Source: an uncultured virus (IMG/VR IMGVR_UViG_3300044733_004146) (Duplodnaviria > Heunggongvirae > Uroviricota > Caudoviricetes). From it: a stretch of DNA of 64,000 nucleotides. The position numbers were made by a program, and so were the translations under genes. The DNA lies in the IMG/VR virus record IMGVR_UViG_3300044733_004146, one strand, 5' to 3'. This document shows positions 1 through 64,000 of the stretch, piece after piece. A model generated the notes under the pieces. That model made no database searches, was not told the origin of the DNA, and saw only the letters and a program-made list of their open reading frames with translations. Each line of letters starts with the position of its first letter. The stretch's first letter is position 1.

Positions 1-367
1 AGATCAGCTCAGAAACTATAAAGAAACAGCAGACTAGCCTAGGGGCCCCTATAGGGCCCCTTCTTTCTGTCTGGCTATCTTCCCCCATAGCCTGCCCATA
101 GGATAGGGTGGCGGGGCTTCTAGGGGCCTTTTTGAGCTGCGGTGCAATGGGAGGCTGAAAATGGGGAGCATCGCCACATCAGAGAAACACCGACCTGCCA
201 GGTCGGGATTATTTCAATACGTTACAACTGTTTACCGTGAACAGACACGGGCCAAACGCCAGTGTAGGGAGCAGTAGAAAGCCTCCCTACGGTTTTGGGG
301 GCGCGGCATACCTCGTCAAATGTGCAACCAAAAATGATCGAAAATGGCCAGCAATAAGTACAATTAC

Positions 368-865
368 CTACCAATCAAGAGAATCGACAATAGCGCGTCC
401 CACGGCTTCAGCGAGAATTTTTAATTCTTCGTGCGTAGCGTAGCTTTTGAAAGTATTTGCTTTGCTACTAATTATCCATACATTTCCTTTTACGTAGCCT
501 TTGGTTGGATCAATGCGATCTAGGGAGGGGCTATTGGGAAGGGGACCAGTTTTACTGCTGCGTCGAGAAGACCATTCAAGAGGCATAGTTGAAAACACTG
601 GACAATAAGGAACAACCAGAGAGCGCACATAATTAATGTCAATGTCAAAAGGAATATTTTTAGTCTTGGCTCTTTTACGGGCATCGTTAAGCATGCCATT
701 GGTTTGCACCATTATCGGATTATTTTTGGAGTATTTTTCTTTCATTGCGTGCCCACATTGTTTGCAATAGGACTGCAATCCATCTTTGTGATAGTTGTTT
801 CTTGAAAAACTGTCAAACTTTTTGACAATTCCGCATTTAGTACATTGTTTTTGCTGGGCTTCCAT
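368..865 (-). CDS. HNH endonuclease with N-terminal Zn-binding (CxxC) domain
   Basis: KQCTKC...YCKQC followed by SLDRIDPTKGYVKGNVWIISSKAN. The ATG at 865 is preferred over the ORF-track start at 916. Confidence 0.85.
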   Translation of the reverse strand: MEAQQKQCTKCGIVKKFDSFSRNNYHKDGLQSYCKQCGHAMKEKYSKNNPIMVQTNGMLNDARKRAKTKNIPFDIDINYVRSLVVPYCPVFSTMPLEWSSRRSSKTGPLPNSPSLDRIDPTKGYVKGNVWIISSKANTFKSYATHEELKILAEAVGRAIVDSLDW

Positions 866-916
866 GCGAGGCAAGCAATTGTCACAAATCTTAACTAGCA
901 AAAACCTAGTTGGCAC

Positions 917-1453
917 ACGCTGAAAGCAAGCCCGAAGGGCGCAGCTTGAAGCGTTCTCCTCCTTCTCCTCTAATGGAGGCGCCTAAAGCGCCGTAATGAT
1001 GCACTAGGAAGCTGGCATTTTCTAAATTCGCGCATTTCCCTTTGCATCGTCTATTGCTTAAAGCGGCCCACAAAGGGCCGCTGTTCTAGACAATATTGCT
1101 TTTTCTTAAAAAAACAGCCCGTTCTGGCTGCTGAGCATAGTTTCCCAAGACCATTACTTAGGAGCTGGTCCAGCCTTTTTGTATTTCGCCACTCGTCAGT
1201 AGCTCCGTCCTTTGGGGACTCCGCATTGTCAAGAGCACCGTGGCTTGTCTAGCCTTTTTAGCCCGTCACTCCGCGCTTTAGGCGCTTCGTTGGAGGGGAA
1301 GGTGCTCGGGAGAGGCTAGCGAGGAGCGTCTAATTGCTCTGGAGGGGCAAAATTTAGACGCTGCTGCGCTTACGCATATCGTAAATGCTCTGTCAAGCTT
1401 TGTCAAGAGGCTCACTTCCCTTGCTACCACTAGAAAGGGGCCTAAAAGGCCCC
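917..1453. repeat. Non-coding hairpin cluster including three GNA/GNA internal-loop hairpins
   Basis: Inverted repeats at 917-954, 973-997, 1062-1082, 1202-1224, 1268-1290, 1325-1362 and 1437-1453. No credible ORF. Confidence 0.75.
1378..1406 (-). promoter_or_regulatory. Sigma70-type promoter firing leftwards into the hairpin cluster and HNH gene
   Basis: Minus strand TTGACA (1406-1401), 17 nt spacer, TACGAT (1383-1378). Confidence 0.7.
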
Positions 1454-1585
1454 GAAAACCATGGAAAAATTGCCCGTTTCTTAAGGATGTCTTCTGTTTT
1501 GTCAGGCAATGAAGAAGAATGTATTAAAAACTACCAGTCAAATTGTTGATAGTGACTAGCCTGAAATGATCGCCGCTAATTAATT

Positions 1586-1777
1586 ATGTGGGGCCTGCCA
1601 GAACGTCAACCATTTAACATTGGCCCCTATAAACTTTGGCCTTGTTTTAGTAGGCCAGAATTTCAATGGTTTGCAGCAGTAGATGGTAAGCCTCTTTATT
1701 TCCGCACGTCCAATGAGGCGAAATTATTTTTCAATGATCTGCTGGCAGTGGAAGACCCGGAGGGGCTATGCGATTAA
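1586..1777 (+). CDS. Hypothetical protein (63 aa)
   Basis: ATG-started ORF with protein-like composition, downstream of a TAGCCT -10-like box. Confidence 0.6.
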   Translation: MWGLPERQPFNIGPYKLWPCFSRPEFQWFAAVDGKPLYFRTSNEAKLFFNDLLAVEDPEGLCD

Positions 1778-1853
1778 AGGAAGTTTTCCATTCCTGCATG
1801 GGGAAAATTGGCTAGCCTGCCTGTTGTAAGTTTTGGGGCCGTAAGGCCCTTTC

Positions 1854-3296
1854 TTGTCTCTGGAACCAATGGTTGACAAAATTGCCCGCACTGGTAGGGT
1901 GCAAAGCTGGATGGAAAGCCCGAATGGACGGCTGCCGGTTAGCTGCACGGTCTTTAACGTGCAAGATTCAATGGAAGGAGAAGACGGCATTGAAGCGTCT
2001 TGGCGCTTTGTTAGCCATGGCCTGCGTAATGGTGCAGGAGTGGCGGTGCATCTTTCTGAGCTTCGCCCCAGGGGCGAAGAAAATGGCAAGGGCTTGGTTG
2101 CTAGCGGGCCTATTAGCTTCGGCAAAATCTATTCGACGCTCAATGAAATTCTGAGGCGTGGTGGTTTATACAAAAATGGAGCTGTGGTCCTGCATTTGGA
2201 CTACACCCACCCTGACGCCATGGAATTTGTCAATGTTTCCAGACAGGACCTGCCCTGGACGAAGCGTTGCCTTAATGTGGACGAGCAGTTTCTGGACAAG
2301 GCTTCGCCTGAGCTGATTAATGCCGCTCTTCGTGCCATCTCTGCTGGCGACCTCTGGCTCAATAAAATTCGCTACAACGACAAAGGCGAGCGCATCAGAG
2401 CGAATGTCTGCCTGGAAGTTTATCTTCCGCATCGTGGCACTTGCTTATTGCAGCACATTAATCTTGGCGCATGCAGCATTGATGAAATTAAAGGGGCTTT
2501 TATTGAAGGCATGACGCAATTGTGCGAGCTTCATGCTCAAACAGGCGTTGGCGACACTGGTGAATATCTTCCTCCCATTGTTGACAAGCAAGTGGGGCTT
2601 GGCCTGTTAGGTCTGGCTAATTTCTTGAGCATTCATGAAATTAGCTATGCCGAATTTGGCAAAGCGCTAAAGGCGTTTAATCAGGAAGATCCAGAAGATT
2701 GGTATGAAGTGATGGACAAACCAGTGGGAAATGCTGTGTTTGCCATTCACCAAGGCATTCATGCTGCGGCTGACATTGCGCGTGAGGCTGGAATGGACCG
2801 TGCCTTTGCCATTGCTCCCACTGCATCGTGTTCCTATCGCTATCAGGATCTTCGTGGCTTTACAACCACGCCCGAGATTGCCCCTCCCATTGCTCGGGAA
2901 GTAGATAGGGACAGTGGCACGTTTGGCGTGGAAAGCTTTGATTATGGTCCCGTGGAGACTGCAGCAGAGGTGGGCTGGGACGCTTACAAGCTTGTTACAG
3001 ACGAGCTTATTCGCATGTATCAAGCGAGCGGATTGCTCCATGGCTATTCGTTCAATTCGTGGAGCGATGTGGTTGTTTATGACGAAGCCTTCCTGAAGGA
3101 TTGGCTAGAATCTCCTCAGACAAGCCTCTATTACAGCCTGCAAGTTCTTCCGGACACTCAACGGAAGGATGATGCATATGCTGCATTGGACGACGATTTT
3201 AAGAGCATGTTTGGCTTAGACGATGAGTCTGAAGCTGATAGCTCTTCTGCATCTTGTTCTTTAGAGGCTGGATTCTGCGCTGCATGCGCTGAATAA
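1854..3296 (+). CDS. nrdA: Ribonucleotide reductase class I alpha subunit, compact cyanophage type (start may be ATG 1869)
   Basis: ANVCLEV (NxCxE), AIAPTASCS, TSLYY dyad and C-terminal CAAC. No ATP cone. Followed by a ferritin-like beta gene. Confidence 0.9.
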   Translation: MSLEPMVDKIARTGRVQSWMESPNGRLPVSCTVFNVQDSMEGEDGIEASWRFVSHGLRNGAGVAVHLSELRPRGEENGKGLVASGPISFGKIYSTLNEILRRGGLYKNGAVVLHLDYTHPDAMEFVNVSRQDLPWTKRCLNVDEQFLDKASPELINAALRAISAGDLWLNKIRYNDKGERIRANVCLEVYLPHRGTCLLQHINLGACSIDEIKGAFIEGMTQLCELHAQTGVGDTGEYLPPIVDKQVGLGLLGLANFLSIHEISYAEFGKALKAFNQEDPEDWYEVMDKPVGNAVFAIHQGIHAAADIAREAGMDRAFAIAPTASCSYRYQDLRGFTTTPEIAPPIAREVDRDSGTFGVESFDYGPVETAAEVGWDAYKLVTDELIRMYQASGLLHGYSFNSWSDVVVYDEAFLKDWLESPQTSLYYSLQVLPDTQRKDDAYAALDDDFKSMFGLDDESEADSSSASCSLEAGFCAACAE

Positions 3297-3303
3297 CAAA
3301 GAA

Positions 3304-3326
3304 AAAGGGGGCTTGCGCCCCCTTTC
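3304..3326. terminator. Bidirectional-looking intrinsic terminator between the RNR subunits
   Basis: AAAGGGGGC-TTGC-GCCCCCTTT. Confidence 0.6.
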
Positions 3327-3358
3327 TGCTCCTCACACCATCGCATAATAGTACGACA

Positions 3359-4123
3359 ATGATTGCCGAGACCAAGAGCCCCGATCTTTCCGTTGAAAAT
3401 GAAGGCCCCTATCTTTCCATGATTGCCAAGAAACGGCCTTGGCAGGCCGTGCCTGTGAGCAAAGGCAAGTTGCAAGAAGGCGGCGAGGATACGATTTTCT
3501 CGCTTCTTGCGTTGCGCCATTTGGAACTGCCTGTGAAGGACTTTCTGGAGCAGGGGCTGCAGAAAGAGCTTCCTTCTACGCCTGGCATTGTTGAGGCGCT
3601 GCGTCATAACCAGCAGGATGAGCAGCGTCATGATGAGGCGCTGAACTATGTGACGGCTGCCCATGGCACGAATGAAAAAGCTGAGAAAGAAGCCCTGAAC
3701 ATCCTGAAAGCATGGCAAGAGCATCCTGCCCATCCCATTTTGAAAGCTGCCATTTTGGAGCGCAGCATTTTCTTTGTCGTTTTGCCATTTTTCCGTTTCA
3801 ACGGCGATATTGGCATTCGTACTGTGGCTGCTGATATTAGTCGGGATGAGATTACGCACGTTGGCGTGCATAGTCTGATTGCTCGGGAGCTTGGCGAAAC
3901 TGCTGGGCAGAGCCTGAACAAACTGCGCCGGGCCACTGCATTGTGGGCCTTTGATCAGCTTGGTGCCCATAGCAACAAATGGTTGGACAAAGACTTTTGG
4001 TTGCGTCAAAGTGACAATTTGTTTGAGAAGGGCAGGGCTGAGGAACTGAACGACACGGCTCGCAGTCGGATGCCGGCGTTCTTTGAGGCAGCAAACAATG
4101 ATCTGCCTTCTTACGGGCGGTGA
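3359..4123 (+). CDS. nrdB: Ribonucleotide reductase beta subunit (ferritin-like)
   Basis: Dimetal ligand pattern LELP / DEQRH / LERS / DEITH, adjacent to the alpha gene. Confidence 0.8.
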   Translation: MIAETKSPDLSVENEGPYLSMIAKKRPWQAVPVSKGKLQEGGEDTIFSLLALRHLELPVKDFLEQGLQKELPSTPGIVEALRHNQQDEQRHDEALNYVTAAHGTNEKAEKEALNILKAWQEHPAHPILKAAILERSIFFVVLPFFRFNGDIGIRTVAADISRDEITHVGVHSLIARELGETAGQSLNKLRRATALWAFDQLGAHSNKWLDKDFWLRQSDNLFEKGRAEELNDTARSRMPAFFEAANNDLPSYGR

Positions 4124-4142
4124 AACACTGTTAATATTGAGC

Positions 4143-4256
4143 CATGCCAGTTCTGAGGTCCACCGTTGGTAGTGGAGCGCCTTTCCTGGCTTGGGAAGCT
4201 AAGACAGCGCTAGGCAAATAACCTAGAAGAGCCGGGTGCAATTCCCGGCCTTTCCA
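4143..4256 (+). ncRNA. Candidate ncRNA: hairpin domain plus D-armless tRNA-like domain
   Basis: GGGAAG/CTTTCC-A acceptor-like stem, CTAGG-CAAATAA-CCTAG arm and CCGGG-TGCAATT-CCCGG T-like arm. TAATAT box at 4132-4137. Confidence 0.55.
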
Positions 4257-4272
4257 TTATTAATTGTTTCTA

Positions 4273-4815
4273 ATGAGCGCCTTCGTCACAAGCGATACGC
4301 ACTTTGGCCATGCCAAGATTCTGGAATTTATGCGTCCAGACGGAGAACGGCTGCGTCCTTTTGTCTCATTGGAAGAAATGCATGAAACGCTCGTAGAGCG
4401 TTGGAACAATATTGTCCACGCGAAGGATAGAGTGTACGTGTTGGGAGACGTGGCCATCCCACGATCTGGCTTGCATGTTTTAGACCGTCTAAACGGTAGT
4501 AAAGTGCTAGTTCGCGGGAATCATGATATTTTTAAGTTTCAAGATTATGCAAAATATTTCCATGACATCCGAGGGGCATTCTTTCGTGATGGCTTAATTT
4601 ATACGCACATTCCAGTGCATCCCGCTAATTTAACTGGACGATACATTGGTAATGTGCATGGCCATTTGCATTGCCATTTAATTCGGCATGATGATGGAAG
4701 CGTGGACAAAAGATATTTCAATGCATGCGTGGAAGTTAATAATTTTATGCCAGTGGCGTTAGATTGTATACAAAACTATTTTGGCCTGGGCCATGGACGA
4801 GCGTCGGACGTTTAA
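4273..4815 (+). CDS. Calcineurin-like metallophosphoesterase
   Basis: SDTHFGH, LGDV, RGNHD, THIP and HGHLH motifs. Confidence 0.92.
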   Translation: MSAFVTSDTHFGHAKILEFMRPDGERLRPFVSLEEMHETLVERWNNIVHAKDRVYVLGDVAIPRSGLHVLDRLNGSKVLVRGNHDIFKFQDYAKYFHDIRGAFFRDGLIYTHIPVHPANLTGRYIGNVHGHLHCHLIRHDDGSVDKRYFNACVEVNNFMPVALDCIQNYFGLGHGRASDV

Positions 4816-4990
4816 CACGCCGATCAGGGAGCCATGGAACGCGCCCATTCATAATATTTTGAAGGCCATTGATAATCACATGGGCCTGTATTTCCAATAT
4901 CGTGACCCTTGGCATTTGCAACAGGCTGCAATGTTGAGGAACTATTTAAGAGAGCTTAAGGCTTACATCCACAAAAGAGAAGGCAAATAA
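4793..4990 (+). CDS. Hypothetical protein
   Basis: MDERRTFNTPIREPWNAPIH..., overlaps the upstream gene and ends at a terminator. Confidence 0.65.
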   Translation: MDERRTFNTPIREPWNAPIHNILKAIDNHMGLYFQYRDPWHLQQAAMLRNYLRELKAYIHKREGK

Positions 4991-5011
4991 AAAGGCCCGC
5001 CGTAGCGGGCC
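4989..5011 (-). terminator. Intrinsic terminator for the minus-strand peptide transcript
   Basis: Minus strand GGCCCGC-TACG-GCGGGCC-TTTTT. Confidence 0.7.
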
Positions 5012-5018
5012 GATGAGC

Positions 5019-5120
5019 TTAAGCCACGCAATAGCGATGGCCGTGCAATGAGGCCAACTGAGCCTTGCGAAGACGGGCAGCTTTTTCAAGCTGCTGCTTC
5101 ACGAGCAACAGAGTGTTCAT
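5019..5120 (-). CDS. 33-aa basic peptide downstream of a glutamine riboswitch (MNTLLLVKQQLEKAARLRKAQLASLHGHRYCVA)
   Basis: Translated by hand. GGAGAG SD-like sequence upstream, flanked by the riboswitch and a terminator. Confidence 0.75.
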   Translation of the reverse strand: MNTLLLVKQQLEKAARLRKAQLASLHGHRYCVA

Positions 5121-5134
5121 GGCGCTCTCCATGG

Positions 5135-5190
5135 TCCACCTCCCGTTCCGTAGGTGGGTGTCATGCGCCCCATGTGGGGTGAACGTAGAT
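5135..5190 (-). promoter_or_regulatory. Glutamine-II riboswitch (Downstream-peptide RNA motif)
   Basis: CUACGUUCA-CCCCACAUGGGG-CGCA...CCACCU-ACGGAACGGG-AGGUGG gives a CGUUC/GAACG P1, a P2 hairpin and a CCACCU/AGGUGG pseudoknot. TAAGCT -10 box at 5198-5193. Confidence 0.85.
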
Positions 5191-5204
5191 GCAGCTTAGC
5201 ACGA

Positions 5205-5278
5205 TACCCTCGGTGGGAGTCGAACCCACACTGGAGCGATTTTAAGTCGCTTGCCTCTGCCGGTTGGGCTACAAGGGC
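5205..5278 (-). tRNA. tRNA-Leu(UAA), short variable loop, CCA not encoded
   Basis: GCCCTTG/CGAGGGT acceptor stem, AGCGA-CTTAAAA-TCGCT anticodon arm, GTGGG-TTCGACT-CCCAC T arm, discriminator A. Confidence 0.92.
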
Positions 5279-5423
5279 TAGACATCGAGGCGTCGAGGCG
5301 GGGCTTCAATCCGCCTGTGTACGACATTTAACTATGGGTAGGCCCATAGCCTCGATTGGTCTGCAAGACAGTGCCTGCCACTGTCTAGTTGTAACGCTGG
5401 CCAGCGTGCTTCGCGAAAGCCCC
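5279..5423 (-). ncRNA. Unassigned structured RNA directly upstream of tRNA-Leu
   Basis: Stems 5284-5291/5349-5356, 5296-5301/5311-5316, 5332-5338/5343-5349, 5366-5373/5379-5386 and palindrome 5394-5407. Extended -10 TGcTATGCT at 5435-5427. Confidence 0.6.
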
Positions 5424-5445
5424 AAAAGCATAGCACGCATGTTGC

Positions 5446-5709
5446 CTACACGTCATATTCCTTGCATTCTTGGCTGTCGGGGTGGGCCCGGCAATAGTCG
5501 TCAAACGTGCCTTCCTCGTCGAGGCATTGCTCCAGCGCTTCAATTTGCCCCAAGCGCTTGGCATAGTCCTTAAGCTTGGGCAATAGCACGGGAATATAAA
5601 GATGTTCGGCCGCTAAAAGCTGCAAGGAAGTTTGCTTGCTAGTGGTGCCATTTTCAAGGAGCGCAATTAAAAACTGCGTTTCTTGCATAGTTAATTTGCA
5701 ATAAGTCAC
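5446..5709 (-). CDS. CP12-like protein (C-terminal CP12 Cys-pair motif on an unrelated N-terminus)
   Basis: Ends FDDYCRAHPDSQECKEYDV, matching the CP12 C-terminal YC-x8-C-x2-YD pattern. No AWD-VEE core. Confidence 0.7.
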   Translation of the reverse strand: MTYCKLTMQETQFLIALLENGTTSKQTSLQLLAAEHLYIPVLLPKLKDYAKRLGQIEALEQCLDEEGTFDDYCRAHPDSQECKEYDV

Positions 5710-5740
5710 GCCAATAAAGAACTATTGTTTGAAAATCATA

Positions 5741-7108
5741 CTAGGAGATTAAACTTTCGATCCACCCAATGTCATCATCTTTAGATGCGGCCAAGATTGC
5801 ACCAGCCATGGCAAACGCTAAGTCGTCAATGCCAGTGGCCTTGCCGCCAGTAACCGTCCATTGCCCACTGGGCTTGTAAGTGACAGTAAGATTTTTGATT
5901 TGCATGACGGCCTTTTCGTGACGGTATAAATTAATCTGCCCTGCATTGAACAGCTCTCGCATTTTGCTGAAAGCCTTCATCTTGGAGCTAACGGTCCAAG
6001 TGAGTTCAGTGATGGGCAGATCGCCTGCCAAGGTTTGAATGGTGCCAGCACTGTTGAACTGGTCCATCACAATCGTGTCGAAAACGTATAGGCGATGCTG
6101 TTCTTTTATCCAATCTTCCACTGCATTGATATTCACTTCCATTCTTCCATTGATTTCAAAATCAGCAGCAAAGGAATGGAATTTATCAACGACTAACGTG
6201 CCGTTTTCAAAATGAACAATACAAGCAGTGTAATCATCACGGCCAACCCCACCTCGGGCAGGGTCCAAGGCCAAGACATAAGCACCTTGGAATTGGGCTC
6301 TGGGTGGTAGAGCCGCTCGACGGTCATCAATGCAGGCGTCAACAACATCACTAGCAACAAGAGCGGAAAGATTACTGGCGAATTGAGCGCCATATTCCAC
6401 TTTAAATTTTTCGGGGTCGCGCTGCCTCTCTGTGTCAAGAAACTCTTGCGAAATGCGAGGGTTCATCTCCCACGTTGGGAGGTTTACGGCCTGCATGAAA
6501 GGGAAGCGGCCAGACGCTGCTTCTTTGAAATGCTGATAGAAGATGCCGTCAGTCAGCCATGGGGAGGAGAGTTCTAGGATGCGCCCATGACCGCCAAACT
6601 GAGCGATAGAAGGAGAAAGAGCGTCATAAATGCCACGTCCGCCGGAGTTAGCATCGCCTTCTGTGGCGAATGCAAGTTCATCAAAAACAGCACCGGCGCA
6701 AGCGAGACCACGAGCAGCACGCCCGGAAGTTGGTATAGCTTTAAAAACGCAGTGGTTACTAATTTCAATGATGTCGGCAGTTTCACGAACAATCTCCTGA
6801 GCGAAGGGACTTTCGATGATGAGCTGCCGGATGTTGTTTAGGGCAATACGAGCCTGATCTTGACTGTTTGCAACAGTTACAACGTACCAGCGTTCTCCTT
6901 TTCTTACTTTACGACGATATTGTTCTTCTAGGACGAAACACATATAGATGCAGGCAATGGCTGCCATGAGCGTCTTGCCTGAGCGTCGCCCGAGAGCCCA
7001 CACTGCATGCGACTTGCCGGGCTGAAAGAATTCATCAAGAATTTCAGCCTGTTTATGGAAAAGCTCTAAATGAAGAGCGTGTTTGGCGAAGTCTGAACAG
7101 CGAAGCAT
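5741..7108 (-). CDS. terL: Terminase large subunit
   Basis: GRRSGKT Walker A, AVFDE Walker B, LSSP coupling motif, and nuclease residues LALDPA / MDQ / DDLAFA. Confidence 0.92.
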   Translation of the reverse strand: MLRCSDFAKHALHLELFHKQAEILDEFFQPGKSHAVWALGRRSGKTLMAAIACIYMCFVLEEQYRRKVRKGERWYVVTVANSQDQARIALNNIRQLIIESPFAQEIVRETADIIEISNHCVFKAIPTSGRAARGLACAGAVFDELAFATEGDANSGGRGIYDALSPSIAQFGGHGRILELSSPWLTDGIFYQHFKEAASGRFPFMQAVNLPTWEMNPRISQEFLDTERQRDPEKFKVEYGAQFASNLSALVASDVVDACIDDRRAALPPRAQFQGAYVLALDPARGGVGRDDYTACIVHFENGTLVVDKFHSFAADFEINGRMEVNINAVEDWIKEQHRLYVFDTIVMDQFNSAGTIQTLAGDLPITELTWTVSSKMKAFSKMRELFNAGQINLYRHEKAVMQIKNLTVTYKPSGQWTVTGGKATGIDDLAFAMAGAILAASKDDDIGWIESLIS

Positions 7109-7605
7109 TACAATAATGACGAAAGAGGCTGTAAATAGTGCTTGGGGACGAAGAAGGCCGGGCGGCCTTTAACGTGCTCTTTTTTCCATTGATCTTTCAT
7201 GGCATCTTCACTTTTTATCCAGCCATGCACGAGAGTTTTTCGATTTTCAATGGTCACGAGAACAAATATTTTCCCAGGCTTTTCGTCTAATTGCACCACT
7301 AAATCATAGTAGTGGCGAGCGCGAGTTTTAACATCAATATTGGGAGGGAGGTCTGCGGAGCCTCGTTTGGCCGTGGTTTCCTGGTAGAGAAAGTGTTCCA
7401 TATCGAGCAGGGCGGCGACGGCCATCTCTCCCGCCGCTCCAATGAGATGGAGACGAAGGGCTTCACTGCCTGAGGTTGGGCCATTATTCCGGCCCTTAAG
7501 ACCTAGTGCGGAATTGACGGCTTGACGGCGGTGAGCTTCGGCGTAGACAGCCTTTCGCTGCTCGTCGCTGAAGGCAAATTGCAGAGGGCTAGCCATACTG
7601 GCCAT
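7108..7605 (-). CDS. Hypothetical protein, possible PD-(D/E)XK-like fold
   Basis: GAAGEMAVA...ADL...IDVKT. Translationally coupled to terL. Confidence 0.6.
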   Translation of the reverse strand: MASMASPLQFAFSDEQRKAVYAEAHRRQAVNSALGLKGRNNGPTSGSEALRLHLIGAAGEMAVAALLDMEHFLYQETTAKRGSADLPPNIDVKTRARHYYDLVVQLDEKPGKIFVLVTIENRKTLVHGWIKSEDAMKDQWKKEHVKGRPAFFVPKHYLQPLSSLL

Positions 7606-7670
7606 AGCAACCAGGCCAATGTAGCCAGCTTTTAGAATGAAAGCAATACATGATGGCCTTAAGAAAATCA

Positions 7671-9749
7671 ATGGATAACGAAATGGTTGATTTGGGGCAC
7701 GCTTCCGAAGGCGGACTGCGTGCTGACGGCCTGCAAAACGTGCTCATCGGCATGGGCACTAGTCGCGATAAGGGCCAGTACACCAAGACCACGGCTACAA
7801 TTTTCCTAGCGCAAGAGGAGCTGGAGAATTTATATGGTGAATGGTTGCCTCGTCGCATTGTTGACATTTATGCTGACCAAGCCACTCGGAAAGGCTTCAA
7901 GGTATTGTTTGGCGGAGATGGCGTTAGAGCCGAAGAAGTGCAAGGCATTGAGCAAGTAATTGAAGATTTATATATCCTGGAATATTTAAATTTGGCGGCA
8001 AAGAACTCTCGCCTTTATGGCGGGGCCTGTTTGCTGCTGTTTATTGATGATGGCCGTCCGGCCTATATGCCAGTGGATAAACGTAACATTCGTCGCATCG
8101 AAGAAATTGAATGTTTAGACCGTTGGCAAATTGCACCAGTCATCACTGAAGAAAATCTATACGACTATTCCAAGGCAACGTACTATCAAATTATTTCTGG
8201 CGATTTAATTAACGAGCCCACTTTGTCCTACATCCATAGAGATAGGATTTTGCGTTTTGATGGGGATTGGCTGCCCTACCGCATTAGGCAACGGAATTAT
8301 GGCTGGGGCATGAGCAGCCTTCAAACTGTTTATGACAGCTTCCGGCATTATTGGACGGGCTTGAATTCAGCGGCTACGTTGCTCACTGAGTTTGACATTT
8401 TTGTGCATAAAGTGAAGGGACTTGCGGCAATGCTGGCAGCCGGAAAGGAAGGTGCTGTCAGGGATAGGCTGCAAGTGAATGATATGAGCAAGAGCATCTA
8501 TCGCGGTTATGCGATTGATGCAGAAAAAGAAGAGCTTGAATTTATTAGTCGCAATTTTGGCGGCATTGGGGAAGTGTTGGAGAAGCTCCGCGTGGACATT
8601 ATTGGCGCCAGCAAAATTCCTCATACCGTGCTATTTGGCGAAAGCCCGAGCGGACTGGGTTCGACTGGCCGCAGTGAAGAGCGTGATTTTGCCAAGACAC
8701 TTGCTGATTATCAGAGCGTCCATTTCAAGCGACCTATTAAGAAGCTGATGGAATACATCATGCTGAGCAAAGAGGGGCCAACGAATGGAAAGCTGCCTGA
8801 ATCTTGGCGCATCTCCTTCAACCCATTGTTTGAGCTGAACGAACGGGAAATGGCGGACGTGCGGGCGCGTGTGGCGGCTGTGGATGGCCGCTACATCCAG
8901 CTTGGCGTATTGAGTCCGAAGGAAGTGGCGGACGCCCGTTACGGCGGTTCTGAGTGGAGCATGGAGCTTACGCTCGATCCAACTGTCATTCGCGAACTTC
9001 CTGCTCAAGGTGGGGGTGGTTCCACTCAAGGACGGGGTGGTTTTGCTGTACCGCCTGGTGGTCGCGATCCAATGAACGAAGAGAATGGCACGTTGCCGAT
9101 GGATGGCAGCCGGGAAGTGGAAGATTCGGCTGGTTTGTTCCTGCCCCGTGATCTTAAGAAAGTGCGTGGCGACGTGGAATTTACTGACAAGGAGCTGCAT
9201 TCTCGCGCTGTTAGCGCAGCCAAGGCGAAGTTCAAAGTATGGCCTTCAGCTTACGCCAGCGGCTATGTGGTGCAGCAATATAAGCAAATGTTTAAGAAGA
9301 AGCACGGTTCATTGAGCGGTGCTTTCAAAGGAGACGAAGGTGAAATTCATGCCGATGATCTTGAGCAATGGTTCAAAGAAGAGTGGGTGAGGATTGGCGC
9401 CAATGGCGAAATCATGGGGCCATGCGGCGGACGTGAAGAAAAAGAGGGCAAGCCAAAGTGCCTGCCTAAGGCCAAGGCTCAAGCCATGAGCAAAGAAGAG
9501 CGGCAAACCATTGTTGCTCGCAAGCGCAAAGCTGATCCTGATCCAGAGCGCCGTGGCCCGGCGAAGATGGTCAGCAGCAAAGTGGATGCTATTGACCCAT
9601 TAAAAACCAGCGGCCTAGTGCTGGGAGATGTGGACGAGGCTTCGTTGATTTCGGAAGAAGATATTGACGCCGCATTGAATCAATGGAAACAAGAAGCGCC
9701 GGAACGGTTTAAGGACATTCTGGAGGCCGAGGATGTCCAACCCTCTTAA
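7671..9749 (+). CDS. Portal protein (DUF1073 type) with a long C-terminal accessory extension
   Basis: LYGEWLPRRIVD, SRLYGG, IPHTVLFGESPSGL and FNPL motifs. Extension contains KFKVWPSAYASG and LEQWFKEEWV...PKCLP. Confidence 0.85.
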   Translation: MDNEMVDLGHASEGGLRADGLQNVLIGMGTSRDKGQYTKTTATIFLAQEELENLYGEWLPRRIVDIYADQATRKGFKVLFGGDGVRAEEVQGIEQVIEDLYILEYLNLAAKNSRLYGGACLLLFIDDGRPAYMPVDKRNIRRIEEIECLDRWQIAPVITEENLYDYSKATYYQIISGDLINEPTLSYIHRDRILRFDGDWLPYRIRQRNYGWGMSSLQTVYDSFRHYWTGLNSAATLLTEFDIFVHKVKGLAAMLAAGKEGAVRDRLQVNDMSKSIYRGYAIDAEKEELEFISRNFGGIGEVLEKLRVDIIGASKIPHTVLFGESPSGLGSTGRSEERDFAKTLADYQSVHFKRPIKKLMEYIMLSKEGPTNGKLPESWRISFNPLFELNEREMADVRARVAAVDGRYIQLGVLSPKEVADARYGGSEWSMELTLDPTVIRELPAQGGGGSTQGRGGFAVPPGGRDPMNEENGTLPMDGSREVEDSAGLFLPRDLKKVRGDVEFTDKELHSRAVSAAKAKFKVWPSAYASGYVVQQYKQMFKKKHGSLSGAFKGDEGEIHADDLEQWFKEEWVRIGANGEIMGPCGGREEKEGKPKCLPKAKAQAMSKEERQTIVARKRKADPDPERRGPAKMVSSKVDAIDPLKTSGLVLGDVDEASLISEEDIDAALNQWKQEAPERFKDILEAEDVQPS

Positions 9750-10413
9750 TCCGCTTTCGGAATTCTCCGCTTCCATTGTTCGCTTTGATGCCGAATGGAA
9801 CTACGACCCAATTAGCGGGCGTTATCGCGGAGCAAATGGACGTTTTCTTTCTCAAGCCGCTGTGGAGGCTTTAGTCGATGGTCGCATTTCTAATCTTGGT
9901 CGGCTCCTACGCCGTTATACAAATATGCTTGATCGTGGCGATATCACGCTGGATCAGTGGCAACAAAGCGTTAGGGAAGCGTTGAAGCTGGCCCACGCAC
10001 AGGCTGCAATGATTGGCAGTGGGGGTCGCAATAGCATGACACCAGTTGAATGGGGCCGCATCGGCCAGAGGCTTCGTGCTGAATACCGTTATTTGGAGGT
10101 TTTTGCTCGCGATCTTTTGGCTGGGGGCGTATCTACTCCCATGGCTCTTGCTCGTATTGGGATGTATGCCGAGAGCGTAAGGGGCTCCTATTGGGAAGGC
10201 ACATCCATGCGCCAGGAACGGCAAGGATATAGCCTGATGCGGCGCATCCTTGACAGCCAGGCCAAGCATTGCCAAGACTGCCTGGACTATGCAGCGCGAG
10301 GCGTTGTGCCAATTGGCAGTCTGCCTCTACCCGGACAGCGCTGTGCGTGCCGTTCCAATTGCAAATGTAAGGTAAAGTATCTGCGTCAGCAAGCGCCTGT
10401 CGTGGCGGTTTAG
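9733..10413 (+). CDS. Head morphogenesis / minor capsid protein (Mu gpF/SPP1 gp7-like)
   Basis: Follows the portal. C-terminal HCQDC...CRSNCKC. Confidence 0.7.
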   Translation: MSNPLNPLSEFSASIVRFDAEWNYDPISGRYRGANGRFLSQAAVEALVDGRISNLGRLLRRYTNMLDRGDITLDQWQQSVREALKLAHAQAAMIGSGGRNSMTPVEWGRIGQRLRAEYRYLEVFARDLLAGGVSTPMALARIGMYAESVRGSYWEGTSMRQERQGYSLMRRILDSQAKHCQDCLDYAARGVVPIGSLPLPGQRCACRSNCKCKVKYLRQQAPVVAV

Positions 10414-10415
10414 TC

Positions 10416-11111
10416 ATGGATGTGTTGATTGGAAGCACCGGCTTAATTGGCGGCATTCTTCAAGAACATCAGCAGTTCAATCATTCGTACAATTCCAGCA
10501 ATTTATATCGTGCTTCATTGTTAAACGGCACGATTGACAAGCTGTATTTGGCATGTCTTCCGGCGGAGAAATGGAAGGCCAATCAAGATCCGGCGAAAGA
10601 TTTTTTCAACATGCAAGAGATTGCAGCCGCCATCCGCCCCTGGGAAGTGAAGGAAATTATTCTTTATTCCACCATTGATATTTACAAGCATTCTTTTGGC
10701 AATTTAGATTACGGGCGCGTAAGGCGCATGTTTGAGCTATTAGTGAAAGCGATGTTTCCGAATAGCGTTGTAAAGATTATTCGTCTTCCCGCATTATTTC
10801 ATAAGCGCATTAAAAAGAACGTTTTGTTTGATTTATTGAACAATAATAATGTTGGTCAAATCAATGGCAATTCTGCCTACCAATGGTACGATTTAAACGA
10901 TTTATGGCAAGATACCCTGGCGATTGAAGGGGCCGGCATTTACGATTTATTTTCTGAGCCCATTGAAACGCAAGAAATTCTTGATCGTTTCTTTCCTGAA
11001 GCCAAAGTGAGTTATGGCTCCCGTATTGACTATCATTGCGGGAGTTATAAATACGGCAAAGAAAAAATGCTTGCAAAAATGGAGGCGTTTATCAATGCTT
11101 ATCGGAATTAG
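10416..11111 (+). CDS. NAD(P)-dependent epimerase/dehydratase-like protein
   Basis: LIGSTGLIGG Rossmann motif, STIDIY, YG, IRLPALF. Confidence 0.8.
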   Translation: MDVLIGSTGLIGGILQEHQQFNHSYNSSNLYRASLLNGTIDKLYLACLPAEKWKANQDPAKDFFNMQEIAAAIRPWEVKEIILYSTIDIYKHSFGNLDYGRVRRMFELLVKAMFPNSVVKIIRLPALFHKRIKKNVLFDLLNNNNVGQINGNSAYQWYDLNDLWQDTLAIEGAGIYDLFSEPIETQEILDRFFPEAKVSYGSRIDYHCGSYKYGKEKMLAKMEAFINAYRN

Positions 11112-11838
11112 TGCGATTGGCTGGGAGCCAGAACAGGAGGAGCAAATTTTAAGCGCCAATGCCGGGGCGTTTAATCTGCTGGAGATTGTTCCTCATCGAG
11201 TGTTTCAGCAACGTCTTGATTATGCAGACTTAGCAAAGAAATATAGGGAAGAATATGGTCTTTGGGCATATTCTGCTCAAGCTTTGTTTTTCGGCAGCAA
11301 TGTAGAAAGTTTTGAAAATACCGAGGCCACTCAAGAGCATTTATTGCGCGTTATTAGGTTAGGTTCTTTTATGGGAATCAAGCGCTTTGTTCTTGGCAGT
11401 CCCGGTCTCCGGCGTGGAAGTCCTGCCTGTTTAATGAACGTGCTTCGCCGCATGGACAAGATTCTGGAAGCCAATGATGCCATTCTGTGCATTGAACCAG
11501 TGGCACGGGCATTTGGCGGAAAATATTTTCACACTGTTGGTGAAATTGTCAATTTAATTGATTATTACAATTTGAAAAATGTCAAGACCATGCTCGATAC
11601 AAACAACGCATGGCTAGAGGGCGATAGCCCTAAAAAGATATTGGGACATTATCTTCCTTACATTGCTCACGTGCATATCAGCGACACTGATAATGGACCA
11701 CTATTAAATAAATATGAGCACGAGCAAATTAGAGAAATGCTGGGCATGCATGGTTACCAGCTTGGCATCATTCGCGAACTTTTTAAGGCTAAAAATTATC
11801 TTCGTGAATATCCACTGTTCAGGCAAATCTATGCCTGA
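11095..11838 (+). CDS. Sugar phosphate isomerase/epimerase (xylose isomerase-like TIM barrel)
   Basis: ISAIGW, LEIVP, VLGSP, CIEP, MLDT and HVHIS motifs. Confidence 0.8.
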   Translation: MLIGISAIGWEPEQEEQILSANAGAFNLLEIVPHRVFQQRLDYADLAKKYREEYGLWAYSAQALFFGSNVESFENTEATQEHLLRVIRLGSFMGIKRFVLGSPGLRRGSPACLMNVLRRMDKILEANDAILCIEPVARAFGGKYFHTVGEIVNLIDYYNLKNVKTMLDTNNAWLEGDSPKKILGHYLPYIAHVHISDTDNGPLLNKYEHEQIREMLGMHGYQLGIIRELFKAKNYLREYPLFRQIYA

Positions 11839-12803
11839 TTGATAATGGTTTGAATGTGGTTTTTGATGGCATAGATACCTTGAATTTTGCCAGTAAAAAT
11901 AGAAACGAAGTTATCACGCTGGCGATAAACGGGCATACGATTGGCACTTCTGTCTTTAATCTTGGCCTTGGTAGAGCACACTGGCGCCACGGGTCTTAGA
12001 TATAAATTAAAGTCCGGCCAATATTGCCTTGCATGATCCTCCATTTTTAAGCGATGGAGATTGTAGTCGTGATCGTCGTAATTGTCAACAGGACGAGCGC
12101 TTTGCGACAAAATCCCATGCTTTACGTGGCTCAAAGACATAAGCCCTTCGCCATAGGGATAGAGGGAGAATAATTCTCCGTCAATGTAAGTAAGTGCGCC
12201 AAAGGGAAGAGGCCGTTCAATGGTGTAGAGCATCATCATGACGCGCTCAAAAAAGCAATTCTCTTCTGGCTTCAAAAGAAAGTTGTTAGTGCAATCAAGC
12301 ACTAAATCATAGTCTTGTTGTAAAAGGGGAAGTTCATTGGCAACTATTTCTTCATGCACAACAAATGGCAAGAGAAGAGCTTGAAAATATTCTCCTGCCA
12401 ATACAGGGTTGATAAATTTTTCTGGCGTGGCAATGGCACAGGAAGTGTTGTCTAGCCACGGGGCGTAAACCACGCGATGCGGCCATTCATCAAAAATTGT
12501 CAAAATTGTTGTGTCGTCCAACAAGCTTTCGTCTTGCGAAACAGCGTACAAATTGTCCGTAATGTCTTCAACAAGATGACCGTAGTCTTTTAAGAACGCA
12601 TGGAAAGTAGTGCGGCACAATTGGCGCGTCCTTCCATTTCGTGCATAGTGATAGCCATAGTGCAAGCGATTCTGATTGATCAGCGATGCCTCGCTAATCA
12701 AATGATCATTGCGCTCGTAAATCGTAATGTTGTGTTCTTTGCTGAACTCTTTAGCTAGATGACAGCCCACCCAGCCGCCTCCGATGATGGCAATATTTTT
12801 CAT
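11829..12803 (-). CDS. FAD-dependent oxidoreductase
   Basis: IAIIGGGWVG dinucleotide fold, ASLINQNRLHYGYHY, GKI near the C-terminus. Confidence 0.85.
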   Translation of the reverse strand: MKNIAIIGGGWVGCHLAKEFSKEHNITIYERNDHLISEASLINQNRLHYGYHYARNGRTRQLCRTTFHAFLKDYGHLVEDITDNLYAVSQDESLLDDTTILTIFDEWPHRVVYAPWLDNTSCAIATPEKFINPVLAGEYFQALLLPFVVHEEIVANELPLLQQDYDLVLDCTNNFLLKPEENCFFERVMMMLYTIERPLPFGALTYIDGELFSLYPYGEGLMSLSHVKHGILSQSARPVDNYDDHDYNLHRLKMEDHARQYWPDFNLYLRPVAPVCSTKAKIKDRSANRMPVYRQRDNFVSIFTGKIQGIYAIKNHIQTIINQA

Positions 12804-13480
12804 CAGATGTCAAGACAGAGGACTGGCTGCACGCCTTGCCAATTGCTTTTGGCTTTATAGAGGTCTAACTGGGGAAAATATTCAATGCGACGGGCAAAAC
12901 CAGTGCCATATGCGTCTGAATGACCTTGGTAGTTCCATTCGTCGGGACCATGGCGATCAGGATGGTAAACGTGAGTGGGTGCGTCGTTTAATTTCCAGAG
13001 CATGTAGTCCTCATTTGGCACGCCCCATTGCTTCCACCTTTGCAGAGCTTCAGGCGAGCAGTCCGTGTTTCGGATGGCCATCAAGCGGTCCTTGTGGCGC
13101 AGGAGGTAGTCCATGCGATACAGGCCAATGCTCATTGATGGCGTGCCCTTGAGGGCCACTTTCTCTGGACTGTCTACTGGCAACGACAAGGCAAGTTCGT
13201 AAAACAAGGGGCCAGCGATGCAGGTGTCGTGCAGAAGGAACCAATAGTCGCTGTGGATGTTGCTATCGACAATTTCAATGAGAGGAGTGTATTCAAAAGA
13301 GTTTTGCGGCGTCAACAGCATTGGCACGCCTTCGTAGTCCGTGATTGTCAGGGAATCCTCCCATCCACCATTGACAATCAAAATATGCTCTTTGGCAATG
13401 CCGTTTTGGAGTAGGGAAGGTACGATCACCTGCAATGTATGCGCTGCAAACTTCTGACAAGTGCTAATGCAGAAGCGCAT
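12803..13480 (-). CDS. Putative GT-A fold glycosyltransferase
   Basis: ILIVNGG, SFEYT and YWFLLHDTC (DxD-like), located in the sugar cluster. Confidence 0.55.
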   Translation of the reverse strand: MRFCISTCQKFAAHTLQVIVPSLLQNGIAKEHILIVNGGWEDSLTITDYEGVPMLLTPQNSFEYTPLIEIVDSNIHSDYWFLLHDTCIAGPLFYELALSLPVDSPEKVALKGTPSMSIGLYRMDYLLRHKDRLMAIRNTDCSPEALQRWKQWGVPNEDYMLWKLNDAPTHVYHPDRHGPDEWNYQGHSDAYGTGFARRIEYFPQLDLYKAKSNWQGVQPVLCLDI

Positions 13481-13563
13481 TGAAGCTGGTGATAGTCGCA
13501 TGGTTCGTCTCCTGCGCCCATAGTATAAACGCGGCTTATGATGGCGAAGATTCTTGTTTTGTC

Positions 13564-14781
13564 ATGGCAAAAATTCTGTATTGCGGCGATGCTTTTGTGG
13601 AAACTGGCTTTGGCCGTGTGGCGGAAAACCTACTTCCCGCATTGGCCGAGGAGCATGAAGTGAGCGTGTTGGCCGTTAACTATCATGGCGATCCAGACAA
13701 AGAAGCTCGTAAATACGACACCTACCCGGCGATGCTGCATGGCTCCGATCCATTTGGCTCCCATCGCATTGGAGAGCTAGTGCAAAAGATTAAACCAGAT
13801 TTGGTGTGGGTGACAAATGATATTTGGATAGGCATCAGCTTATGGAAGGCTGTTAAGGCTTTTAAAGAAAGCATCGGCTTCAAATTCTTTGTGTATACGC
13901 CAATTGACAGCTACGGCTTGTTCCCCGAACTGTTAGAGCCTATTAACGAATGGGACGGCGTGGCCACTTATACGGAGTTTGGCGCCGAAGAGCTTCGCAA
14001 GATTGGCTATGAAAAACCAATTGGCATTATGGGGCATGGCACAGATTTCACCAAGTTTTTTCCCATGGACAAAGCCGAATGCCGAGAAAAACTGGGCGTT
14101 CCGCCAGATGTTTTCATTGTTTTCAATGGCAATAGAAACCAGCCCCGTAAGCGCATTGACTTAACCATTAAGGGCTTTATCAAATTTGCCAAGGACAAGC
14201 CTGATGCAAGACTATGGCTGAATATGGGCAGCAAAGATATGGGGTGGGATTTGATTCCGTTGTTTAAGCGCGTAGCGAGAGACGAAGGCTACGACCCAAC
14301 CGGCAAACTTATTTTGACGAGTCCAAGCTTTTCGACGGCCAATTGTCTTACTATTGAGCAGCTCAACATGGTCTATAACGCTTCAGACATTGGCATCAAC
14401 ACTTGCATTGGGGAAGGCTGGGGCTTGGTTAACACTGAACATGCGGCCACTGGCGTGGCTCAGTTGGTGCCAGATCATACGAGCTGCAAGGAAATCTTTA
14501 GTGGCGTGCCGCGCATTGCCATTGAAAGCTGGGAAGTGGACAGGAATTATGGCCTTGACCGTGGCCAGCCATCGCCAGATCATTTAGCCGAATTGCTCAC
14601 GATGTATTACGAAGATCGAGAGCAATTAAAGGCTGATGGCGAATGGTGCAAGCAGCGCATTGAAGAATTCACTTGGCCTGGTATTACGGAGCTGATGATG
14701 GCTCAAGTGGAAACAGTTTTGACCATGGAGTTAGAAGAGCCTGAATTCAAGGGCTTTGGTACTCCCGCAAAAATTGATTGA
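13564..14781 (+). CDS. GT-B (GT4-like) glycosyltransferase
   Basis: TGFGRV, NRNQPRKRID, YNASD and GEGWGLVNTEHAATG (E-x7-E). Confidence 0.9.
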   Translation: MAKILYCGDAFVETGFGRVAENLLPALAEEHEVSVLAVNYHGDPDKEARKYDTYPAMLHGSDPFGSHRIGELVQKIKPDLVWVTNDIWIGISLWKAVKAFKESIGFKFFVYTPIDSYGLFPELLEPINEWDGVATYTEFGAEELRKIGYEKPIGIMGHGTDFTKFFPMDKAECREKLGVPPDVFIVFNGNRNQPRKRIDLTIKGFIKFAKDKPDARLWLNMGSKDMGWDLIPLFKRVARDEGYDPTGKLILTSPSFSTANCLTIEQLNMVYNASDIGINTCIGEGWGLVNTEHAATGVAQLVPDHTSCKEIFSGVPRIAIESWEVDRNYGLDRGQPSPDHLAELLTMYYEDREQLKADGEWCKQRIEEFTWPGITELMMAQVETVLTMELEEPEFKGFGTPAKID

Positions 14782-15503
14782 TGGCCATGCAGATTTCTCA
14801 AATTTTTCTAACCACTAATCCAGAAGAAAAGCTTTCCCCTTTTCTTCAATATGCCACTAGCACTATTGATACAGTATTTCCTAAAGCCAATCACGTTATT
14901 TACAACAATGAGCAACTCCGTGATTTCATTGGTTCTGTTTATGGTGGGCACGTTTTATGGGCTTACGATTCGCTACGTCCTTTTTCGTATAAAGCTGATC
15001 TTGGGCGCTTCTGTCTCCTCAATCATTTTGGCGGCTGGTATTTCGATATTGCTATTCGCGCTGTTAATGCTGTGGACGTGGGAGATCGCATTAAATTTTT
15101 AGCCTTCCGCGACATCCAGCGATTTAGTTATACCAGTTGGGCTTGTGCCACTACTGTTTTGTATTCCCAGCCCAACAATGAGGCTTTGCAAACTGCCATT
15201 GAAATGATTGTGGCCAATTGCGTGGAACAATATTATGGCATCACGCCATTGTGCCCCACTGGCCCTACTCTCCTTGGCAAGGCATTGGCATGCAACGGAA
15301 GTCAGGCAGATTTTGTTTATGGAGACTATCTGGAGCTAACGCCCACGCATGAACAGAAGAACAGGGCGTTTGTGCTGCCTGATGGCACTATCATGGCGTG
15401 GAGCAAGCCAGCCGGAGGCGGCGACCTCACTGGACTGGGCGCCAAGAGCGTCAACAATTACAACGAACTATGGGCTGCGAGGCAAGTGTATGAAACCGTC
15501 TGA
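14781..15503 (+). CDS. GT32/OCH1-like DxD glycosyltransferase
   Basis: YKADLGRFCLLNHFGGWYFDI and TGPTLL motifs. Confidence 0.85.
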   Translation: MAMQISQIFLTTNPEEKLSPFLQYATSTIDTVFPKANHVIYNNEQLRDFIGSVYGGHVLWAYDSLRPFSYKADLGRFCLLNHFGGWYFDIAIRAVNAVDVGDRIKFLAFRDIQRFSYTSWACATTVLYSQPNNEALQTAIEMIVANCVEQYYGITPLCPTGPTLLGKALACNGSQADFVYGDYLELTPTHEQKNRAFVLPDGTIMAWSKPAGGGDLTGLGAKSVNNYNELWAARQVYETV

Positions 15504-16206
15504 TTACACCATCTATGCAGTGTGCATTCAAAACGAAAAGGTTCGTTATAAAGCGCAATCTCGCATTGTCCCAATTATGGGCGGGGCCTGCAACATTGTC
15601 GATGCAGAGCGCAGGGCTTTGCGGAAGCAAGGTTATATGTTTGACGACGAAGGAGCGTTTATTTCCTCTTTAAATAGGCGATGGGGAGAACTATCTTGTG
15701 TGCATTGGATGTTGCTAAATGCTGAAGAAGCAAACATTGGCAATGCCCAATATCGTCGGAATTGGATAGAGCCCAAGACTGGTTGGTACGCGGAGGATGT
15801 GCTTTACGTGCCAGAGCCGGCTGTGTTCACTTGCACCCTAGAGCAGCAGTTCTATGGTGGGCATTCAGAGTTTGATGCCCCTGCCATCACTCGCGAACTT
15901 GCTGATACTGGCGCCTGGGCATTTACGCGAGAAGAGATTGACAAATTATGGGCGCAAAATTTATTTATTGGTTGCAACATGGCTCGTGGGCCAAAGCAAC
16001 ATTACAAACAATTTATGACCACTTTATTCGTTTGTTTATTGCCTATTTGGGAAAAACATAAGGAACATTTTCTCTCCATTGAAGGCTATGACAAACGGGC
16101 TCTGGCCTTTATTGCCGAACGTTTACTGACTGGCCTGGTTTTATACCGTGACAAATTCTTTCCTGGCATGACTATTGAAACAGCGCCGATAGGATTTATT
16201 CATTGA
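15490..16206 (+). CDS. DUF4422-like glycosyltransferase
   Basis: DD..ISSLN..WGEL, IGNAQYRR, CNM and RALAFIAERL motifs. Confidence 0.75.
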   Translation: MKPSDYTIYAVCIQNEKVRYKAQSRIVPIMGGACNIVDAERRALRKQGYMFDDEGAFISSLNRRWGELSCVHWMLLNAEEANIGNAQYRRNWIEPKTGWYAEDVLYVPEPAVFTCTLEQQFYGGHSEFDAPAITRELADTGAWAFTREEIDKLWAQNLFIGCNMARGPKQHYKQFMTTLFVCLLPIWEKHKEHFLSIEGYDKRALAFIAERLLTGLVLYRDKFFPGMTIETAPIGFIH

Positions 16207-16232
16207 GTATGCTTAAAGAAAGCATTACGACC

Positions 16233-16496
16233 ATGACCAAGAAGGAAAAACAGGCCAAAGTGGCCAAGGTGATGCGTGAGTTTAAAGCTGGCACTTTAAA
16301 GGGCAGCGACAAAAAACCTGTAAAGAATCGTAAGCAGGCCATTGCAATTGCCCTTTCAGAAGCCGGCATGAGCCGTCAGGGCAAGAGCGATGAATATTGG
16401 GATAATTATTTTATGACCCTCATTGGAGAAGAAGAAGAGGAAGAGGGTATGGAAGAAGAAGAAATGGAGGATGCGTCCTGCGGAAAAAAGCGCTGA
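16233..16496 (+). CDS. Small basic/acidic protein (DUF6496-like); N-terminal half of a frameshift fusion
   Basis: KVAKVMREFKAGTL...RKQAIAIALSEAG with an acidic tail. Ends at A_AAA_AAG CGC TGA. Confidence 0.8.
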   Translation: MTKKEKQAKVAKVMREFKAGTLKGSDKKPVKNRKQAIAIALSEAGMSRQGKSDEYWDNYFMTLIGEEEEEEGMEEEEMEDASCGKKR

Positions 16497-16843
16497 GGGG
16501 TGACGCAGAAAGCTTCTCCCCTCCTGCTGGCGTTAGAAGCGCCGCCCGTCGCGGCCTAGAGCTTCGCAAGAAGCATGGAAAAGGCGGACTAACTACGCAA
16601 GAGGCCGGGAAGCAAGGCATTGGTAGCGGCGTGGCTCGCGCTAGTGATCTAGCTGGTGGTGGAGCCGTAAGCTTCGCCACAATTAAGCGTATGGCTGCTT
16701 TCTTTTCTCGTCACGAGAAAAACAAGAGCGGCGGAGAAAACGATGCTGGTTATATTGCTTGGCTGCTATGGGGCGGCGATGCCGGTAGGGCGTGGGCAAA
16801 TCGCATTATTAAGATGGTAGAAAGTCGTCAAAAAGACCAATGA
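16484..16843 (+). CDS. -1 frameshift extension (PPAGVRSAARRGLE...AWLLWGGDAG domain)
   Basis: Frame is open from 16406 with no start codon before GTG 16631, yet reads as protein from 16493. Reached through the slippery heptamer at 16484-16490. Confidence 0.75.
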   Translation, partial: KKALRGDAESFSPPAGVRSAARRGLELRKKHGKGGLTTQEAGKQGIGSGVARASDLAGGGAVSFATIKRMAAFFSRHEKNKSGGENDAGYIAWLLWGGDAGRAWANRIIKMVESRQKDQ

Positions 16844-17148
16844 GCGAATATGTGCGCGTCATCGAAGAAGAAGACGAAGGCATTGGTCTTTTGAAGGCGC
16901 TAGCCATTCTTTCCGCAAACGAACACCGCAATACTTCCCAGTGGGAACTCGTTGAAAAGCAATGCTTTAAGAATGGTCGCTTAGATGAAACTCACATCTA
17001 TGTGATGAGTGTTTACGAAAAGCCCGACCCTCATTTTGACCCCACCAAGTTTCTCACGTTTGAAATTGAGGCGATGGCTAAAGCTTATATCATGGAAGGC
17101 ATTGAAAGTCAACTTAGCGAGCTTCGCGGAGATGACGACGAAGATTAA
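16840..17148 (+). CDS. Hypothetical acidic protein
   Basis: ATGA overlap with the upstream stop. Ends LRGDDDED. Confidence 0.7.
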   Translation: MSEYVRVIEEEDEGIGLLKALAILSANEHRNTSQWELVEKQCFKNGRLDETHIYVMSVYEKPDPHFDPTKFLTFEIEAMAKAYIMEGIESQLSELRGDDDED

Positions 17149-17426
17149 TGTCGCGTGTGCGCGATGAACGATGGGTAGCCCATTAACCACAGCACGCTAA
17201 TTCCATAGAGACCGCTAAGAGTGCGAATTTGCACGCAATCTGGCGGGACTGTGGCGCGTTCAATGCGTGAATAAGAGCTTTGGCTGATATGGAGAATTTC
17301 AGCCACATCCTTTTGTGAAAGGCCGCTATTTAAGCGAGCGTCCTTGACACGCTGAGCAATGAGCAATCGCGCCTGCTGGTGCGGCATTTTAAGCACATCG
17401 GCGTTGCTCTTTGCCAGGAACATCAT
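17145..17426 (-). CDS. XRE-family HTH transcriptional regulator, divergent from the head operon
   Basis: RVKDARLNSGLSQKDVAEILHISQSSYSRIE. The true start is far downstream of the ORF-track start. Confidence 0.85.
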   Translation of the reverse strand: MMFLAKSNADVLKMPHQQARLLIAQRVKDARLNSGLSQKDVAEILHISQSSYSRIERATVPPDCVQIRTLSGLYGISVLWLMGYPSFIAHTRH

Positions 17427-17489
17427 AACGCTAGTCGAAATTGAATAAGCTTTTTTATTGTAATAACAATTTTTTGGTAAAGTATAAGC

Positions 17490-18686
17490 ATGAGCACCAC
17501 ATCTTGTCGGTACGATTTCTCGCCAATTGAGAAATACGAAATGACGCCAGAAGGCTATCTTCGGGCGTGGGCTTCGATTGCTCGCACTGGCATTCAGCTC
17601 TATACAGATGCTGATGGCTCTGTGCGGCGAGAGTATCGTCCAGAAACAGAAGTGGCGTCTCCCGAGAGTCTTGCTTCGTTTGCGGGCAAGGCAATCACTT
17701 CGGAACATCCCCCTGTTCTTCTTGATGCCGACAATACTAAAGACTACCAAGTGGGCTTTAGCGGCACTGAGATTGTCTATGACAATGGTTTCGTCAAGGC
17801 CGTGATGACAATCACGGACAAAGATGCCATTGAACGGATTATGCGGGGAGATGCTCGTGAGGTAAGCGCTGGCTACAGGGTGAATTATGATCCCACGCCT
17901 GGCGTTACAGAAAGTGGCGAAAATTACGATGGCATCCAAAAGGAGATCATCGGCAATCACATCGCTATTGTTCGTCGGGGCCGCGCTGGCCCGCAAGTGA
18001 AGCTCCATCTTGATCGTCAAGATGCAGCCGATCTATCTTTATTCTCTACTACAGGAGACCATCTAATGACTGCAAAAGTCGTTTTTGATGGCGCCGAGTT
18101 TGAGGTGACGGAGAGCGTTGCTCTTGCGATCACTAAAGAACGCGAAGACGCCAAAATGTCCTACGAGGACATGAAGAAAAAATACGACGAGCTGCAGGCC
18201 GCCGCCGATGCCATGAAGTCCGAAATGGATGCCATGGCTAAGGAAATGAAGGGCAAGTGTGATTCCGCTGAGGGTCGCGCCGATGCTCTGGCCGAGCACG
18301 TCGAAGAACTGAAAGGCGAACTGGCTGCCGCCAAGGAAATCAATCTTGATTCCATGGTTGAAGAGCGTCTTGCTCTGATTGAAAAGGCTAAGCCTGTTCT
18401 GGATGCCGCCTATGAATTTAGCGGCAAAGAAGCCCGTGAGGTGATGGTGGACGCCATCAAAGCCGTGCGTGGCGATAGTGTTGATCTGTCTGAAAAGTCT
18501 GATGACTATGTTCAGGCCATGTTTGACACTCTGGCCGAATCGTCCCGCGATGATTCTGTTGCCACTGATGAGCTGCGTAAAGCCGTGGCTTCTATTGCTT
18601 CTCCCATGAGCGCACCGTCTTCCTACATGGAAACGCTGCAAAATGCATGGAAGAAGCCTCTCTCCATCTCTAAGGAGGCTAAGTAA
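17490..18686 (+). CDS. Prohead protease/scaffold (DUF2213 type)
   Basis: TPEGYL, ARTGIQ.Y, ITSEHP, EVSAGY and NHIAIV..GRAG motifs, with a coiled-coil C-terminus. Confidence 0.88.
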   Translation: MSTTSCRYDFSPIEKYEMTPEGYLRAWASIARTGIQLYTDADGSVRREYRPETEVASPESLASFAGKAITSEHPPVLLDADNTKDYQVGFSGTEIVYDNGFVKAVMTITDKDAIERIMRGDAREVSAGYRVNYDPTPGVTESGENYDGIQKEIIGNHIAIVRRGRAGPQVKLHLDRQDAADLSLFSTTGDHLMTAKVVFDGAEFEVTESVALAITKEREDAKMSYEDMKKKYDELQAAADAMKSEMDAMAKEMKGKCDSAEGRADALAEHVEELKGELAAAKEINLDSMVEERLALIEKAKPVLDAAYEFSGKEAREVMVDAIKAVRGDSVDLSEKSDDYVQAMFDTLAESSRDDSVATDELRKAVASIASPMSAPSSYMETLQNAWKKPLSISKEAK

Positions 18687-18688
18687 TT

Positions 18689-19249
18689 ATGGCCGTTTCT
18701 TTCTCCGCTTCGGGCACTGCCTCCGCTGGTGGCGTGCAGCAGGCTTACGCCCTGACTCACACCGCCTATCTGGAGGGCGGTCTGTCCGACATCCGCGACA
18801 ACACCATCTCCACTCGCATCAACGAAACCGGCGCTGTGCTGGCTTTCGGCAATGTGGTGGTCTATAACACTGCTGGCACTGTTGCCAATTCCGCTACCAC
18901 CATTTCTGGCGCTTCCGACACCGTGCTGGGCGTTAACGCTCTCACCTATGTGGACGAAACTGCCCTGGATTCCAACAGCCGTCCTGGCGTGAAGAATCAG
19001 CAGGCCATGAACGTGGTGAACGAAGGTGCTGTGGCCGTCTACGTGACTGGCGCCGTCAGCCCCACCTCCCCTGTTCGCGTGCTGTATTCCGCAAGCGGCA
19101 CCGGCAAAGCTGGTCAGTTCTCGCACGCTTTTGCTTCTGGCAAAACCGTCCGTCTGGCCAACGCTCGTTTCCTCACCTCCACTACTAGCAGCGGTATTGC
19201 CCTGCTGGAGCTGAATGGTCCGAGCTTCACTCTCTCTGCTGATTCTTGA
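18689..19249 (+). CDS. Head decoration / capsid cement protein
   Basis: Lies between protease and major capsid genes. Small, beta-rich and Ala/Gly/Thr-rich. Confidence 0.7.
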   Translation: MAVSFSASGTASAGGVQQAYALTHTAYLEGGLSDIRDNTISTRINETGAVLAFGNVVVYNTAGTVANSATTISGASDTVLGVNALTYVDETALDSNSRPGVKNQQAMNVVNEGAVAVYVTGAVSPTSPVRVLYSASGTGKAGQFSHAFASGKTVRLANARFLTSTTSSGIALLELNGPSFTLSADS

Positions 19250-19264
19250 TAGGAGGCCCTACCA

Positions 19265-20167
19265 ATGTCTGAATTCCGTATGGATGAAGCGGGTCTGTTT
19301 CTTGAGCGTCAGCTTGAGTTCATCCGCCCCCAAGTGTTTGAAGTGCAGTATGCGGATATCAAATATCCGACTGTGCTGCCCGTAACTTCTGAAGCCGGTC
19401 CTGGCGCTCAGACCTTCACCTACCGCATCATGGATGCCACTGGTGAGTTTAAGCTGATCGCTGATGCTGCTGATGATCTGCCCCGTGCCGACATCAGCCA
19501 GACCGAGAAGAGCATCAATATCCGTTCCTTCGGCGGTAGCTTCGGCTACACCGTGCAGGAACTGCGTGCTGCTCAAATGGCCAATATCGCCCTGGAGCAG
19601 CGTCGCGCTGCTGCCGTGCGTCGTGCTTACGAAGAGAAAGTGGAAGATCTCGCTTTCTTTGGTGAGAGCACCGTGGGTCTGTCTGGTTTCTTCAACAACT
19701 CCACCGTGGATGTGGTTGCTGCTGATAAGTGGTTCAGCACTGCCACTGCCCAGGAAATGCTGGAACTGCTGAACTATGGCGTGACTGCCATTATCAACGC
19801 TTCCAAAATGAAGGAGCAGCCCGACACCATTCTGATGGCGTGGGAAGATTACAACAAAGTGAGCACCACCCGGAACTCCGATTCTTCGGACGTGACCGTG
19901 CTTGAGTACTTCCTGCGTACCAACCCCTACATCCGCAACGTTGAGCCCATCAACCAACTGGATGCTGATAACAGCGTGCTGAACACCAACCGTATGGTGG
20001 TGTACAAGCGTGATCCTGAGAAAGTGCAACTGCACGTTCCTCAGCCTCTGGAGCTGTTCCCCCCTCAACAGCGCGGCTTGGAATTTATCGTTCCCGCCCA
20101 TGCTCGCGTTGGTGGCGTGGCCCTGTACTATCCCAAGAGCGTTATTTACGTTCAGGCCAACGCCTGA
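19265..20167 (+). CDS. Major capsid protein (DUF2184 / encapsulin-like HK97 fold)
   Basis: FLERQLEFI, YTVQELRAA, AFFGE and GGVALYYP. Strong AGGAGG RBS and strong codon bias. Confidence 0.9.
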   Translation: MSEFRMDEAGLFLERQLEFIRPQVFEVQYADIKYPTVLPVTSEAGPGAQTFTYRIMDATGEFKLIADAADDLPRADISQTEKSINIRSFGGSFGYTVQELRAAQMANIALEQRRAAAVRRAYEEKVEDLAFFGESTVGLSGFFNNSTVDVVAADKWFSTATAQEMLELLNYGVTAIINASKMKEQPDTILMAWEDYNKVSTTRNSDSSDVTVLEYFLRTNPYIRNVEPINQLDADNSVLNTNRMVVYKRDPEKVQLHVPQPLELFPPQQRGLEFIVPAHARVGGVALYYPKSVIYVQANA

Positions 20168-20221
20168 GGATAGTTAACAAGAAAGGGACGTTAAGCTATT
20201 GACAATTGTTTTTTTTGAACA

Positions 20222-20608
20222 ATGCTCATTGCTTATCGTCCCGAACTTGAAAATCCCCCTCGTGAGGCGGGCTTCGGAATTATCACTAGAACTGGTCTCA
20301 TCCAGCTTGTTCCAGGACTTAATCAGGAAATTCCTGATGACAAATGGAGCGAAGCTAAAGAGAACATTGCAGTGAAGAAGCTTATGGCGATTGGGGCAAT
20401 CGAAGAGATGAAAGAACAAGTGATGGTAGAGGATCTGCCTGAGTCTGTTCAAAGTCTTGCCGAGCTGCCCCTCACCCAAGCCATTCGTGCTATTGAACTC
20501 ATCCATGATGCTGATCGCTTAGCTGATTGGAAGAAAATTGAAGGCCGAATTCGTGTAAGGAATGCTATTGCCAAACGCACTGAAGCCATTCGCATTGGAA
20601 AAGCTTAA
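20222..20608 (+). CDS. Hypothetical head-region protein
   Basis: ORF in operon position after the major capsid gene. Confidence 0.7.
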   Translation: MLIAYRPELENPPREAGFGIITRTGLIQLVPGLNQEIPDDKWSEAKENIAVKKLMAIGAIEEMKEQVMVEDLPESVQSLAELPLTQAIRAIELIHDADRLADWKKIEGRIRVRNAIAKRTEAIRIGKA

Positions 20609-20610
20609 TT

Positions 20611-20922
20611 ATGGCCGTCACCTACGCCAGTTTTTTGGACAGGTTTCCTGAATTCACGCCCCATCCATCGGGAATTGTGAATGGTGCCATTACAGAAGCA
20701 ACTTACGATGCCTCGGCTGACGTGTTTGGGGATCAAACTGATAGGGCAGTTAAGTTTTTAGCTGCTCATATCATTGCCGTACAACTTGCTCAGATGGGCA
20801 TCCAAATTGGTGCCACTGACGGAAAAGTTTATGGCGAGGGGCTTGATGCTTCTCAATATGGTCAAGAGTTTAAACGTCTCTTAAGTTCTCTTCCTTCGAC
20901 TGCCGTTGGTTTTGTTGTATGA
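20611..20922 (+). CDS. Head-tail adaptor (DUF4054-like)
   Basis: FLDRFPEF, LAAH and SQYGQEF motifs. Confidence 0.8.
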   Translation: MAVTYASFLDRFPEFTPHPSGIVNGAITEATYDASADVFGDQTDRAVKFLAAHIIAVQLAQMGIQIGATDGKVYGEGLDASQYGQEFKRLLSSLPSTAVGFVV

Positions 20923-21308
20923 GCAACTTCCTGGAGCCACTTGCTAATGCCACTCTGGTATGGTATGTGGCTTCGGGGTATGCGCTCGATAGTGAAACCG
21001 GCAATTACGTGGCCACAGCGACTGGCATTACTTACTATGCATCGTTAAGGCAAAAGCGTGCTCCGCAGTATGATCATCTTCTCGGAGCAGATCAAACGGC
21101 AGTTTATATGGAGGGGAGACTTACGTCTCCTCTTGCTTTTTCTGGAGTGACGCCTGGTGATTCCGCTCAGGCGACCATCAATGGAAGGGAAGGGCGTTTT
21201 GAACTATTGCCAAACGAGGAAATTGCTATTCATTATTGGCAGTTCCTCGGCACGCCAATTAGAGGAATTTTTAGACTAATTGGCAAAGGAAGCGTGGACA
21301 ACGCTTAA
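20919..21308 (+). CDS. Putative head closure protein
   Basis: Position and size. Beta-rich. Confidence 0.55.
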   Translation: MSNFLEPLANATLVWYVASGYALDSETGNYVATATGITYYASLRQKRAPQYDHLLGADQTAVYMEGRLTSPLAFSGVTPGDSAQATINGREGRFELLPNEEIAIHYWQFLGTPIRGIFRLIGKGSVDNA

Positions 21309-21343
21309 TCACTTTCCCTTTTCATTGCTGAGGATTTCCTCTC

Positions 21344-21925
21344 ATGCTCTACCATCCCACTGAACTGGTAAAGAGCCAAGACGTGATTGTGCGCGTTGGC
21401 TCTATTGTTACGGCTTCTGGCCGTCCAGTAATCACTCAGAGCGGCGCCACCTTTACTGTGAGCGGCGCTCCTACGCTTTACACCCTGCAAGCTGCTACTA
21501 CGGCTTCTGTTGCCTTTAACGATGGCAACACTGAATTTTATCTGCTGGGTGGAGGCGGCTTTTCGGACAGCGTGATCGTTACTAGCGCTGCCACTGCTTC
21601 TATCACCTCCTACTTCCAGAAGGATGTTGATGGCACCACTTTTGTCCCGAATAGTTTTGACGAAGCTTTCCAGGTGATTGCCACTGGGCGTTATGACAAG
21701 AACGCTGAAGTGTACGTGGAAATTAACAAGCAACTGGGTGTTAGCGGCACCACTTATTACTATGATCGCGTGGCTTATGTTGGCCGTGTGATGAACTACA
21801 ACGAGAGCTATCCGGCTGACAACCTTGTGGAAGTCACCTTCGACCTGATGAGCCGTGGCCGCATTGGCATCCACCAGAATGCCTCTGAAACCGGCTCGAT
21901 CATTCCGACTGCTCCCAATAGCTAA
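21344..21925 (+). CDS. Major tail tube protein
   Basis: Ends ADNLVEVTFDLMSRG, has capsid-like codon bias and is followed by a terminator. Confidence 0.75.
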   Translation: MLYHPTELVKSQDVIVRVGSIVTASGRPVITQSGATFTVSGAPTLYTLQAATTASVAFNDGNTEFYLLGGGGFSDSVIVTSAATASITSYFQKDVDGTTFVPNSFDEAFQVIATGRYDKNAEVYVEINKQLGVSGTTYYYDRVAYVGRVMNYNESYPADNLVEVTFDLMSRGRIGIHQNASETGSIIPTAPNS

Positions 21926-21949
21926 TTCACTTTCCATTGAAAGTTTGCT

Positions 21950-21977
21950 AGCCTCTCCTTACGGGGAGGCTTTTTTT
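21950..21977 (+). terminator. Intrinsic terminator after the tail tube gene
   Basis: AGCCTCTCC-TTAC-GGGGAGGCT-TTTTTT. Confidence 0.85.
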
Positions 21978-21979
21978 AT

Positions 21980-22391
21980 TGTGAATATTTCTCAGCTCAG
22001 AGAGACTATCACTGAATTACTATCTGCATCTCCCAATCTTATTGGCACTTATACACTGCCAAATGGTTCAACGCTGCCTGCTGTTTATGTGGTGGGGCCG
22101 CAGAGTGTACCGAAAGAATGGAAAGTGAAGGGGCTGGAAGTGACAATGCGACAGTTTCCTGAGCTAGTTTCTCGCTCTCCGCTAGGTGGGACGACAAAAG
22201 TCACGCAAATTTGGGAAGTAATTTTGGTGCAATATACGCCTAGCGCTGGCGCTATTGCCACTGCTATGGACAGGATGGTTAGGCGCTTTCCTGATTCCAC
22301 GCCAAGATATTTTCCTGGTGATGATGTGGCTTATGAGCGTTGTAGGTTTTTAATCCCCGACCTTATTCTTCGACCATTGATTGCACCATGA
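21980..22391 (+). CDS. Putative tail terminator/completion protein (GTG start near 21980)
   Basis: Position after the tail tube gene. The ORF-track upstream extension runs through the terminator. Confidence 0.55.
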
Positions 22392-22843
22392 GCGGCATCA
22401 TTGTTGGCGGAACTATTCTCAATGCAAGGTTTTTAGAACAAAAATTGGTCAAGGCGTTTGAAACATGGGCGGAAGAGGACGTGGACGACGGATATTTTGA
22501 AGATCAATTTAAGGACGATAAATGGAGCTATCCAGGGTACACAAGAAGAAAAAGCGGAGAAAATGCTGGGACTGTTCGTAATATCTATGATCTTGGGGAA
22601 CTTTATCAAAGCGGAAAGGACAGTTTTAAAATTACGCAAGGCGCCAACGATATTACTGTATCTTGGAACTGGGATGCCAAAAACGAGAGCGGAAGGGGTT
22701 ATGCATGGTATGTCCATGAAGGACTATCGACAAATTTAGAACCAAGGCAGTGGACGGATGTATTTCAAGAGCGTAATTTGTTCGACGGCAGTAGTGTAAG
22801 TAAGGCGCTACGATCTCGCATACGCACTGCATTGAACAGATGA
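22388..22843 (+). CDS. Neck/tail completion protein (HK97 gp10-like)
   Basis: RNIYDLGELYQS, YAWYVHEG and PRQWT motifs. Confidence 0.7.
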   Translation: MSGIIVGGTILNARFLEQKLVKAFETWAEEDVDDGYFEDQFKDDKWSYPGYTRRKSGENAGTVRNIYDLGELYQSGKDSFKITQGANDITVSWNWDAKNESGRGYAWYVHEGLSTNLEPRQWTDVFQERNLFDGSSVSKALRSRIRTALNR

Positions 22844-23097
22844 AAATTGACTATCTGTGGAGCGACGATAGAACTGTCCATGCAATTAACAATGCCATAG
22901 AAGGCACGGCTTTAGAGGCCGGCATCTTGTGCCTTGTTTCCTGCAGGGAAGAGACTGTTAGACTTTCTAACGAAAATCATTCAATGCTGGTTGAAATTCC
23001 GAAGGAATTTCGCTCTTCCAACGAACGAGTGAAAGTTTTCAACGCATTGCTAAACATTCTTGACCATGAGCAAATACAGCTTCCTGCTTCAAACTAA
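22840..23097 (+). CDS. Hypothetical protein
   Basis: Coupled ORF in the tail operon. Confidence 0.6.
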   Translation: MKIDYLWSDDRTVHAINNAIEGTALEAGILCLVSCREETVRLSNENHSMLVEIPKEFRSSNERVKVFNALLNILDHEQIQLPASN

Positions 23098-23602
23098 GAC
23101 TGAAGATTATTTTGAGCTATTGCCTGAGCTTCGCCTAAAGAAATATGGCGGCTGGTTAGTTGCAGAAGCTATTGAGCAGGAAGAGATTAGTAAACTGCAG
23201 AGTCAAGCTACTATTCGCGCCGTGCAACTTGCCAAGCGCATTGCCACTGCCAAAGACATCCCCCTGGACGAAGCTTTTAATTTGCTGCAAGGAGGCGGCG
23301 GCTCAATCACTGAGGCGGAGTTACTTTCTGAATATACTGAAGAAACTTTGAGCATGATCACTAGTGGTTCGTCGGTGGAAAGTACTAACGCTCGCATGGT
23401 TACTGCCTTTATTCGTTCTCGCGGGCAAGGTCTCGTTGATGGAAATTGGCAAGACCTCGATGACTGGGAGCTGGAAGATACAAAAAATCTCCCCCGTAAA
23501 TACGTTGCAAAAATAGTTGAATTTATTACTGCAGAGCAGAGCGCCGAGACCCAGGAGGCCGCTACGGCAAAAAAAGCGACGAAGAGGAATTCTCCTCAGT
23601 AG
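23066..23602 (+). CDS. Tail assembly chaperone (G-like)
   Basis: Upstream of the tape measure gene. Ends with the GCA AAA AAA slippery site. Confidence 0.75.
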   Translation: MSKYSFLLQTKTEDYFELLPELRLKKYGGWLVAEAIEQEEISKLQSQATIRAVQLAKRIATAKDIPLDEAFNLLQGGGGSITEAELLSEYTEETLSMITSGSSVESTNARMVTAFIRSRGQGLVDGNWQDLDDWELEDTKNLPRKYVAKIVEFITAEQSAETQEAATAKKATKRNSPQ

Positions 23603-24042
23603 CTGAAGCATTAGAGGCACGAGCTAGAAAACAGCTTAAAATTTTAACGAATTGGGACGAAATTTACTTTCGTCTTTCGGCATCAGACTTTCGTGATCCA
23701 CGATGGCACGCCAATCAATTTGGGCGGCAGCGATTGAGAGATGTTCAGTGTGCATTGAAATATTTGGACAAGCATGACATTGCAAAATACAACGTGCAAA
23801 GCATTGCCATTGCAAAGTTTGGCACAATGACAGCAGGGATGATTGGCGGCAAGAAATCAAAAGTAAAACCAGAAGACTTTTTGCCATTTGATACCAAAGT
23901 ATTGAAAAAAGACAGCGGGCTAACGGATGAAAGCATGATTGTTTTCCAGCGTTTAATGAAGACAAGAAAAATGGATGGAAGAGTGATTGCCTTATTGGCA
24001 GACGAATTAAAAGCTTTTGCCGGACGTAACCAAGAGCAATGA
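23569..24042 (+). CDS. Tail assembly chaperone GT extension via -1 frameshift
   Basis: A_AAA_AAA at 23569-23575. The -1 frame is open into ORF 23734..24042 (KPEDFLPF). AGGAGG lies 10 nt upstream. Confidence 0.75.
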   Translation, partial: KKSDEEEFSSVAEALEARARKQLKILTNWDEIYFRLSASDFRDPRWHANQFGRQRLRDVQCALKYLDKHDIAKYNVQSIAIAKFGTMTAGMIGGKKSKVKPEDFLPFDTKVLKKDSGLTDESMIVFQRLMKTRKMDGRVIALLADELKAFAGRNQEQ

Positions 24043-24077
24043 TTATAGAATTAAGGGAATAGTGAAGAACAATTAAA

Positions 24078-27000
24078 ATGGCAGCTCAAGACGCCGAACT
24101 TAAACTTAAGGTAAGTCTTGACCTGGCGTTTTTTAGACAGCAACTATCAGGGCTCGGCCAGGCTGCAGCGGGATATAAAATTCCTGTGCAAGTTCAGTTT
24201 GATAGACGTAGTGTACAAAATGAGCTTAATACGTTAGGAAGAAATATTAGCCAAAGAACATATCGACTAAATGTTCAAACAAATTTAGACGCTGAGATTG
24301 ATAAAGCCAAAAAACTAGCTGCCGCATTGAAAAATGTTTCGGCTGGTGGAAGTGGTGCAATTCCTCGGCAAAGTGGAACGTTTCGCCAAGAGCTAACTGG
24401 AATTGGAGACGTTAATACTCTGCGTTCTCTTTACAGAGAGGCAGCAAGAAAAGGGCTCCTTGCTTTTGACGAAGAGGTCAATGCAAGCAAATCAAAAATT
24501 ATTACAGCATTAAATCAAGCGGCTCAAGAAGCAAGTCAAGGTTTTCTTGATGCATTTAGCAAAGAAAATTCTCGTGTCCGTAAAGCTGCAGGTGAATACG
24601 GACAAGTATTGCTTGCGGGATTGAAAAAAACCTTAAAAATTAGCTCTCCTTCCAAGGAGATGTTTGACATTGGCGATGATGCGGGAAAGGGATTTGAACT
24701 TGGCTTGCTAAAAGCATTAGACATTGCAGAGCAATCTGCTAGTCGCAAAATGCGACGAATGCTGGACCGCTTAGCTCGCATGGCCCTGATGATGGGCGGA
24801 ATGAGCACAACGGATATTAACCGGCAAGCTGGGCAAACCAGAGGAGCCGGCCTGCCTGGTCCCTCATGGGCTGCTACTGTTCCACCTTCACAAGGTGGTG
24901 GCTATGGCGGTGGTCGCATGTTGCCACCTGGTCCTACATTTCCTGCGTTAGGAGGTACTGCATTTGGTGCTCAAAAATATCTTCCCACAGCGTTAAGCGA
25001 TGAACTTAAAAAGATTTTACGTGGCGCTGCATATGCTTTTGTTGACTCACTGAAGCAACAAACAAGAGGAGTGAAAATAGGTCTTGGCGCCACTCAACAA
25101 CCTTTGCTGACAGGCGGAAGAATTGCTGGATTGCTGCCTGCTGGCGTAGGTAGACAACCCAGCGTTTACAGTACTGGCAAAATTGGCGTCGAAACACAAT
25201 CTCAATTATTTGCTCGTCGCGAAAGAGAAGCCCGCATGCGATCTGCGTTGCGCGAAGTGGATGTTTTGGGAGCAACAAATAGAGGGGCGCAGCCATATAA
25301 CTATGCTTATAGAAGTGCTCGTCCGTTAAGCGCTATTGTTCCATATGCTGCCGGTGGCGCTTTGGTGCCTGGTGGCGGCGGAGGCGGAAATCAAGGCGAA
25401 GGCGGCGGCGGTGGAAATGTGCCGCCTGGTGGTGGCTTTCGCAATGCGATGGGCTTTGGACCGGATCCAAGCAAGATTAATTTAGATATTTTTCAAAAAG
25501 CTCGTTTGCCGTTGGCAGGCGCGATAGGAGAAGTTGCTAGTGAATTTGCAAATGCGACAAAGCAAGTGCTCCTGTTCGGCACTGCCTATAAAGGTCTAGC
25601 TTTCTTCATGGATTTGCCAAACCAGGCATTCCAAGCAACAAAAGCTTTAGCTACATACAAGAACCAATTACAAGCAGTCACTTCTGCATCGGGCACTTTT
25701 GAACAATCTTTCGCTTTTGTTGACACACTGGCCACAAGGTTCAACGTGCCCTTAGATAGTGCGCGTCAAGGTTTTGTTAAGCTTTACGCTTCAATGCAAC
25801 CTGCGGGGTTTGACCAGGGGCAGATTGAAGGACTCTTCACTGGAATTGCCAAGGCAGCAGCAGCTTTTGGTTTGAGTTCGGACAAAGTAGATCGCGTCAA
25901 CTATGCCTTTGCTCAAATGGCAAGCAAGGGCCAGATTATGAGCGAAGAACTCAAGGGGCAGTTGGGAGACGTGCTGCCTGGAGCGCTGGGGCTTTTTGCT
26001 GAAGCTGCTCAAATGAGCATTCCCGAATTCAGCAAGGCAATGGAAGACGGCGCCTTCAAAGGGAAGGCAATGGAGCAAGTGTTAGGAAACGTTGCTATTT
26101 TGCTGAATGAAAAATTCAGCGCTGCTGCCACGGGAGCTGCTAATACCTTGCAAGGTGCTGTAAATCAAATTCAAAATAATTTGAAATTAATGTATGAAAG
26201 CATGGGGCCAATTGTTGATCAATTTGCTTCTGCTTTTGGTCCTCAAGTGAATAGCCTTTTGGCCGACGTTACGTCTGCCATGAAAGCTTTAACGGCAACC
26301 ATTTATCCTGGTTCTGACGTTATTGCCACAATGACGCCTAGGGCGGCAAGTCTTTTCGTCACCTTAAGAGAGCTTGGCGAATCCGCTCAAGCTGCAGGTA
26401 AAAACATATCTTCCTTCGCATCTTCATTGCAAATTTTTGTGGCACCATTGATTGCGGCAACAAGAGCTGCTCTTGACTTTATTTCCCTTCCTTTTGTTGC
26501 AAGAGTTGGCTTGTATGCTGCGATCTTGGCATCGCTAAATGGCGCGTTTCAGTTATTAGCACGCACTGGAATTATCCAGGCAACCATCGCAATGGTTCAA
26601 TTTGCTGCAAGTTTTAATATTGCACAAATTGGCGTTTACATAGCTGGCATTAGAACTGTTATCGCCGTGCTTGCGAGCATGATTACCACTGCAAACCTGG
26701 CGCGGCTTGCAATTATGGCGCTCAAGGTTTCTCTGGTAACCCTTGGAGTGGGAGTCGTCCTGACTGCCCTGGATGCGGTTGCTCAAAGGCTTTTGAATAT
26801 TGATAATGCGGCAAAGTCAGGCAAGCAAAGCGTCAAGGAGTTTGCTCAAGAGCTAGACAGAATTGCAGCAAGTGGCGACATTGAAAGTGCCACTCGTCAG
26901 TATTTAGACGCAAATACTAAACTGGCTCAAGCAAGAGCCGCGAACCAAAAAGCATTAAGAGACCTGTCCTTGGCCAGAGTTCTGCCCGCCGATGAGGGTG

Positions 27001-28649
27001 GCGGAATGCAGGACGTATTGCAAGCAGAAAAAACAGCTTCTAATACCTATGCACAAGTATTGGCCGCAAGGCGCGAGGTTGAGCAGGCGCGGAGAGCAAG
27101 AGCATTGGCTGTTCAGCAACAACAACAGCGAAGCCAGACAACACGACAACAGTTGCAAACAGTTGATCTCAGTGCTCAAGAAGAAGGAGCTGGTGGCAAG
27201 AAGCTGCAGCCCTACGATCAGAGTCGGCTGGAAAATATTGAAAAAGTTGTTGAAAAACACAAGCAATATTTAGATGGATTGCTACTGGAAGAGCAAATTA
27301 GTCGCACAAGGTATGACATTGAAATTGCGAATTTAAATGCATTAAAAGAGGAAGCTTTTGCAGCAGAGCAACTTCGTCTCAACAAGTTGCAGATAGATCG
27401 CGACAATATGAGCGCTGCAGATAAGAACTTGCGTAGATATGACTTAGAGCGAAATTATGAAATTGAATTGACAAATATAGCTGATAGGAGAAATTATGCT
27501 TTAAAAAAAGCAACAGAAGATATTCGCGGCCCCTTCAAAGATGCAATACGTGATGCAAACATTGAAATTGAAAAGTCCACAACTGAAATTGAAAACTTAC
27601 GGCGCGGCTATGCTGGTCTAACGCCAGAGCAGCAGGCTAATTACCGCATAGAAGAATTAACCAAAAATTTAAAAGCGGATCAATATCGAATCATTAAGGA
27701 TGAAATTGAAGCAGCGCGAGAAAGGCTTAGGGTGCAAGCGGAAACAAATCAGTTGCTAGAGCAAGAAAGAAACCTGTCTCAAACACGTGCTCAAATTGGC
27801 ACTGCTGGCCAGGGACTTATGGCTGGTTTTTATGGAAGTGCAGCGCAAACATTTGAAAATGCGCTTATGCAATCCAATGGAGACCGAGGATACGCCACGC
27901 AAATGGCTGAGTTAGAAACGCAATCCATGCGTCTTCAGACAGTCTTTGGTGGCATTCAAAACGCCATTGGCGGCATTGGTGATGCTTTTGGCACATTAAT
28001 GACTGAAGGCATTGCTTCGATGATTGAAGGCACGGCAACGGCCCAAGAAGTGTTTAGTGGCTTCTTAAACGCCATTGGGCAGGCATTACAGCAAGCAGCA
28101 GCGCAAATGATTGCCACTTACATCGCCATTGGCATTGCCCGTATCTTTGCTGGTATGGGAGGCGGCGGCGGCGGACTTGAAGCCAGAAATGCTTCTGGCA
28201 ATGCGGCATTTATGGACAGAGTGGGCAAGCTGGACTTGGCCGGGAGTTCCTACGCAAATGGCGGAATAGCGGTTGGTGGCTTTAAAGCGTTTGCTAATGG
28301 TGGCGTGGTTCAAGGCCCTACTCTTGGTCTGGTGGGCGAGGGCAAGTACAACGAAGCTATTGTGCCGCTGCCTGATGGTCGCTCCATCCCTGTGCAAATG
28401 CAAGGCGATAGCATCCGCGACAAGATGGGAGGCAGCTCCAACGGAGGCGCCATGGCTTCTCCAGTGTTGTCCATGAACTTTGAGACTACCACTATCAACA
28501 ATGTGGAATATGTCAGTAGGGATCAATTAGAGCAGGCTATGATGGAAACACGTAAGCTTGCCGTTCGTGACGGAGCACGGCAAGGAGCCAATTTGGCCAT
28601 TGATAAGCTTCAGCAAAGTCCCACCACTCGTCGGAGGATTGGCATTTAA
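24078..28649 (+). CDS. Tape measure protein
   Basis: 1523 aa, Ala/Gly-rich and helical. AFAQMASKGQIMSEELKGQLGD, LKISSPSK and FANGG..GPTLGLVGEG..EAIVPL. Confidence 0.93.
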   Translation: MAAQDAELKLKVSLDLAFFRQQLSGLGQAAAGYKIPVQVQFDRRSVQNELNTLGRNISQRTYRLNVQTNLDAEIDKAKKLAAALKNVSAGGSGAIPRQSGTFRQELTGIGDVNTLRSLYREAARKGLLAFDEEVNASKSKIITALNQAAQEASQGFLDAFSKENSRVRKAAGEYGQVLLAGLKKTLKISSPSKEMFDIGDDAGKGFELGLLKALDIAEQSASRKMRRMLDRLARMALMMGGMSTTDINRQAGQTRGAGLPGPSWAATVPPSQGGGYGGGRMLPPGPTFPALGGTAFGAQKYLPTALSDELKKILRGAAYAFVDSLKQQTRGVKIGLGATQQPLLTGGRIAGLLPAGVGRQPSVYSTGKIGVETQSQLFARREREARMRSALREVDVLGATNRGAQPYNYAYRSARPLSAIVPYAAGGALVPGGGGGGNQGEGGGGGNVPPGGGFRNAMGFGPDPSKINLDIFQKARLPLAGAIGEVASEFANATKQVLLFGTAYKGLAFFMDLPNQAFQATKALATYKNQLQAVTSASGTFEQSFAFVDTLATRFNVPLDSARQGFVKLYASMQPAGFDQGQIEGLFTGIAKAAAAFGLSSDKVDRVNYAFAQMASKGQIMSEELKGQLGDVLPGALGLFAEAAQMSIPEFSKAMEDGAFKGKAMEQVLGNVAILLNEKFSAAATGAANTLQGAVNQIQNNLKLMYESMGPIVDQFASAFGPQVNSLLADVTSAMKALTATIYPGSDVIATMTPRAASLFVTLRELGESAQAAGKNISSFASSLQIFVAPLIAATRAALDFISLPFVARVGLYAAILASLNGAFQLLARTGIIQATIAMVQFAASFNIAQIGVYIAGIRTVIAVLASMITTANLARLAIMALKVSLVTLGVGVVLTALDAVAQRLLNIDNAAKSGKQSVKEFAQELDRIAASGDIESATRQYLDANTKLAQARAANQKALRDLSLARVLPADEGGGMQDVLQAEKTASNTYAQVLAARREVEQARRARALAVQQQQQRSQTTRQQLQTVDLSAQEEGAGGKKLQPYDQSRLENIEKVVEKHKQYLDGLLLEEQISRTRYDIEIANLNALKEEAFAAEQLRLNKLQIDRDNMSAADKNLRRYDLERNYEIELTNIADRRNYALKKATEDIRGPFKDAIRDANIEIEKSTTEIENLRRGYAGLTPEQQANYRIEELTKNLKADQYRIIKDEIEAARERLRVQAETNQLLEQERNLSQTRAQIGTAGQGLMAGFYGSAAQTFENALMQSNGDRGYATQMAELETQSMRLQTVFGGIQNAIGGIGDAFGTLMTEGIASMIEGTATAQEVFSGFLNAIGQALQQAAAQMIATYIAIGIARIFAGMGGGGGGLEARNASGNAAFMDRVGKLDLAGSSYANGGIAVGGFKAFANGGVVQGPTLGLVGEGKYNEAIVPLPDGRSIPVQMQGDSIRDKMGGSSNGGAMASPVLSMNFETTTINNVEYVSRDQLEQAMMETRKLAVRDGARQGANLAIDKLQQSPTTRRRIGI

Positions 28650-28654
28650 TTATC

Positions 28655-29095
28655 ATGGCTAATTTCCCTTCAATCAAGCCTACGAGCCGCAGTTTTACGT
28701 TGGGTGAATATCCCACAAAGATTTATCGTTCACTGTCTGGCAAGACGGTTCGTCGTAGCTTTGGTAATCGGCCATTTGGCGCCACATTGGAACTGACGTT
28801 TGAAAACGTTGACGAAACTGTTTTGTCTCTGATTTATGCTCATTACCATGGGCAACGCGGCAATACTGAAGGCTTTTTTCTTTCCAACGAAACACTTGCT
28901 GGCCTTGATAGTTCTTCTAATACGTTTGCCCAGTTAAAAGCCGGCGATCCTTATATTATTTTGCAACAAGCTGGCATTGGAAGCGGAAGTCCTACAACTA
29001 TGCTTTGGTTTTACGAAAGTGCCCCTGAAGTGGAAAGCACTTACAGAAATCTAAGCACCATCAGCTTAAAGCTTGTTTCTGAGTTTGCACAATGA
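28655..29095 (+). CDS. Distal tail / minor tail protein
   Basis: Immediately after the tape measure gene. MANFPSIKPTSRSF N-terminus. Confidence 0.65.
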   Translation: MANFPSIKPTSRSFTLGEYPTKIYRSLSGKTVRRSFGNRPFGATLELTFENVDETVLSLIYAHYHGQRGNTEGFFLSNETLAGLDSSSNTFAQLKAGDPYIILQQAGIGSGSPTTMLWFYESAPEVESTYRNLSTISLKLVSEFAQ

Positions 29096-29631
29096 GCACA
29101 TTAAGAATTGTTCAATATTTTGATTTGTTGGCAATGACTGAAAGCGCTCTTACGGCGCAAAGTCTTGCTGGGCTAAACCAAACTGATACGATTACTCTGG
29201 GAGATTCGCCAAACACTGTTTACCATCGTTATCAAAATTTCTTTGTCAACGAAACAAAAATCTTTGAAGGGCAGCAATATGCGTTTGCGCCTTTCAGAGC
29301 GGAAGGCACTGTGAGCAATCTTGGTGGCGATAATACTCTGTTGCAAGTGCTATTTCCCAATGTGGAAGTGGCAGTAAGGCTGGTTGAGCAGGGCAATGGG
29401 AATAGGCTTAGTCGTCTGGTGCTGACCACGCAATGGCTTAATGCCAATTTTTCTCCTGTCAAGACATACCAAGAAAGATATGTGGGCATTGGAGCCGCAT
29501 TCTCCGATACCACCATTGAACTTCGTTTTAGAAGCGCTATGGACAGCGTGGGCACTCAGTTTCCGGCAAGACAACTGAATAGGAATCTTGTAGGCTTATT
29601 GCCGTTAAGCGCTAATGTTTCTTTGCAATGA
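29092..29631 (+). CDS. Minor tail protein (lambda gpL position)
   Basis: YAFAPF, and SAMDSVGTQFPAR near the C-terminus. Confidence 0.6.
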   Translation: MSTLRIVQYFDLLAMTESALTAQSLAGLNQTDTITLGDSPNTVYHRYQNFFVNETKIFEGQQYAFAPFRAEGTVSNLGGDNTLLQVLFPNVEVAVRLVEQGNGNRLSRLVLTTQWLNANFSPVKTYQERYVGIGAAFSDTTIELRFRSAMDSVGTQFPARQLNRNLVGLLPLSANVSLQ

Positions 29632-30020
29632 TTGACTACAGCGATTTAATTGGTCTTAAGCATAAATACGCAGCCCGTCCCAGCGAGGGCGAGGGTTTTA
29701 CTGACTGCTGGCTTTTGTGCATGGAAGTGAGGAAGCGCTTAGGGCTTAAACATTTAGAAGAAGCATGGCCTTTCGTCTATAGAGACTACGCAGAAGAAGA
29801 GCTGACCATTCGCAGAATTCTTAGATGGCTTTTAACGCTGGGTGAAAAAATTACTGATCCTCGTCCAGGCGCCATGTTTTATTTGCCAGGAGCAAAATCG
29901 TTGTTGGCAATGGCTGTCGTTGCTGATGATGGTAATTGTTTGTTTTTATCGCCAAGTAAGATGGTAGTAGCAGCGCCTGTTTCATTGGTGCGGCCAAAAT
30001 ATTATTTTTGGGCAGATTAA
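29628..30020 (+). CDS. NlpC/P60-like tail assembly protein (gpK-like)
   Basis: DLIG..H....TDCW motif. Confidence 0.7.
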   Translation: MIDYSDLIGLKHKYAARPSEGEGFTDCWLLCMEVRKRLGLKHLEEAWPFVYRDYAEEELTIRRILRWLLTLGEKITDPRPGAMFYLPGAKSLLAMAVVADDGNCLFLSPSKMVVAAPVSLVRPKYYFWAD

Positions 30021-33000
30021 TGAGCGATCCGCAGCGCCGTCTTCTTCCTTATGAGCATCAATTAATTGAAGCTCTTGGCATTACAAAAGAACAATATTTA
30101 GACTTTGTTGCTCAACAGCAAATCTATAGTGATCCGAAAGAAGGCACTGTTTTAGACGCTAGGAACTGGGAAGTCGTCGCAATTGTCTTGGCGGTGGTTG
30201 GCATCATCTTTCAAGTGGTGTCGGCCTTAATTGCTCCCCAACCACAAGCACAGGCTCCTCGTATTAGCGGCCAGCAAGGGGGCGGTGGCGTAGCGTCTTC
30301 TCGTGATGAAATATTTGCTCCGCGTTTTGGCTTCAACACTCAGCAGCAGCTTGCTGCCTATGGCGATCCTATCAACCTCGTCTATACCAACACCGACACC
30401 AATCCATCAGGAGGTGTTCGCGTAGCCACTTCATTAATTTGGTCGGCAATTTTAAGCTACGGCAATAGTCAGCTTGTTCGACTTATGTTTGTCCTATGCG
30501 CTGGTGGCATTGGTCGCATTGACGAAGAAAAAAGCGCTTTCGGCCAAACTGCCTTACGTGATTTAGTTGCACAAAATTATTGGTTATATTTTGCGCCAAA
30601 TTACACTGGATTTCTACAAAATAGTCACGTGAGGCCAGCGTTGAATGGTCTCACCGTCTCTGATCCAACCACCCTTGGATCATCTAATGCCAATCCTTAT
30701 TTAGTAAGGTCTTCATCCAATGGCACTTCCGAAGGATTTAGTCATTGCTATTCTCCTTCTACGGCTAATGTTTTCGGCATTTACGGCGCAGTGCCTATTA
30801 ATGTACAAATTCGCATTAGAAACGCTGCAGGGTATTTTGAAGACGCTATTAATGGCGTGCAAATGTCAGTGGCTGGGCAAAATGGTTATACAGCTCGTCA
30901 AACCATTCCAATTAATACTGATGTTGTTGTTCAATTATTACAAGCCTCTAGCGCAGATGAAGGGCTTGCCCCGGAGGAGGCAAAAGATTCAAGGCGAGTA
31001 TTGGTGTCAGTGTTTGACAATTCCGGCGTGTTTAAATTTGGCTCAACCAAATTGAAGGCTATTTCGGCTAATCGTGGAGATATTATCGATGGAGGAATGG
31101 TTGTTAACTTAAAAGCAGTTGAACAAGGTCGGGCACATTCTGTTAACTATGGAACAGATATGGCAGAAGGCGTAGATTTCGCCAATGCTATTGCTGACAC
31201 ACCAACAGGAGAAAAGCGAAGAGCATGGGAAGCGGCAAGGAGCGTCACAAATAGTTTATTGAGTCAAGATGCACGTCCTGAAATTAATAGCGCCCAAGCA
31301 TTGTTAAATGATGGGCGTATTTATAGCTATGGCATTACGGGATACAGCTCTTATCAAGAAAGAAGGAGGCGCTTGGTGGGTTTCCGTGGCTACTCAGCAT
31401 GGGAATACTACACCGCTACCGTAACAACGCCTAATTATGGCTACATCTTTCAAAGAAATATAACAAGCGAAGAAAGAAACGCTTTGCAATCTTATATTTC
31501 ACTCAATTCCACCGTGGGAGACGATGCTCTTTCCGGAATACAAGCAGATTTGTTTTACACCAAAGCGCTTGTTCGCATTGAAGAAGCTTCTTATGAAACA
31601 ATTTCGCCCTGCAATCTTGTTGATTTTTCTTTAAAGGCTCGCGTATTTAAGCGAGTTAATGGGCGTCAAGAAGAATATGGCTCTAGCAGGGTCGGAAGTG
31701 GCTATAGAAGTGCTGACAATGGTTTGAAATATCGCTCAATGATGTTTTTGATTAAAGTTAAAAGAGCGCAAGATTCTTCGTATACCACTGCTCCTGCAAT
31801 TTTTGTAGTGCGTCGCAGTGCTGACATTGAAAACTTTATTTATCTGCGCTTTCGTAGTGGCACTTCTGGAGCAGTTAATGCACAACAATGGCAATTTAAA
31901 TTTGAGCCTGTTTATGACGTTGCTTCTGAAATTGTTTCCAAACCTCAATTGGTAAACAGTAATGGTGAAACCATTTATTGTTATCTAGAAAATACCGGCA
32001 ATGAAGCAAGTCTTGCGCTAGGGAGCAATATATATACTGGGGCATTTTTTGATTTCATTGGAACAGTGCGTACTTCTGTACTATTTCCAGCAGTCAACGA
32101 ACAACCTGCTGGTCTGAATGAATGGGACGTATTTAGCAATACATCTGATTCGCAAATTCAGTTTTCGTTTGACAATGGCCCAGAAATGTCATTGGCGGCA
32201 GTTACTGAACAAATCATTGATCCATATAGCAATTATTCGGGGCTTTATGACAATATTTCGCTAATTGGCCTCAATATGTATTCAGGCAAGAGCGTGCAAG
32301 ACTTGCGCTCGTTTAGTGTGTTTGCTGAGCAAGGACGCTTGTCGCGCCTTCTCCGCACTTCAGGCACTGTTGGTGGCATTGGATGGGGACAGCCGGGTTT
32401 CCAATATTTGTCCGACACTGCCAATGGCTATGCCAACACTGCCCCTGATATTTTTGTTGATACTGTTTTAGACGTGCAAGATGGCATTGGTCGCCATGCT
32501 TCCATCCATTCCATTGATCTTGAACAATTAGCTAAGAGCAAGAAATTCTGCGAAACCAATTCATTGTTTATGGATGGCCTTATTGCTGAGCCATCTTCGT
32601 GGAGGCAATTTTGGGCGCAATTTGCAGCTTTTAGTTTGCTGGAGCTTGCCAAGGTTGGAGGACAGGATGTTTTGATTCCGGCTGTGCCCTATGTGCCCAC
32701 TACTGGCGCCATCACTCGCACCATTCCCATCACTGCATTGTTTAACCAAGGAAATATTATCGAAGAGTCTTACAAGGAAGAGTTTATTGATTACGGCGAA
32801 AACACGCAAGACATGATTGTGACAGTCATCTACCGCAAAACTGATAACACTGGAGTGTTTAATGTTAATACAAGCGTGGATGTGCAGCTTGCTGATGTTG
32901 TCGAAGAAAGTGCCGCCCGAAAGACTATTGATGCTTCGGCATTTGTTACCCGCCGGGATCAAGCAATTAAGCTCGGCAAATTTTTATGCAACAGCAAGCG

Positions 33001-33499
33001 CTATTCGCAACGAGCCTGTGAGTTTAAAACCTTTCCCACTGATAGCCCAGTGTTTCCTGGTGCTTATGTCTATGTGGAACTGGCGCATAACCAGTGGGAT
33101 GGCATCTATACGGGCATCATTGAAGATGGCGGATTCTTGAACATGCCCATTACTGCCTCCATCCCCAACGGTTCTTCTTATTCAATGCTTATTTATTCGC
33201 CCGATGGAGGAGCATCGTCCACTCAGTCTTTCACTGGTGTGACCATTGGAAACAATCGAGCAAGTATTGCCGGCAACACCAATGCCTTCCAAAACTACGT
33301 GGGTAAGCTTTTCGTGGTGGGCACAGTGGTTAACAATAAGCGTATTTTCCGCGTGACGGAAGTGCAGATGGACGAAGAGGGAGAGGTGACTGTACGTGGT
33401 GTGCATCACGCTACTGACGCCAATGGCTTGTCGTTAATTTCTCGTGGCATTGTAGAAAACATTTCCGGACTATTCTTAATTGATGGACGACCAGAATAG
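30020..33499 (+). CDS. Tail tip / host specificity protein (gpJ-like)
   Basis: Large ORF with YGDPINLVY, FMDGLI, LFNQGNI and FRVTEV. Confidence 0.75.
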   Translation: MSDPQRRLLPYEHQLIEALGITKEQYLDFVAQQQIYSDPKEGTVLDARNWEVVAIVLAVVGIIFQVVSALIAPQPQAQAPRISGQQGGGGVASSRDEIFAPRFGFNTQQQLAAYGDPINLVYTNTDTNPSGGVRVATSLIWSAILSYGNSQLVRLMFVLCAGGIGRIDEEKSAFGQTALRDLVAQNYWLYFAPNYTGFLQNSHVRPALNGLTVSDPTTLGSSNANPYLVRSSSNGTSEGFSHCYSPSTANVFGIYGAVPINVQIRIRNAAGYFEDAINGVQMSVAGQNGYTARQTIPINTDVVVQLLQASSADEGLAPEEAKDSRRVLVSVFDNSGVFKFGSTKLKAISANRGDIIDGGMVVNLKAVEQGRAHSVNYGTDMAEGVDFANAIADTPTGEKRRAWEAARSVTNSLLSQDARPEINSAQALLNDGRIYSYGITGYSSYQERRRRLVGFRGYSAWEYYTATVTTPNYGYIFQRNITSEERNALQSYISLNSTVGDDALSGIQADLFYTKALVRIEEASYETISPCNLVDFSLKARVFKRVNGRQEEYGSSRVGSGYRSADNGLKYRSMMFLIKVKRAQDSSYTTAPAIFVVRRSADIENFIYLRFRSGTSGAVNAQQWQFKFEPVYDVASEIVSKPQLVNSNGETIYCYLENTGNEASLALGSNIYTGAFFDFIGTVRTSVLFPAVNEQPAGLNEWDVFSNTSDSQIQFSFDNGPEMSLAAVTEQIIDPYSNYSGLYDNISLIGLNMYSGKSVQDLRSFSVFAEQGRLSRLLRTSGTVGGIGWGQPGFQYLSDTANGYANTAPDIFVDTVLDVQDGIGRHASIHSIDLEQLAKSKKFCETNSLFMDGLIAEPSSWRQFWAQFAAFSLLELAKVGGQDVLIPAVPYVPTTGAITRTIPITALFNQGNIIEESYKEEFIDYGENTQDMIVTVIYRKTDNTGVFNVNTSVDVQLADVVEESAARKTIDASAFVTRRDQAIKLGKFLCNSKRYSQRACEFKTFPTDSPVFPGAYVYVELAHNQWDGIYTGIIEDGGFLNMPITASIPNGSSYSMLIYSPDGGASSTQSFTGVTIGNNRASIAGNTNAFQNYVGKLFVVGTVVNNKRIFRVTEVQMDEEGEVTVRGVHHATDANGLSLISRGIVENISGLFLIDGRPE

Positions 33500-33536
33500 A
33501 CTATGTATAGAATGTAATTATTACTGATCAAGGACC

Positions 33537-34019
33537 ATGGCATTTTATACGGGGCGCTCTGGCAGCTTGTCCTTCGGCACCACTGATAGCACTTCTCCGT
33601 CTAGTGCATTGACAGCTCCGTCAAACGTTCGGGAAGTCGCCAAAATTCGTGACTGGTCGTTAGATACTACTGTGGAATTGATTTCCACTAATTCCATTGA
33701 TAGTGGCGTGAATACATTTACGCCTGGCATTAAAGGGGCCACTGGTAGCGCCACGCTTATTTACTATCGGCTAGAAGGCAATGAATCAACAACAAAGTTT
33801 TCGTTTGTTGACTTGTTAACCAACAGCATCATGAAAACCGGCAATATTACTGAAGCAGATCGCTTGTTCTTTGAACTCAACACTGGTGGTGGCGCCTCAG
33901 ATGATATTAAGTTTTGGGGCTACATCACTTCCGCCGGCGTGGCAGTGTCTACTGGCGAACTTTCTACTGTTCCCATTCAATTTACGATGGATGGCGATTT
34001 CGTGGAAGTGCTGAGCTGA
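33537..34019 (+). CDS. Tail-tube-like protein
   Basis: MAFYTGRSGSL...IRDWSL...GIKGATGSATL...IQFTMDG. Confidence 0.6.
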   Translation: MAFYTGRSGSLSFGTTDSTSPSSALTAPSNVREVAKIRDWSLDTTVELISTNSIDSGVNTFTPGIKGATGSATLIYYRLEGNESTTKFSFVDLLTNSIMKTGNITEADRLFFELNTGGGASDDIKFWGYITSAGVAVSTGELSTVPIQFTMDGDFVEVLS

Positions 34020-34023
34020 TTTT

Positions 34024-34899
34024 GTGACTTTTTTCGCGGGCCATACTGGTTATATTCGCTTGCGAAGAAATTCGCAGGTGGTATCGTTTACGAGTGAAAT
34101 TAGTCCTAGCGATGTTAATACTGTTTTAAATAGGCTTGGTTTTCGCGGAAGTTTAGAAAACTTGCTCACTGGTGATCGCATTGTCATTTCGACGGCTGAT
34201 CCGCGCAAGCTATTGTGCTTTCCCGCCTCAACATGGCCCAATGTGCTGCAAGTACAAGAATCTTTGGCTGCCTATGTCAATGTAAATTTATATGGCGGCC
34301 TTAGGTTTTTCCGCACCTTTGAAGATGCAGTGAATAACAATAGAGCTGGCGAGTTGCCTTTGGAAACTTTTGTTGGCGATCCATTGCCCATCACGGTTGA
34401 AATTGAAGACACCAATTTTGAAACCTTAGGAAGCGTTACTAATTTTGAATTTCAAACAGAACGAGAAGCCATTGAAACCACATCGTTAAATGATAAATTC
34501 AAGCAACAATATAGTGCTGGCCTTATCAGCGGAAGTGGCAGCATTGACGCCCTGTTTAATTTAGACGTGGCGGCTTCGCAGGAAACATCTCTGTTGCTGC
34601 TTCAACTAATTCAGCGCGTAGAAATTGGAAGCGGGTTTAAGGCTGAATTGTTCCTAACCAATGAACTGGTATATGGAAGCGACTTAGATGTGTTTTATTC
34701 TTTCGATGCAGTGATAACTAGAGCAGGCGTAGAGGTGGGCGCTGACAGGATTATCAATGTTTCCATGGACTTCTTGTCCACTGGTGAAATTCAATTGAAA
34801 GTGGGCAAGGCTGAAAGCGAACTGCGCCTGCAAGATGGTGGTCGTATTCTTCTTAAGGAATTTGACGTGGATAGTCTGCTATTGGAAGTGAATGATTAA
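34024..34899 (+). CDS. Tail-tube-like structural protein
   Basis: C-terminal half REAIETTSL...GLISGSGSID...MDFLSTGEI resembles the preceding gene. Confidence 0.55.
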   Translation: MTFFAGHTGYIRLRRNSQVVSFTSEISPSDVNTVLNRLGFRGSLENLLTGDRIVISTADPRKLLCFPASTWPNVLQVQESLAAYVNVNLYGGLRFFRTFEDAVNNNRAGELPLETFVGDPLPITVEIEDTNFETLGSVTNFEFQTEREAIETTSLNDKFKQQYSAGLISGSGSIDALFNLDVAASQETSLLLLQLIQRVEIGSGFKAELFLTNELVYGSDLDVFYSFDAVITRAGVEVGADRIINVSMDFLSTGEIQLKVGKAESELRLQDGGRILLKEFDVDSLLLEVND

Positions 34900-34949
34900 T
34901 CGAGAGATGGCAACGGTTAGAATTCTTTTAATGGCATTAATACGGTAAG

Positions 34950-37568
34950 ATGGCAGACCAAACAATTTCGCAGCTAAATCTTCTTGCTGCTGGTTCGCTG
35001 GCGGCGAATGATGAACTGCCGATTGTTGATATTAGTGCCAGTGAAACCAAGAAAATTCGTGCTGCCACCCTGGTAGAAGCTGGTATTGAGCTAATCACCA
35101 ATGGTAGTATTGATTTAGTCAAGCTTGATCAAAATAGTACCACCAAGATTGGCACGGCTGCATTGGCCGATGCAGCGATTACTGCCGCCAAATTAAACGA
35201 CAATAGTTCTATTGTTTCGGCCAGCACTTCTCCTGGCGCCAATAACTTCACTGGAAAGGGCTGGTTCCGCTCCACTGATCAGAATCTCTATATTTATTCC
35301 GCTGGTTCGTATCAGCAAGTAGTGATGCCCACTGCTGGCATTGCAGACGGTGCTGTTACAACTGTCAAGATTGCGGCCAATGCCGTTACTGATGCAAAAA
35401 TTCAAAGTGGTGGCCTCACTGCTTCTGGAATTGCCACTGATGCAATTACTACCATCAAAATTCTTGATGGCAATGTAACGACTGCCAAAATCGCCAACAG
35501 TGCAGTTACTGGCGCCAAAATTGCTGCTTCCACCATTGATGCCACTAAGTTTGCGGCAGGAGCAGTGGATACTGCTGCATTGGCTGCTAGTGGAATTACT
35601 AGTGTTAAGTTTGCCGCTGGCGCTGTTGATACCACTGCTCTTGGAGCATTGGCAGTTACCAATGCAAAAATTGCTGCTTCTACCATTGAATATGGCAAGC
35701 TAAATCTTGCGGACGGCAGTGTTCCAGGCTCCAAGATTACTAGCGCAACAATTAGCGGCCTTCAACTTGCCGCGTCTGCCGTTGGGACCAGCGCCATTGC
35801 TGATAGTGCTGTTACGGCTGCAAAGATTGTTACTAGTGGCGTAACGGCTGGCAAGATCGACACCAATGCAGTGACGACGGCCACTATTGCTGCTAGTGCC
35901 GTTACTGCTGCAAAGATTGGAGCGGAGGCTGTCACCACTGCGGCATTAGCCACGAGTGGTATTACTAGCGCAAAATTTGCCGCTGGCGCCGTTGATACCA
36001 CTGCGCTGGGAAGCGCTGCCGTTACCAACGATAAGATTGCCAACGCCACGATTGCCTATGCCAAGCTCAATCTTTCTGACGGGGACGTTCCTGGCACCAA
36101 AATTACTAGCGCCACGATTAGCGGCTTGCAGATTAGCACTGGCGGCGTGCTTACTGCCAATATTGCTGATAGTGCTATTACCAATGCGAAGATTGCATCT
36201 GGCACCATTGGCGTAGGGAAGTTCACTGCTAGCGCCATTGATACTGTCAACATTGCTGATGACGCTGTAACACTGGCAAAGATTGCTGATAGTGCAGTGG
36301 GCACTGCTCAGTTGGTTGATAGTGGCGTGACGGCCATCAAGCTTGCCAACAGCTCTTCGACAGTGGTGCAAGCCAATGCGCCAGTTGCGAATGGTACGTT
36401 TACTGGCCAGCAATTCCTCGACACGTCCACTGGTTATGAATACACGTGGAATGGTGCAGCGTGGCAACGCCAAGCGGCCATCAATGAAATTACTTTCAAC
36501 GATTCCACGCCTCTTACTTTTTCAGTGGCGTATGCAGATAATTTCTCGGCTCAAATTACCACTGGATTGGACAATCAATCCGCCAATCGCATTTTTGCCG
36601 GCCCTATTTCAGGATCACCGTCCAGTCCTACGTTTAGGAGTTTAGAAGCTCCAGACTTGCCCTTGGCAACTGCAGGCACTGTAGGCGCTGTGTTGCCTGG
36701 TGCTGGCTTGCAAATGGGCAGTCCTGGCACTATTCAACATAGTAATTCCACAACGGCAGGCACATTTGCAGGCGCAATTACGATTGATGCCCAAGGGCAT
36801 ATTGTTAGCGCTAGCCCTTTTATGAGCGCAGATGATGTGCCTGATCTTGATGCCAGCAAGATTACTACTGGCACGTTTTCCAGCACTTTCCTTGCTCCAA
36901 ATAGCGTTACGGCGTCACAATTAGCCGACTATGGCATTGCACAAGTTAGTGAAAGTGCTCCAACGCCAGAATTTGCTGGTCAATGGTGGATCAATCCCAA
37001 TGACCGCTCTGCATATATCTGGGTGGGTGCAGTGGCTCCTTCTCCGGAGGGCTATTGGCTAAACCTTGGCTATGGCAGCCCTACGCAAATTAACTTGCGC
37101 TTTGGTGGCACTTATAACGCCTCTGGCAATGTTGTTCAAAGTATCAACAGTTACGGCATTGAAGCCGGCTTGACCATTGGCCAACCGCTGTCTAGCCCCA
37201 ATACCAGCAATAACGGCGTCTATCTGATTTGTACGTCTTCGGGCGTGGGCACAACTCCGGCTCCCAATGAAAACCTTGCCATTGGTAACTGGGTGTTGTC
37301 CGAAGGCGTTGGTTCCACTTGGACGAAGGTAACGCTTAGTAGTGCCGTGGCTGGCGTTGGAGATCAAGATGTGCTGGTTGACGGCAGCGCCTTAATACCT
37401 GCGGCGTCAGGCGTGGCCAGCCAGGAAGATTTAAATGAAATATTGTGGGCACGAGCGCAAATTGCAAATTTAACCACGGCTGGCATTGTTCGCGCCTCCA
37501 CGGAAATTGCAGTGGCGTCTGGTACTGGCGAAATGAGCATTGGCACAGTCGATGATGGCTCTTATTAA
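34950..37568 (+). CDS. Long tail fibre with AVTxAKI repeats
   Basis: Dozens of roughly 10-aa (A/G)(V/I)TxAKI repeats. Ends DDGSY. Confidence 0.8.
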   Translation: MADQTISQLNLLAAGSLAANDELPIVDISASETKKIRAATLVEAGIELITNGSIDLVKLDQNSTTKIGTAALADAAITAAKLNDNSSIVSASTSPGANNFTGKGWFRSTDQNLYIYSAGSYQQVVMPTAGIADGAVTTVKIAANAVTDAKIQSGGLTASGIATDAITTIKILDGNVTTAKIANSAVTGAKIAASTIDATKFAAGAVDTAALAASGITSVKFAAGAVDTTALGALAVTNAKIAASTIEYGKLNLADGSVPGSKITSATISGLQLAASAVGTSAIADSAVTAAKIVTSGVTAGKIDTNAVTTATIAASAVTAAKIGAEAVTTAALATSGITSAKFAAGAVDTTALGSAAVTNDKIANATIAYAKLNLSDGDVPGTKITSATISGLQISTGGVLTANIADSAITNAKIASGTIGVGKFTASAIDTVNIADDAVTLAKIADSAVGTAQLVDSGVTAIKLANSSSTVVQANAPVANGTFTGQQFLDTSTGYEYTWNGAAWQRQAAINEITFNDSTPLTFSVAYADNFSAQITTGLDNQSANRIFAGPISGSPSSPTFRSLEAPDLPLATAGTVGAVLPGAGLQMGSPGTIQHSNSTTAGTFAGAITIDAQGHIVSASPFMSADDVPDLDASKITTGTFSSTFLAPNSVTASQLADYGIAQVSESAPTPEFAGQWWINPNDRSAYIWVGAVAPSPEGYWLNLGYGSPTQINLRFGGTYNASGNVVQSINSYGIEAGLTIGQPLSSPNTSNNGVYLICTSSGVGTTPAPNENLAIGNWVLSEGVGSTWTKVTLSSAVAGVGDQDVLVDGSALIPAASGVASQEDLNEILWARAQIANLTTAGIVRASTEIAVASGTGEMSIGTVDDGSY

Positions 37569-37590
37569 AGCCAATGTTGAGGACTGACCA

Positions 37591-37755
37591 ATGCATGAAA
37601 GGTTTGTTTATGCCGGCAAGGAAATTCCTCCCTACGGGGATAGAGGACAAGTGCTCGTAAAAACAGCTTCGGCATTTTATTACACAGCCTGGGCTGACAT
37701 TGACCATGTGATTAATGATATGAATGCTGAGTTAGACGAAGGTGAATATTACTAG
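37591..37755 (+). CDS. 54-aa fibre-associated protein (not in ORF track)
   Basis: Translated by hand: MHERF...PPYGDRGQVLVKT....YYTAW...LDEGEYY. Confidence 0.65.
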   Translation: MHERFVYAGKEIPPYGDRGQVLVKTASAFYYTAWADIDHVINDMNAELDEGEYY

Positions 37756-37795
37756 AATGTTGAAGACTTAATCGCCACCTTTTAGGTTTAGGCAC

Positions 37796-40700
37796 ATGGC
37801 TTCTATTCTTAAGCATCTTCGTTCTTCTACTGCCAACAAGCGTCCCACTGCATCGGGCTTGGCAGATGGTCAGATTGCTATTAACACTGCATCTGGCACC
37901 CCTGCATTGTTCTTTAAAGACAGTGCAAGCAATATTGTTAAAGTGGGCCCTGCTCACGTGGGCGCCACTGCTCCGAATACAAGCCCGGCTGGTAGCGCTG
38001 GCAACTCCACTGGTGAGCTATGGGTGGATAATGGCCTGACAACGAATGGCCTGAAATATTACAACGGCACTGCTTTTGTCAACCTTACACCCTCTGGCAC
38101 TACGAGCACCATTGGCTTGGTTGAGCTTGCCACTGATGCGGAAACTCAAGCCGGCACTGACGCCGCCCGAGCCGTAACGCCTTCTGGCTTGCAGAGCAAG
38201 ATTAGCAATAGCACCTCCACGTCTTCTTCTACCACCATTGCCTCCTCTACGGCAGTTAAGAGCGCTTACGATTTGGCCGACGCGGCACTTCCCAAGACTG
38301 GAGGCACCATTACTGGGGCGGTGACAATTAGCCCTAGCGGAAGCTTGGTTTTTGAAGGGGCAACTGATGATGGTTTTGAAACCACCATTGCCGTGGTGGA
38401 TCCGACGGCAGATAGGACGATTACGTTGCCTAATGTTACGGGCACTGTTGTTACGACTGGCGATAGTGGCACTGTTACTAGCACAATGATTGCGAATGAT
38501 ACCATCGTTGATGCTGACATTAATAGCGCGGCTGCAATTACATTGACGAAGTTGGGAACTGGAGCATTGCCAACCACGATCACTGTTGCAAGTGGCAATA
38601 TTGTTGATGGCACAATCAGTAATGTTGAAATTAGCGCTAGCGCAGCAATTGCTGATACCAAGCTTGATACCATTTCGACTGCTGATAAGGTTTCGCTATC
38701 GGCATTAAATATTGATGGTGGCACTGACATTGGTGCAGCATTGGCCGATGCTGATTTGTTCATTGTTGACGATGGTGGAGCTGGTACTAATCGCAAGGCT
38801 GCTGCCACGCGCATTACGGACTATACCTTTGGTAAAGTTTCCGGCGATATTACAATCACTTCTTCTGGCGTGGCAGCCATTGGCAGTGGAAAGATTACTA
38901 GCACAATGATCCTTGACGGGACCATTTTGAACGCCGACGTCAACGCTTCTGCCGCCATCGCTGGCACCAAGATCAGCCCGGACTTTGGCAGCCAGACGAT
39001 TGCGACAACCGGCATCGTTAGCCACGCACTTGGCACTGCTGGCGCCCCAACCGTTACTTTTACCGGCGACACCAACACCGGCATCTACTCTCCCGGTGCT
39101 GACCAAGTAGCCATCTCAACTAATGGCACTGGGCGGTTGTTCGTTAATGCGAGTGGGAATGTTGGGGTGGGCACTACGAGCCCTAGCTTTTTGCTTACTT
39201 GCGCCACAAGCGCAGATGGCGTTGATGGAGTATCAGTCGAATCTCCAAGCCTTAATGGCGTCATCCGTTTGCGGGCTGATGGAACAAACGGAAACGCTAT
39301 TCGGGTGGGAGGCGTAGGCGCTCAAGGGAATACTCTTCGTTTTCTTGTTGGATCAGACGTAGAACGCATGCGTATCGACTCCAGTGGGCGCTTAGGTCTG
39401 GGGACTACTTCGCCTGATGCGAATAGCCAGCTTCATGTTGTTGGATCCAGTTATCAACCTTTATACATTAATACCACTGGCACTGGTGGGGGTGGCGCAG
39501 CGTTTCTTCGCTCAGGCACTCAAGCCCTTTATGTGGGCACCGCTGGGGGGAGCTGGCTTACTGGGTCTTCGACCGCAGATGGACTTATTCGATCAGAAGC
39601 AAATCTCATTTTTGGTATTGGCAACAGCGAACGCATGAGGATTGACTCCTCAGGTCGAGTAGGGATTGGCACTACTGCGCCTGCTACAACACTTGAAGTA
39701 AATGGAACAAGTTATGTTACGGATTTATTGATTCGCAATAATGCTGGAACTCCATCCTTGGGAACATCGCCTTGGCTGTATTCACCTGCCAGTGGGGCTT
39801 TAGCTATTGCCACCAATGCTAGTGAGCGCGTGCGCATCGACAGCTCCGGCAGGCTCTTAGTTGGCACGTCTTCTGCCTCTAGCGCAGGTGCTTACGCGCA
39901 GTTTGGTCTAATCAAGATCCAAGGCAATACTTCGTCGTCAGGCGGATCAGCAATCCTCAATATCGCAAGGGGTGAAACCGCAACATCTATCACAAGCGGC
40001 GAAGACCTTGGCGCAATTTCATTCACAGATAGCAGCGGAAACGAGTTCGGCACTATCGTCTGCGCGGCTGATGGAACCGCTGGATCGAATGACTATCCGG
40101 GCCGCCTAGTGTTCTCCACTACCGCCGATGGAGCGAGCAGCCCGACGGAGCGGATGAGGATTACGAGCGCAGGAAATGCTTACATTGGTCGAATTGCTGA
40201 CGGCGATGGACAAGGAATTTCATTACATGCAGATGGTTTTGTCAGGATCAATCGCAGCAGCGCAGTTCCTTTAGTTGTAAATAGAAACGGAGATGACGGA
40301 ACTCTTGTCGAACTACGCCAAGCAGACGTAGTTGAAGGCACTATTTCTGTTTCCGGAACTACTGTTCAACTCAACGGCGCTCACCTTTCTCGCTGGTCCC
40401 AGCTTCTTAATGGCGGGCGCGAAGATATTCTGCGCGGCACTGTGCTAAGCAATCTGGATGAGATGTGCGAGTGGGGTGATCAAGATAATGAACAACTCAA
40501 CCGCATGAAGGTTTCTGACGTTGAAGGTGACCCGAACGTGTCTGGCGTGTTTGTCGATTGGGACAACGACGACGACACCTACACCGAAGACTTCTACTGC
40601 GCGATGACAGGTGACTTCATCATCCGCATTGCCGAAGGTGTCACGGTGCAGCGGGGCGACCTGCTGATGTCCGCTGGTGATGGAACCGCTAAACCGCAGG

Positions 40701-40810
40701 ACGACGACATTGTCCGCAGCAAGACCATCGCCAAAGTGACCAGCACTCACGTCACCTGCACTTACGAGGATGGCAGCTACTGCGTGCCTTGCGTGCTGAT
40801 GGCTTGCTAA
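37796..40810 (+). CDS. Tail fibre / receptor-binding protein with ERMRI repeats and a C-terminal intramolecular-chaperone-like domain
   Basis: Mtd-N-like start (LADGQIAIN), GLVELAT, ASSTAVKSAYD, four ER(M/V)RI motifs and a C-terminal GDLLMS...KTIAKV. Confidence 0.85.
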   Translation: MASILKHLRSSTANKRPTASGLADGQIAINTASGTPALFFKDSASNIVKVGPAHVGATAPNTSPAGSAGNSTGELWVDNGLTTNGLKYYNGTAFVNLTPSGTTSTIGLVELATDAETQAGTDAARAVTPSGLQSKISNSTSTSSSTTIASSTAVKSAYDLADAALPKTGGTITGAVTISPSGSLVFEGATDDGFETTIAVVDPTADRTITLPNVTGTVVTTGDSGTVTSTMIANDTIVDADINSAAAITLTKLGTGALPTTITVASGNIVDGTISNVEISASAAIADTKLDTISTADKVSLSALNIDGGTDIGAALADADLFIVDDGGAGTNRKAAATRITDYTFGKVSGDITITSSGVAAIGSGKITSTMILDGTILNADVNASAAIAGTKISPDFGSQTIATTGIVSHALGTAGAPTVTFTGDTNTGIYSPGADQVAISTNGTGRLFVNASGNVGVGTTSPSFLLTCATSADGVDGVSVESPSLNGVIRLRADGTNGNAIRVGGVGAQGNTLRFLVGSDVERMRIDSSGRLGLGTTSPDANSQLHVVGSSYQPLYINTTGTGGGGAAFLRSGTQALYVGTAGGSWLTGSSTADGLIRSEANLIFGIGNSERMRIDSSGRVGIGTTAPATTLEVNGTSYVTDLLIRNNAGTPSLGTSPWLYSPASGALAIATNASERVRIDSSGRLLVGTSSASSAGAYAQFGLIKIQGNTSSSGGSAILNIARGETATSITSGEDLGAISFTDSSGNEFGTIVCAADGTAGSNDYPGRLVFSTTADGASSPTERMRITSAGNAYIGRIADGDGQGISLHADGFVRINRSSAVPLVVNRNGDDGTLVELRQADVVEGTISVSGTTVQLNGAHLSRWSQLLNGGREDILRGTVLSNLDEMCEWGDQDNEQLNRMKVSDVEGDPNVSGVFVDWDNDDDTYTEDFYCAMTGDFIIRIAEGVTVQRGDLLMSAGDGTAKPQDDDIVRSKTIAKVTSTHVTCTYEDGSYCVPCVLMAC

Positions 40811-40910
40811 ACCTCTTAGTCCTACTCTCTACTGGGCTTGACGCCGTGTTGTAATGTGGTAGGGCAGCGAGTTTCCGGCTCCTGCCCACGGCCACAGTTC
40901 CCCAAAAACC

Positions 40911-41084
40911 ATGACCAAACAAGAATATCGTGGCTCGCCCCACACATCTTGGGCTAAAGACGGAAAAGTCTTTTTAGCCAATGAAGAAGACAGTTACTAC
41001 ACCGAAGAGTTCCGAAGCCGCGAAGAACTGGAAGTCTTTATCCAGGAGTTGCGTGCCACCGCTGATAAAGCGTGGCCAAGCTGA
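40911..41084 (+). CDS. 57-aa hypothetical protein (not in ORF track)
   Basis: Translated by hand: MTKQEYRGSPHTSW...FRSREELEVFIQELRATADKAWPS. Confidence 0.65.
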   Translation: MTKQEYRGSPHTSWAKDGKVFLANEEDSYYTEEFRSREELEVFIQELRATADKAWPS

Positions 41085-41107
41085 TTAACCATTCCCCCTT
41101 AACGCTC

Positions 41108-41428
41108 ATGACGCGCTCCTTTTGGGAACTCACCAAGGGCTTCAATGCTGAGCGCCGGGAGCGCATAGAGCAGCGTAAAATTGAATTACGCCATGTGTCA
41201 AAACAAAGCCAGGAGCCGCTTTCCCAAGGTGTGGTGGAGCGCGACCCCGCGATCTGCTCGGGACAGCTTGTATTTAGCGGCACGCGGATTCCCGTGGCCG
41301 TGGTGGTGGAGCAATTGCGTGCTGGCGTCTCTCCCACAGAACTGCAGGAAGACTTTCCTCAACTTAGCCGCACCGCGCTGGACTACGCGGAGATCCAGGC
41401 CCAACACGCCAAAGACCAGCTTCAGTAG
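41108..41428 (+). CDS. DUF433-domain protein (antitoxin-like)
   Basis: DPAICSGQLVFSGTRIPV...LRAG.S..EL..DFPQL. Confidence 0.85.
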   Translation: MTRSFWELTKGFNAERRERIEQRKIELRHVSKQSQEPLSQGVVERDPAICSGQLVFSGTRIPVAVVVEQLRAGVSPTELQEDFPQLSRTALDYAEIQAQHAKDQLQ

Positions 41429-41451
41429 TTGCTTTCGATACCAAGCATGGG

Positions 41452-41480
41452 TTGACAGCTTCTGTACAAGCGACTAGTCT
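41452..41480 (+). promoter_or_regulatory. Sigma70-type promoter for the recombinase
   Basis: TTGACA, 17 nt spacer, TAGTCT. Confidence 0.7.
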
Positions 41481-41501
41481 GGCCGTCTTCGCCCTCAAAC
41501 C

Positions 41502-42356
41502 ATGCCCACCACTCTTGCGGAGCTTTGGAGTGCCTTCTTGGAAGAGCGCTCCATTTCTCTATGTCCAACCAGCTTGACTTCCGACTACAGGCAAGTAACA
41601 AAATGGTTAAAGCGTTGCCCAATTCAAGACTTAAATGAAGCACGCAAAATCATGATTTGGGTGTTGGGAGAAAAGCCGGTGCTTTCTTCTAGACGCGTCG
41701 CAATGTATGCAAAAACAATGTTTCGCTGGGCAGCACAAGAAGACGTGGGTTACTTGGACAAGAATCCTCTTGCAAGCTTTAAAATGCCTAAAGCTCCGCA
41801 AAGAAACGAGGAAATTGTTGTAATTCCGCGAGATGAAGTGGGATTAGTCCTTGCAGCACTAGAAGCCAAGCAAACTTATAAAAATGTTAACTGGACTTGG
41901 TATACAGAATTTATGCTTCAAACCGCCATGCGAACTGGTGAAGTAAGAGCATTGCGATGGGACGATATCAAGGACAACAAGATTCTTGTGCATCAAAACT
42001 GGACCCTTACGCATGGATTAAAAGATAGTACTAAAACAAACAAAAAGCGATGGGTGCCATTGAACAATAAATGTCAAGAAATTATGGCGCAACTTTCTCA
42101 AGACAATGAATATATTTTTCCATGGGATCGCTTGGCGTTTCAGAGTTATTTTCGTAAAAAACTGCAGCCATTACACCAAGCAGAGTTAATTAGTCATGCT
42201 TATCGCCCTTATGATTGCAGGCACACCGCGATTAGCCGCTGGATTGAGGCGGGCATTCCAGTGCCACAGGTGGCAAACTGGGCTGGTAATACCAGTGAAA
42301 TTATTTTTAAGCATTATTGCAATACCACCAAGGAGTACGAAATGCCGGAGCTGTAA
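41502..42356 (+). CDS. Tyrosine recombinase/integrase
   Basis: TAMRTGE (R), TKTNK (K), PYDCRHT, WAGN and KHY (Y). Confidence 0.9.
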   Translation: MPTTLAELWSAFLEERSISLCPTSLTSDYRQVTKWLKRCPIQDLNEARKIMIWVLGEKPVLSSRRVAMYAKTMFRWAAQEDVGYLDKNPLASFKMPKAPQRNEEIVVIPRDEVGLVLAALEAKQTYKNVNWTWYTEFMLQTAMRTGEVRALRWDDIKDNKILVHQNWTLTHGLKDSTKTNKKRWVPLNNKCQEIMAQLSQDNEYIFPWDRLAFQSYFRKKLQPLHQAELISHAYRPYDCRHTAISRWIEAGIPVPQVANWAGNTSEIIFKHYCNTTKEYEMPEL

Positions 42357-42392
42357 TTTGCTCTTACAATAAAGCAGGCTATTTTGTTAATC

Positions 42393-42713
42393 ATGGCTTC
42401 TTCCATTGAATTTACTTGGGGCGTCGCTAATCTTGAGCGCACGCTGTCAGATGGTGTAGTGTACACCATTCATTACACCATTGATGCTTTTGACGGTACT
42501 TACCGTTCGGGGGCGTATGGCTCTCTCGGTCTTGAACCGCCTGAGCCCGACTCGCTTATTCCGTATGCTGATCTCACTGCTGAAATGGTAGTGGAATGGA
42601 CGAAGGAGAAAATTGGCGAGGAGAAAGTGGCTGAAATTGAAGCCGCTCTTGCCGCTCAAATTCAGCAACAAATTGCCCCGACCACGGGCGCCGGCGTGCC
42701 TTGGGCTAGCTAA
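42393..42713 (+). CDS. Putative tail fibre chaperone / fibre-associated protein
   Basis: IPYADLT...V.EW and a C-terminal GVPW, typical of genes that follow fibres. Confidence 0.6.
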   Translation: MASSIEFTWGVANLERTLSDGVVYTIHYTIDAFDGTYRSGAYGSLGLEPPEPDSLIPYADLTAEMVVEWTKEKIGEEKVAEIEAALAAQIQQQIAPTTGAGVPWAS

Positions 42714-42737
42714 TATAGTGCTTTCGCACGTCCACCA

Positions 42738-42875
42738 TTGGCCGTAAAAAGCAAAGTTGGCGCTTCTTCGTCAAAGCGCATTATCATCCGCAAGCCCAAA
42801 ACCACGAAGCAAGGGCAAGGAAAAAATAGCAAAGCTTCTCATGGGCGCAAGCTCATGCGAGGTCAAGGTAAATAA
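42738..42875 (+). CDS. 45-aa highly basic peptide ending RGQGK (TTG start; not in ORF track)
   Basis: Translated by hand: MAVKSKVG...KPKTTKQGQGKNSKASHGRKLMRGQGK. Followed by a terminator. Confidence 0.65.
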   Translation: MAVKSKVGASSSKRIIIRKPKTTKQGQGKNSKASHGRKLMRGQGK

Positions 42876-42882
42876 AGCCAAG

Positions 42883-42905
42883 GGAGAGCAATGCTCTCCT
42901 TTTTT
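42883..42905 (+). terminator. Intrinsic terminator
   Basis: GGAGAGC-AAT-GCTCTCC-TTTTTT. Confidence 0.75.
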
Positions 42906-42964
42906 CTTGTTTAAAACAATGCAAGGCTATAATAAAACAAAACAGTTGGGGAGAAAAGGGAGAA

Positions 42965-43306
42965 ATGTATTATCCCGCCACTTACAACATAGTGGTGCTG
43001 CAAAACTCCACTTACCGCATGCAGATTACTGCTACGCAAAGCGGCGGCACTCCCATCAATCTTTCTGGATATACCATTGATAGCGATATTTGCGGCGCAT
43101 TGGACGGAGAAATTGTTGCAAGTTTTGTACCAGCTATTACAAATGCAGCTAGCGGAATTTTTCAATTGACATTGGCGCCAAGTGTTTCTAGCGGACTGGA
43201 AGTAGGAATTTATAATTATGACGTGAGTGCCACGCAAGCCGGTGGAGATCGTTATTACTGGCTAAAAGGCGTTTGCACTGTTTCCGGCACTTGTTCTAGG
43301 AATTAA
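42965..43306 (+). CDS. Fibre adaptor (BppU-N-like Ig fold), paralog 1
   Basis: PATYNI...Q...PINLSGY...YNYDV...YWLKG. Confidence 0.65.
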   Translation: MYYPATYNIVVLQNSTYRMQITATQSGGTPINLSGYTIDSDICGALDGEIVASFVPAITNAASGIFQLTLAPSVSSGLEVGIYNYDVSATQAGGDRYYWLKGVCTVSGTCSRN

Positions 43307-43308
43307 TC

Positions 43309-44124
43309 ATGCCCGATATCATTCTTACTGTTGTTAGTGGTGAGCCAGTTGCTATTGGTTTGTCCATCCCTGGCGTGCAAGGACCGATGGGACAGAGTAC
43401 GTTGCCGTCTGGCGGTAGCGTGGGGCAAATTATTGCCAAGGCTACAAGCGTAGATTATGACGCATCGTGGACTTCCACGGCTTCTGGCCTGACGCTTCGT
43501 AATTCAACTATTTCCGGCACCACTGTTTTAGGGACCATTTCTGGCGGCACTTATCAAGCGGCAACAATTACTGGCGCCACGATTAATGGGCCAACAATTA
43601 ATGGAGGCACGGCCAATGGCACGGCATTGTCCAATGCAATTGTTGATCAATGCACTCTTGACAATTCAACGTTTGAAGACGGCACAATTTTCAACGTAAC
43701 GCTTTCCGGCACCATCACTAACGTAGCCACAGTTAGCAGTGGCACTTATAACAATGCAGTTATCACTTCCCCAACTATTTCTGGCGGCACATTAAACAAT
43801 GTCACAATTAATTCGCCAACAGTATCCGGAGGTACTTTTGCTTCTTCCACAGTCAATTCCCCCACGCTTTCAGGAGGCACTTTAGCCGCCACCAGTATTT
43901 CGTCTTCCGCTTTAATTTTTCCAACCATTTCTGGAACCATCACTGCTTCTGGAGGCGTAACGATTTTTGCCAGTGGCGCATCGATGGGCTTCTTTGGCGC
44001 ATCGCCCGTCGTCTGTCCATCTGGCATCTCCATTCCTAGTGGCGGTTCTTCCACTGCTGAAGTATTGACGGCCCTAAGCGGCGTCATTCTTGCCTTGCAA
44101 AATCTTGGCCTTATTCGTGCATAA
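43309..44124 (+). CDS. Fibre-like protein with pentapeptide SPT(I/V)SGGT repeats
   Basis: PGVQGP, PSGG..GQIIAK...YDASW and repeats. Ends LQNLGLI. Confidence 0.65.
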   Translation: MPDIILTVVSGEPVAIGLSIPGVQGPMGQSTLPSGGSVGQIIAKATSVDYDASWTSTASGLTLRNSTISGTTVLGTISGGTYQAATITGATINGPTINGGTANGTALSNAIVDQCTLDNSTFEDGTIFNVTLSGTITNVATVSSGTYNNAVITSPTISGGTLNNVTINSPTVSGGTFASSTVNSPTLSGGTLAATSISSSALIFPTISGTITASGGVTIFASGASMGFFGASPVVCPSGISIPSGGSSTAEVLTALSGVILALQNLGLIRA

Positions 44125-44126
44125 TT

Positions 44127-45350
44127 ATGGGACAAATTATTGCCAACAACGAACAGTTTGAAACTCACATTCAAGCTGATTGGCGCGGACAACTTTTACA
44201 AACAGGACCAGACAGTGGCGTTGTAGATGCATTTGGCAGGGCTCGCACCAGTTCTCCTTATACGCTGTTTGATAGCACAATGCGCTATGACAAACGGCCC
44301 GATCAATGGTTTGACAAAATTGTTGGTAGTGGTACATCCACGTTTTTAACCAATCAAAGCAGTGTGGCAATGGCTACCACCACTGCTTCTGGCGACACTG
44401 TTTTGCGCCGGACAAAACAAAATTTTCCTTACCAAGCAGGGAAAAGCATGATGATGCTACAGAGCTTTGTTGGCTCTACTCCCACTGCTGGTTTAATTCA
44501 AGAAGTGGGGCTATTTAATGATTCTGATGGGGTGATGTTTAGGGCTAGTGGCACTACTTTGCAGTTTGTCATTAGAAGCAATGCCTCTGGCAGCGTGGTG
44601 GAAGATGTGGTCAATCAAAGCGCCTGGAATCTTAATACATTGTCTAGCTTGGATATTTCTAAGGCTCAAATTTTCACCGCCGATCTTGAATGGCTTGGAG
44701 TGGGAAGAGTGCGTTGTGGTTTTATTATTAACGGCGAAATTGTTTATTGCCACGAATTCAATCATTACAACACGCTTTCCTCTGTTTATATGACAACGGC
44801 TATTTTGCCATTGTCCTATCGCATTCACAATGCTTCGGCTCAGGCGTCTGGTCATACGTTTAAACATATTTGTTGCAGCATTTTAAGCGAGGGCGGCTAT
44901 GAACCAGATGGTCCTATTTATTCCATTGCCCATGATATTGGCTCTGTTCCTAATACATCTGGAGAACGTATCACTGCTGGCATTCGCATGGCTAGTGGCC
45001 GCACTGGTAATGTAATTTTGCCTGTAAAAATTTCAACTACTGTTGGAACAAGTGATATTGTTTTGTGGCGTCTGCGTCTCAATCCAACCATCACTGGAAC
45101 ATCGTGGCAGGCCGCTAATAATGGCAGAGGAAACGTGGAAACAATTGCCAGTGGCACTGTGAGCGGCGGCACGATTATTGATTCTGGTTTTGTTGCACAA
45201 GGAAGCGCTATTAACTACACAATTGGAGAAGCCATTCGTTTGTCTTTAGGACAAAACGCTTCAGGTGTAAGCGACACGCTTGTGCTTACTGTGGACAGCG
45301 ATACAAGCGCTAAGGCCCTTGGACTGATTGGCTGGGTAGAAGTGGTTTAA
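44127..45350 (+). CDS. Virion structural protein (lectin-like beta sandwich)
   Basis: DAFGRAR..P.TLFDS, YQAGKS and LEWLGVGRVRCGF. Confidence 0.6.
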   Translation: MGQIIANNEQFETHIQADWRGQLLQTGPDSGVVDAFGRARTSSPYTLFDSTMRYDKRPDQWFDKIVGSGTSTFLTNQSSVAMATTTASGDTVLRRTKQNFPYQAGKSMMMLQSFVGSTPTAGLIQEVGLFNDSDGVMFRASGTTLQFVIRSNASGSVVEDVVNQSAWNLNTLSSLDISKAQIFTADLEWLGVGRVRCGFIINGEIVYCHEFNHYNTLSSVYMTTAILPLSYRIHNASAQASGHTFKHICCSILSEGGYEPDGPIYSIAHDIGSVPNTSGERITAGIRMASGRTGNVILPVKISTTVGTSDIVLWRLRLNPTITGTSWQAANNGRGNVETIASGTVSGGTIIDSGFVAQGSAINYTIGEAIRLSLGQNASGVSDTLVLTVDSDTSAKALGLIGWVEVV

Positions 45351-45382
45351 TTTGCTTACAATGAAAGAAAGGGCATTTTGAA

Positions 45383-45721
45383 ATGATTGTTCCCGGCAAG
45401 CACGATATTACAATCTATCAAGGCGCCACTTTTGAGCTGCAAGTGCAATATAAGGACAATGCTGGCACGCCCGTCAACATGAGCGGCTATACAATTGCTT
45501 CTAAGCTATATGATCGTTTGGGGATTAATAAACTCGCGGATTTTACAGTTTCTTACGTGAGCCAGGCTAGTGGTATTTTTAAAATTCGCTTGGCGGCTTC
45601 CGGGACAAGTGGCATCACTGAACAAGGGCAATATGATGTTTTAATTACTGAACCCAGCAATGATGCTTATTATATTTTGGAGGGCAATGCATATTTAAAT
45701 CCTGGGCTAAGCTATAAATGA
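45383..45721 (+). CDS. Fibre adaptor (BppU-N-like Ig fold), paralog 2
   Basis: PGKHDITIYQGATF...PVNMSGY...QYDV...YILEG. Confidence 0.65.
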   Translation: MIVPGKHDITIYQGATFELQVQYKDNAGTPVNMSGYTIASKLYDRLGINKLADFTVSYVSQASGIFKIRLAASGTSGITEQGQYDVLITEPSNDAYYILEGNAYLNPGLSYK

Positions 45722-46128
45722 CAGTTATTGTTCAAGAAAGCAATAGTACAGTCGATGTGACGGAAGAAAATGCTTCTGTCATCATTGTTGATCAAGCTGG
45801 CAATGAAATAGTTGTCACGGCAAATGATGTCCCAATTGTTGCCATTGGAGCATCGTCTTCTGTTGAATTAGATTTCTTTGGCAATGGTCCTCAAGGCGTG
45901 CCTGGCCCTGGAATCATTCCTAGTGGAACCACTGGGCAAGTGTTGGCAAAAACAAGCAATGCAAATTATGACACGCAATGGAAAACGCTAAATATTGCTG
46001 ATTTAGCCGATGTCAATGTGAGCGCTAAAACCAATGGTAGCGTGCTTGTTTATGATGGAAATAGTCAACAGTTTGTTGCTAATTCTTCTTTCACTTCATT
46101 GTCTTTGACTGACGGGGGTAATTACTAA
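45718..46128 (+). CDS. Fibre connector protein
   Basis: GPQGVPG, GTTGQVLAK....YDTQW and LADV...GSVLVYD. Ends DGGNY. Confidence 0.65.
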   Translation: MTVIVQESNSTVDVTEENASVIIVDQAGNEIVVTANDVPIVAIGASSSVELDFFGNGPQGVPGPGIIPSGTTGQVLAKTSNANYDTQWKTLNIADLADVNVSAKTNGSVLVYDGNSQQFVANSSFTSLSLTDGGNY

Positions 46129-47090
46129 TGGCGAATACCATTCGCATTAAGAGGCGTGCAAGTGGTGCCGCTGGTGCCCCCACGAGCCTGGCAAATGCCG
46201 AACTTGCTTTTAATGAAGTTGATGACGTTCTTTATTACGGCAAAGGCACTGGTGGAGCAGGAGGTACTGCCACTACTGTTGAGGCGATTGGTGGAAGCGG
46301 AGCGTTTGTTACGCTAACTGGCAGCCAAACTATTAGTGGTAATAAAACTTTTACTGGCACTGTTTCGTTTTCTGCTGTTAGTGGATTAACTACGATTGGT
46401 GATGCCACGATTGGTGGCAATCTTACTGTCAATGGCACCACTACAACTGTCAATAGTACAACTGTTCTTGTAGACGACAAAAATATTGAACTTGGTAGTA
46501 TTGCAAGTCCCAGCGATACTACTGCCGATGGTGGCGGCATCACCCTTAAAGGCTCTACAGATAAAACTTTTAATTGGTCTAATGCCACTGATGCATGGAC
46601 TAGTAGTGAGCATTTAGACCTTGCCAATGGCAAAGCCTTTTATATCAATGCCACGCAGGTATTAAGCGCCACTGCCTTGGGCGCGGGCGTGGTTTCGTCA
46701 AGCCTTACTAGCGTTGGCACGATTAGTGGTGGCACGTGGCAAGGCACGGCTGTTGCAGTGGCCTATGGCGGCACTGGTGCTGCCACTGCTTCCGGAGCCC
46801 GCACCAATCTTGGGCTGATTATTGGCACAAACGTGCAGGCTTATGACGCAGATCTTGCGGCATTGGCGGGCGTTACGTCTGCTGCTGATAAAGTGCCCTA
46901 TTTCACAGGCACTGCCACGGCTGATGTGGCTACGCTCACCAGTTTTGGCCGTAGCCTCATTGACGATGCTGACGCTGCTGCTGCCCGCACGACGCTTGGT
47001 CTTGGCACCATGTCCACACAGAATGCCAATAATGTGAGCATCACTGGCGGCAGCATTGATGGCGTAGAGATTGATGGTGGTTCGTATTAG
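46128..47090 (+). CDS. Tail fibre protein
   Basis: Mtd-N-like start (IRIKR...LANAELAFN), GNLTVNGTTTTVNST, ARTNLGL and VQAYDADL. Ends DGGSY. Confidence 0.75.
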   Translation: MANTIRIKRRASGAAGAPTSLANAELAFNEVDDVLYYGKGTGGAGGTATTVEAIGGSGAFVTLTGSQTISGNKTFTGTVSFSAVSGLTTIGDATIGGNLTVNGTTTTVNSTTVLVDDKNIELGSIASPSDTTADGGGITLKGSTDKTFNWSNATDAWTSSEHLDLANGKAFYINATQVLSATALGAGVVSSSLTSVGTISGGTWQGTAVAVAYGGTGAATASGARTNLGLIIGTNVQAYDADLAALAGVTSAADKVPYFTGTATADVATLTSFGRSLIDDADAAAARTTLGLGTMSTQNANNVSITGGSIDGVEIDGGSY

Positions 47091-47120
47091 GGCTAAGATG
47101 GCGGCAAACGCTTTCTTTCC

Positions 47121-47318
47121 ATGAATCCTGAACTGTGGCCTGACAAATGGTATGAGCAAAAAATTGAAATGATCTCTGAAGCTCTTCAGGAGCTTCTTAC
47201 TGATGGCGATGCAGCCAAGGCCAAGCAAGGGCTGATTGATTCCATTGCTTCGTGGACCAGTTATCACGAAGAGGAACTGGCCAAATGGAACCGGCTTAAA
47301 GCTCTTCTGGGCCTTTGA
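47121..47318 (+). CDS. Hypothetical protein
   Basis: Helical ORF with a TAAGAT box upstream. Confidence 0.55.
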   Translation: MNPELWPDKWYEQKIEMISEALQELLTDGDAAKAKQGLIDSIASWTSYHEEELAKWNRLKALLGL

Positions 47319-47700
47319 GCTGGTAAGTGATGCGAAGCTCTCCTCCGAGGGCCTTCACAGCCTCGCTGGCATCCGCTGGCAGGGCTTTCTCAATCATGAC
47401 AGACGGAACAATGGCATTAGGCAAGGGCGTGACAATGGCATCAGGAAAAAGCTTTTTAGCTTGATCAGCCAAAGCATTGGCTTTTGTTTCTCTTTCTTTT
47501 TTTTCCCATTGTTTTACTAATGCTGCCGCTTGCTCGTCCACTTTTTCCATGACAATTTTGGTTTTCCATTCTGCCCAATCTGGCCGGCAATAAGCCATGA
47601 ACATTTTGAACCATGGTTGAAAAGCAAGAGAGGGCCGTTTTGTAACGGCCCACAGTCCTGCTTCATAGCACAAAGCATTAAACCAGCTTTGGCCGCTCAT
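47296..47700 (-). CDS. Hypothetical protein in the lysis operon
   Basis: Coupled to the endolysin stop codon. Confidence 0.65.
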   Translation of the reverse strand: MSGQSWFNALCYEAGLWAVTKRPSLAFQPWFKMFMAYCRPDWAEWKTKIVMEKVDEQAAALVKQWEKKERETKANALADQAKKLFPDAIVTPLPNAIVPSVMIEKALPADASEAVKALGGELRITYQLKGPEEL

Positions 47701-48641
47701 CCTTCTTGGAAAACACTGGCAAAGACGGTGCCAGCTTTAGTGAGAGGCAGAATGCGATCACGAAGATCAATATTATGACAGCGCACGCAACCATGCGTTG
47801 GGAAAAGAGGTTGCTTGGGTGCCCATGCGCCAGGCCAGCCGCATGCACTGCCGCCCCCATGAATCATCAGACCGGCGCGGCCAATGCCAGTTTCTTGCCC
47901 TTCTAAATCAATTAAATCAAAACTATACCAACCGTAGGCCATAAGAGTGCGATCATAGGCGGGCTTATCTTTCTTGCTTTCATAGTCTTTGTAAATGGCA
48001 CCAATTTTATAAACGCCAGGCGGCGTGTCAGAATTTTGCAGCTTAAATTCATTGTCAGAATATTGCCCGCGAGCAAGACAAGGAATTTCCCATAAAAATT
48101 CGCCTTCAAAATTAAAGGCTTTCATTGTTTCACTTATGTCATTAACAATGAGATGGGAATCTCCCTTTTTAAAACCAAACTGTTGGGGCTTTTTCTTGGG
48201 ACCAATCATGATAATTTGCGTTGATTCAGGGGCATATTCTTTCATTAGCTTAGACAGTTTTATTGGATAGTCAGGATCAGTGGCATAGTGCTGCTCCTTT
48301 AATGCACGGGCCGCTGCGTAACGATTGGGCGCATTGTTGATACCTTTGAAATGACGATAGTCTTTATACCAGCGAGTGACAAGATAATCAATGCATGCAG
48401 CAAGGCTGGGAAAATCAATAAAACCAGCCTTAATGGTCACCCACTGACCGTCGTACCATTCTTGAGTGGTTGTGGCAGTGCCAGGTCCCTTCAAGCCAAG
48501 ATAATTGTTTTTGCCACTGGTGTGCTTACCAAAGCCACTTTCTAAGCAGCATTGTGCTGCGACAAGCTCGGGATAGCGAGCGCCGCAACGACGGGCTGTC
48601 TGGAAGCATTCATTCCAGAACGCCCTACTATCAGCCCACAT
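47697..48641 (-). CDS. Endolysin: glucosaminidase (GH73-like) fused to an L,D-transpeptidase (YkuD-like) domain
   Basis: AAQCCLESG..NNYLGLK...YATDPDY, then DTPPG.Y and IHGGG...THGCVR. Confidence 0.85.
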   Translation of the reverse strand: MWADSRAFWNECFQTARRCGARYPELVAAQCCLESGFGKHTSGKNNYLGLKGPGTATTTQEWYDGQWVTIKAGFIDFPSLAACIDYLVTRWYKDYRHFKGINNAPNRYAAARALKEQHYATDPDYPIKLSKLMKEYAPESTQIIMIGPKKKPQQFGFKKGDSHLIVNDISETMKAFNFEGEFLWEIPCLARGQYSDNEFKLQNSDTPPGVYKIGAIYKDYESKKDKPAYDRTLMAYGWYSFDLIDLEGQETGIGRAGLMIHGGGSACGWPGAWAPKQPLFPTHGCVRCHNIDLRDRILPLTKAGTVFASVFQEG

Positions 48642-48650
48642 GACTAAGCC

Positions 48651-48794
48651 TCAGCCCTTCACGCGGAAAATAGTCTTCAGTCCTTCCAGAAGAAGCTGGA
48701 GCACGTTGTTGCTTTTCCAAGGGGAACGATCAAGAATTTGATCTGCAGCAGCAATTAAAATGCCACCAATAACAAACCATTCAGCGCCGCTCAT
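48651..48794 (-). CDS. 47-aa holin-like membrane peptide (not in ORF track)
   Basis: MSGAEWFVIGGILIAAADQILDRSPWKSNNVLQLLLEGLKTIFRVKG, directly upstream of the endolysin. Confidence 0.6.
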   Translation of the reverse strand: MSGAEWFVIGGILIAAADQILDRSPWKSNNVLQLLLEGLKTIFRVKG

Positions 48795-48823
48795 TGTTTG
48801 ATAAGCGAATTTATATTTACAGC

Positions 48824-49033
48824 CTAGCGTCGAATTTCTAAAGAACGCACCCTAGTTTCAAGAGTGGTGATATTTTCCGTAAGAGTGTCAAGCTTTTCCG
48901 TGATACTTTCAATTTGCGTGGCCACCTTAACTTGTTGGTTCCCTACTGTAATTAACATTGCTCCAGTGGACAGCAGCATGCCAGCCGTCAATGTGGCTAC
49001 AAAATTTGCAAGACCTTCTTGAAAATTTTTCAT
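48824..49033 (-). CDS. Small membrane plus coiled-coil protein of the lysis region
   Basis: Hydrophobic N-terminal half. Ends LETRVRSLE. Confidence 0.65.
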   Translation of the reverse strand: MKNFQEGLANFVATLTAGMLLSTGAMLITVGNQQVKVATQIESITEKLDTLTENITTLETRVRSLEIRR

Positions 49034-49121
49034 TGATAGCAGTGCATTTATTAATTATAAACATTCTCATTGAGGCAAATTGAGCCGTTAGATTAGTGGC
49101 AAGAAAATTAAATATGCTCCC

Positions 49122-49601
49122 ATGCAAGTAGCGAATGGTCCCGATGAGCTGTTACATTCTCTCATTGAACTTCGCCCTGGAGATGCACGACGCCGATTTA
49201 GAAAAAGCATTTTTGAAGACTATCCACTGAAAGGACCGTTCGGGCAGTGTGCCTGTGCCTACTGCGGCAAGTGGAACGAAAAGCTTACTTTGGACCACAT
49301 TGTTCCCAAAAGCAAGGGAGGTCCACATTTTGCAAAATATAATTTAGTGCCATCTTGCAAGAGCTGTAATTTAGATAAAGGGGCAGAGCGTATTTTTGAA
49401 TGGTGGAGGCCGCAACAATTCTGGACGCCTCGTCGAGAAGAAATTTTGACGAGCTGGGTGCATTGCCATAGCTTTGTCAGTGCCCACACCTCCCTGCAAG
49501 ATGTGGAAGCATATGCCGAGGATCGCGGCCTTTATATTCCTTCGCAAGAAAAAGCCCCCATTGTCGGGGGCTTTCTATTAGGAACAGTTTGCGCTGCTTA
49601 G
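49122..49601 (+). CDS. HNH endonuclease
   Basis: CAYCG...LTLDHIVPKSKGG...NLVPSCKSCNLDK. Confidence 0.9.
   Translation: MQVANGPDELLHSLIELRPGDARRRFRKSIFEDYPLKGPFGQCACAYCGKWNEKLTLDHIVPKSKGGPHFAKYNLVPSCKSCNLDKGAERIFEWWRPQQFWTPRREEILTSWVHCHSFVSAHTSLQDVEAYAEDRGLYIPSQEKAPIVGGFLLGTVCAA
49551..49575. terminator. Bidirectional terminator between convergent genes
   Basis: AAAGCCCCC-ATTGTC-GGGGGCTTT. Confidence 0.6.
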
Positions 49602-49969
49602 CAATCGTTGATAGGAGAGAACATGGGCTCATCAATGGCCCTTTCTCCAATGCGAGCGCCAGGCATGGGGCAGAAGCCGTCTTTACAATTGTTTTCAATG
49701 GCATCAAGGGCTTCCTTCTCTTGCTCCATTTCCATGGCAAAGATGAGAGCCTTTAGATACCACTTGGCTTTCTTTAAATCTTCCAGGCCGTTTTTATTTT
49801 CATAGCGCCAAACATATTTGACGATATTGCCCTTGAGAAAGCCGCGAAAGGCTTCAGGGCTCATGCAAGCTTCTAGTGCTTCAATGGCCTCGATGCCACC
49901 AGATGCATAGTGCATGGGGCTGTTAACTGGATCAAACACTTTAGGGCGACCTTCAAAAGGAACAGTCAT
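49598..49969 (-). CDS. DUF3310 (T7 gp1.7-like nucleotide kinase family) protein
   Basis: DPVNSPMHY..GGIEAI...GFLKGNIVKYVWRY..KNG.EDLKKA.WYL. Confidence 0.88.
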   Translation of the reverse strand: MTVPFEGRPKVFDPVNSPMHYASGGIEAIEALEACMSPEAFRGFLKGNIVKYVWRYENKNGLEDLKKAKWYLKALIFAMEMEQEKEALDAIENNCKDGFCPMPGARIGERAIDEPMFSPINDC

Positions 49970-50669
49970 TGGCTTCAAAAGCATCAAAAGCCTCTCGGAA
50001 CAGAGGCCGTGCCAGCAAGGATAGTGCCTGAGCATAGGCTTGGATTTCACCTTGAGCATCTGCTGGTGAGCGAAGGCTGATGAAATGCAGCAATGCTTGC
50101 AAACTACAGGTCCAGGTGAAGGAAGTATAGAGCGACGTGGGCAGTACGCCACGAGCTTGTTCTTTACTCACACCAAGCGCCATGAGCGTCTGATAAGCGC
50201 CTTTGGCGGCCTGCAAGCCCTTGGCATATTCAATCATGGCTATCTCATTGGAGCGGCCTTCCAGGGGGCCGGCTGAGGCTTGTTTATTGCTATCGCTTTG
50301 CTGGCGAAACTCACGAGGCATGTAAAATTCTTCACTATCAGCTTCACAATATCTAAAGCTTTTTTCGTTCCAGCCCAATTGGTCATTGGCATAAGTGCCG
50401 CCAATAACGTGCTTCCACCATTGCCGAGCAATGAAGAGAGGAGCTTTTACTTGCCACTTCGTTACAACACCACGGAACGGGCTGGTATGTTGATGCTTAA
50501 CTAAATAATTCAGGAGTTTTTGGTCTTTCTCCGACCATTCAGCGCTGCTTTGGCCAAAAGATTGGCGAGCATCGCAGACGATATCAATAGAACTGCCCAT
50601 CCAGTCAATAAGACGCACAAAGCTGATGCCATCGTTCAAAGGATCAATAGAGGAGTTAATGGGAGCCAT
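49953..50669 (-). CDS. thyX: Flavin-dependent thymidylate synthase
   Basis: HTSPF, APLFIARQWWKH, WNEKSFRY, EQARGVLP and LR....AQ.EI. Confidence 0.92.
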   Translation of the reverse strand: MAPINSSIDPLNDGISFVRLIDWMGSSIDIVCDARQSFGQSSAEWSEKDQKLLNYLVKHQHTSPFRGVVTKWQVKAPLFIARQWWKHVIGGTYANDQLGWNEKSFRYCEADSEEFYMPREFRQQSDSNKQASAGPLEGRSNEIAMIEYAKGLQAAKGAYQTLMALGVSKEQARGVLPTSLYTSFTWTCSLQALLHFISLRSPADAQGEIQAYAQALSLLARPLFREAFDAFEANDCSF

Positions 50670-51015
50670 GAAACAGAGAGGCCGGGCGTAAACGCTGCAA
50701 GCTGATTGTAGGCGAGATCTTGGTTTCTGAATGCCAGACAACTACTGCCCGTTTCTTTCCACCATTAAAAACAAAACCAATGAGAGTACCGACAATGCTA
50801 GTCAGCATCCATCCTGCTGCTGTTGGCTGCACATATACCACTTCTTCTCCAGGGCACCATTCGTGATCGCGCGGGGTGTGTGGAAGCTGAAATGGACGGT
50901 GCTCCGTAGCTTTAATTACGGCTTTCTTTCCATCGTCCACCTTGTAAACAAACTGTCTGCCATAGCCCCTCCTGGTTAGGCTAAAGCAAACAGTTTTGGA
51001 ATAATGTCCACGCAT
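50656..51015 (-). CDS. Hypothetical protein (SH3/KOW-like; start uncertain)
   Basis: Coupled to thyX. PGEEVVYV...G......AVVVW. Confidence 0.5.
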   Translation of the reverse strand: MRGHYSKTVCFSLTRRGYGRQFVYKVDDGKKAVIKATEHRPFQLPHTPRDHEWCPGEEVVYVQPTAAGWMLTSIVGTLIGFVFNGGKKRAVVVWHSETKISPTISLQRLRPASLFHGSH

Positions 51016-51375
51016 TTCTCTATTCCAGTAGAGTTAAGCTATCAAGGCCGTCCTTACATTGCTGCCATGGGTCCGTTTGAACGCAGTTTAGAAAGAGACT
51101 TCGCTTTGGCTGCCAATAAGCGTGCCATTGCAGAATGCTCTGACGTGGAAAAACTGCGGGAAGTGGCAGTAAATTTAATGGAAGGTTGGTCCAACATGCA
51201 AGAGGCTGTGGGCTCGTTGGTTAAGGAAAACCTGGAGCTGCGTCAAGCCATGTCCGTGAAAGAATGGGATTTGCAAGCTGCTGCTGAACTGCTCGATGAA
51301 GCTACGCAAATGGTCAATGACGAAGTGCAGCGGCAATCTTCTCAAGCCAAAAGGCGTCTTTGGCCGTTTGGCTAG
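51004..51375 (+). CDS. Hypothetical helical protein
   Basis: Clean ORF with a coiled-coil C-terminal half. Confidence 0.65.
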   Translation: MSTHFSIPVELSYQGRPYIAAMGPFERSLERDFALAANKRAIAECSDVEKLREVAVNLMEGWSNMQEAVGSLVKENLELRQAMSVKEWDLQAAAELLDEATQMVNDEVQRQSSQAKRRLWPFG

Positions 51376-51673
51376 TCAATAAAAACACTCTCCATCCTCC
51401 CATTGTGGCGAGGTTGAACTTTCGGGCATCACGCTCATAACCACTGCCGGTAACGTGACGGCCTCGATTGAAAGTTCCGCCTTGGATTTCAATGAGGCTA
51501 TTGGATGGGAGGTGAGCGAAGTCAGCCCGATAACGCTTAGATCGTTTTGATTTTGCATAGCGCTCTTGAAAATCAGCTTCCCAAGTGGGAACATCACTGA
51601 ATTCTCTGATCAATGTGAGATCGGGATAGTGAGCTTGCCACAGTCCGAGAAACTGATCTTCAAGGGCACTCAC
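51314..51673 (-). CDS. PD-(D/E)XK / DUF559-like endonuclease
   Basis: SALE..F, YRADF, LIEIQGG and D..KFN.A...GWRV. Confidence 0.85.
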   Translation of the reverse strand: MSALEDQFLGLWQAHYPDLTLIREFSDVPTWEADFQERYAKSKRSKRYRADFAHLPSNSLIEIQGGTFNRGRHVTGSGYERDARKFNLATMGGWRVFLLTSQTAKDAFWLEKIAAALRH

Positions 51674-51676
51674 GCA

Positions 51677-52261
51677 TCAGACGGCAGCGAAAGATACTTT
51701 AGCGCCTTGATTCTGATACTTTCCTTTGCCATAGGCTTGGCCTACGTCGCCAGAAAGCTGCATAAACATGATTTGCACTATGCCTTCATTGGCATAAATG
51801 CGAGCCGGAAAAGCCAGGGGATTGACAATACAAATAGTGAGAAAGCCAGACCAACCAGGCTCAATTGGCGTAACGTTAATGATGGTGCCTTGACGTGCAT
51901 ACGTACTTTTCCCATCGCATATGCCCATCACATTGTTGGGCATCGTGATGCGTTCAAGACTAACGCCTAATGCGTAGGAAAAAGGAGGCAAAACAAAAAA
52001 TGTGCTGCCAAGTTCTTCGATAGGCGTGGCTTCATACATCATGCTCTCATCAAAACGCTTCACATCCAGCGCCCTGACTTCCTGGTTGTTGTTGATGACC
52101 ATGAAGCCCTTAGGGGACAGGCGAAGGTCGTAACCAGCGTGCGACAGGCCATAGGACAATGCCTTGGTGCCATTGTCAAGCTCACGGCGCTTTTCGCCAG
52201 TGAAGGGAAAGATAATATCGTTTTCAGCGAGGATGCTGATTTCTTTATCAGTGAGAAGCAT
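51677..52261 (-). CDS. dcd: dCTP deaminase
   Basis: SYGLSHAGYDLRL, GKSTYARQG, TPIEPGW.G and GKYQNQ. Confidence 0.93.
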   Translation of the reverse strand: MLLTDKEISILAENDIIFPFTGEKRRELDNGTKALSYGLSHAGYDLRLSPKGFMVINNNQEVRALDVKRFDESMMYEATPIEELGSTFFVLPPFSYALGVSLERITMPNNVMGICDGKSTYARQGTIINVTPIEPGWSGFLTICIVNPLAFPARIYANEGIVQIMFMQLSGDVGQAYGKGKYQNQGAKVSFAAV

Positions 52262-52448
52262 TGTTTGAAGAGCGAGAAAACAAGCCCATAGAGAGCCAAA
52301 CAAGAATTGCGGCAGGCCAAAAGGGCACAGACGGCCAGATTGACTGGACCGCCCATGCCCCTAAACAAGCCGCTCCAAAACTAATGCCTAAAACAATGGC
52401 CACTGCCAAAAGGTAGATGGGCCAATCAATAGGCTCGGAGCGCTTCAT
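52248..52448 (-). CDS. Small two-TM membrane protein
   Basis: Two hydrophobic segments. Coupled to its neighbours. Confidence 0.6.
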   Translation of the reverse strand: MKRSEPIDWPIYLLAVAIVLGISFGAACLGAWAVQSIWPSVPFWPAAILVWLSMGLFSRSSNNASH

Positions 52449-52450
52449 GA

Positions 52451-52735
52451 TCAGAACAGATCGTCAGAAGACGAGGAGCGGCTGCTGCTGCCAGCGCCGT
52501 TGCCATCGTTCTTCCAGAAGCTGGAATAAGCCTTAGGGCTGTTCTCCATCTTGTTGACGGTCACTTGCCCTTTGAAATGAGGGGAGGTGTCCTTATCGCG
52601 CTTGTCGTTGTCCCACAGCGCCACGCGGAAGCTGTAGTTACCCTGGGCGTTAGGGCCGGCTTTTTTAGCAGCATTAAGAATGTCGGGGGTGAGATCGACA
52701 GTGCCGCTAAACACGGGAAGGTTGCCAGAGGGCAT
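52451..52735 (-). CDS. Probable single-stranded DNA-binding protein (DUF736-like)
   Basis: VALW....PHFKG, flexible linker and acidic DDLF tail. Next to the exonuclease and annealing genes. Confidence 0.65.
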   Translation of the reverse strand: MPSGNLPVFSGTVDLTPDILNAAKKAGPNAQGNYSFRVALWDNDKRDKDTSPHFKGQVTVNKMENSPKAYSSFWKNDGNGAGSSSRSSSSDDLF

Positions 52736-52806
52736 TGTTTGTTCCTCAAAGGAGTGTAGTGGGCCCTGGACGGGCTGCTCCAGCTTAAGCCCGTTTCACC
52801 AAAAGA

Positions 52807-53574
52807 CTATGTCCCGCGATCTATAGAAATTGTTAAGGGCATCCCGCCTGGATAGTGGTCGAAGAAATACTGTTGCGTCTTTTGCACCATCAGCCCCGCT
52901 TGCATGGCAAGCTCCCCTGCCGACAAGCTCACCACTTGCGCTTCCTGACCTTTCTCCGTGTCGGGATCATAAATGGCGATGGCGCAATGCGCTTCATTAA
53001 TTTCAATGTCATACATCTGCTCAATGGCCTGCACATAGGCTCCGAGCTGCATGCGATAATCGGCTAGCTGTGTATCAGGCTTTTGCTTGTAGCTGGTCTT
53101 CCAATCGAGCAGCGCATAGTCACCATTATTCATCTTGGCGAGCATGTCAAACGTGCCTGAATAGCCAATTTGTCTGGCATTGTCATACCAAGCGATGGCG
53201 CTTTCAATGAGAAGAGGACTATCTACTTTCTCAAGGAACGATGAAATGGAAGTGAAATAGGGCACGTAGTTTGGATGGGAATCAAGATGACAATTCACAT
53301 CCTCTCCATTCCATAGATCCTCCAACACGCCATGCAGCCAATTGCCACGATCTACGGCATTACGAGTGCGGCGATTCGCTTCCGCATCGCCCACTTTCTT
53401 GCGCCAGTTCATGAGCGCCGCAATTTTGCCAGGGGGCGAACACGCGCTCGCAATAGTCGTCACAGAGGGCAAAACACACCCTCCGGGGACATTGGGAAAA
53501 TCGTCGCAAACGTAGTATCTCTTTTTGTTGATCTGCAGCCGGTTGGGTTCGTATCGTGCGAGCTTGGGCATCAT
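52807..53574 (-). CDS. PD-(D/E)XK (Cas4/RecB-like) exonuclease
   Basis: PSVTTI, RG..LH..LE, YSGTFD, LLDWKTS and QLGAY. Confidence 0.9.
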   Translation of the reverse strand: MMPKLARYEPNRLQINKKRYYVCDDFPNVPGGCVLPSVTTIASACSPPGKIAALMNWRKKVGDAEANRRTRNAVDRGNWLHGVLEDLWNGEDVNCHLDSHPNYVPYFTSISSFLEKVDSPLLIESAIAWYDNARQIGYSGTFDMLAKMNNGDYALLDWKTSYKQKPDTQLADYRMQLGAYVQAIEQMYDIEINEAHCAIAIYDPDTEKGQEAQVVSLSAGELAMQAGLMVQKTQQYFFDHYPGGMPLTISIDRGT

Positions 53575-53606
53575 GAGCCTGTTTAGACACAGATCGTAAC
53601 AGGCCA

Positions 53607-53849
53607 TCAGCGGCTGCCATAGCTCTTCGTGCAATAATTTCCATTTTGGTACGTATTAAGCGGACAGCTTGCACCCGGCGATGCTGGTATCGACCATTTG
53701 GTGCGATTACCGTAGCTTGGCACGCAATATCCAGACGAGGAATAGTAGCCAAGAGGGCAACTATTGCCACTTTGCTGAATAGGAAATGTTTGCGCCAATG
53801 CGGAGAATGGCGCTGCTGCAATGCAGCAAATGGCGAGAATAGTTTTCAT
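53607..53849 (-). CDS. Small secreted Cys-repeat protein
   Basis: Signal-peptide-like N-terminus and two SCPL..Y....YC repeats. Confidence 0.7.
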   Translation of the reverse strand: MKTILAICCIAAAPFSALAQTFPIQQSGNSCPLGYYSSSGYCVPSYGNRTKWSIPASPGASCPLNTYQNGNYCTKSYGSR

Positions 53850-54166
53850 TTTTCGTTTACGTCCCAAAAGTAATCGCAGCCTTCTTCAGTGAATGGCGGC
53901 GTGCCGAAATAGCTTTGCCAACGATCAGCAGGCGCGAGATAACGCCAACAATTTTCGCGGACAGGACATTCGCCCCCTTCGCACATTGCAATGTCAGGCA
54001 TGAGGATTTTGTTTGAAATTTGAGCAAGGTATTGGCGATCCACAAGAGGATCGTCAGCAAGAACTTTGAAAACAGCAGCAATGCGAAGATCGCTACTGAG
54101 GCCATCGTCAGGCCAATTCCAAAATGCCTCGTGGCATTTGTCAAGGAGGGCTTCATGATTCTTCAT
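53846..54166 (-). CDS. Hypothetical protein with a Cys-rich C-terminal domain
   Basis: MPDIAMC....CP....CWRY...CDYFW. Confidence 0.65.
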   Translation of the reverse strand: MKNHEALLDKCHEAFWNWPDDGLSSDLRIAAVFKVLADDPLVDRQYLAQISNKILMPDIAMCEGGECPVRENCWRYLAPADRWQSYFGTPPFTEEGCDYFWDVNEK

Positions 54167-54380
54167 GAACGATGGTTGATGGGCGAATACTTTCCATTTC
54201 TTCTAGAACGGCAGCAAAACCATCAATAATGTTGCTGTCGCAAAAGCCAGCCCCACGGAGGAAGTGGGAAAAGTTTTCAATCACTTCACGACAAAAATTA
54301 GTGTCGGAAGTCATGGTTAAATGGAGATCGCCTTCGCGATAGCCATAAGTCCATTTTCCTATCGGGAAATCATGGTCCAT
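54153..54380 (-). CDS. Hypothetical protein
   Basis: VIENFSHFLRGAGF motif. Coupled ORF. Confidence 0.65.
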   Translation of the reverse strand: MDHDFPIGKWTYGYREGDLHLTMTSDTNFCREVIENFSHFLRGAGFCDSNIIDGFAAVLEEMESIRPSTIVHEES

Positions 54381-54493
54381 AGCAAATAAACGAGGAGGGC
54401 AACGATAAGGGCAATGAGAAAAACCAAAAGGAAAAGTCCTAATGGGTCATGAGCCAAATAAGGCGGAAGGAGATTCAGAAATGGGAAGTCCAT
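54359..54493 (-). CDS. 44-aa single-TM peptide (not in ORF track)
   Basis: MDFPFLNLLPPYLAHDPLGLFLLVFLIALIVALLVYLLWTMISR. Confidence 0.55.
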   Translation of the reverse strand: MDFPFLNLLPPYLAHDPLGLFLLVFLIALIVALLVYLLWTMISR

Positions 54494-54550
54494 CGCTGTC
54501 TAAGCACAAGGATCCAGCAAAGGCCCGCGCAAGGCGGGCCGCTGCCAGGT

Positions 54551-55492
54551 CTATTGCTTTTTTGCGACGAACGCTGCCACTTTGGCTGCCATCTCGTCCA
54601 CTGTTGTGGCCGCAATGATGATGTCCAGCTCAGCTCGCATATCGGCCTTAGTAATGCGAATTTGCTGGTCCTTCGCCCAGAGGGTGACCATGGCAGAAAC
54701 AACATTGCCAAAATGCTGCCAGCTCTTGATTTCCGTGGCGCGGGTCATGCCAAGTGTGTCAAGGGCAGCTTTGCCAGCAGTGAGGCTGCGCTGTTCATCT
54801 TGGTAGCCCAGCGGATCGGCTTTGCAGAAGCTTGTCAGGGCCTCTTTGGCATCGAAAGCGGCGGCAGGAGCTGCCTCTGCTCCAGCATCAGCAGCATCTG
54901 CTGCAACTGGCGCTTCCTTCTTGCTTCCCCGCGTTGCAGGCTTCGGAGTTTCCTGTTGGAGCGCGAGTTTGGTCGTTGCTTTTTCATCTTCCTTGGGAAT
55001 GTCCTCGCCTGCATAAAGACGCAGGCCGAGGCCAGTGAAGGTGGCAATACACTTAACGGCAGCACGCTGGCAGTTGTCGCTGATAGCGCGACCATCAAGC
55101 TGTTGGATGGCATTGTGCTTGCGGTCCATCACGGGAAAGATCAGCGCCACTGTGCGCTTGATGCCGTCCGTCAAATAAGGGCGCAGATAATAGTAGCCAG
55201 GTCCGCCAAACACCACTTCGCCAATGGTCTTTTCTTCAAAAGCCACGAAGAGGGCGGGGAAATGCTCCTTGAGGTAGCGGTAGGCAAATGGCCACGACAG
55301 ATAGGACAGGCCCTTGTAATCCTTTTCGATGTGGGGGCCAATGTCAGGGGTGTCGTAAGCCTTCTTGAATTCACCAGCAGTGATTTCCAGAGGGGCGAAC
55401 ACACCGTTGTAGCGATCCATCATTGCTTGTTTGGAAAAGTCGTCCATTTGGGAAAAGTCGGAAGGAGAATAAAGCGTAAAGGAACTGGTCAT
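54551..55492 (-). CDS. Sak/Rad52-like single-strand annealing protein (DUF1071 type)
   Basis: GLSYLSWPFA, PVMD..HNAI and QRAAVKCIA.F.GLGL.LYAGED. Confidence 0.85.
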   Translation of the reverse strand: MTSSFTLYSPSDFSQMDDFSKQAMMDRYNGVFAPLEITAGEFKKAYDTPDIGPHIEKDYKGLSYLSWPFAYRYLKEHFPALFVAFEEKTIGEVVFGGPGYYYLRPYLTDGIKRTVALIFPVMDRKHNAIQQLDGRAISDNCQRAAVKCIATFTGLGLRLYAGEDIPKEDEKATTKLALQQETPKPATRGSKKEAPVAADAADAGAEAAPAAAFDAKEALTSFCKADPLGYQDEQRSLTAGKAALDTLGMTRATEIKSWQHFGNVVSAMVTLWAKDQQIRITKADMRAELDIIIAATTVDEMAAKVAAFVAKKQ

Positions 55493-55749
55493 TCGTAAAT
55501 AGTGCGTTTCTCTTTGGCGTCATCGCCATAGAACAGGACAAACTTCTGTTCTATTTCTTCGTTGGGGAAAACGAGAGAGCATCCTGGCAAAGGCCAATCC
55601 GGCACCACGCGAACATCATTAATGGGCTCTTCGTAGTCGGGGTTGTAGCCCTCTTCAAAGCAACCAAGCTCCCAAACTAGTTTGACTTCTCCATCGCCAT
55701 GGGAAATCAAAAACTGTTCGGCTGCGTTTTTAAGCTGAGAAACTTTCAT
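55489..55749 (-). CDS. Hypothetical protein (MKVSQL...HGD.EV type)
   Basis: Coupled ORF upstream of the Sak-like gene. Confidence 0.6.
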   Translation of the reverse strand: MKVSQLKNAAEQFLISHGDGEVKLVWELGCFEEGYNPDYEEPINDVRVVPDWPLPGCSLVFPNEEIEQKFVLFYGDDAKEKRTIYE

Positions 55750-56008
55750 CGTCAGCAAGCAGAGAATCAGGGGAGTTGTTGAGGGAGACGGCATAGTCCT
55801 CAATCAAAGAGAACGCACCATCCGCGAGAGTGGCGCTGCCTTCCCAAACGGGGGTGGAACGCACAAGACGCTCCATGGTTTCGCTCAGGGACAGACGCGC
55901 CTCATGGGCGATGTTGGTGAGATGGAGAAAGGCGGTGTCAGTCATCGTGAAATGACGCCCTTTCTTGGTCTCCCCGTAGCCAGGTGGTTTTACGGGCAAT
56001 GCAATCAT
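55730..56008 (-). CDS. Ribbon-helix-helix-like DNA-binding protein
   Basis: RHFTMTDTAF..L..IA....LSLSETMERLVR. First gene after a promoter. Confidence 0.65.
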   Translation of the reverse strand: MIALPVKPPGYGETKKGRHFTMTDTAFLHLTNIAHEARLSLSETMERLVRSTPVWEGSATLADGAFSLIEDYAVSLNNSPDSLLADDESFSA

Positions 56009-56030
56009 GGCCAGCATGGACAACGTGGCC

Positions 56031-56059
56031 ATGTTAGCCATAGTTCCCTGGGGCGTCAA
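56031..56059 (-). promoter_or_regulatory. Sigma70-type promoter for the recombination/nucleotide operon
   Basis: TTGACG, 17 nt spacer, TAACAT on the minus strand. Confidence 0.7.
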
Positions 56060-56150
56060 CCACGGGCTTTCTGAAGCTCGCCTTAAGAAACAGCAGGGGG
56101 CTTACAGGACGGCTTTTTCCTGCTAGAACCGCCCTATCTCTTGCTACGCC

Positions 56151-58115
56151 ATGGCATTTTCTATTCTGGAGCACCTCGGCAAACTGGAGCCCAGCGATCA
56201 CGCAGGCAAATATATCTGCCCAGCATGCGACGGAAACGACTTTTCCGTCAACGAAGAAACCGGCGCATACAACTGTTTCAACGACACCTCTGCCAAACAT
56301 CGCGCTGAAATACGCAACGCCATCGCGCCATTAGAACGATGGGAGCGTCCGCAGCGCCCCTATCAAAGATATACTTTTCCCTACGCAAACCGTGACGGCG
56401 CAACGGTTCTGGAGGTGGTGCGCGACGATTCGTCGGGCAAGAAAAGCATTCGCCAGCAATATCCAACCATTCCCTCTGATGTACAAAAACGCAAGAAAGT
56501 AATTGATGAAATTAGAACAAACATACTGCCCTATCGCTATCAAGAAGCCCTTGATTTTTCTAAGGCAAATAGTCTTCCAATCTTTGTTGTTGAAGGCGAA
56601 TTGTGTTGTGACAGGCTTTGGGAAGTAGGGCTTCCTGCTGTTACTTTTCTTGGTGGCAGTGGGCAATATCGAAGCAACGGTGACTATTCTTTACTGTTTC
56701 GCCAGCACCAATTAGTTCTTTGCCCAGATCGTGATGAGCCTGGCGTTGCGCTCATGCGCGAAGTGGCGGCTGATAATCCTGGCTCACAGTGGCTCTATGC
56801 GGAGCCGGACAGTTTTGAATGGGAAAGCCTGCCACAAAACGGCGGCTATGACATGGCCGATTGGTTGGATGACGGTGCCGACCAAGAACTGATTCTTGCC
56901 TCCATCGTCTTTAAAGACCGGCACGAAGGCCGCGACGGGCGGCCCTCTTTTGAGGAGATTATCGCCACATTTGAACGCATGGTTGGCCTTTACAACAACG
57001 ATGCGAGAGTAATTTTTGAAGCGAGAGAGTGGCTAACGCTTCATGAAGTGAAGATGCCAGCCACGGAAGTGGAGAAGCTCCTGGCTGAAGCAAGGTCTCG
57101 CGTGCATGGCCGCGAGGAGATGGAAGTGATGGACGCCAAGACCATCGCCATGTCTGAAGATTCTCGCGCTTGGACCATTGCAGGCATCCTGCCGGAGAGC
57201 AGCGTCATGCTGCTGGCTGCAGCGCCTGGTAGCGGCAAGAGCACGCTTCTGTACAACTGGGCATTGCACGTTGCCACTGGCTCTCCATGGAGCCGTCGCC
57301 GTTGCAAGAAAGGCAAATCTCTCATCATTCAATGCGACGAGCCAGTGGTCGATGCTGCAGAAAAGATGCAAATTATTGGCTACGACGACAACGAAAATTT
57401 AGACAAGGGCGACATTGGTTTTATTGACCGCTGGCGCTTCAATAACATCCCTCAGCTTTTGTCTTATATCAAAAAGCATCGCCCGCAGCTCATCATGATT
57501 GACAGTCTCACCTCCTGCCTTGCTGGCATGGACGTGGATTTGATTCGCTCTGACGCTGGTAATTGCATTTACGAACTCCGTGACATTGCCAATGAATATG
57601 AATGCAGCATTGTCATCCTTCACCACTTAAACAAAAGTGGTGGCATTCGTGACAGTTCCAGTTTTGAGGCCAACGTCAGCGAAGTGGTCAAACTGTATCG
57701 GCAGGACAACAATTACGACACGACGCAGTTCATCTTTGAATGGACGAAGAGCCGAAGTGGCCTGGCTGGGAAGCATTTCCTACGGCGAGACCCAGCTACG
57801 TATGGTTGGTTTTATGAAGGGCCAGTCAATGGCGGCAGGGATGATCTTGATCGTTTGGTGCAGGCCGTTGACACGCAGAACACGCGACGGTTTGACCGCA
57901 TGGCATTGTCCCGGCACGTAAGCAGCTTTGATAGCAATTTGGCTGGCCGTCTTGCTGAACAGGCCCGCCGTCAAGGGCTGTTAACTAGCAGCTTTAACGT
58001 GGGTCCGAATGGTGAGCGCACCCGCCTCTACCAATCATGGAACTATAAAGAAGAAGATTTCACTGTTGCCGCTGCTCCTGAACCTATCGTTGAAGACGAC
58101 GATATCTGGTTCTAG
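56151..58115 (+). CDS. Primase-helicase (Zn finger + TOPRIM + RecA-like/AAA_25 helicase)
   Basis: CPAC...YNCF, VVEGE, PDRDEPG, AAPGSGKS, IMIDS and ILHH. Acidic DDDIWF tail. Confidence 0.9.
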   Translation: MAFSILEHLGKLEPSDHAGKYICPACDGNDFSVNEETGAYNCFNDTSAKHRAEIRNAIAPLERWERPQRPYQRYTFPYANRDGATVLEVVRDDSSGKKSIRQQYPTIPSDVQKRKKVIDEIRTNILPYRYQEALDFSKANSLPIFVVEGELCCDRLWEVGLPAVTFLGGSGQYRSNGDYSLLFRQHQLVLCPDRDEPGVALMREVAADNPGSQWLYAEPDSFEWESLPQNGGYDMADWLDDGADQELILASIVFKDRHEGRDGRPSFEEIIATFERMVGLYNNDARVIFEAREWLTLHEVKMPATEVEKLLAEARSRVHGREEMEVMDAKTIAMSEDSRAWTIAGILPESSVMLLAAAPGSGKSTLLYNWALHVATGSPWSRRRCKKGKSLIIQCDEPVVDAAEKMQIIGYDDNENLDKGDIGFIDRWRFNNIPQLLSYIKKHRPQLIMIDSLTSCLAGMDVDLIRSDAGNCIYELRDIANEYECSIVILHHLNKSGGIRDSSSFEANVSEVVKLYRQDNNYDTTQFIFEWTKSRSGLAGKHFLRRDPATYGWFYEGPVNGGRDDLDRLVQAVDTQNTRRFDRMALSRHVSSFDSNLAGRLAEQARRQGLLTSSFNVGPNGERTRLYQSWNYKEEDFTVAAAPEPIVEDDDIWF

Positions 58116-58204
58116 TCAATAGTGAGGGAGGCTCTGTAGCTAGCCTCCCCGCCGTCTACCGCAGCGGACGACTTATTAGATTGTAAGAAATATTTGTCAT
58201 TGCC

Positions 58205-58363
58205 ATGAAGATTACTTGGAACGATGAGCCAACGGCGCCTGAAGCGCCGTTTTTTGCTGCACCTCAAGCGGAAGAAGAACTAGAGCCTCTCGATGAAGAG
58301 GAAGAGGAGGAAGAGGAGGATTCGCCAGCGTGCTCCTGGCGGGGACAGGGCTTTGGCTCTTGA
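58205..58363 (+). CDS. 52-aa very acidic peptide (not in ORF track)
   Basis: MKITWNDEPTAPEAPFFAAPQAEEELEPLDEEEEEEEEDSPACSWRGQGFGS. Confidence 0.55.
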   Translation: MKITWNDEPTAPEAPFFAAPQAEEELEPLDEEEEEEEEDSPACSWRGQGFGS

Positions 58364-58489
58364 GCGTGTGCCATTCTGAGCACTGGCACAATTGCGCTTG
58401 GCCGGTGTGCTTATAGTGGTTCCGGAAAGTCCCGCGAGTAACCACTCACCAAAGCGAGCTTCTCCAGCCTCCCTGGCCTTCTAGACCAA

Positions 58490-58613
58490 GCGTAGCCCCC
58501 AAGGGCGGAGCGCTCCAGACCCAGGCCAAAACTCCCTAAAAACAACGGGCTAGACGAGGCCATAAACCTCCGCCAGGCCGGTCAAGACATAGTGGAGCCC
58601 CCAAGGGCGGAAC
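58490..58613 (+). repeat. Two GNA/GNA internal-loop hairpins; candidate replication origin element
   Basis: GC-GTA-GCCC-CCAA-GGGC-GGA-GC (58490-58511) and GT-GGA-GCCC-CCAA-GGGC-GGA-AC (58592-58613). Confidence 0.75.
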
Positions 58614-58686
58614 GTGCAGGACAAAGGCCAAAGAAGCCTTCAAACAAAAATCCTGCTACTAGCATTGCAACGATTAATTCCAAACA

Positions 58687-58920
58687 ATGCTTAACGCTCC
58701 GCGCTCTGTTGACCACTTGCCCTTGCTAGTGCATAACGGAGTGGAAATTCAGCCAATTATTCATTACGGCTTTTCATCGCCTAATAAAGGGCCACGTCCA
58801 GCTTCTCGCACTCTCTATGGAGCACGCGATAACAATGGAGAGCGCCATTGGCGCTCTAGTCTTGACGAAATTCAACAATTAATAGATAAAGGCTTTGCTA
58901 TTGACAATGCTGAGCAATGA
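58687..58920 (+). CDS. Hypothetical protein
   Basis: First ORF after the non-coding locus, with a TAGCAT box upstream. Confidence 0.6.
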   Translation: MLNAPRSVDHLPLLVHNGVEIQPIIHYGFSSPNKGPRPASRTLYGARDNNGERHWRSSLDEIQQLIDKGFAIDNAEQ

Positions 58921-59075
58921 CCAAGCTTTCTGCTGATGAAATTAATCGTCTCATTGACGAAAAAATTCGCCAGCACGAAATTAGAGTGGCTCTGACAAGC
59001 GGCGCTATTGGCGCCGCTCTTTTTCTAGGCATCTTTCATGCCATTGGTTTATTGAATCATGACCTTCGCCCCTGA
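58917..59075 (+). CDS. 52-aa membrane peptide (IRQHEIRVA...; not in ORF track)
   Basis: ATGA-coupled, with one hydrophobic segment. Confidence 0.65.
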   Translation: MTKLSADEINRLIDEKIRQHEIRVALTSGAIGAALFLGIFHAIGLLNHDLRP

Positions 59076-59241
59076 ATTTCCGGCATCCCAAGAGTTGTCT
59101 GATAATGAATGGCAAGAACTTTGCAAATTGAAAGCTGCCATTGATGAAGCTCCGGCCACTGTCGTGGCCTCGCAAATGGAACGTTTCACTGAGCTATTCG
59201 TGCGTACTCTCCATGGAAAGGGAGATACAATGCATGGATGA
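59059..59241 (+). CDS. Hypothetical protein
   Basis: EWQEL..LK.AI...PATV....MERFTEL. Confidence 0.65.
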   Translation: MTFAPEFPASQELSDNEWQELCKLKAAIDEAPATVVASQMERFTELFVRTLHGKGDTMHG

Positions 59242-59253
59242 ATAGAAAAGCGT

Positions 59254-60003
59254 ATGGCACGGCCTGAGATTACGTTTGGCAGTCCAGAAGAGGAGCTTGA
59301 ATATGCTTCCAATGCATTGAAGAAAGCTGGTATTTCTGAAAGCCAGTTTGAAGCAGTTCGTGACACGCAAGTGCATGGTGGTACTGGTGCAGCAGGCTAT
59401 AGCAAAGATATGCTTGGCCTTAGGCGATGGATGGTGCAAGAATTATTGGCGGCGTCAATGAGCAATCGCCAGATTGCGAATGTTCTGAAGCTAAGTAAAG
59501 AAACAGTCAATGGTGACAGGAAGTTTAATCGCCTGCTTTATACAGAAGAAATTTTGAAGAATCAAGACGTGCATCGAGCACGTCTTCTTAAAGAGCAAAT
59601 GGACCTTAAGGACATGGCCCTACAAAGCTTTGAGAATAGTAAAAAGAAACGAATTATTACAATGTCTGACAATAACGGGCAAAGTAATGAAACAGTGAGG
59701 CTTGAGGAAACTGCTGGTGATTCAGCATTTTTGACAGTGGCAAAAAATAGTCTCGTAGAACAGGCCAAGCTATTGGGCCTCCATGAGGCCCGGCCAGCAG
59801 AACAGCAAGACACCAGCTACAGAAAATTCCTCCAGGATTTGTCCACAACCATTCAAAAAGAAAAAGAATCTAAAGCTACAGAGGAACGCAGGGAGAATGC
59901 CCTGCCCGCCAGTGCAGAGGCTATCAGTTTCGACCCATCGCCAGAAAACGAGCCATGGCCCGAGACGATGCCTTTACAAACAATTAATGAAGATGACTAT
60001 TGA
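59254..60003 (+). CDS. HTH protein, probable terminase small subunit
   Basis: MSNRQIANVLKLSKETV..D HTH, a coiled coil, and GD.AFL...QAKLLGL. Confidence 0.6.
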   Translation: MARPEITFGSPEEELEYASNALKKAGISESQFEAVRDTQVHGGTGAAGYSKDMLGLRRWMVQELLAASMSNRQIANVLKLSKETVNGDRKFNRLLYTEEILKNQDVHRARLLKEQMDLKDMALQSFENSKKKRIITMSDNNGQSNETVRLEETAGDSAFLTVAKNSLVEQAKLLGLHEARPAEQQDTSYRKFLQDLSTTIQKEKESKATEERRENALPASAEAISFDPSPENEPWPETMPLQTINEDDY

Positions 60004-60028
60004 CAGGCATGGCTAGCCTGTGCATACT
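60000..60028 (+). promoter_or_regulatory. Sigma70-type promoter
   Basis: TTGACA, 17 nt spacer, CATACT. Confidence 0.65.
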
Positions 60029-60048
60029 GCCATAGTTGCCAGATCCTC

Positions 60049-60474
60049 TTGGACTCTTCCTTCTCCACCGTCAATGACTTCCTGCGCCAGGCAACCGATG
60101 CCAAGGCCAGTAAAAAGGAGGCTATCGCCTCCTCCATCTCCCCTCACCTACAGGATCCTGGTACTGTTGGCGTGCCTCCTAAGTTTGCCAGGAGCATTGA
60201 CCATCTTGTTAGTAACTATGGCGATGAAGCCTATCGGCAAATTGCGTTATTTGCCCTTGGTAAGTGGTTTGAGGCCCATACTGAAGCAGCAGAGGATCTC
60301 TTTGACAATAGTCAGCTTTCCGAAGCCTGTGCTTGCTTGATGGACGCCACGCGCATCAGCGACAGTCTTCATCTTGTTTGTGAAGTGGGCAGTCTTGGCG
60401 GCAGTGAAGACTGGAAGGAAATGCTGGAGAAAGAAATCAGTCAGGCCATTTTGGAAGACATTGAAGAGCGATGA
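60049..60474 (+). CDS. Hypothetical protein
   Basis: TTG start downstream of a promoter. Helical and acidic. Confidence 0.65.
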   Translation: MDSSFSTVNDFLRQATDAKASKKEAIASSISPHLQDPGTVGVPPKFARSIDHLVSNYGDEAYRQIALFALGKWFEAHTEAAEDLFDNSQLSEACACLMDATRISDSLHLVCEVGSLGGSEDWKEMLEKEISQAILEDIEER

Positions 60475-60635
60475 ACGTCTGTCGCACCTTCCTGATCATC
60501 ACTGCTGACGGCCAGCGCATTGCCCTTGGAGCCATTTCTCCTAAACAGGCAGAGCACTTCCTGGCCGTTATACGGCCTGATTTGAAGGTGGCATTGGTGG
60601 AAGAAATTAAACCATTGCCAGAGCCTGAGCTGTGA
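60471..60635 (+). CDS. 54-aa hypothetical protein (not in ORF track)
   Basis: ATGA-coupled on both sides: MNVCRTFLIITADG...PLPEPEL. Confidence 0.6.
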   Translation: MNVCRTFLIITADGQRIALGAISPKQAEHFLAVIRPDLKVALVEEIKPLPEPEL

Positions 60636-60817
60636 TGCGCCTTTCTTTTCATTGCAACAGCACAACTGGCCATCTCCGTATTGGCAAGCTATGCATGGTC
60701 TGGCGAAATGCAGTGCCTAGCGGCACTTTCATCTATGGGAATGGTTATGAGCATCTTTACAATTGTTTTGGCGAAACTTCCCTATCCTGGGGCAATCGTT
60801 CTTTTCTTTTCCATTGA
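60632..60817 (+). CDS. Hypothetical protein
   Basis: Coupled ORF. Confidence 0.5.
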   Translation: MMRLSFHCNSTTGHLRIGKLCMVWRNAVPSGTFIYGNGYEHLYNCFGETSLSWGNRSFLFH

Positions 60818-60820
60818 ACA

Positions 60821-61222
60821 ATGGACGGGCAACTAGCGCTCCTGACGGAGCTTGTTCCAACAGTGCATATATGCATCCCTCCTGAACTGGAAGAAGATGC
60901 TAGGGCATTAGCTGCAGAAAACCCGCCCATTCATCCTGCATGGGCTAAGGCCAAGCGTCGTGGCCGGCATTTTGTCATCAGCACCAACAATCTCGATGAC
61001 ATTTCGGAGATCGCAGACTTTGCTCGCTGCTGCATCGAGGAACCGGCTGCTCCCCTAACGAAGGCTAAGCGGCAGGCCCTCCAGATCCTCCTAGACAGGG
61101 CTTATAGACATGCTGAGCTGGAGCCTATGGGGCATTGCCATTGCATGGCCGTGAAGTGGCGGGAGAAGCCGCTGAGCACTGGCGTAGTGGCTAAACACTT
61201 GCGGAGCAATAAGAAACGCTAA
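60821..61222 (+). CDS. Hypothetical protein
   Basis: Clean ORF within the operon. Confidence 0.65.
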   Translation: MDGQLALLTELVPTVHICIPPELEEDARALAAENPPIHPAWAKAKRRGRHFVISTNNLDDISEIADFARCCIEEPAAPLTKAKRQALQILLDRAYRHAELEPMGHCHCMAVKWREKPLSTGVVAKHLRSNKKR

Positions 61223-61234
61223 TCATTGCAGGGC

Positions 61235-61263
61235 TTGACGAGGAAATGGCTGGCCTGTAAATT
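61235..61263 (+). promoter_or_regulatory. Sigma70-type promoter
   Basis: TTGACG, 17 nt spacer, TAAATT. Confidence 0.65.
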
Positions 61264-61302
61264 GCCAGCAAGCAAGACCGATCTTGCCTCGTTTTTCAAA
61301 CC

Positions 61303-61638
61303 ATGACTGCTTCCTCTTTTTATCGACCATTGGCTAAGGAAGGCATTAGCGCCTTCAATGTCAGAGGCCAAATGATCATGAGCATGGGCGAGCCCTTGGT
61401 TCAGCGCCATTTCACTGTTAATGAACTGCAGGAATTTACCTGCACATTAGAAAAGGCTATTGAAGAAGAGCCTAATTTCACGCAACGTCTGGCATTGCAA
61501 CGTATTCTCTGCTGCTTTGTCGTGAGCATTGACACGCTTAAGGAAAACCACGAAGAATTCATACAATATGCTCCCACTGGCGCTGATCTTGAAGAATATC
61601 TGACCAGCTATTGCAAAGCAATCAAAGGCACCTTCTAA
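61303..61638 (+). CDS. Hypothetical protein
   Basis: First gene after a promoter. Confidence 0.65.
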   Translation: MTASSFYRPLAKEGISAFNVRGQMIMSMGEPLVQRHFTVNELQEFTCTLEKAIEEEPNFTQRLALQRILCCFVVSIDTLKENHEEFIQYAPTGADLEEYLTSYCKAIKGTF

Positions 61639-61817
61639 TGGCAAATATTAATCATTTGCATGATGTGGTGTTTGACTACATCGAAGATGGAAAAGCCCAT
61701 CAGCTCTTGCCTGACTTTATGCAAGTAGTTAATGAGCTTTATGATTGCTATCGAACCAAGGAGCAAGCATTAGCTCCCGTGGTCAGTCGTCTTTCTTCTC
61801 TTGCTTTTGAACCATGA
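61638..61817 (+). CDS. Hypothetical protein
   Basis: TAATG coupling. Confidence 0.6.
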   Translation: MANINHLHDVVFDYIEDGKAHQLLPDFMQVVNELYDCYRTKEQALAPVVSRLSSLAFEP

Positions 61818-62167
61818 ACATTCCTGCATTTAAAAACGATGGTCATGAGGCTGAATATTGGCACATCTTTGACCATTACAAAAGCCGCTACCTTGACTGT
61901 CTTCAAGATGTGAAGGAGGCCATGTTTCCTGGCTATTCCTACACGCAGCTCAGCGGCCCTCTCGTTGATTGCATTCGCCATGTTGCCGATGAAATTATTT
62001 ATGCAGCGACAGACGACTTTGAACGGGCTCATCCTGAATACAAGGGCGACGACGCTGGCTTCTATGTAAGACCAGGCAGTCTTAAGGACAGCATGCAAGA
62101 AGCCCTAAAAGACTTTTGGCATGGAGACATCAATGACAATGGAGGCAAGAATAATGATAATTCCTGA
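61814..62167 (+). CDS. Hypothetical protein
   Basis: ATGA coupling. Confidence 0.65.
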   Translation: MNIPAFKNDGHEAEYWHIFDHYKSRYLDCLQDVKEAMFPGYSYTQLSGPLVDCIRHVADEIIYAATDDFERAHPEYKGDDAGFYVRPGSLKDSMQEALKDFWHGDINDNGGKNNDNS

Positions 62168-62321
62168 AGACTACGAAAACGATCCGCTGCTGGATTGGGA
62201 CTATGAGCAACGGAAACAACGTCCGCTTACGTTGCAACAATTGGAAGATCGTCTTGCTTTTTGGCGAGAGCGACAAAACACTCTTTACCTGGAGCTTTAC
62301 CGTGCCGCCACTTCCATATAG
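62139..62321 (+). CDS. Hypothetical protein (start uncertain)
   Basis: Overlapping small ORF in the operon. Confidence 0.5.
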   Translation: MEARIMIIPEDYENDPLLDWDYEQRKQRPLTLQQLEDRLAFWRERQNTLYLELYRAATSI

Positions 62322-62559
62322 TTATAAGCTGCAACGATTCAATGGCAAAAGTAAAACGTGGGAAGATATCAATATTGTTGATGGCATTCCAGACCTTCGC
62401 GAAACAATCGAAGCTTTAGAAGCCACTGTTGACATGCAGCGCATCAAAATGCTGCATATGGCCAATGCCGTTGCCAATCAACTGCCGGACAGGGATAAAT
62501 TCTTTGCTGACTTTTTAGGCCCTGACGAAAATTCTCCATCCGAGCCTCCCCTTCCATAG
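62302..62559 (+). CDS. Hypothetical protein (GTG start)
   Basis: YKLQRFNG...WED. GGAG upstream, terminator downstream. Confidence 0.55.
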   Translation: MPPLPYSYKLQRFNGKSKTWEDINIVDGIPDLRETIEALEATVDMQRIKMLHMANAVANQLPDRDKFFADFLGPDENSPSEPPLP

Positions 62560-62712
62560 TCAATCCTCTAAAGCCCCATCAGGGGCTTTTTCTTTTGTCC
62601 ATGAATGGTCGCCAGGGATGGGCTCAGTGCCATATTCCCAATCGTCATATTCCTCCCCGTTCCTCAGCCATCGCGCTAAACGCTCACAATCTTGCTCAGG
62701 CGACAGTTTCAT
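62560..62712 (-). CDS. 50-aa hypothetical protein (YDDWEYGTEPIPG)
   Basis: ATG at 62712 with a TAGACT box upstream. The longer ORF-track version runs through a terminator. Confidence 0.6.
   Translation of the reverse strand: MKLSPEQDCERLARWLRNGEEYDDWEYGTEPIPGDHSWTKEKAPDGALED
62570..62592. terminator. Terminator at the convergence point
   Basis: AAAGCCCC-ATCA-GGGGCTTT-TT. Confidence 0.65.
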
Positions 62713-62760
62713 GCCCCGGCCAGCAATGTATAGGCCGAGTCTAGCTGGCTTCGTATAGGC

Positions 62761-62988
62761 AAAAAGAAAGGAGGGCTTTCGCCCTCCTTTCCCTTTGTGT
62801 GGCCTCCGATACGACGGCTCCCATCGAGCCCTCCTCCAGAAGATCAGCAATGGGGACAATGCGCCTCGCAGGGAACCATGATAGACCCTTGGCCGAACCA
62901 TACAGTCTGGCCCGCATTGTCAGTCGCGCTTGTCCTTACGGCCCGCCTTGCGACGGGAGCAGCGATTAAGCCGCCTAAGCCGACCACT
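62761..62988 (-). ncRNA. Candidate free-standing structured ncRNA (~228 nt)
   Basis: TATAGT -10 (62999-62994), multiple stems with GCAA/GUAA/GCGA tetraloops, and an 11-bp terminator with GAAA loop and U-run (62791-62761). Confidence 0.65.
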
Positions 62989-63106
62989 TCCTTACTATAC
63001 ACCCCCATTGGCCGTTTGGTTCACAGGGAGCTTGACAAGCGTGTCACAATAGTCAGAACGCCTGCAGCGATGCTTGCGTTCCTCGCTAGCCACTCTCTCT
63101 GTTTTG

Positions 63107-63457
63107 ATGCTACGTTTCATTTTCCCCCTTCTGCTGCTTGGCAGCGCTCCTGTCCAAGCGGCGGCTTTGTCGTGCGGACAAGCCAGTCACTATGGCATTG
63201 GCGATGGCTATCACGGCCAAACCACTGCCAGCGGCGCTCGCTTCAATGCCTACGGTCTCACTGCTGCCCACCCCTCGCTTCCTATGGGCACCAAAGTGCA
63301 AGTGAAGAATCGTGACAATGGCAAGACCGTAGTGGTGACAATTAATGATCGCGGCCCATACTCTGGCGGACGCATCCTTGATTTGTCCTACGGAAGCTTC
63401 TCTCGCATTGCTTCCCCCGGCCAGGGCGTTGCCCGCATCTGCCTTTCTCGCCTTTAA
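63107..63457 (+). CDS. RlpA-like double-psi beta-barrel lytic transglycosylase with signal peptide
   Basis: ASHYG...TASG..F....LTAAH..LPMGT...INDRGPY..GRILDLS. Confidence 0.9.
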   Translation: MLRFIFPLLLLGSAPVQAAALSCGQASHYGIGDGYHGQTTASGARFNAYGLTAAHPSLPMGTKVQVKNRDNGKTVVVTINDRGPYSGGRILDLSYGSFSRIASPGQGVARICLSRL

Positions 63458-63460
63458 ACC

Positions 63461-63637
63461 ATGAAAGACTTCGCTTCGTTTTTTCTCACCACCATCGTCT
63501 TCTCGGCTGCTGCCATGGCAATCATGAAGGCGCCAGATCCGGCTGCTGATCATCAGGGGCTGGCTAAGTGCCTGAAGCTTCACCCTGAGCGCTACTGCCG
63601 CATTGCTAACGGTTTTCCCGTGAGCATCAAGCCTTAG
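63461..63637 (+). CDS. 58-aa exported/membrane peptide (not in ORF track)
   Basis: Hydrophobic N-terminus and KCLKLHPERYC. Confidence 0.6.
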   Translation: MKDFASFFLTTIVFSAAAMAIMKAPDPAADHQGLAKCLKLHPERYCRIANGFPVSIKP

Positions 63638-63652
63638 TCAAGCTTTCCTGAC

Positions 63653-63688
63653 AGCCCCCTTGACAGGGGGCTTTTCCTCCTTCATACT
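63653..63688 (+). promoter_or_regulatory. Terminator hairpin overlapping a sigma70 promoter
   Basis: AGCCCCCT-TGAC-AGGGGGCT-TTT, with TTGACA (63660-63665), 17 nt spacer, CATACT (63683-63688). Confidence 0.7.
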
Positions 63689-63720
63689 TCCTCTGTTCAC
63701 TGCTGGCGACAGCTCAAACC

Positions 63721-63987
63721 ATGACGCAAACTCCTTTTCTCACCAACACGCAACGTGCCATTTCCCGCATGGTTACGGACACGGTTGGTTTTAAACTTAC
63801 TTCCTACAACACTGCTGATCGTGCCATTGCACGCTCCGTTCTCCTGGAGCACATGGCTAAAGCCCCCGAGCAACTTTCTCCAAAGGAATTTGTAAAAGCA
63901 ATGGAAGGAAAGAAGCATAAGCGCACGAAAGATTTTGTCCGCACGCTTGCTGATGCAATGAAAGACGAAATCTGGCGCACGTTGTAA
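63721..63987 (+). CDS. Hypothetical protein
   Basis: ATG-started ORF after a promoter. Confidence 0.65.
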   Translation: MTQTPFLTNTQRAISRMVTDTVGFKLTSYNTADRAIARSVLLEHMAKAPEQLSPKEFVKAMEGKKHKRTKDFVRTLADAMKDEIWRTL

Positions 63988-64000
63988 TTAATGGGGCAGA

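Follow-up and report, generated by a model that had tools for sequence, protein, structure and literature searches.

A predicted −1 ribosomal frameshift joins a DUF6496 protein to a conserved helical domain in the head gene block of an uncultured siphovirus-type phage

Programmed −1 ribosomal frameshifting at an A_AAA_AAG heptamer (positions 16484 to 16490) very probably yields two proteins from one gene region of an uncultured lake-water virus of the cyanophage S-CBS4 type (IMG/VR record IMGVR_UViG_3300044733_004146; Caudoviricetes), an 87-aa DUF6496 protein and a 203-aa fusion, as judged from the sequence and from its relatives. The window (the whole stretch of DNA analysed, 64,000 nt) is a siphovirus-type phage genome. 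That ribosomes shift by −1 at this heptamer, so that a short DUF6496 protein is made together with a fusion product of about 200 aa, had been proposed from the letters of the window alone, and the proposal is strongly supported by the relatives described here. The heptamer, an upstream GGAGG, a downstream hairpin, and both open reading frames (ORFs) all lie where that original prediction had put them (Table 1).

Table 1. Elements of the predicted frameshift site and main landmarks of the window
Feature	Position	Strand	Basis
ORF1, 0 frame: DUF6496 domain + Glu-rich linker	16233..16496	+	Pfam PF20106
ORF2, −1 frame, 117 codons + stop, start-less	16490..16843	+	phrog_2859, homologues
SD-like GGAGG, 13 nt 5′ of heptamer	16466..16470	+	sequence
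Slippery heptamer A_AAA_AAG, 0-frame register GGA AAA AAG	16484..16490	+	sequence, 109 split relatives
Hairpin: 9-bp stem GAGGGGUGA / UCUCCCCUC + 2 inner pairs	16495..16523	+	fold, covariation
Terminase	5744-7108	−	
Portal	7650-9746		
Glycosyltransferase-like genes	11-16 kb		
DUF6496/ORF2 gene	16233-16843		
DUF2213 head maturation protease	17490-18686		
Major head protein	19265-20167		
Tape measure	24078-28646		
Integrase	41502-42353		

ORF1 starts at ATG 16233 and ends at TGA 16494-16496 (short product, 87 aa); a TTG at 16203 is also in frame, and homologues of ORF1 begin with MTKKEKQ at the ATG equivalent to 16233. Its description as DUF6496-like was confirmed by Pfam (PF20106; E = 1.4e-9, 38.6 bits against a gathering cut-off of 24). 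The 3′ end of ORF1 reads ...TCC TGC GGA AAA AAG CGC TGA, with A_AAA_AAG in X_XXY_YYZ register one codon 5′ of the stop. From about 16403 the −1 frame is open up to a stop at 16841-16843 and reads ALRGDAESFSPPAGVRSAARRGLE...; it is start-less as predicted, with no ATG, GTG, or TTG for 47 codons and the first of these, GTG 16631, at codon 48. The 117-aa peptide of this frame (P0001) matched positions 164 to 265 of 740 in phrog_2859 (E = 3.5e-17). Joined at the heptamer, the predicted trans-frame product has 86 + 117 = 203 aa.

Under programmed frameshifting, most ribosomes on ORF1 would stop at TGA 16494 and release the 87-aa DUF6496 protein. Some would slip back one base on the heptamer, the tRNA-Lys pair shifting from AAA AAG to AAA AAA, aided by the G/C-rich hairpin 4 to 6 nt downstream; in the window genome the GGAGG, 13 nt upstream, may help as well. 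For the shifted ribosomes, translation in the −1 frame would run on to 16843, and their product would be a 203-aa fusion of the DUF6496 domain, an acidic disordered linker, and a helical domain. We infer the slip itself, how efficient it is, and whatever part the two products may play in or with the capsid, and we can only infer that short protein and fusion would be made at a fixed ratio, as had also been suggested.

Homologues of P0001 comprised 1,072 proteins of 64 to 205 aa, and the best 120 fell into 35 of 103 to 141 aa and 85 of 170 to 205 aa. Among 21 homologues inspected, the short ones begin L/MRKKALRGD... or at an upstream out-of-frame ATG, and the long ones are in-frame fusions of DUF6496, linker, and the domain encoded by ORF2 (domain 2). 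One contiguous homologue (P0015) carries the exact −1-shift junction, ...SSCGKKALRGDAESF... (...CGKKALRGD...). DNA loci were collected from three scans (the best 80 of 390, 315, and 144 confirmed relatives) and, with Synechococcus phage S-CBS4, a Limnohabitans phage locus, and the window, made a set of 225 loci. Both parts were present in 220 of the 225, with 141 unique gene regions: 109 with ORF2 in the −1 frame (split forms), 30 in-frame fusions (fused forms), and 2 single-base indel variants. One of the last two is an A7 version of the A6+TAG type (L073); in the other (L159) a G is missing ahead of the A-run, and ORF2 consequently falls in the +1 frame. The A7-type variants, L073 and P0015, are constitutive in-frame fusions. 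These three length variants (L073, L159, and P0015) are rare, affect the slippery run or its immediate neighbour, and could be natural escape variants or assembly errors. Columns of the ORF2 alignment were mostly invariant in amino acid with free synonymous change, which indicates that ORF2 is translated, and in split forms ORF2 is under strong purifying selection.

A heptamer of this kind is by itself within chance (16 copies of AAAAAAG in the window against 26.7 ± 5.2 expected); its combination with the ORF architecture and with conservation in relatives exceeds chance. X_XXA_AAG was found in frame at one aligned position in 109/109 unique split relatives, as A_AAA_AAG in 79, G_GGA_AAG in 25, and C_CCA_AAG in 5. 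The codon before the heptamer ended in the matching base X in all 109 split genes, with a variable residue (Gly, Lys, Arg, Glu, Ala, or Ser before A-type heptamers; Leu, Glu, Gln, Ser, Ala, or Met before G-type; Cys, Ser, or Pro before C-type). A matching third base despite varied residues points to constraint at a synonymous site that has no protein-level explanation. The 0-frame stop lay one codon past the heptamer in 99 split forms, immediately after it in 8, and further downstream in 2 (L015 and L029). Across the whole window AAAAAAG is under-represented (at least 16 copies in all 100 shuffles), a scarcity consistent with avoidance of shifty heptamers.

Counted from the end of the heptamer, the hairpin stem begins 4 nt downstream and the invariant GGGG of its core 6 nt downstream; the outer part of the hairpin pairs GAGGGG (16495-16500) with CCCCTC (16518-16523). 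A 40-nt fold of the window hairpin gave −18.2 kcal/mol (z = −2.86), and 2 of 200 shuffles were as stable. Conservation in relatives, named beforehand as a check on the prediction, extended from the heptamer to this structure: the GGGG arm was present in 109/109 split against 9/30 fused forms, and the 7-bp core was completely paired in 95/109 against 2/30. Median minimum free energies were −18.1 (split) and −9.0 kcal/mol (fused), with a Mann-Whitney p of 3e-14 in a statistic that takes the relatives as independent. Among 45 distinct 50-nt junctions, 90.1% of the cells of an 11-pair structure held standard pairs, against 52 to 67% with slid 3′ partners, and the covariation score was reached by none of 500 shuffles. 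These data give the site the downstream structure of a bacterial-type −1 frameshift site.

Two-sided changes occurred at one stem pair only. The covarying pair 18-34 joins the third base of a Gly codon to the first base of a Ser/Ala codon, and in the 109 split forms it was AU (45), CG (37), UG (9), GU (3), GC (1), CU (11), or UU (3); the window, with its U-U mismatch at stem pair 7, belongs to the three forms with UU (3/109). A change from Ser to Ala (TCC to GCC) before the PP motif was seen in 44/109 split relatives and in split forms only (window 16499-16519), with the Ala codon GCC coupled to GGC in the opposite stem arm; RNA pairing seems to have driven this change in the protein. Codon choice in the stem arms of split forms was narrow (Arg AGG 108/109, Ser TCC 60/62, and Pro CCT 104/109). 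Fused forms used six different codons for the stem-position Arg, and identical residues elsewhere in ORF2, and in fused forms, were spread over many codons; synonymous diversity fell at the stem arms in split forms only. On this comparative evidence, heptamer and downstream hairpin both behave as selected elements.

That the locus holds two separate genes, with ORF2 initiating within the overlap, at a weak or non-canonical start codon or by termination-reinitiation, seems very improbable. Candidate ORF2 starts in the window are CTG 16477, 6 nt after GGAGG and hence in a GGAGG-N6-CTG arrangement with start-like spacing, and CTG 16493, which overlaps the TGA. Gene callers have given 121-aa "L/MRKKALRGD" proteins in many metagenomes, and 33/109 split forms have an ATG, GTG, or TTG in the −1 overlap (TTG at −16 in 9 of them); because of these overlap starts and of CTG 16477, some independent initiation is possible in those genomes. 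However, a canonical start between the last −1-frame stop and the conserved domain is absent from 76/109 split forms, and 16/109 lack CTG and ATH as well. The CTGs of the window are unconserved, and the CTG at −1 vanishes with a TAA or TAG stop. The overlap of ORF1 and ORF2 ranges from 10 to 193 nt and is at most 13 nt in 9/109 split forms; in those nine a −1-frame stop lies right before the heptamer, so that the frame opens only there and the heptamer is the only way into ORF2. Separate genes would also leave unexplained the 109/109 in-frame heptamers with a matching preceding third base and a stem that is kept only in split forms.

Transcriptional slippage, in which RNA polymerase would add one A in the A6 run and create a fusion mRNA, is given just as slim a chance. 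The window has the six-A run, and the A7 DNA variants (L073 and P0015) indicate that the run tolerates a change of length. Yet in 30/109 split relatives the heptamer is G_GGA_AAG or C_CCA_AAG, so that only three A are available at this place; this speaks against slippage of the polymerase, in which a conserved RNA hairpin downstream would also have no role. Efficient bacterial transcriptional slippage requires longer runs.

A homopolymer error of assembly or sequencing, or a recently pseudogenised fusion gene, is almost certainly not the explanation: in-frame fusions are common (30/141 unique loci, and 170 to 205 aa in 85 of the best 120 protein matches), but many independent metagenomes contributed the 109 unique split sequences, the cultured isolate S-CBS4 has the identical arrangement, ORF2 of split forms is under strong purifying selection, and contigs bridging the run in lake-water samples have no indel there. 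Twenty lake-water metagenome runs contain the window sequence, 17 of them flagged as its possible source, and in the four compared the sole indel was an in-frame 3-nt deletion at 16452. Evidence on the A-run comes from contigs rather than reads; no change of its length was found in contigs bridging it with at least 31 letters per side (two in X19, one in X20, and one in X2), of which X2 is possibly the source sample and X19 and X20 are unflagged as such.

The signal had been described beforehand as three-part, with the SD as one of its elements. GGAGG is indeed present, but the element is unconserved in relatives: the anti-SD duplex over −20 to −3 was −6 kcal/mol or stronger in 66/109 split forms against 13/30 fused forms. 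An SD as a conserved third element was rejected because the duplex was weaker than −4 kcal/mol in 30/109 split relatives (13/30 in fused forms). SD-like strings arise here because the Glu-coding linker is rich in GAA and GAG, and the GGAGG is a possible optional stimulator, local to the window and outside the conserved signal. An R-G-D site right after the shift had further been suggested to release the second domain; this idea found no support, because the AGG GGN GAY codons make the 5′ arm of the hairpin. Fused relatives have R[G/D]D or KED in its place.

An AF2 model of P0015 (87-row alignment; mean pLDDT, 83.9) comprised a helical DUF6496 domain (residues 1 to 67), a disordered segment that holds the junction (residues 70 to 87), and an all-helical domain 2 (residues 90 to 202, pLDDT mostly >90). 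The junction is modelled within a disordered acidic linker between two confidently folded domains. ORF2 encodes a conserved, unnamed all-helical domain of about 110 aa. P0001 had no Pfam match at E 0.1 or better, PDB sequences gave nothing better than E 0.41, and Foldseek against PDB returned nothing at E 0.001 or better; a wide VIA-align comparison reached a Z of 4.7 at best, a value that says nothing for a model made of helices. By these comparisons, domain 2 is like no solved structure. DUF6321 (PF19846) was a lead for domain 2 from a protein atlas (feature score, 0.90) that the Pfam models did not confirm, the DUF6321 model matching only 1 of the 87 aligned homologues (E = 0.0042).

At E 0.001 or better, domain 2 was found in 3,702 clusters (50% identity), whose proteins range from 115 to 1,547 aa in length. 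A Pfam family was present in 32 of the 56 longer representatives scanned; partners were InPase (6), 2_5_RNA_ligase2 (9), DUF5824, DUF5661, DUF6582, and ddrB-ParB, and further Mu F, portal, XkdF protease, capsid, and topoisomerase IB. Fold matches of domain 2 in BFVD were to portal, prohead-protease, and ParB fusions. Membership of the polyvalent-protein repertoire goes by recurrence with known polyvalent domains, and domain 2 shows such recurrence. Domain 2 is a module that recurs widely in multi-domain (polyvalent) proteins associated with phage heads. Iyer et al. 2017 (PMC5512222) predict polyvalent proteins to be packaged in the capsid or virion.

The DUF6496/ORF2 gene belongs to the head morphogenesis block, with the portal gene on one side and the prohead protease gene on the other. 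It does not lie directly upstream of the tape measure gene, the placement of tail assembly chaperones. Just 5′ of the tape measure gene, the window has a second candidate −1 site, of the tail-assembly-chaperone type, at A_AAA_AAA 23569-23575 (+ strand; region 23054-24042): a 0-frame ORF (23054-23602) reads ...GCA AAA AAA GCG... with the heptamer in register, and the −1 frame stays open between 23521 and 24042. The 699-aa portal protein is extended at its C terminus, where residues 570 to 644 match the separate families phrog_23735 and phrog_727, of unknown function. Between the portal and head genes, positions 11014-16206 hold a glycosyltransferase-like block (a phrog_2170 GT, DUF4422, and others); its counterpart in S-CBS4 holds glycosyl/galactosyl transferases and a methyltransferase.

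Among cultured phages, Synechococcus phage S-CBS4 is the nearest, with 80% identity across domain 2 and a gene order in common with the window. Its locus (L081; NC_016766, 12873-13525) is annotated as two hypothetical proteins, gp018 and gp019, and the GenBank record carries no ribosomal-slippage annotation at gp018/gp019; the annotated gp019 start lies 36 nt inside the conserved −1 ORF. The S-CBS4 junction reads AGA AAA AAG GGC TAA, followed by GGGGCGA...UCGCCCC.

The 141 unique genes were placed on a FastTree DNA tree built from the first 150 nt of ORF1 and from ORF2 past the stem, with trait columns omitted. Fused and split forms interleave on this unrooted, recombination-unaware tree, and the short product may be dispensable because they do. 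The fused state requires 8 changes on the unrooted tree, at least 5 of these changes being forced by starred branches, and heptamer-type changes on the unrooted tree numbered 20 for A, 15 for G, and 3 for C. As a speculative and rather doubtful extension, the frameshift might act as an evolvable dial that sets how much DUF6496 protein is tethered to a head-targeting polyvalent-protein module, and thereby packaged into the capsid or carried along with the DNA, and how much stays free in the cell. Lineages would then repeatedly toggle between fused and frameshifted versions, swap the three heptamers, and change Ser to Ala for the stem.

In the PRFect paper, annotated phage frameshifts are nearly all tail chaperones, and the word "frameshift" is absent from the text of Iyer et al. 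2017 (PMC5512222). In the literature searched, nothing on DUF6496 was found, and at the level of titles and abstracts the literature on frameshifting and cyanosiphoviruses held nothing about the DUF6496/ORF2 gene. The mechanism is textbook; the gene family is not recorded as using it. Frameshifting here would add a well-supported non-tail recoding site to phage biology, would account for hundreds of start-less "121-aa" metagenomic ORFs, and would correct the S-CBS4 annotation, in which gp018 and gp019 should be one recoded gene. Fused versus frameshifted versions, three interchangeable heptamers, and a covarying stem form a natural comparison, useful for training frameshift predictors and for studying the gain and loss of recoding sites. 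The family also offers a handle on an abundant unnamed head-associated domain.

The E. coli dnaX gene (tau/gamma) combines an A_AAA_AAG heptamer, tRNA-Lys, a downstream stem-loop, and an upstream SD. The site described here likewise has A_AAA_AAG with tRNA-Lys decoding predicted and a stem-loop a few nucleotides 3′, and the window also has an SD-like element 10 to 14 nt 5′. Unlike in dnaX, the SD is unconserved in the DUF6496/ORF2 family, and the proteins are unrelated; the shifted frame of dnaX ends at once and gives a shorter product, whereas the shift in the window would give a longer one. IS3-family elements (IS911/IS150) use an A_AAA_AAG-type heptamer, a start-less −1 ORF, and downstream structure in orfA-orfB. 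As there, a short upstream-ORF protein and a trans-frame fusion are the predicted products, but here in a phage head-module gene, not a transposase or mobile element, and with many relatives fused in frame. By analogy, the mechanism would be of the dnaX/IS3 type with an extending shift.

Two of the closest known systems are from phages. As in lambda G/GT (discussed in PMC10885494), the shift would extend a short structural-module protein into a minor longer form, and the G_GGA_AAG of that system is used by 25/109 split relatives. Unlike lambda G/GT, the gene lies in the head block rather than ahead of the tape measure gene; the two are unrelated in sequence, and the window has its own separate site of that type at 23569-23575. 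Like the polyvalent proteins of Iyer et al. 2017 (PMC5512222), multi-domain proteins of other phages combine domain 2 with InPase, 2H phosphoesterase, DdrB-ParB, MuF, portal, XkdF protease, and capsid domains; unlike them, the predicted fusion has only two small domains, which would be joined by recoding and not within one ORF.

Follow-up and report, generated by a model that had tools for sequence, protein, structure and literature searches.

A structured RNA with a covarying multi-helix core in phages related to Synechococcus phage S-CBS4

The window (the whole 64,000-nt stretch of viral DNA analyzed here) encodes on its minus strand a structured RNA of approximately 190–230 bases, with a closed core of ~190 nt (62987..62799) formed by ten helices. 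We consider it almost certain that this RNA is real and novel. In the sequence comparisons it was encountered solely in S-CBS4-like cyanosiphoviruses, to which the family is specific, including the cultured phage S-CBS4. The features of the locus, in the order in which the minus strand is read, are as follows.

62994..63001, minus strand: promoter, consisting of a TG and the −10 box TATAGT (62999-62994), ending 6 nt before the first P1 base
62982..62987, minus strand: 5′ strand of P1 (GUGGUC), pairing with 62799-62804 and closing the entire core
62928..62980, minus strand: P2 domain, in which P2 (62980-62977/62931-62928) encloses P2a, P2b and P2c
62975-62970/62963-62958, minus strand: hairpin P2a, with the loop UUAAUC; 3 of 6 pairs covary
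62957-62952/62947-62942, minus strand: hairpin P2b (CCCGUC-GCAA-GGCGGG), with the loop GCAA; 2 of 6 pairs covary
62941-62934, minus strand: P2c (CC-GUAA-GG), the stem of which never varies
62923..62927, minus strand: 5′ strand of P3 (GCGAC), pairing with 62811-62815 and enclosing P4 and P5
62855..62921, minus strand: P4 domain, in which the 9-bp P4 (GACAAUGCG/CGCAUUGUC, 62921-62913/62863-62855) encloses P4a and P4b
62912-62891, minus strand: P4a, covarying in 3 of 4 plus 2 of 3 pairs
62889-62886/62873-62870, minus strand: P4b; 3 of 4 pairs covary
62869-62864, minus strand: conserved P4 junction strand GCGAGG (family consensus GNGAG)
62820..62854, minus strand: variable hairpin P5 (CCCAUUG/CGAUGGG, 62854-62848/62826-62820); 4 of 4 modelled pairs covary, 91.5% paired
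62811..62815, minus strand: 3′ strand of P3 (GUCGU), directly 5′ of the invariant AUCGGA
62805..62810, minus strand: single strand AUCGGA in the P1/P2/P3 three-way junction, invariant in all 38 distinct rows of alignment A5
62799..62804, minus strand: 3′ strand of P1 (GGCCAC), just before the terminator, placed by the comparative alignment
62761..62793, minus strand: GC-rich intrinsic terminator (stem 62791-62781/62776-62766, GAAA loop 62780-62777, U-tract 62765-62761)
62728..62760, minus strand: spacer with two GCCUAUAC copies (62760-62753 and 62735-62728), conserved in sequence in most lineages
62560..62712, minus strand: gene for a 50-aa protein with the core motif YDDWEYGTEPIPGD, starting 49 bases past the U-tract
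62570..62589, plus strand: terminator of the convergent plus-strand gene 62203-62559, placed by a terminator scan and the sequence and overlapping the last codons of the small ORF

The window represents a tailed-phage genome, with genes for a portal, a major capsid protein, a tape-measure protein, ThyX, a ribonucleotide reductase fragment, an integrase and an AAA_25/DnaB-like helicase. The sole match of this helicase among 50,697 cultured-phage records was found in Synechococcus phage S-CBS4 (66.4% identity, 99% coverage). The 40-kb IMG/VR record G001 carries a locus identical to that of the window, and the stretch was also present in DNA runs labelled as lake water. A tyrosine-integrase gene (41502-42356; Phage_integrase, E = 1.6e-16) suggests that the phage has temperate potential. 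Between 59 and 64 kb, the RNA and the small ORF form the sole minus-strand unit amid plus-strand genes, with terminators on both sides, an arrangement that is moron-like.

A second structured locus was identified at the other end of the window, where a tRNA-Leu(taa) gene (5278..5205, minus strand) is directly followed by a Glutamine-II riboswitch aptamer (5188..5135; 43.4 bits versus a gathering score of 33). On the 3′ side of the aptamer there is a 37-aa ORF (5132..5019, minus strand), assigned to no Pfam family, and then a terminator-like hairpin; the unit 5019-5278 is predicted to be a phage-borne glutamine sensor controlling a tiny peptide. The small ORF adjacent to the novel RNA (62712..62560) was considered as the “downstream peptide” of this riboswitch and rejected, since the unrelated 37-aa ORF follows the latter.

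Folding analysis of the minus strand of region 63000..62755 (246 nt) gave a minimum free energy of −111.6 kcal/mol (z = −4.38), with none of 200 shuffles as good, compared to −81.7 kcal/mol (z = −1.33; 16 of 200 shuffles as good) for its plus-strand complement. The fold is thus beyond chance and specific to the minus strand, as the sequence-only reading of this DNA had maintained. The individual features named in that reading (TATAGT, P2b, P2c, the 9-bp P4, CCCAUUG/CGAUGGG, two AUGGUUC copies and the 11-bp GAAA-capped terminator with UUUUU) were all found in place on the minus strand.

A scan with exact 19-mers retrieved only copies 95–100% identical to the window, which were too close for covariation analysis. 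Among copies of ~95% identity, the RNA differs at 8 of 239 positions, versus ~9–25% in the flanking genes, and the 8 substitutions include changes of G-U to G-C, A-U to G-U and GCAA to GUAA. In the 50-aa ORF, changes among the 95%-identical copies are mostly third-position synonymous.

A tblastn search with the 50-aa protein revealed 589 relatives among viral and 345 among metagenome contigs; 80 loci from each set were analyzed further. Model R1, built from eight sequences, matched 15 of the 80 viral loci and 18 of the 80 from metagenomes (14 of these complete, 4 truncated at a contig end). Within these 160 loci, the R1-positive ones were exactly those with the short form of the ORF (50–72 aa), and the loci with a 112-aa form (L025-L089, L111-L169) gave no match. 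When the core-only model R2 was applied to 99 other small-protein loci and the window, the window was the sole match. A scan with an RNA motif, independent of the protein, identified 37 viral loci, of which R1 confirmed 36, and in each of these the small ORF again comes directly after the RNA. The same motif, run over one genome per species from 185,579 prokaryote species, gave 9 pattern matches, none of which is a member of the family; a diverged homologue lacking the pattern would escape it.

In the S-CBS4 genome, the RNA was located between gp093 and gp092 (NC_016766.1 64491-64728, minus strand; 120.3 bits, E = 2e-38), gp093 being a lipoprotein precursor homologous to the product of the DPBB gene of the window. 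A DNA search of cultured phages with the RNA itself yielded only terminator-sized, irrelevant matches in Achromobacter and Erwinia phages. In all 8 loci examined for synteny, a DPBB gene lies divergently upstream of the RNA and the small ORF lies downstream, and therefore all members of the RNA family belong to one phage lineage. The S-CBS4 gene gp086, annotated “Rnase E” (L216 4576-5162, NC_016766.1), is situated six genes away from the RNA locus.

The first model-based alignment, comprising 22 distinct sequences, had 99.8% of its cells paired and compensatory changes in 30 of 56 pairs (0 of 500 shuffles as good), versus ~50% paired cells and 6–9 compensatory pairs in slid controls. A homologue search with a covariation check, which had been proposed as a test of the sequence-only reading, gave the anticipated outcome: in the core-only alignment made with R2, 37 distinct homologues keep the fold, pairing 97.1% of cells and showing compensatory change in 37 of the 53 pairs (a result matched by none of 500 shuffles), versus 38–53% and 10–14 pairs in slid controls. 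Because the structure guided this alignment and its sequences share ancestry, the figures lean towards the structure; with all copies from one syntenic phage lineage, inherited changes also enter the covariation counts. Given the slid controls and the many types of pair seen at single positions, there is nevertheless little doubt about the fold.

Helix P1 is paired in 99.5% of cells, with 4 of its 6 pairs compensatory and pair types such as CG 20/UA 14/GC 2, AU 23/GC 14 and CG 28/UA 9; the innermost pair changes from C-G to U-A among homologues. Covariation was also observed in 3 of the 4 pairs of P2 and 8 of the 9 pairs of P4 (99.1% paired). The loop of P2c is GUAA, GUGA or GCAA across all rows shown, and that of P2b is of the GNRA or UUCG/CUUG type.

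The long-range helix P3, aligned by anchoring its strands, is paired in 189 of 190 cells over the first five positions, with 25 distinct strand combinations and as many as 6 types of pair at one position. The observed count of 140 paired cells out of 150 compares with a mean of 85.8 in shuffles, none of which reached it in 2000 trials. A natural U to C change at 62811 converts a G-U pair of P3 to G-C. The figure of only 81.1% for P3 in the model-fitted alignment A7 results from a one-base register problem.

A hairpin corresponding to P5 was found at, or within a few bases after, the end of P4 in 27 of 33 distinct segments folded alone, with stems unrelated in sequence and length. In the other six (L011, which is the sequence of the window itself, L016, L091, L199, L205 and L106) the minimum-energy fold of the lone segment pairs otherwise. 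The invariant or near-invariant unpaired positions comprise AUCGGA (62810-62805), GNGAG (62869-62864), the G between P1 and P2, a part of the P2a loop that contains UUAA, and the GNRA loop of P2c. A scan for extra pairings and pseudoknots by pairwise column statistics over the alignment gave a signal swamped by lineage effects and yielded no usable pairing.

These data retain most helices of the three-domain anatomy drawn in the sequence-only reading and revise its details. The GUCG/CGAC closure of domain 1 is not a conserved pairing, and its place is taken by P1 (GUGGUC/GGCCAC) and the long-range P3 (GCGAC/GUCGU), the two helices in which the comparative structure also departs from the fold computed for the single sequence. 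The supposed GCGA hairpin loop proved to be part of the unpaired junction strand GNGAG, 62869-62864, and hairpin P2a (62975-62970/62963-62958) had been missed.

The promoter, of the extended −10 type, and the terminator assigned to the RNA in the sequence-only reading are both conserved. All 31 distinct upstream sequences contain the motif TAnnnT at a distance of 6–9 nt from P1, and all have a TG upstream of it (as TGnTAnnnT in 24, and adjacent to the box in 7 window-type sequences). The −10 hexamers of homologues include TATAGT, TATGCT, TACAGT, TACGAT, TATGAT and TACTAT, and transcription is predicted to start at ~62988-62986. A generic sigma-70 scan gave no promoter site on the minus strand because no −35 element fits.

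Terminator hairpins of −15 to −23 kcal/mol with a U-tract occur in 15 of 15 lineages tested. In the 22-sequence alignment, the 12 terminator pairs are 100% paired and 5 are compensatory. In the window, the flanking A and U runs can extend the stem from 11 to 17 bp, and the terminator scan also lists this hairpin (62791-62766) on the plus strand.

The spacer between the RNA and the small ORF varies in length (~22–80 nt) and has no consensus secondary structure (alifold energy 0.0). Two extra GC-rich hairpins between the RNA terminator and the small ORF are present in the spacers of L019 (~1925-1975) and L176 only. No conserved TAnnnT promoter was found in the spacer, the only candidate box being a TATGCT in L186. 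The direct repeat GCCTATAC (62760-62753 and 62735-62728, minus strand) is conserved as sequence and not as RNA structure, and does not fit TAnnnT; it may be a binding site for a protein or RNA.

The RNA had been described as free-standing, which was not upheld: a gene for a protein of 50–67 aa follows every copy found on the same strand, beginning in the window (62712..62560) 49 bases past the U-tract. The small ORF was recognized by its motif in 34 of the 35 loci listed, and the 35th, that of S-CBS4, carries the annotated gp092. The 50-aa protein belongs to no Pfam or PHROG family, and its best scores in the ESM Atlas (0.83–0.84) are below the meaningful level, with one cluster mostly cyanobacterial. 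In cultured phages, tblastn matched 86 records, all of them Synechococcus phages or cyanophages, and gp092 of S-CBS4 was the sole near-full-length match.

The motif (D/E)YDDWEYGTEPIPGD..W is common to the small protein and a highly conserved 112-aa protein encoded in hundreds of viral and metagenome contigs, and also occurs in hypothetical proteins of the T4-like Synechococcus phages S-RIM8, S-RIM2 and S-RIM50. The final codons (K-A-P-D-G-A) of the convergent small ORF contain the plus-strand terminator hairpin at 62570-62589, so that the conserved C-terminal peptide and the terminator constrain each other.

When words were sampled from a 701-nt stretch with the RNA at its centre, six metatranscriptomic runs contained 16–23% of them. 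In each of the four runs examined (from 4 studies, one run comprising only 2.66 million letters) a single contig of 155–181 nt was obtained, extending from 62798, 62799, 62804 or 62824 to 62974-62980. The four contigs span the core only, from P1 to P1, with no loose ends there, and three of them stop at 62798-62804, where P1 ends, short of the terminator stem. None of the RNA-library contigs covers the terminator or the DPBB gene, and the small ORF is represented only by a 36-base chimeric piece (X17), a gap that does not count as evidence against transcription. Contigs cannot show the strand, ends or level of an RNA, and strain variants at 62797/62798 and 62975 could alone break them where they stop. 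From these data there is good reason to conclude that community RNA contains this RNA well in excess of its neighbours, and the extents of the contigs give only a weak hint of its ends.

Comparison with Rfam 15 agrees with the earlier suggestion of a novel phage noncoding RNA, as neither the RNA of the window nor its 10 divergent homologues reached the gathering score of any family. Over the whole window, only a tRNA and the Glutamine-II riboswitch, both near 5.2 kb, scored above gathering, and region 62500-63200 gave 13 matches at E<=10, all below it. The best of these sub-threshold matches, PrrB/RsmZ (RF00166; 24.5 bits versus a gathering score of 44), lies largely on the terminator and one hairpin. 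The 10 divergent homologue loci gave only two terminator-sized matches to ctRNA_p42d (26.5–26.7 bits versus 50). No description of an RNA of S-CBS4-like phages was found in titles or abstracts by a literature search.

Orphan structured RNAs identified in genomes and metagenomes include IMES, raiA and ROOL/GOLLD. The RNA of the window shares with such RNAs, and with the IMG/VR candidates reported in PMC10690425, that it was found by covariation, is phage-borne and occurs in community RNA, but it has no sequence or structure match to any Rfam 15 family. In that study, 10,006 candidates for structured RNAs were predicted from the viruses of IMG/VR (PMC10690425). The sequence of the RNA had no occurrence in six of its supplementary files, and the RNA may be present, unnamed, among the 10,006 candidates (PMC10690425).

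With regard to function, a separate, abundant and stable RNA is favoured over a leader, an antisense-type regulator and a ribozyme, and the chances that it is a separate, trans-acting molecule are about even. It would then be an independent product, synthesized abundantly up to a terminator that acts constitutively, and the gene for the 50–67 aa protein would be a separate cistron within a small minus-strand module. Like a free-standing small RNA gene, it has its own promoter (31 of 31 upstream sequences) and its own intrinsic terminator. Such an RNA would act via its three-dimensional fold, the invariant junctions binding a protein or small ligand, and neither by long base-pairing nor as a sponge with repeated motifs. 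A protein sponge had been proposed from the repeated AUGGUUC, but in the largest lineage a sequence of the CAUUCUCC type replaces the second copy, and L019, L183, L022 and S-CBS4 deviate in both loops. The CsrA/RsmA-sequestering RNAs PrrB/RsmZ likewise consist of several hairpins followed by a terminator; the RNA of the window lacks their repeated conserved GGA loops, its host group is cyanobacteria, and its only invariant GGA lies in the junction strand AUCGGA, so that repeated loop-exposed motifs, as in a sponge, are not found. A scaffold or binding role exerted via the invariant junctions is possible.

Since the small ORF lies directly 3′ of the RNA on the same strand and the spacer has no conserved promoter, the ORF may depend on read-through, as in the layout of a cis-acting leader, and since all copies belong to one syntenic lineage, this adjacency cannot separate a trans-acting RNA from a leader. 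In the latter case, which we regard as appreciably less probable, a riboswitch-like or protein-responsive aptamer would let the terminator set transcription into the small ORF, and the abundant short RNA would be the terminated leader. The order promoter-aptamer-terminator-ORF is kept in every copy, P1 closes 5–9 nt before the terminator, and the junction bases are invariant; no convincing independent promoter was found for the small ORF. Riboswitch leaders as a class share with this locus a promoter-proximal, P1-closed fold, multi-way junctions with invariant unpaired bases, variable peripheral hairpins, and an intrinsic terminator after the fold, followed by a co-oriented ORF; the core of the RNA is a conserved, covarying, aptamer-like fold upstream of such a gene, although in copies that are all of one syntenic lineage. 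The protein family is, moreover, widespread without the RNA (the 112-aa form, hundreds of contigs and T4-like cyanophages, with 0 matches to R1 or R2), which is the usual pattern for a regulatory add-on.

However, the RNA has no match to an Rfam riboswitch and no conserved pairing that would exclude the terminator: in an energy-based scan of 15 lineages, which is not proof of absence, the best partners of either terminator strand were at inconsistent alignment positions, differing between lineages. The 3′ strand of P1 and the 5′ strand of the terminator are both purine-rich and unable to pair. The terminator is unusually strong, long and stable (11–17 bp), and with strong hairpins and no consistent alternative partner it looks like a gene-end terminator rather than a switch. 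The length of the spacer is also free, with hairpins inserted in two lineages and no consensus structure, and no ligand can be suggested for a leader because the small ORF matches no family of known function. As a reading that cuts across both of these, the core might be a ligand-binding RNA of a new class, either a riboswitch for the cyanophage-specific small protein or an abundant free aptamer soaking up a host metabolite or signalling nucleotide in the course of infection, with the invariant AUCGGA and GNGAG junctions forming the pocket; this we consider rather improbable.

Stable structured phage RNAs with own or early promoters include c4 of phage P1, CI of phage P4, the pRNA of phi29 and put of HK022, and the c4 and CI RNAs are located upstream of the genes they control. 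There is no homology between these and the present RNA; c4, CI and put are smaller, and pRNA belongs to another phage type and process. An upstream antisense-type regulator resembling c4 or CI, which would control the small ORF through pairing of the P4a apical loop with the GCUAUACA box in that ORF's 5′ leader, is unlikely. The loop-target complementarity in the family is partial and lineage-limited. Loop and box 2 are complementary over 9 nt in three lineages (L018, L101 and L098), over 8 nt in L024, and over 7 nt in the window; the 8–9 nt matches were equalled by 6–14 of 200 spacer shuffles, and an A/G difference in the loop keeps an A-U or G-U pair with the U of the box. The match of the window type was, however, no better than shuffles (56 of 200), it is lost in L016 through an uncompensated U to C change in the loop, and it is absent or at most 5–6 nt long in L108, L102, L183 and L022 (S-CBS4 was left out of the scoring). 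Where they match, both partners are near-invariant, and thus true covariation is lacking.

A catalytic or self-processing RNA, whose action would yield the P1-to-P1 core of the RNA libraries, is very unlikely. The complex fold with its GNRA loops and invariant junctions, and the end of three of the four RNA contigs at the P1 boundary (62798-62804), are compatible with a ribozyme, but no Rfam 15 ribozyme family was matched, no cleavage-site signature was identified, and the contigs, which stop at positions of strain variants, cannot reveal where the RNA itself ends. It is scarcely tenable that there is no functional RNA at all and that the region represents a chance fold, a coding region, or a mere bidirectional terminator with a GC-rich spacer. 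An open frame (62901..62560) does cross part of the RNA region in the window; against this stand the compensatory changes in 37 of 53 pairs, the better conservation of the RNA than of the neighbouring genes, and the confinement of the RNA-library contigs to the RNA. Protein-coding conservation, named in the sequence-only reading as a finding that would count against the RNA, was not encountered: homologues differ in length by numbers not divisible by three, and the overlapping frame does not stay open in L021, L022 and L024.

To our knowledge, few RNAs with a fold of this complexity (ten helices, GNRA loops and invariant junctions) are still unassigned, and those described in the past tended to reveal new biochemistry. 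The RNA belongs to viruses of picocyanobacteria, which are major primary producers, and the fact that several studies of freshwater metatranscriptomes contain it points to heavy production in nature. It also provides a handle on a widespread, uncharacterised family of small cyanophage proteins defined by the YDDWEYGTEPIPGD motif. Since the RNA is encoded in a cultured phage-host pair, S-CBS4 and Synechococcus CB0101, its role is directly testable.
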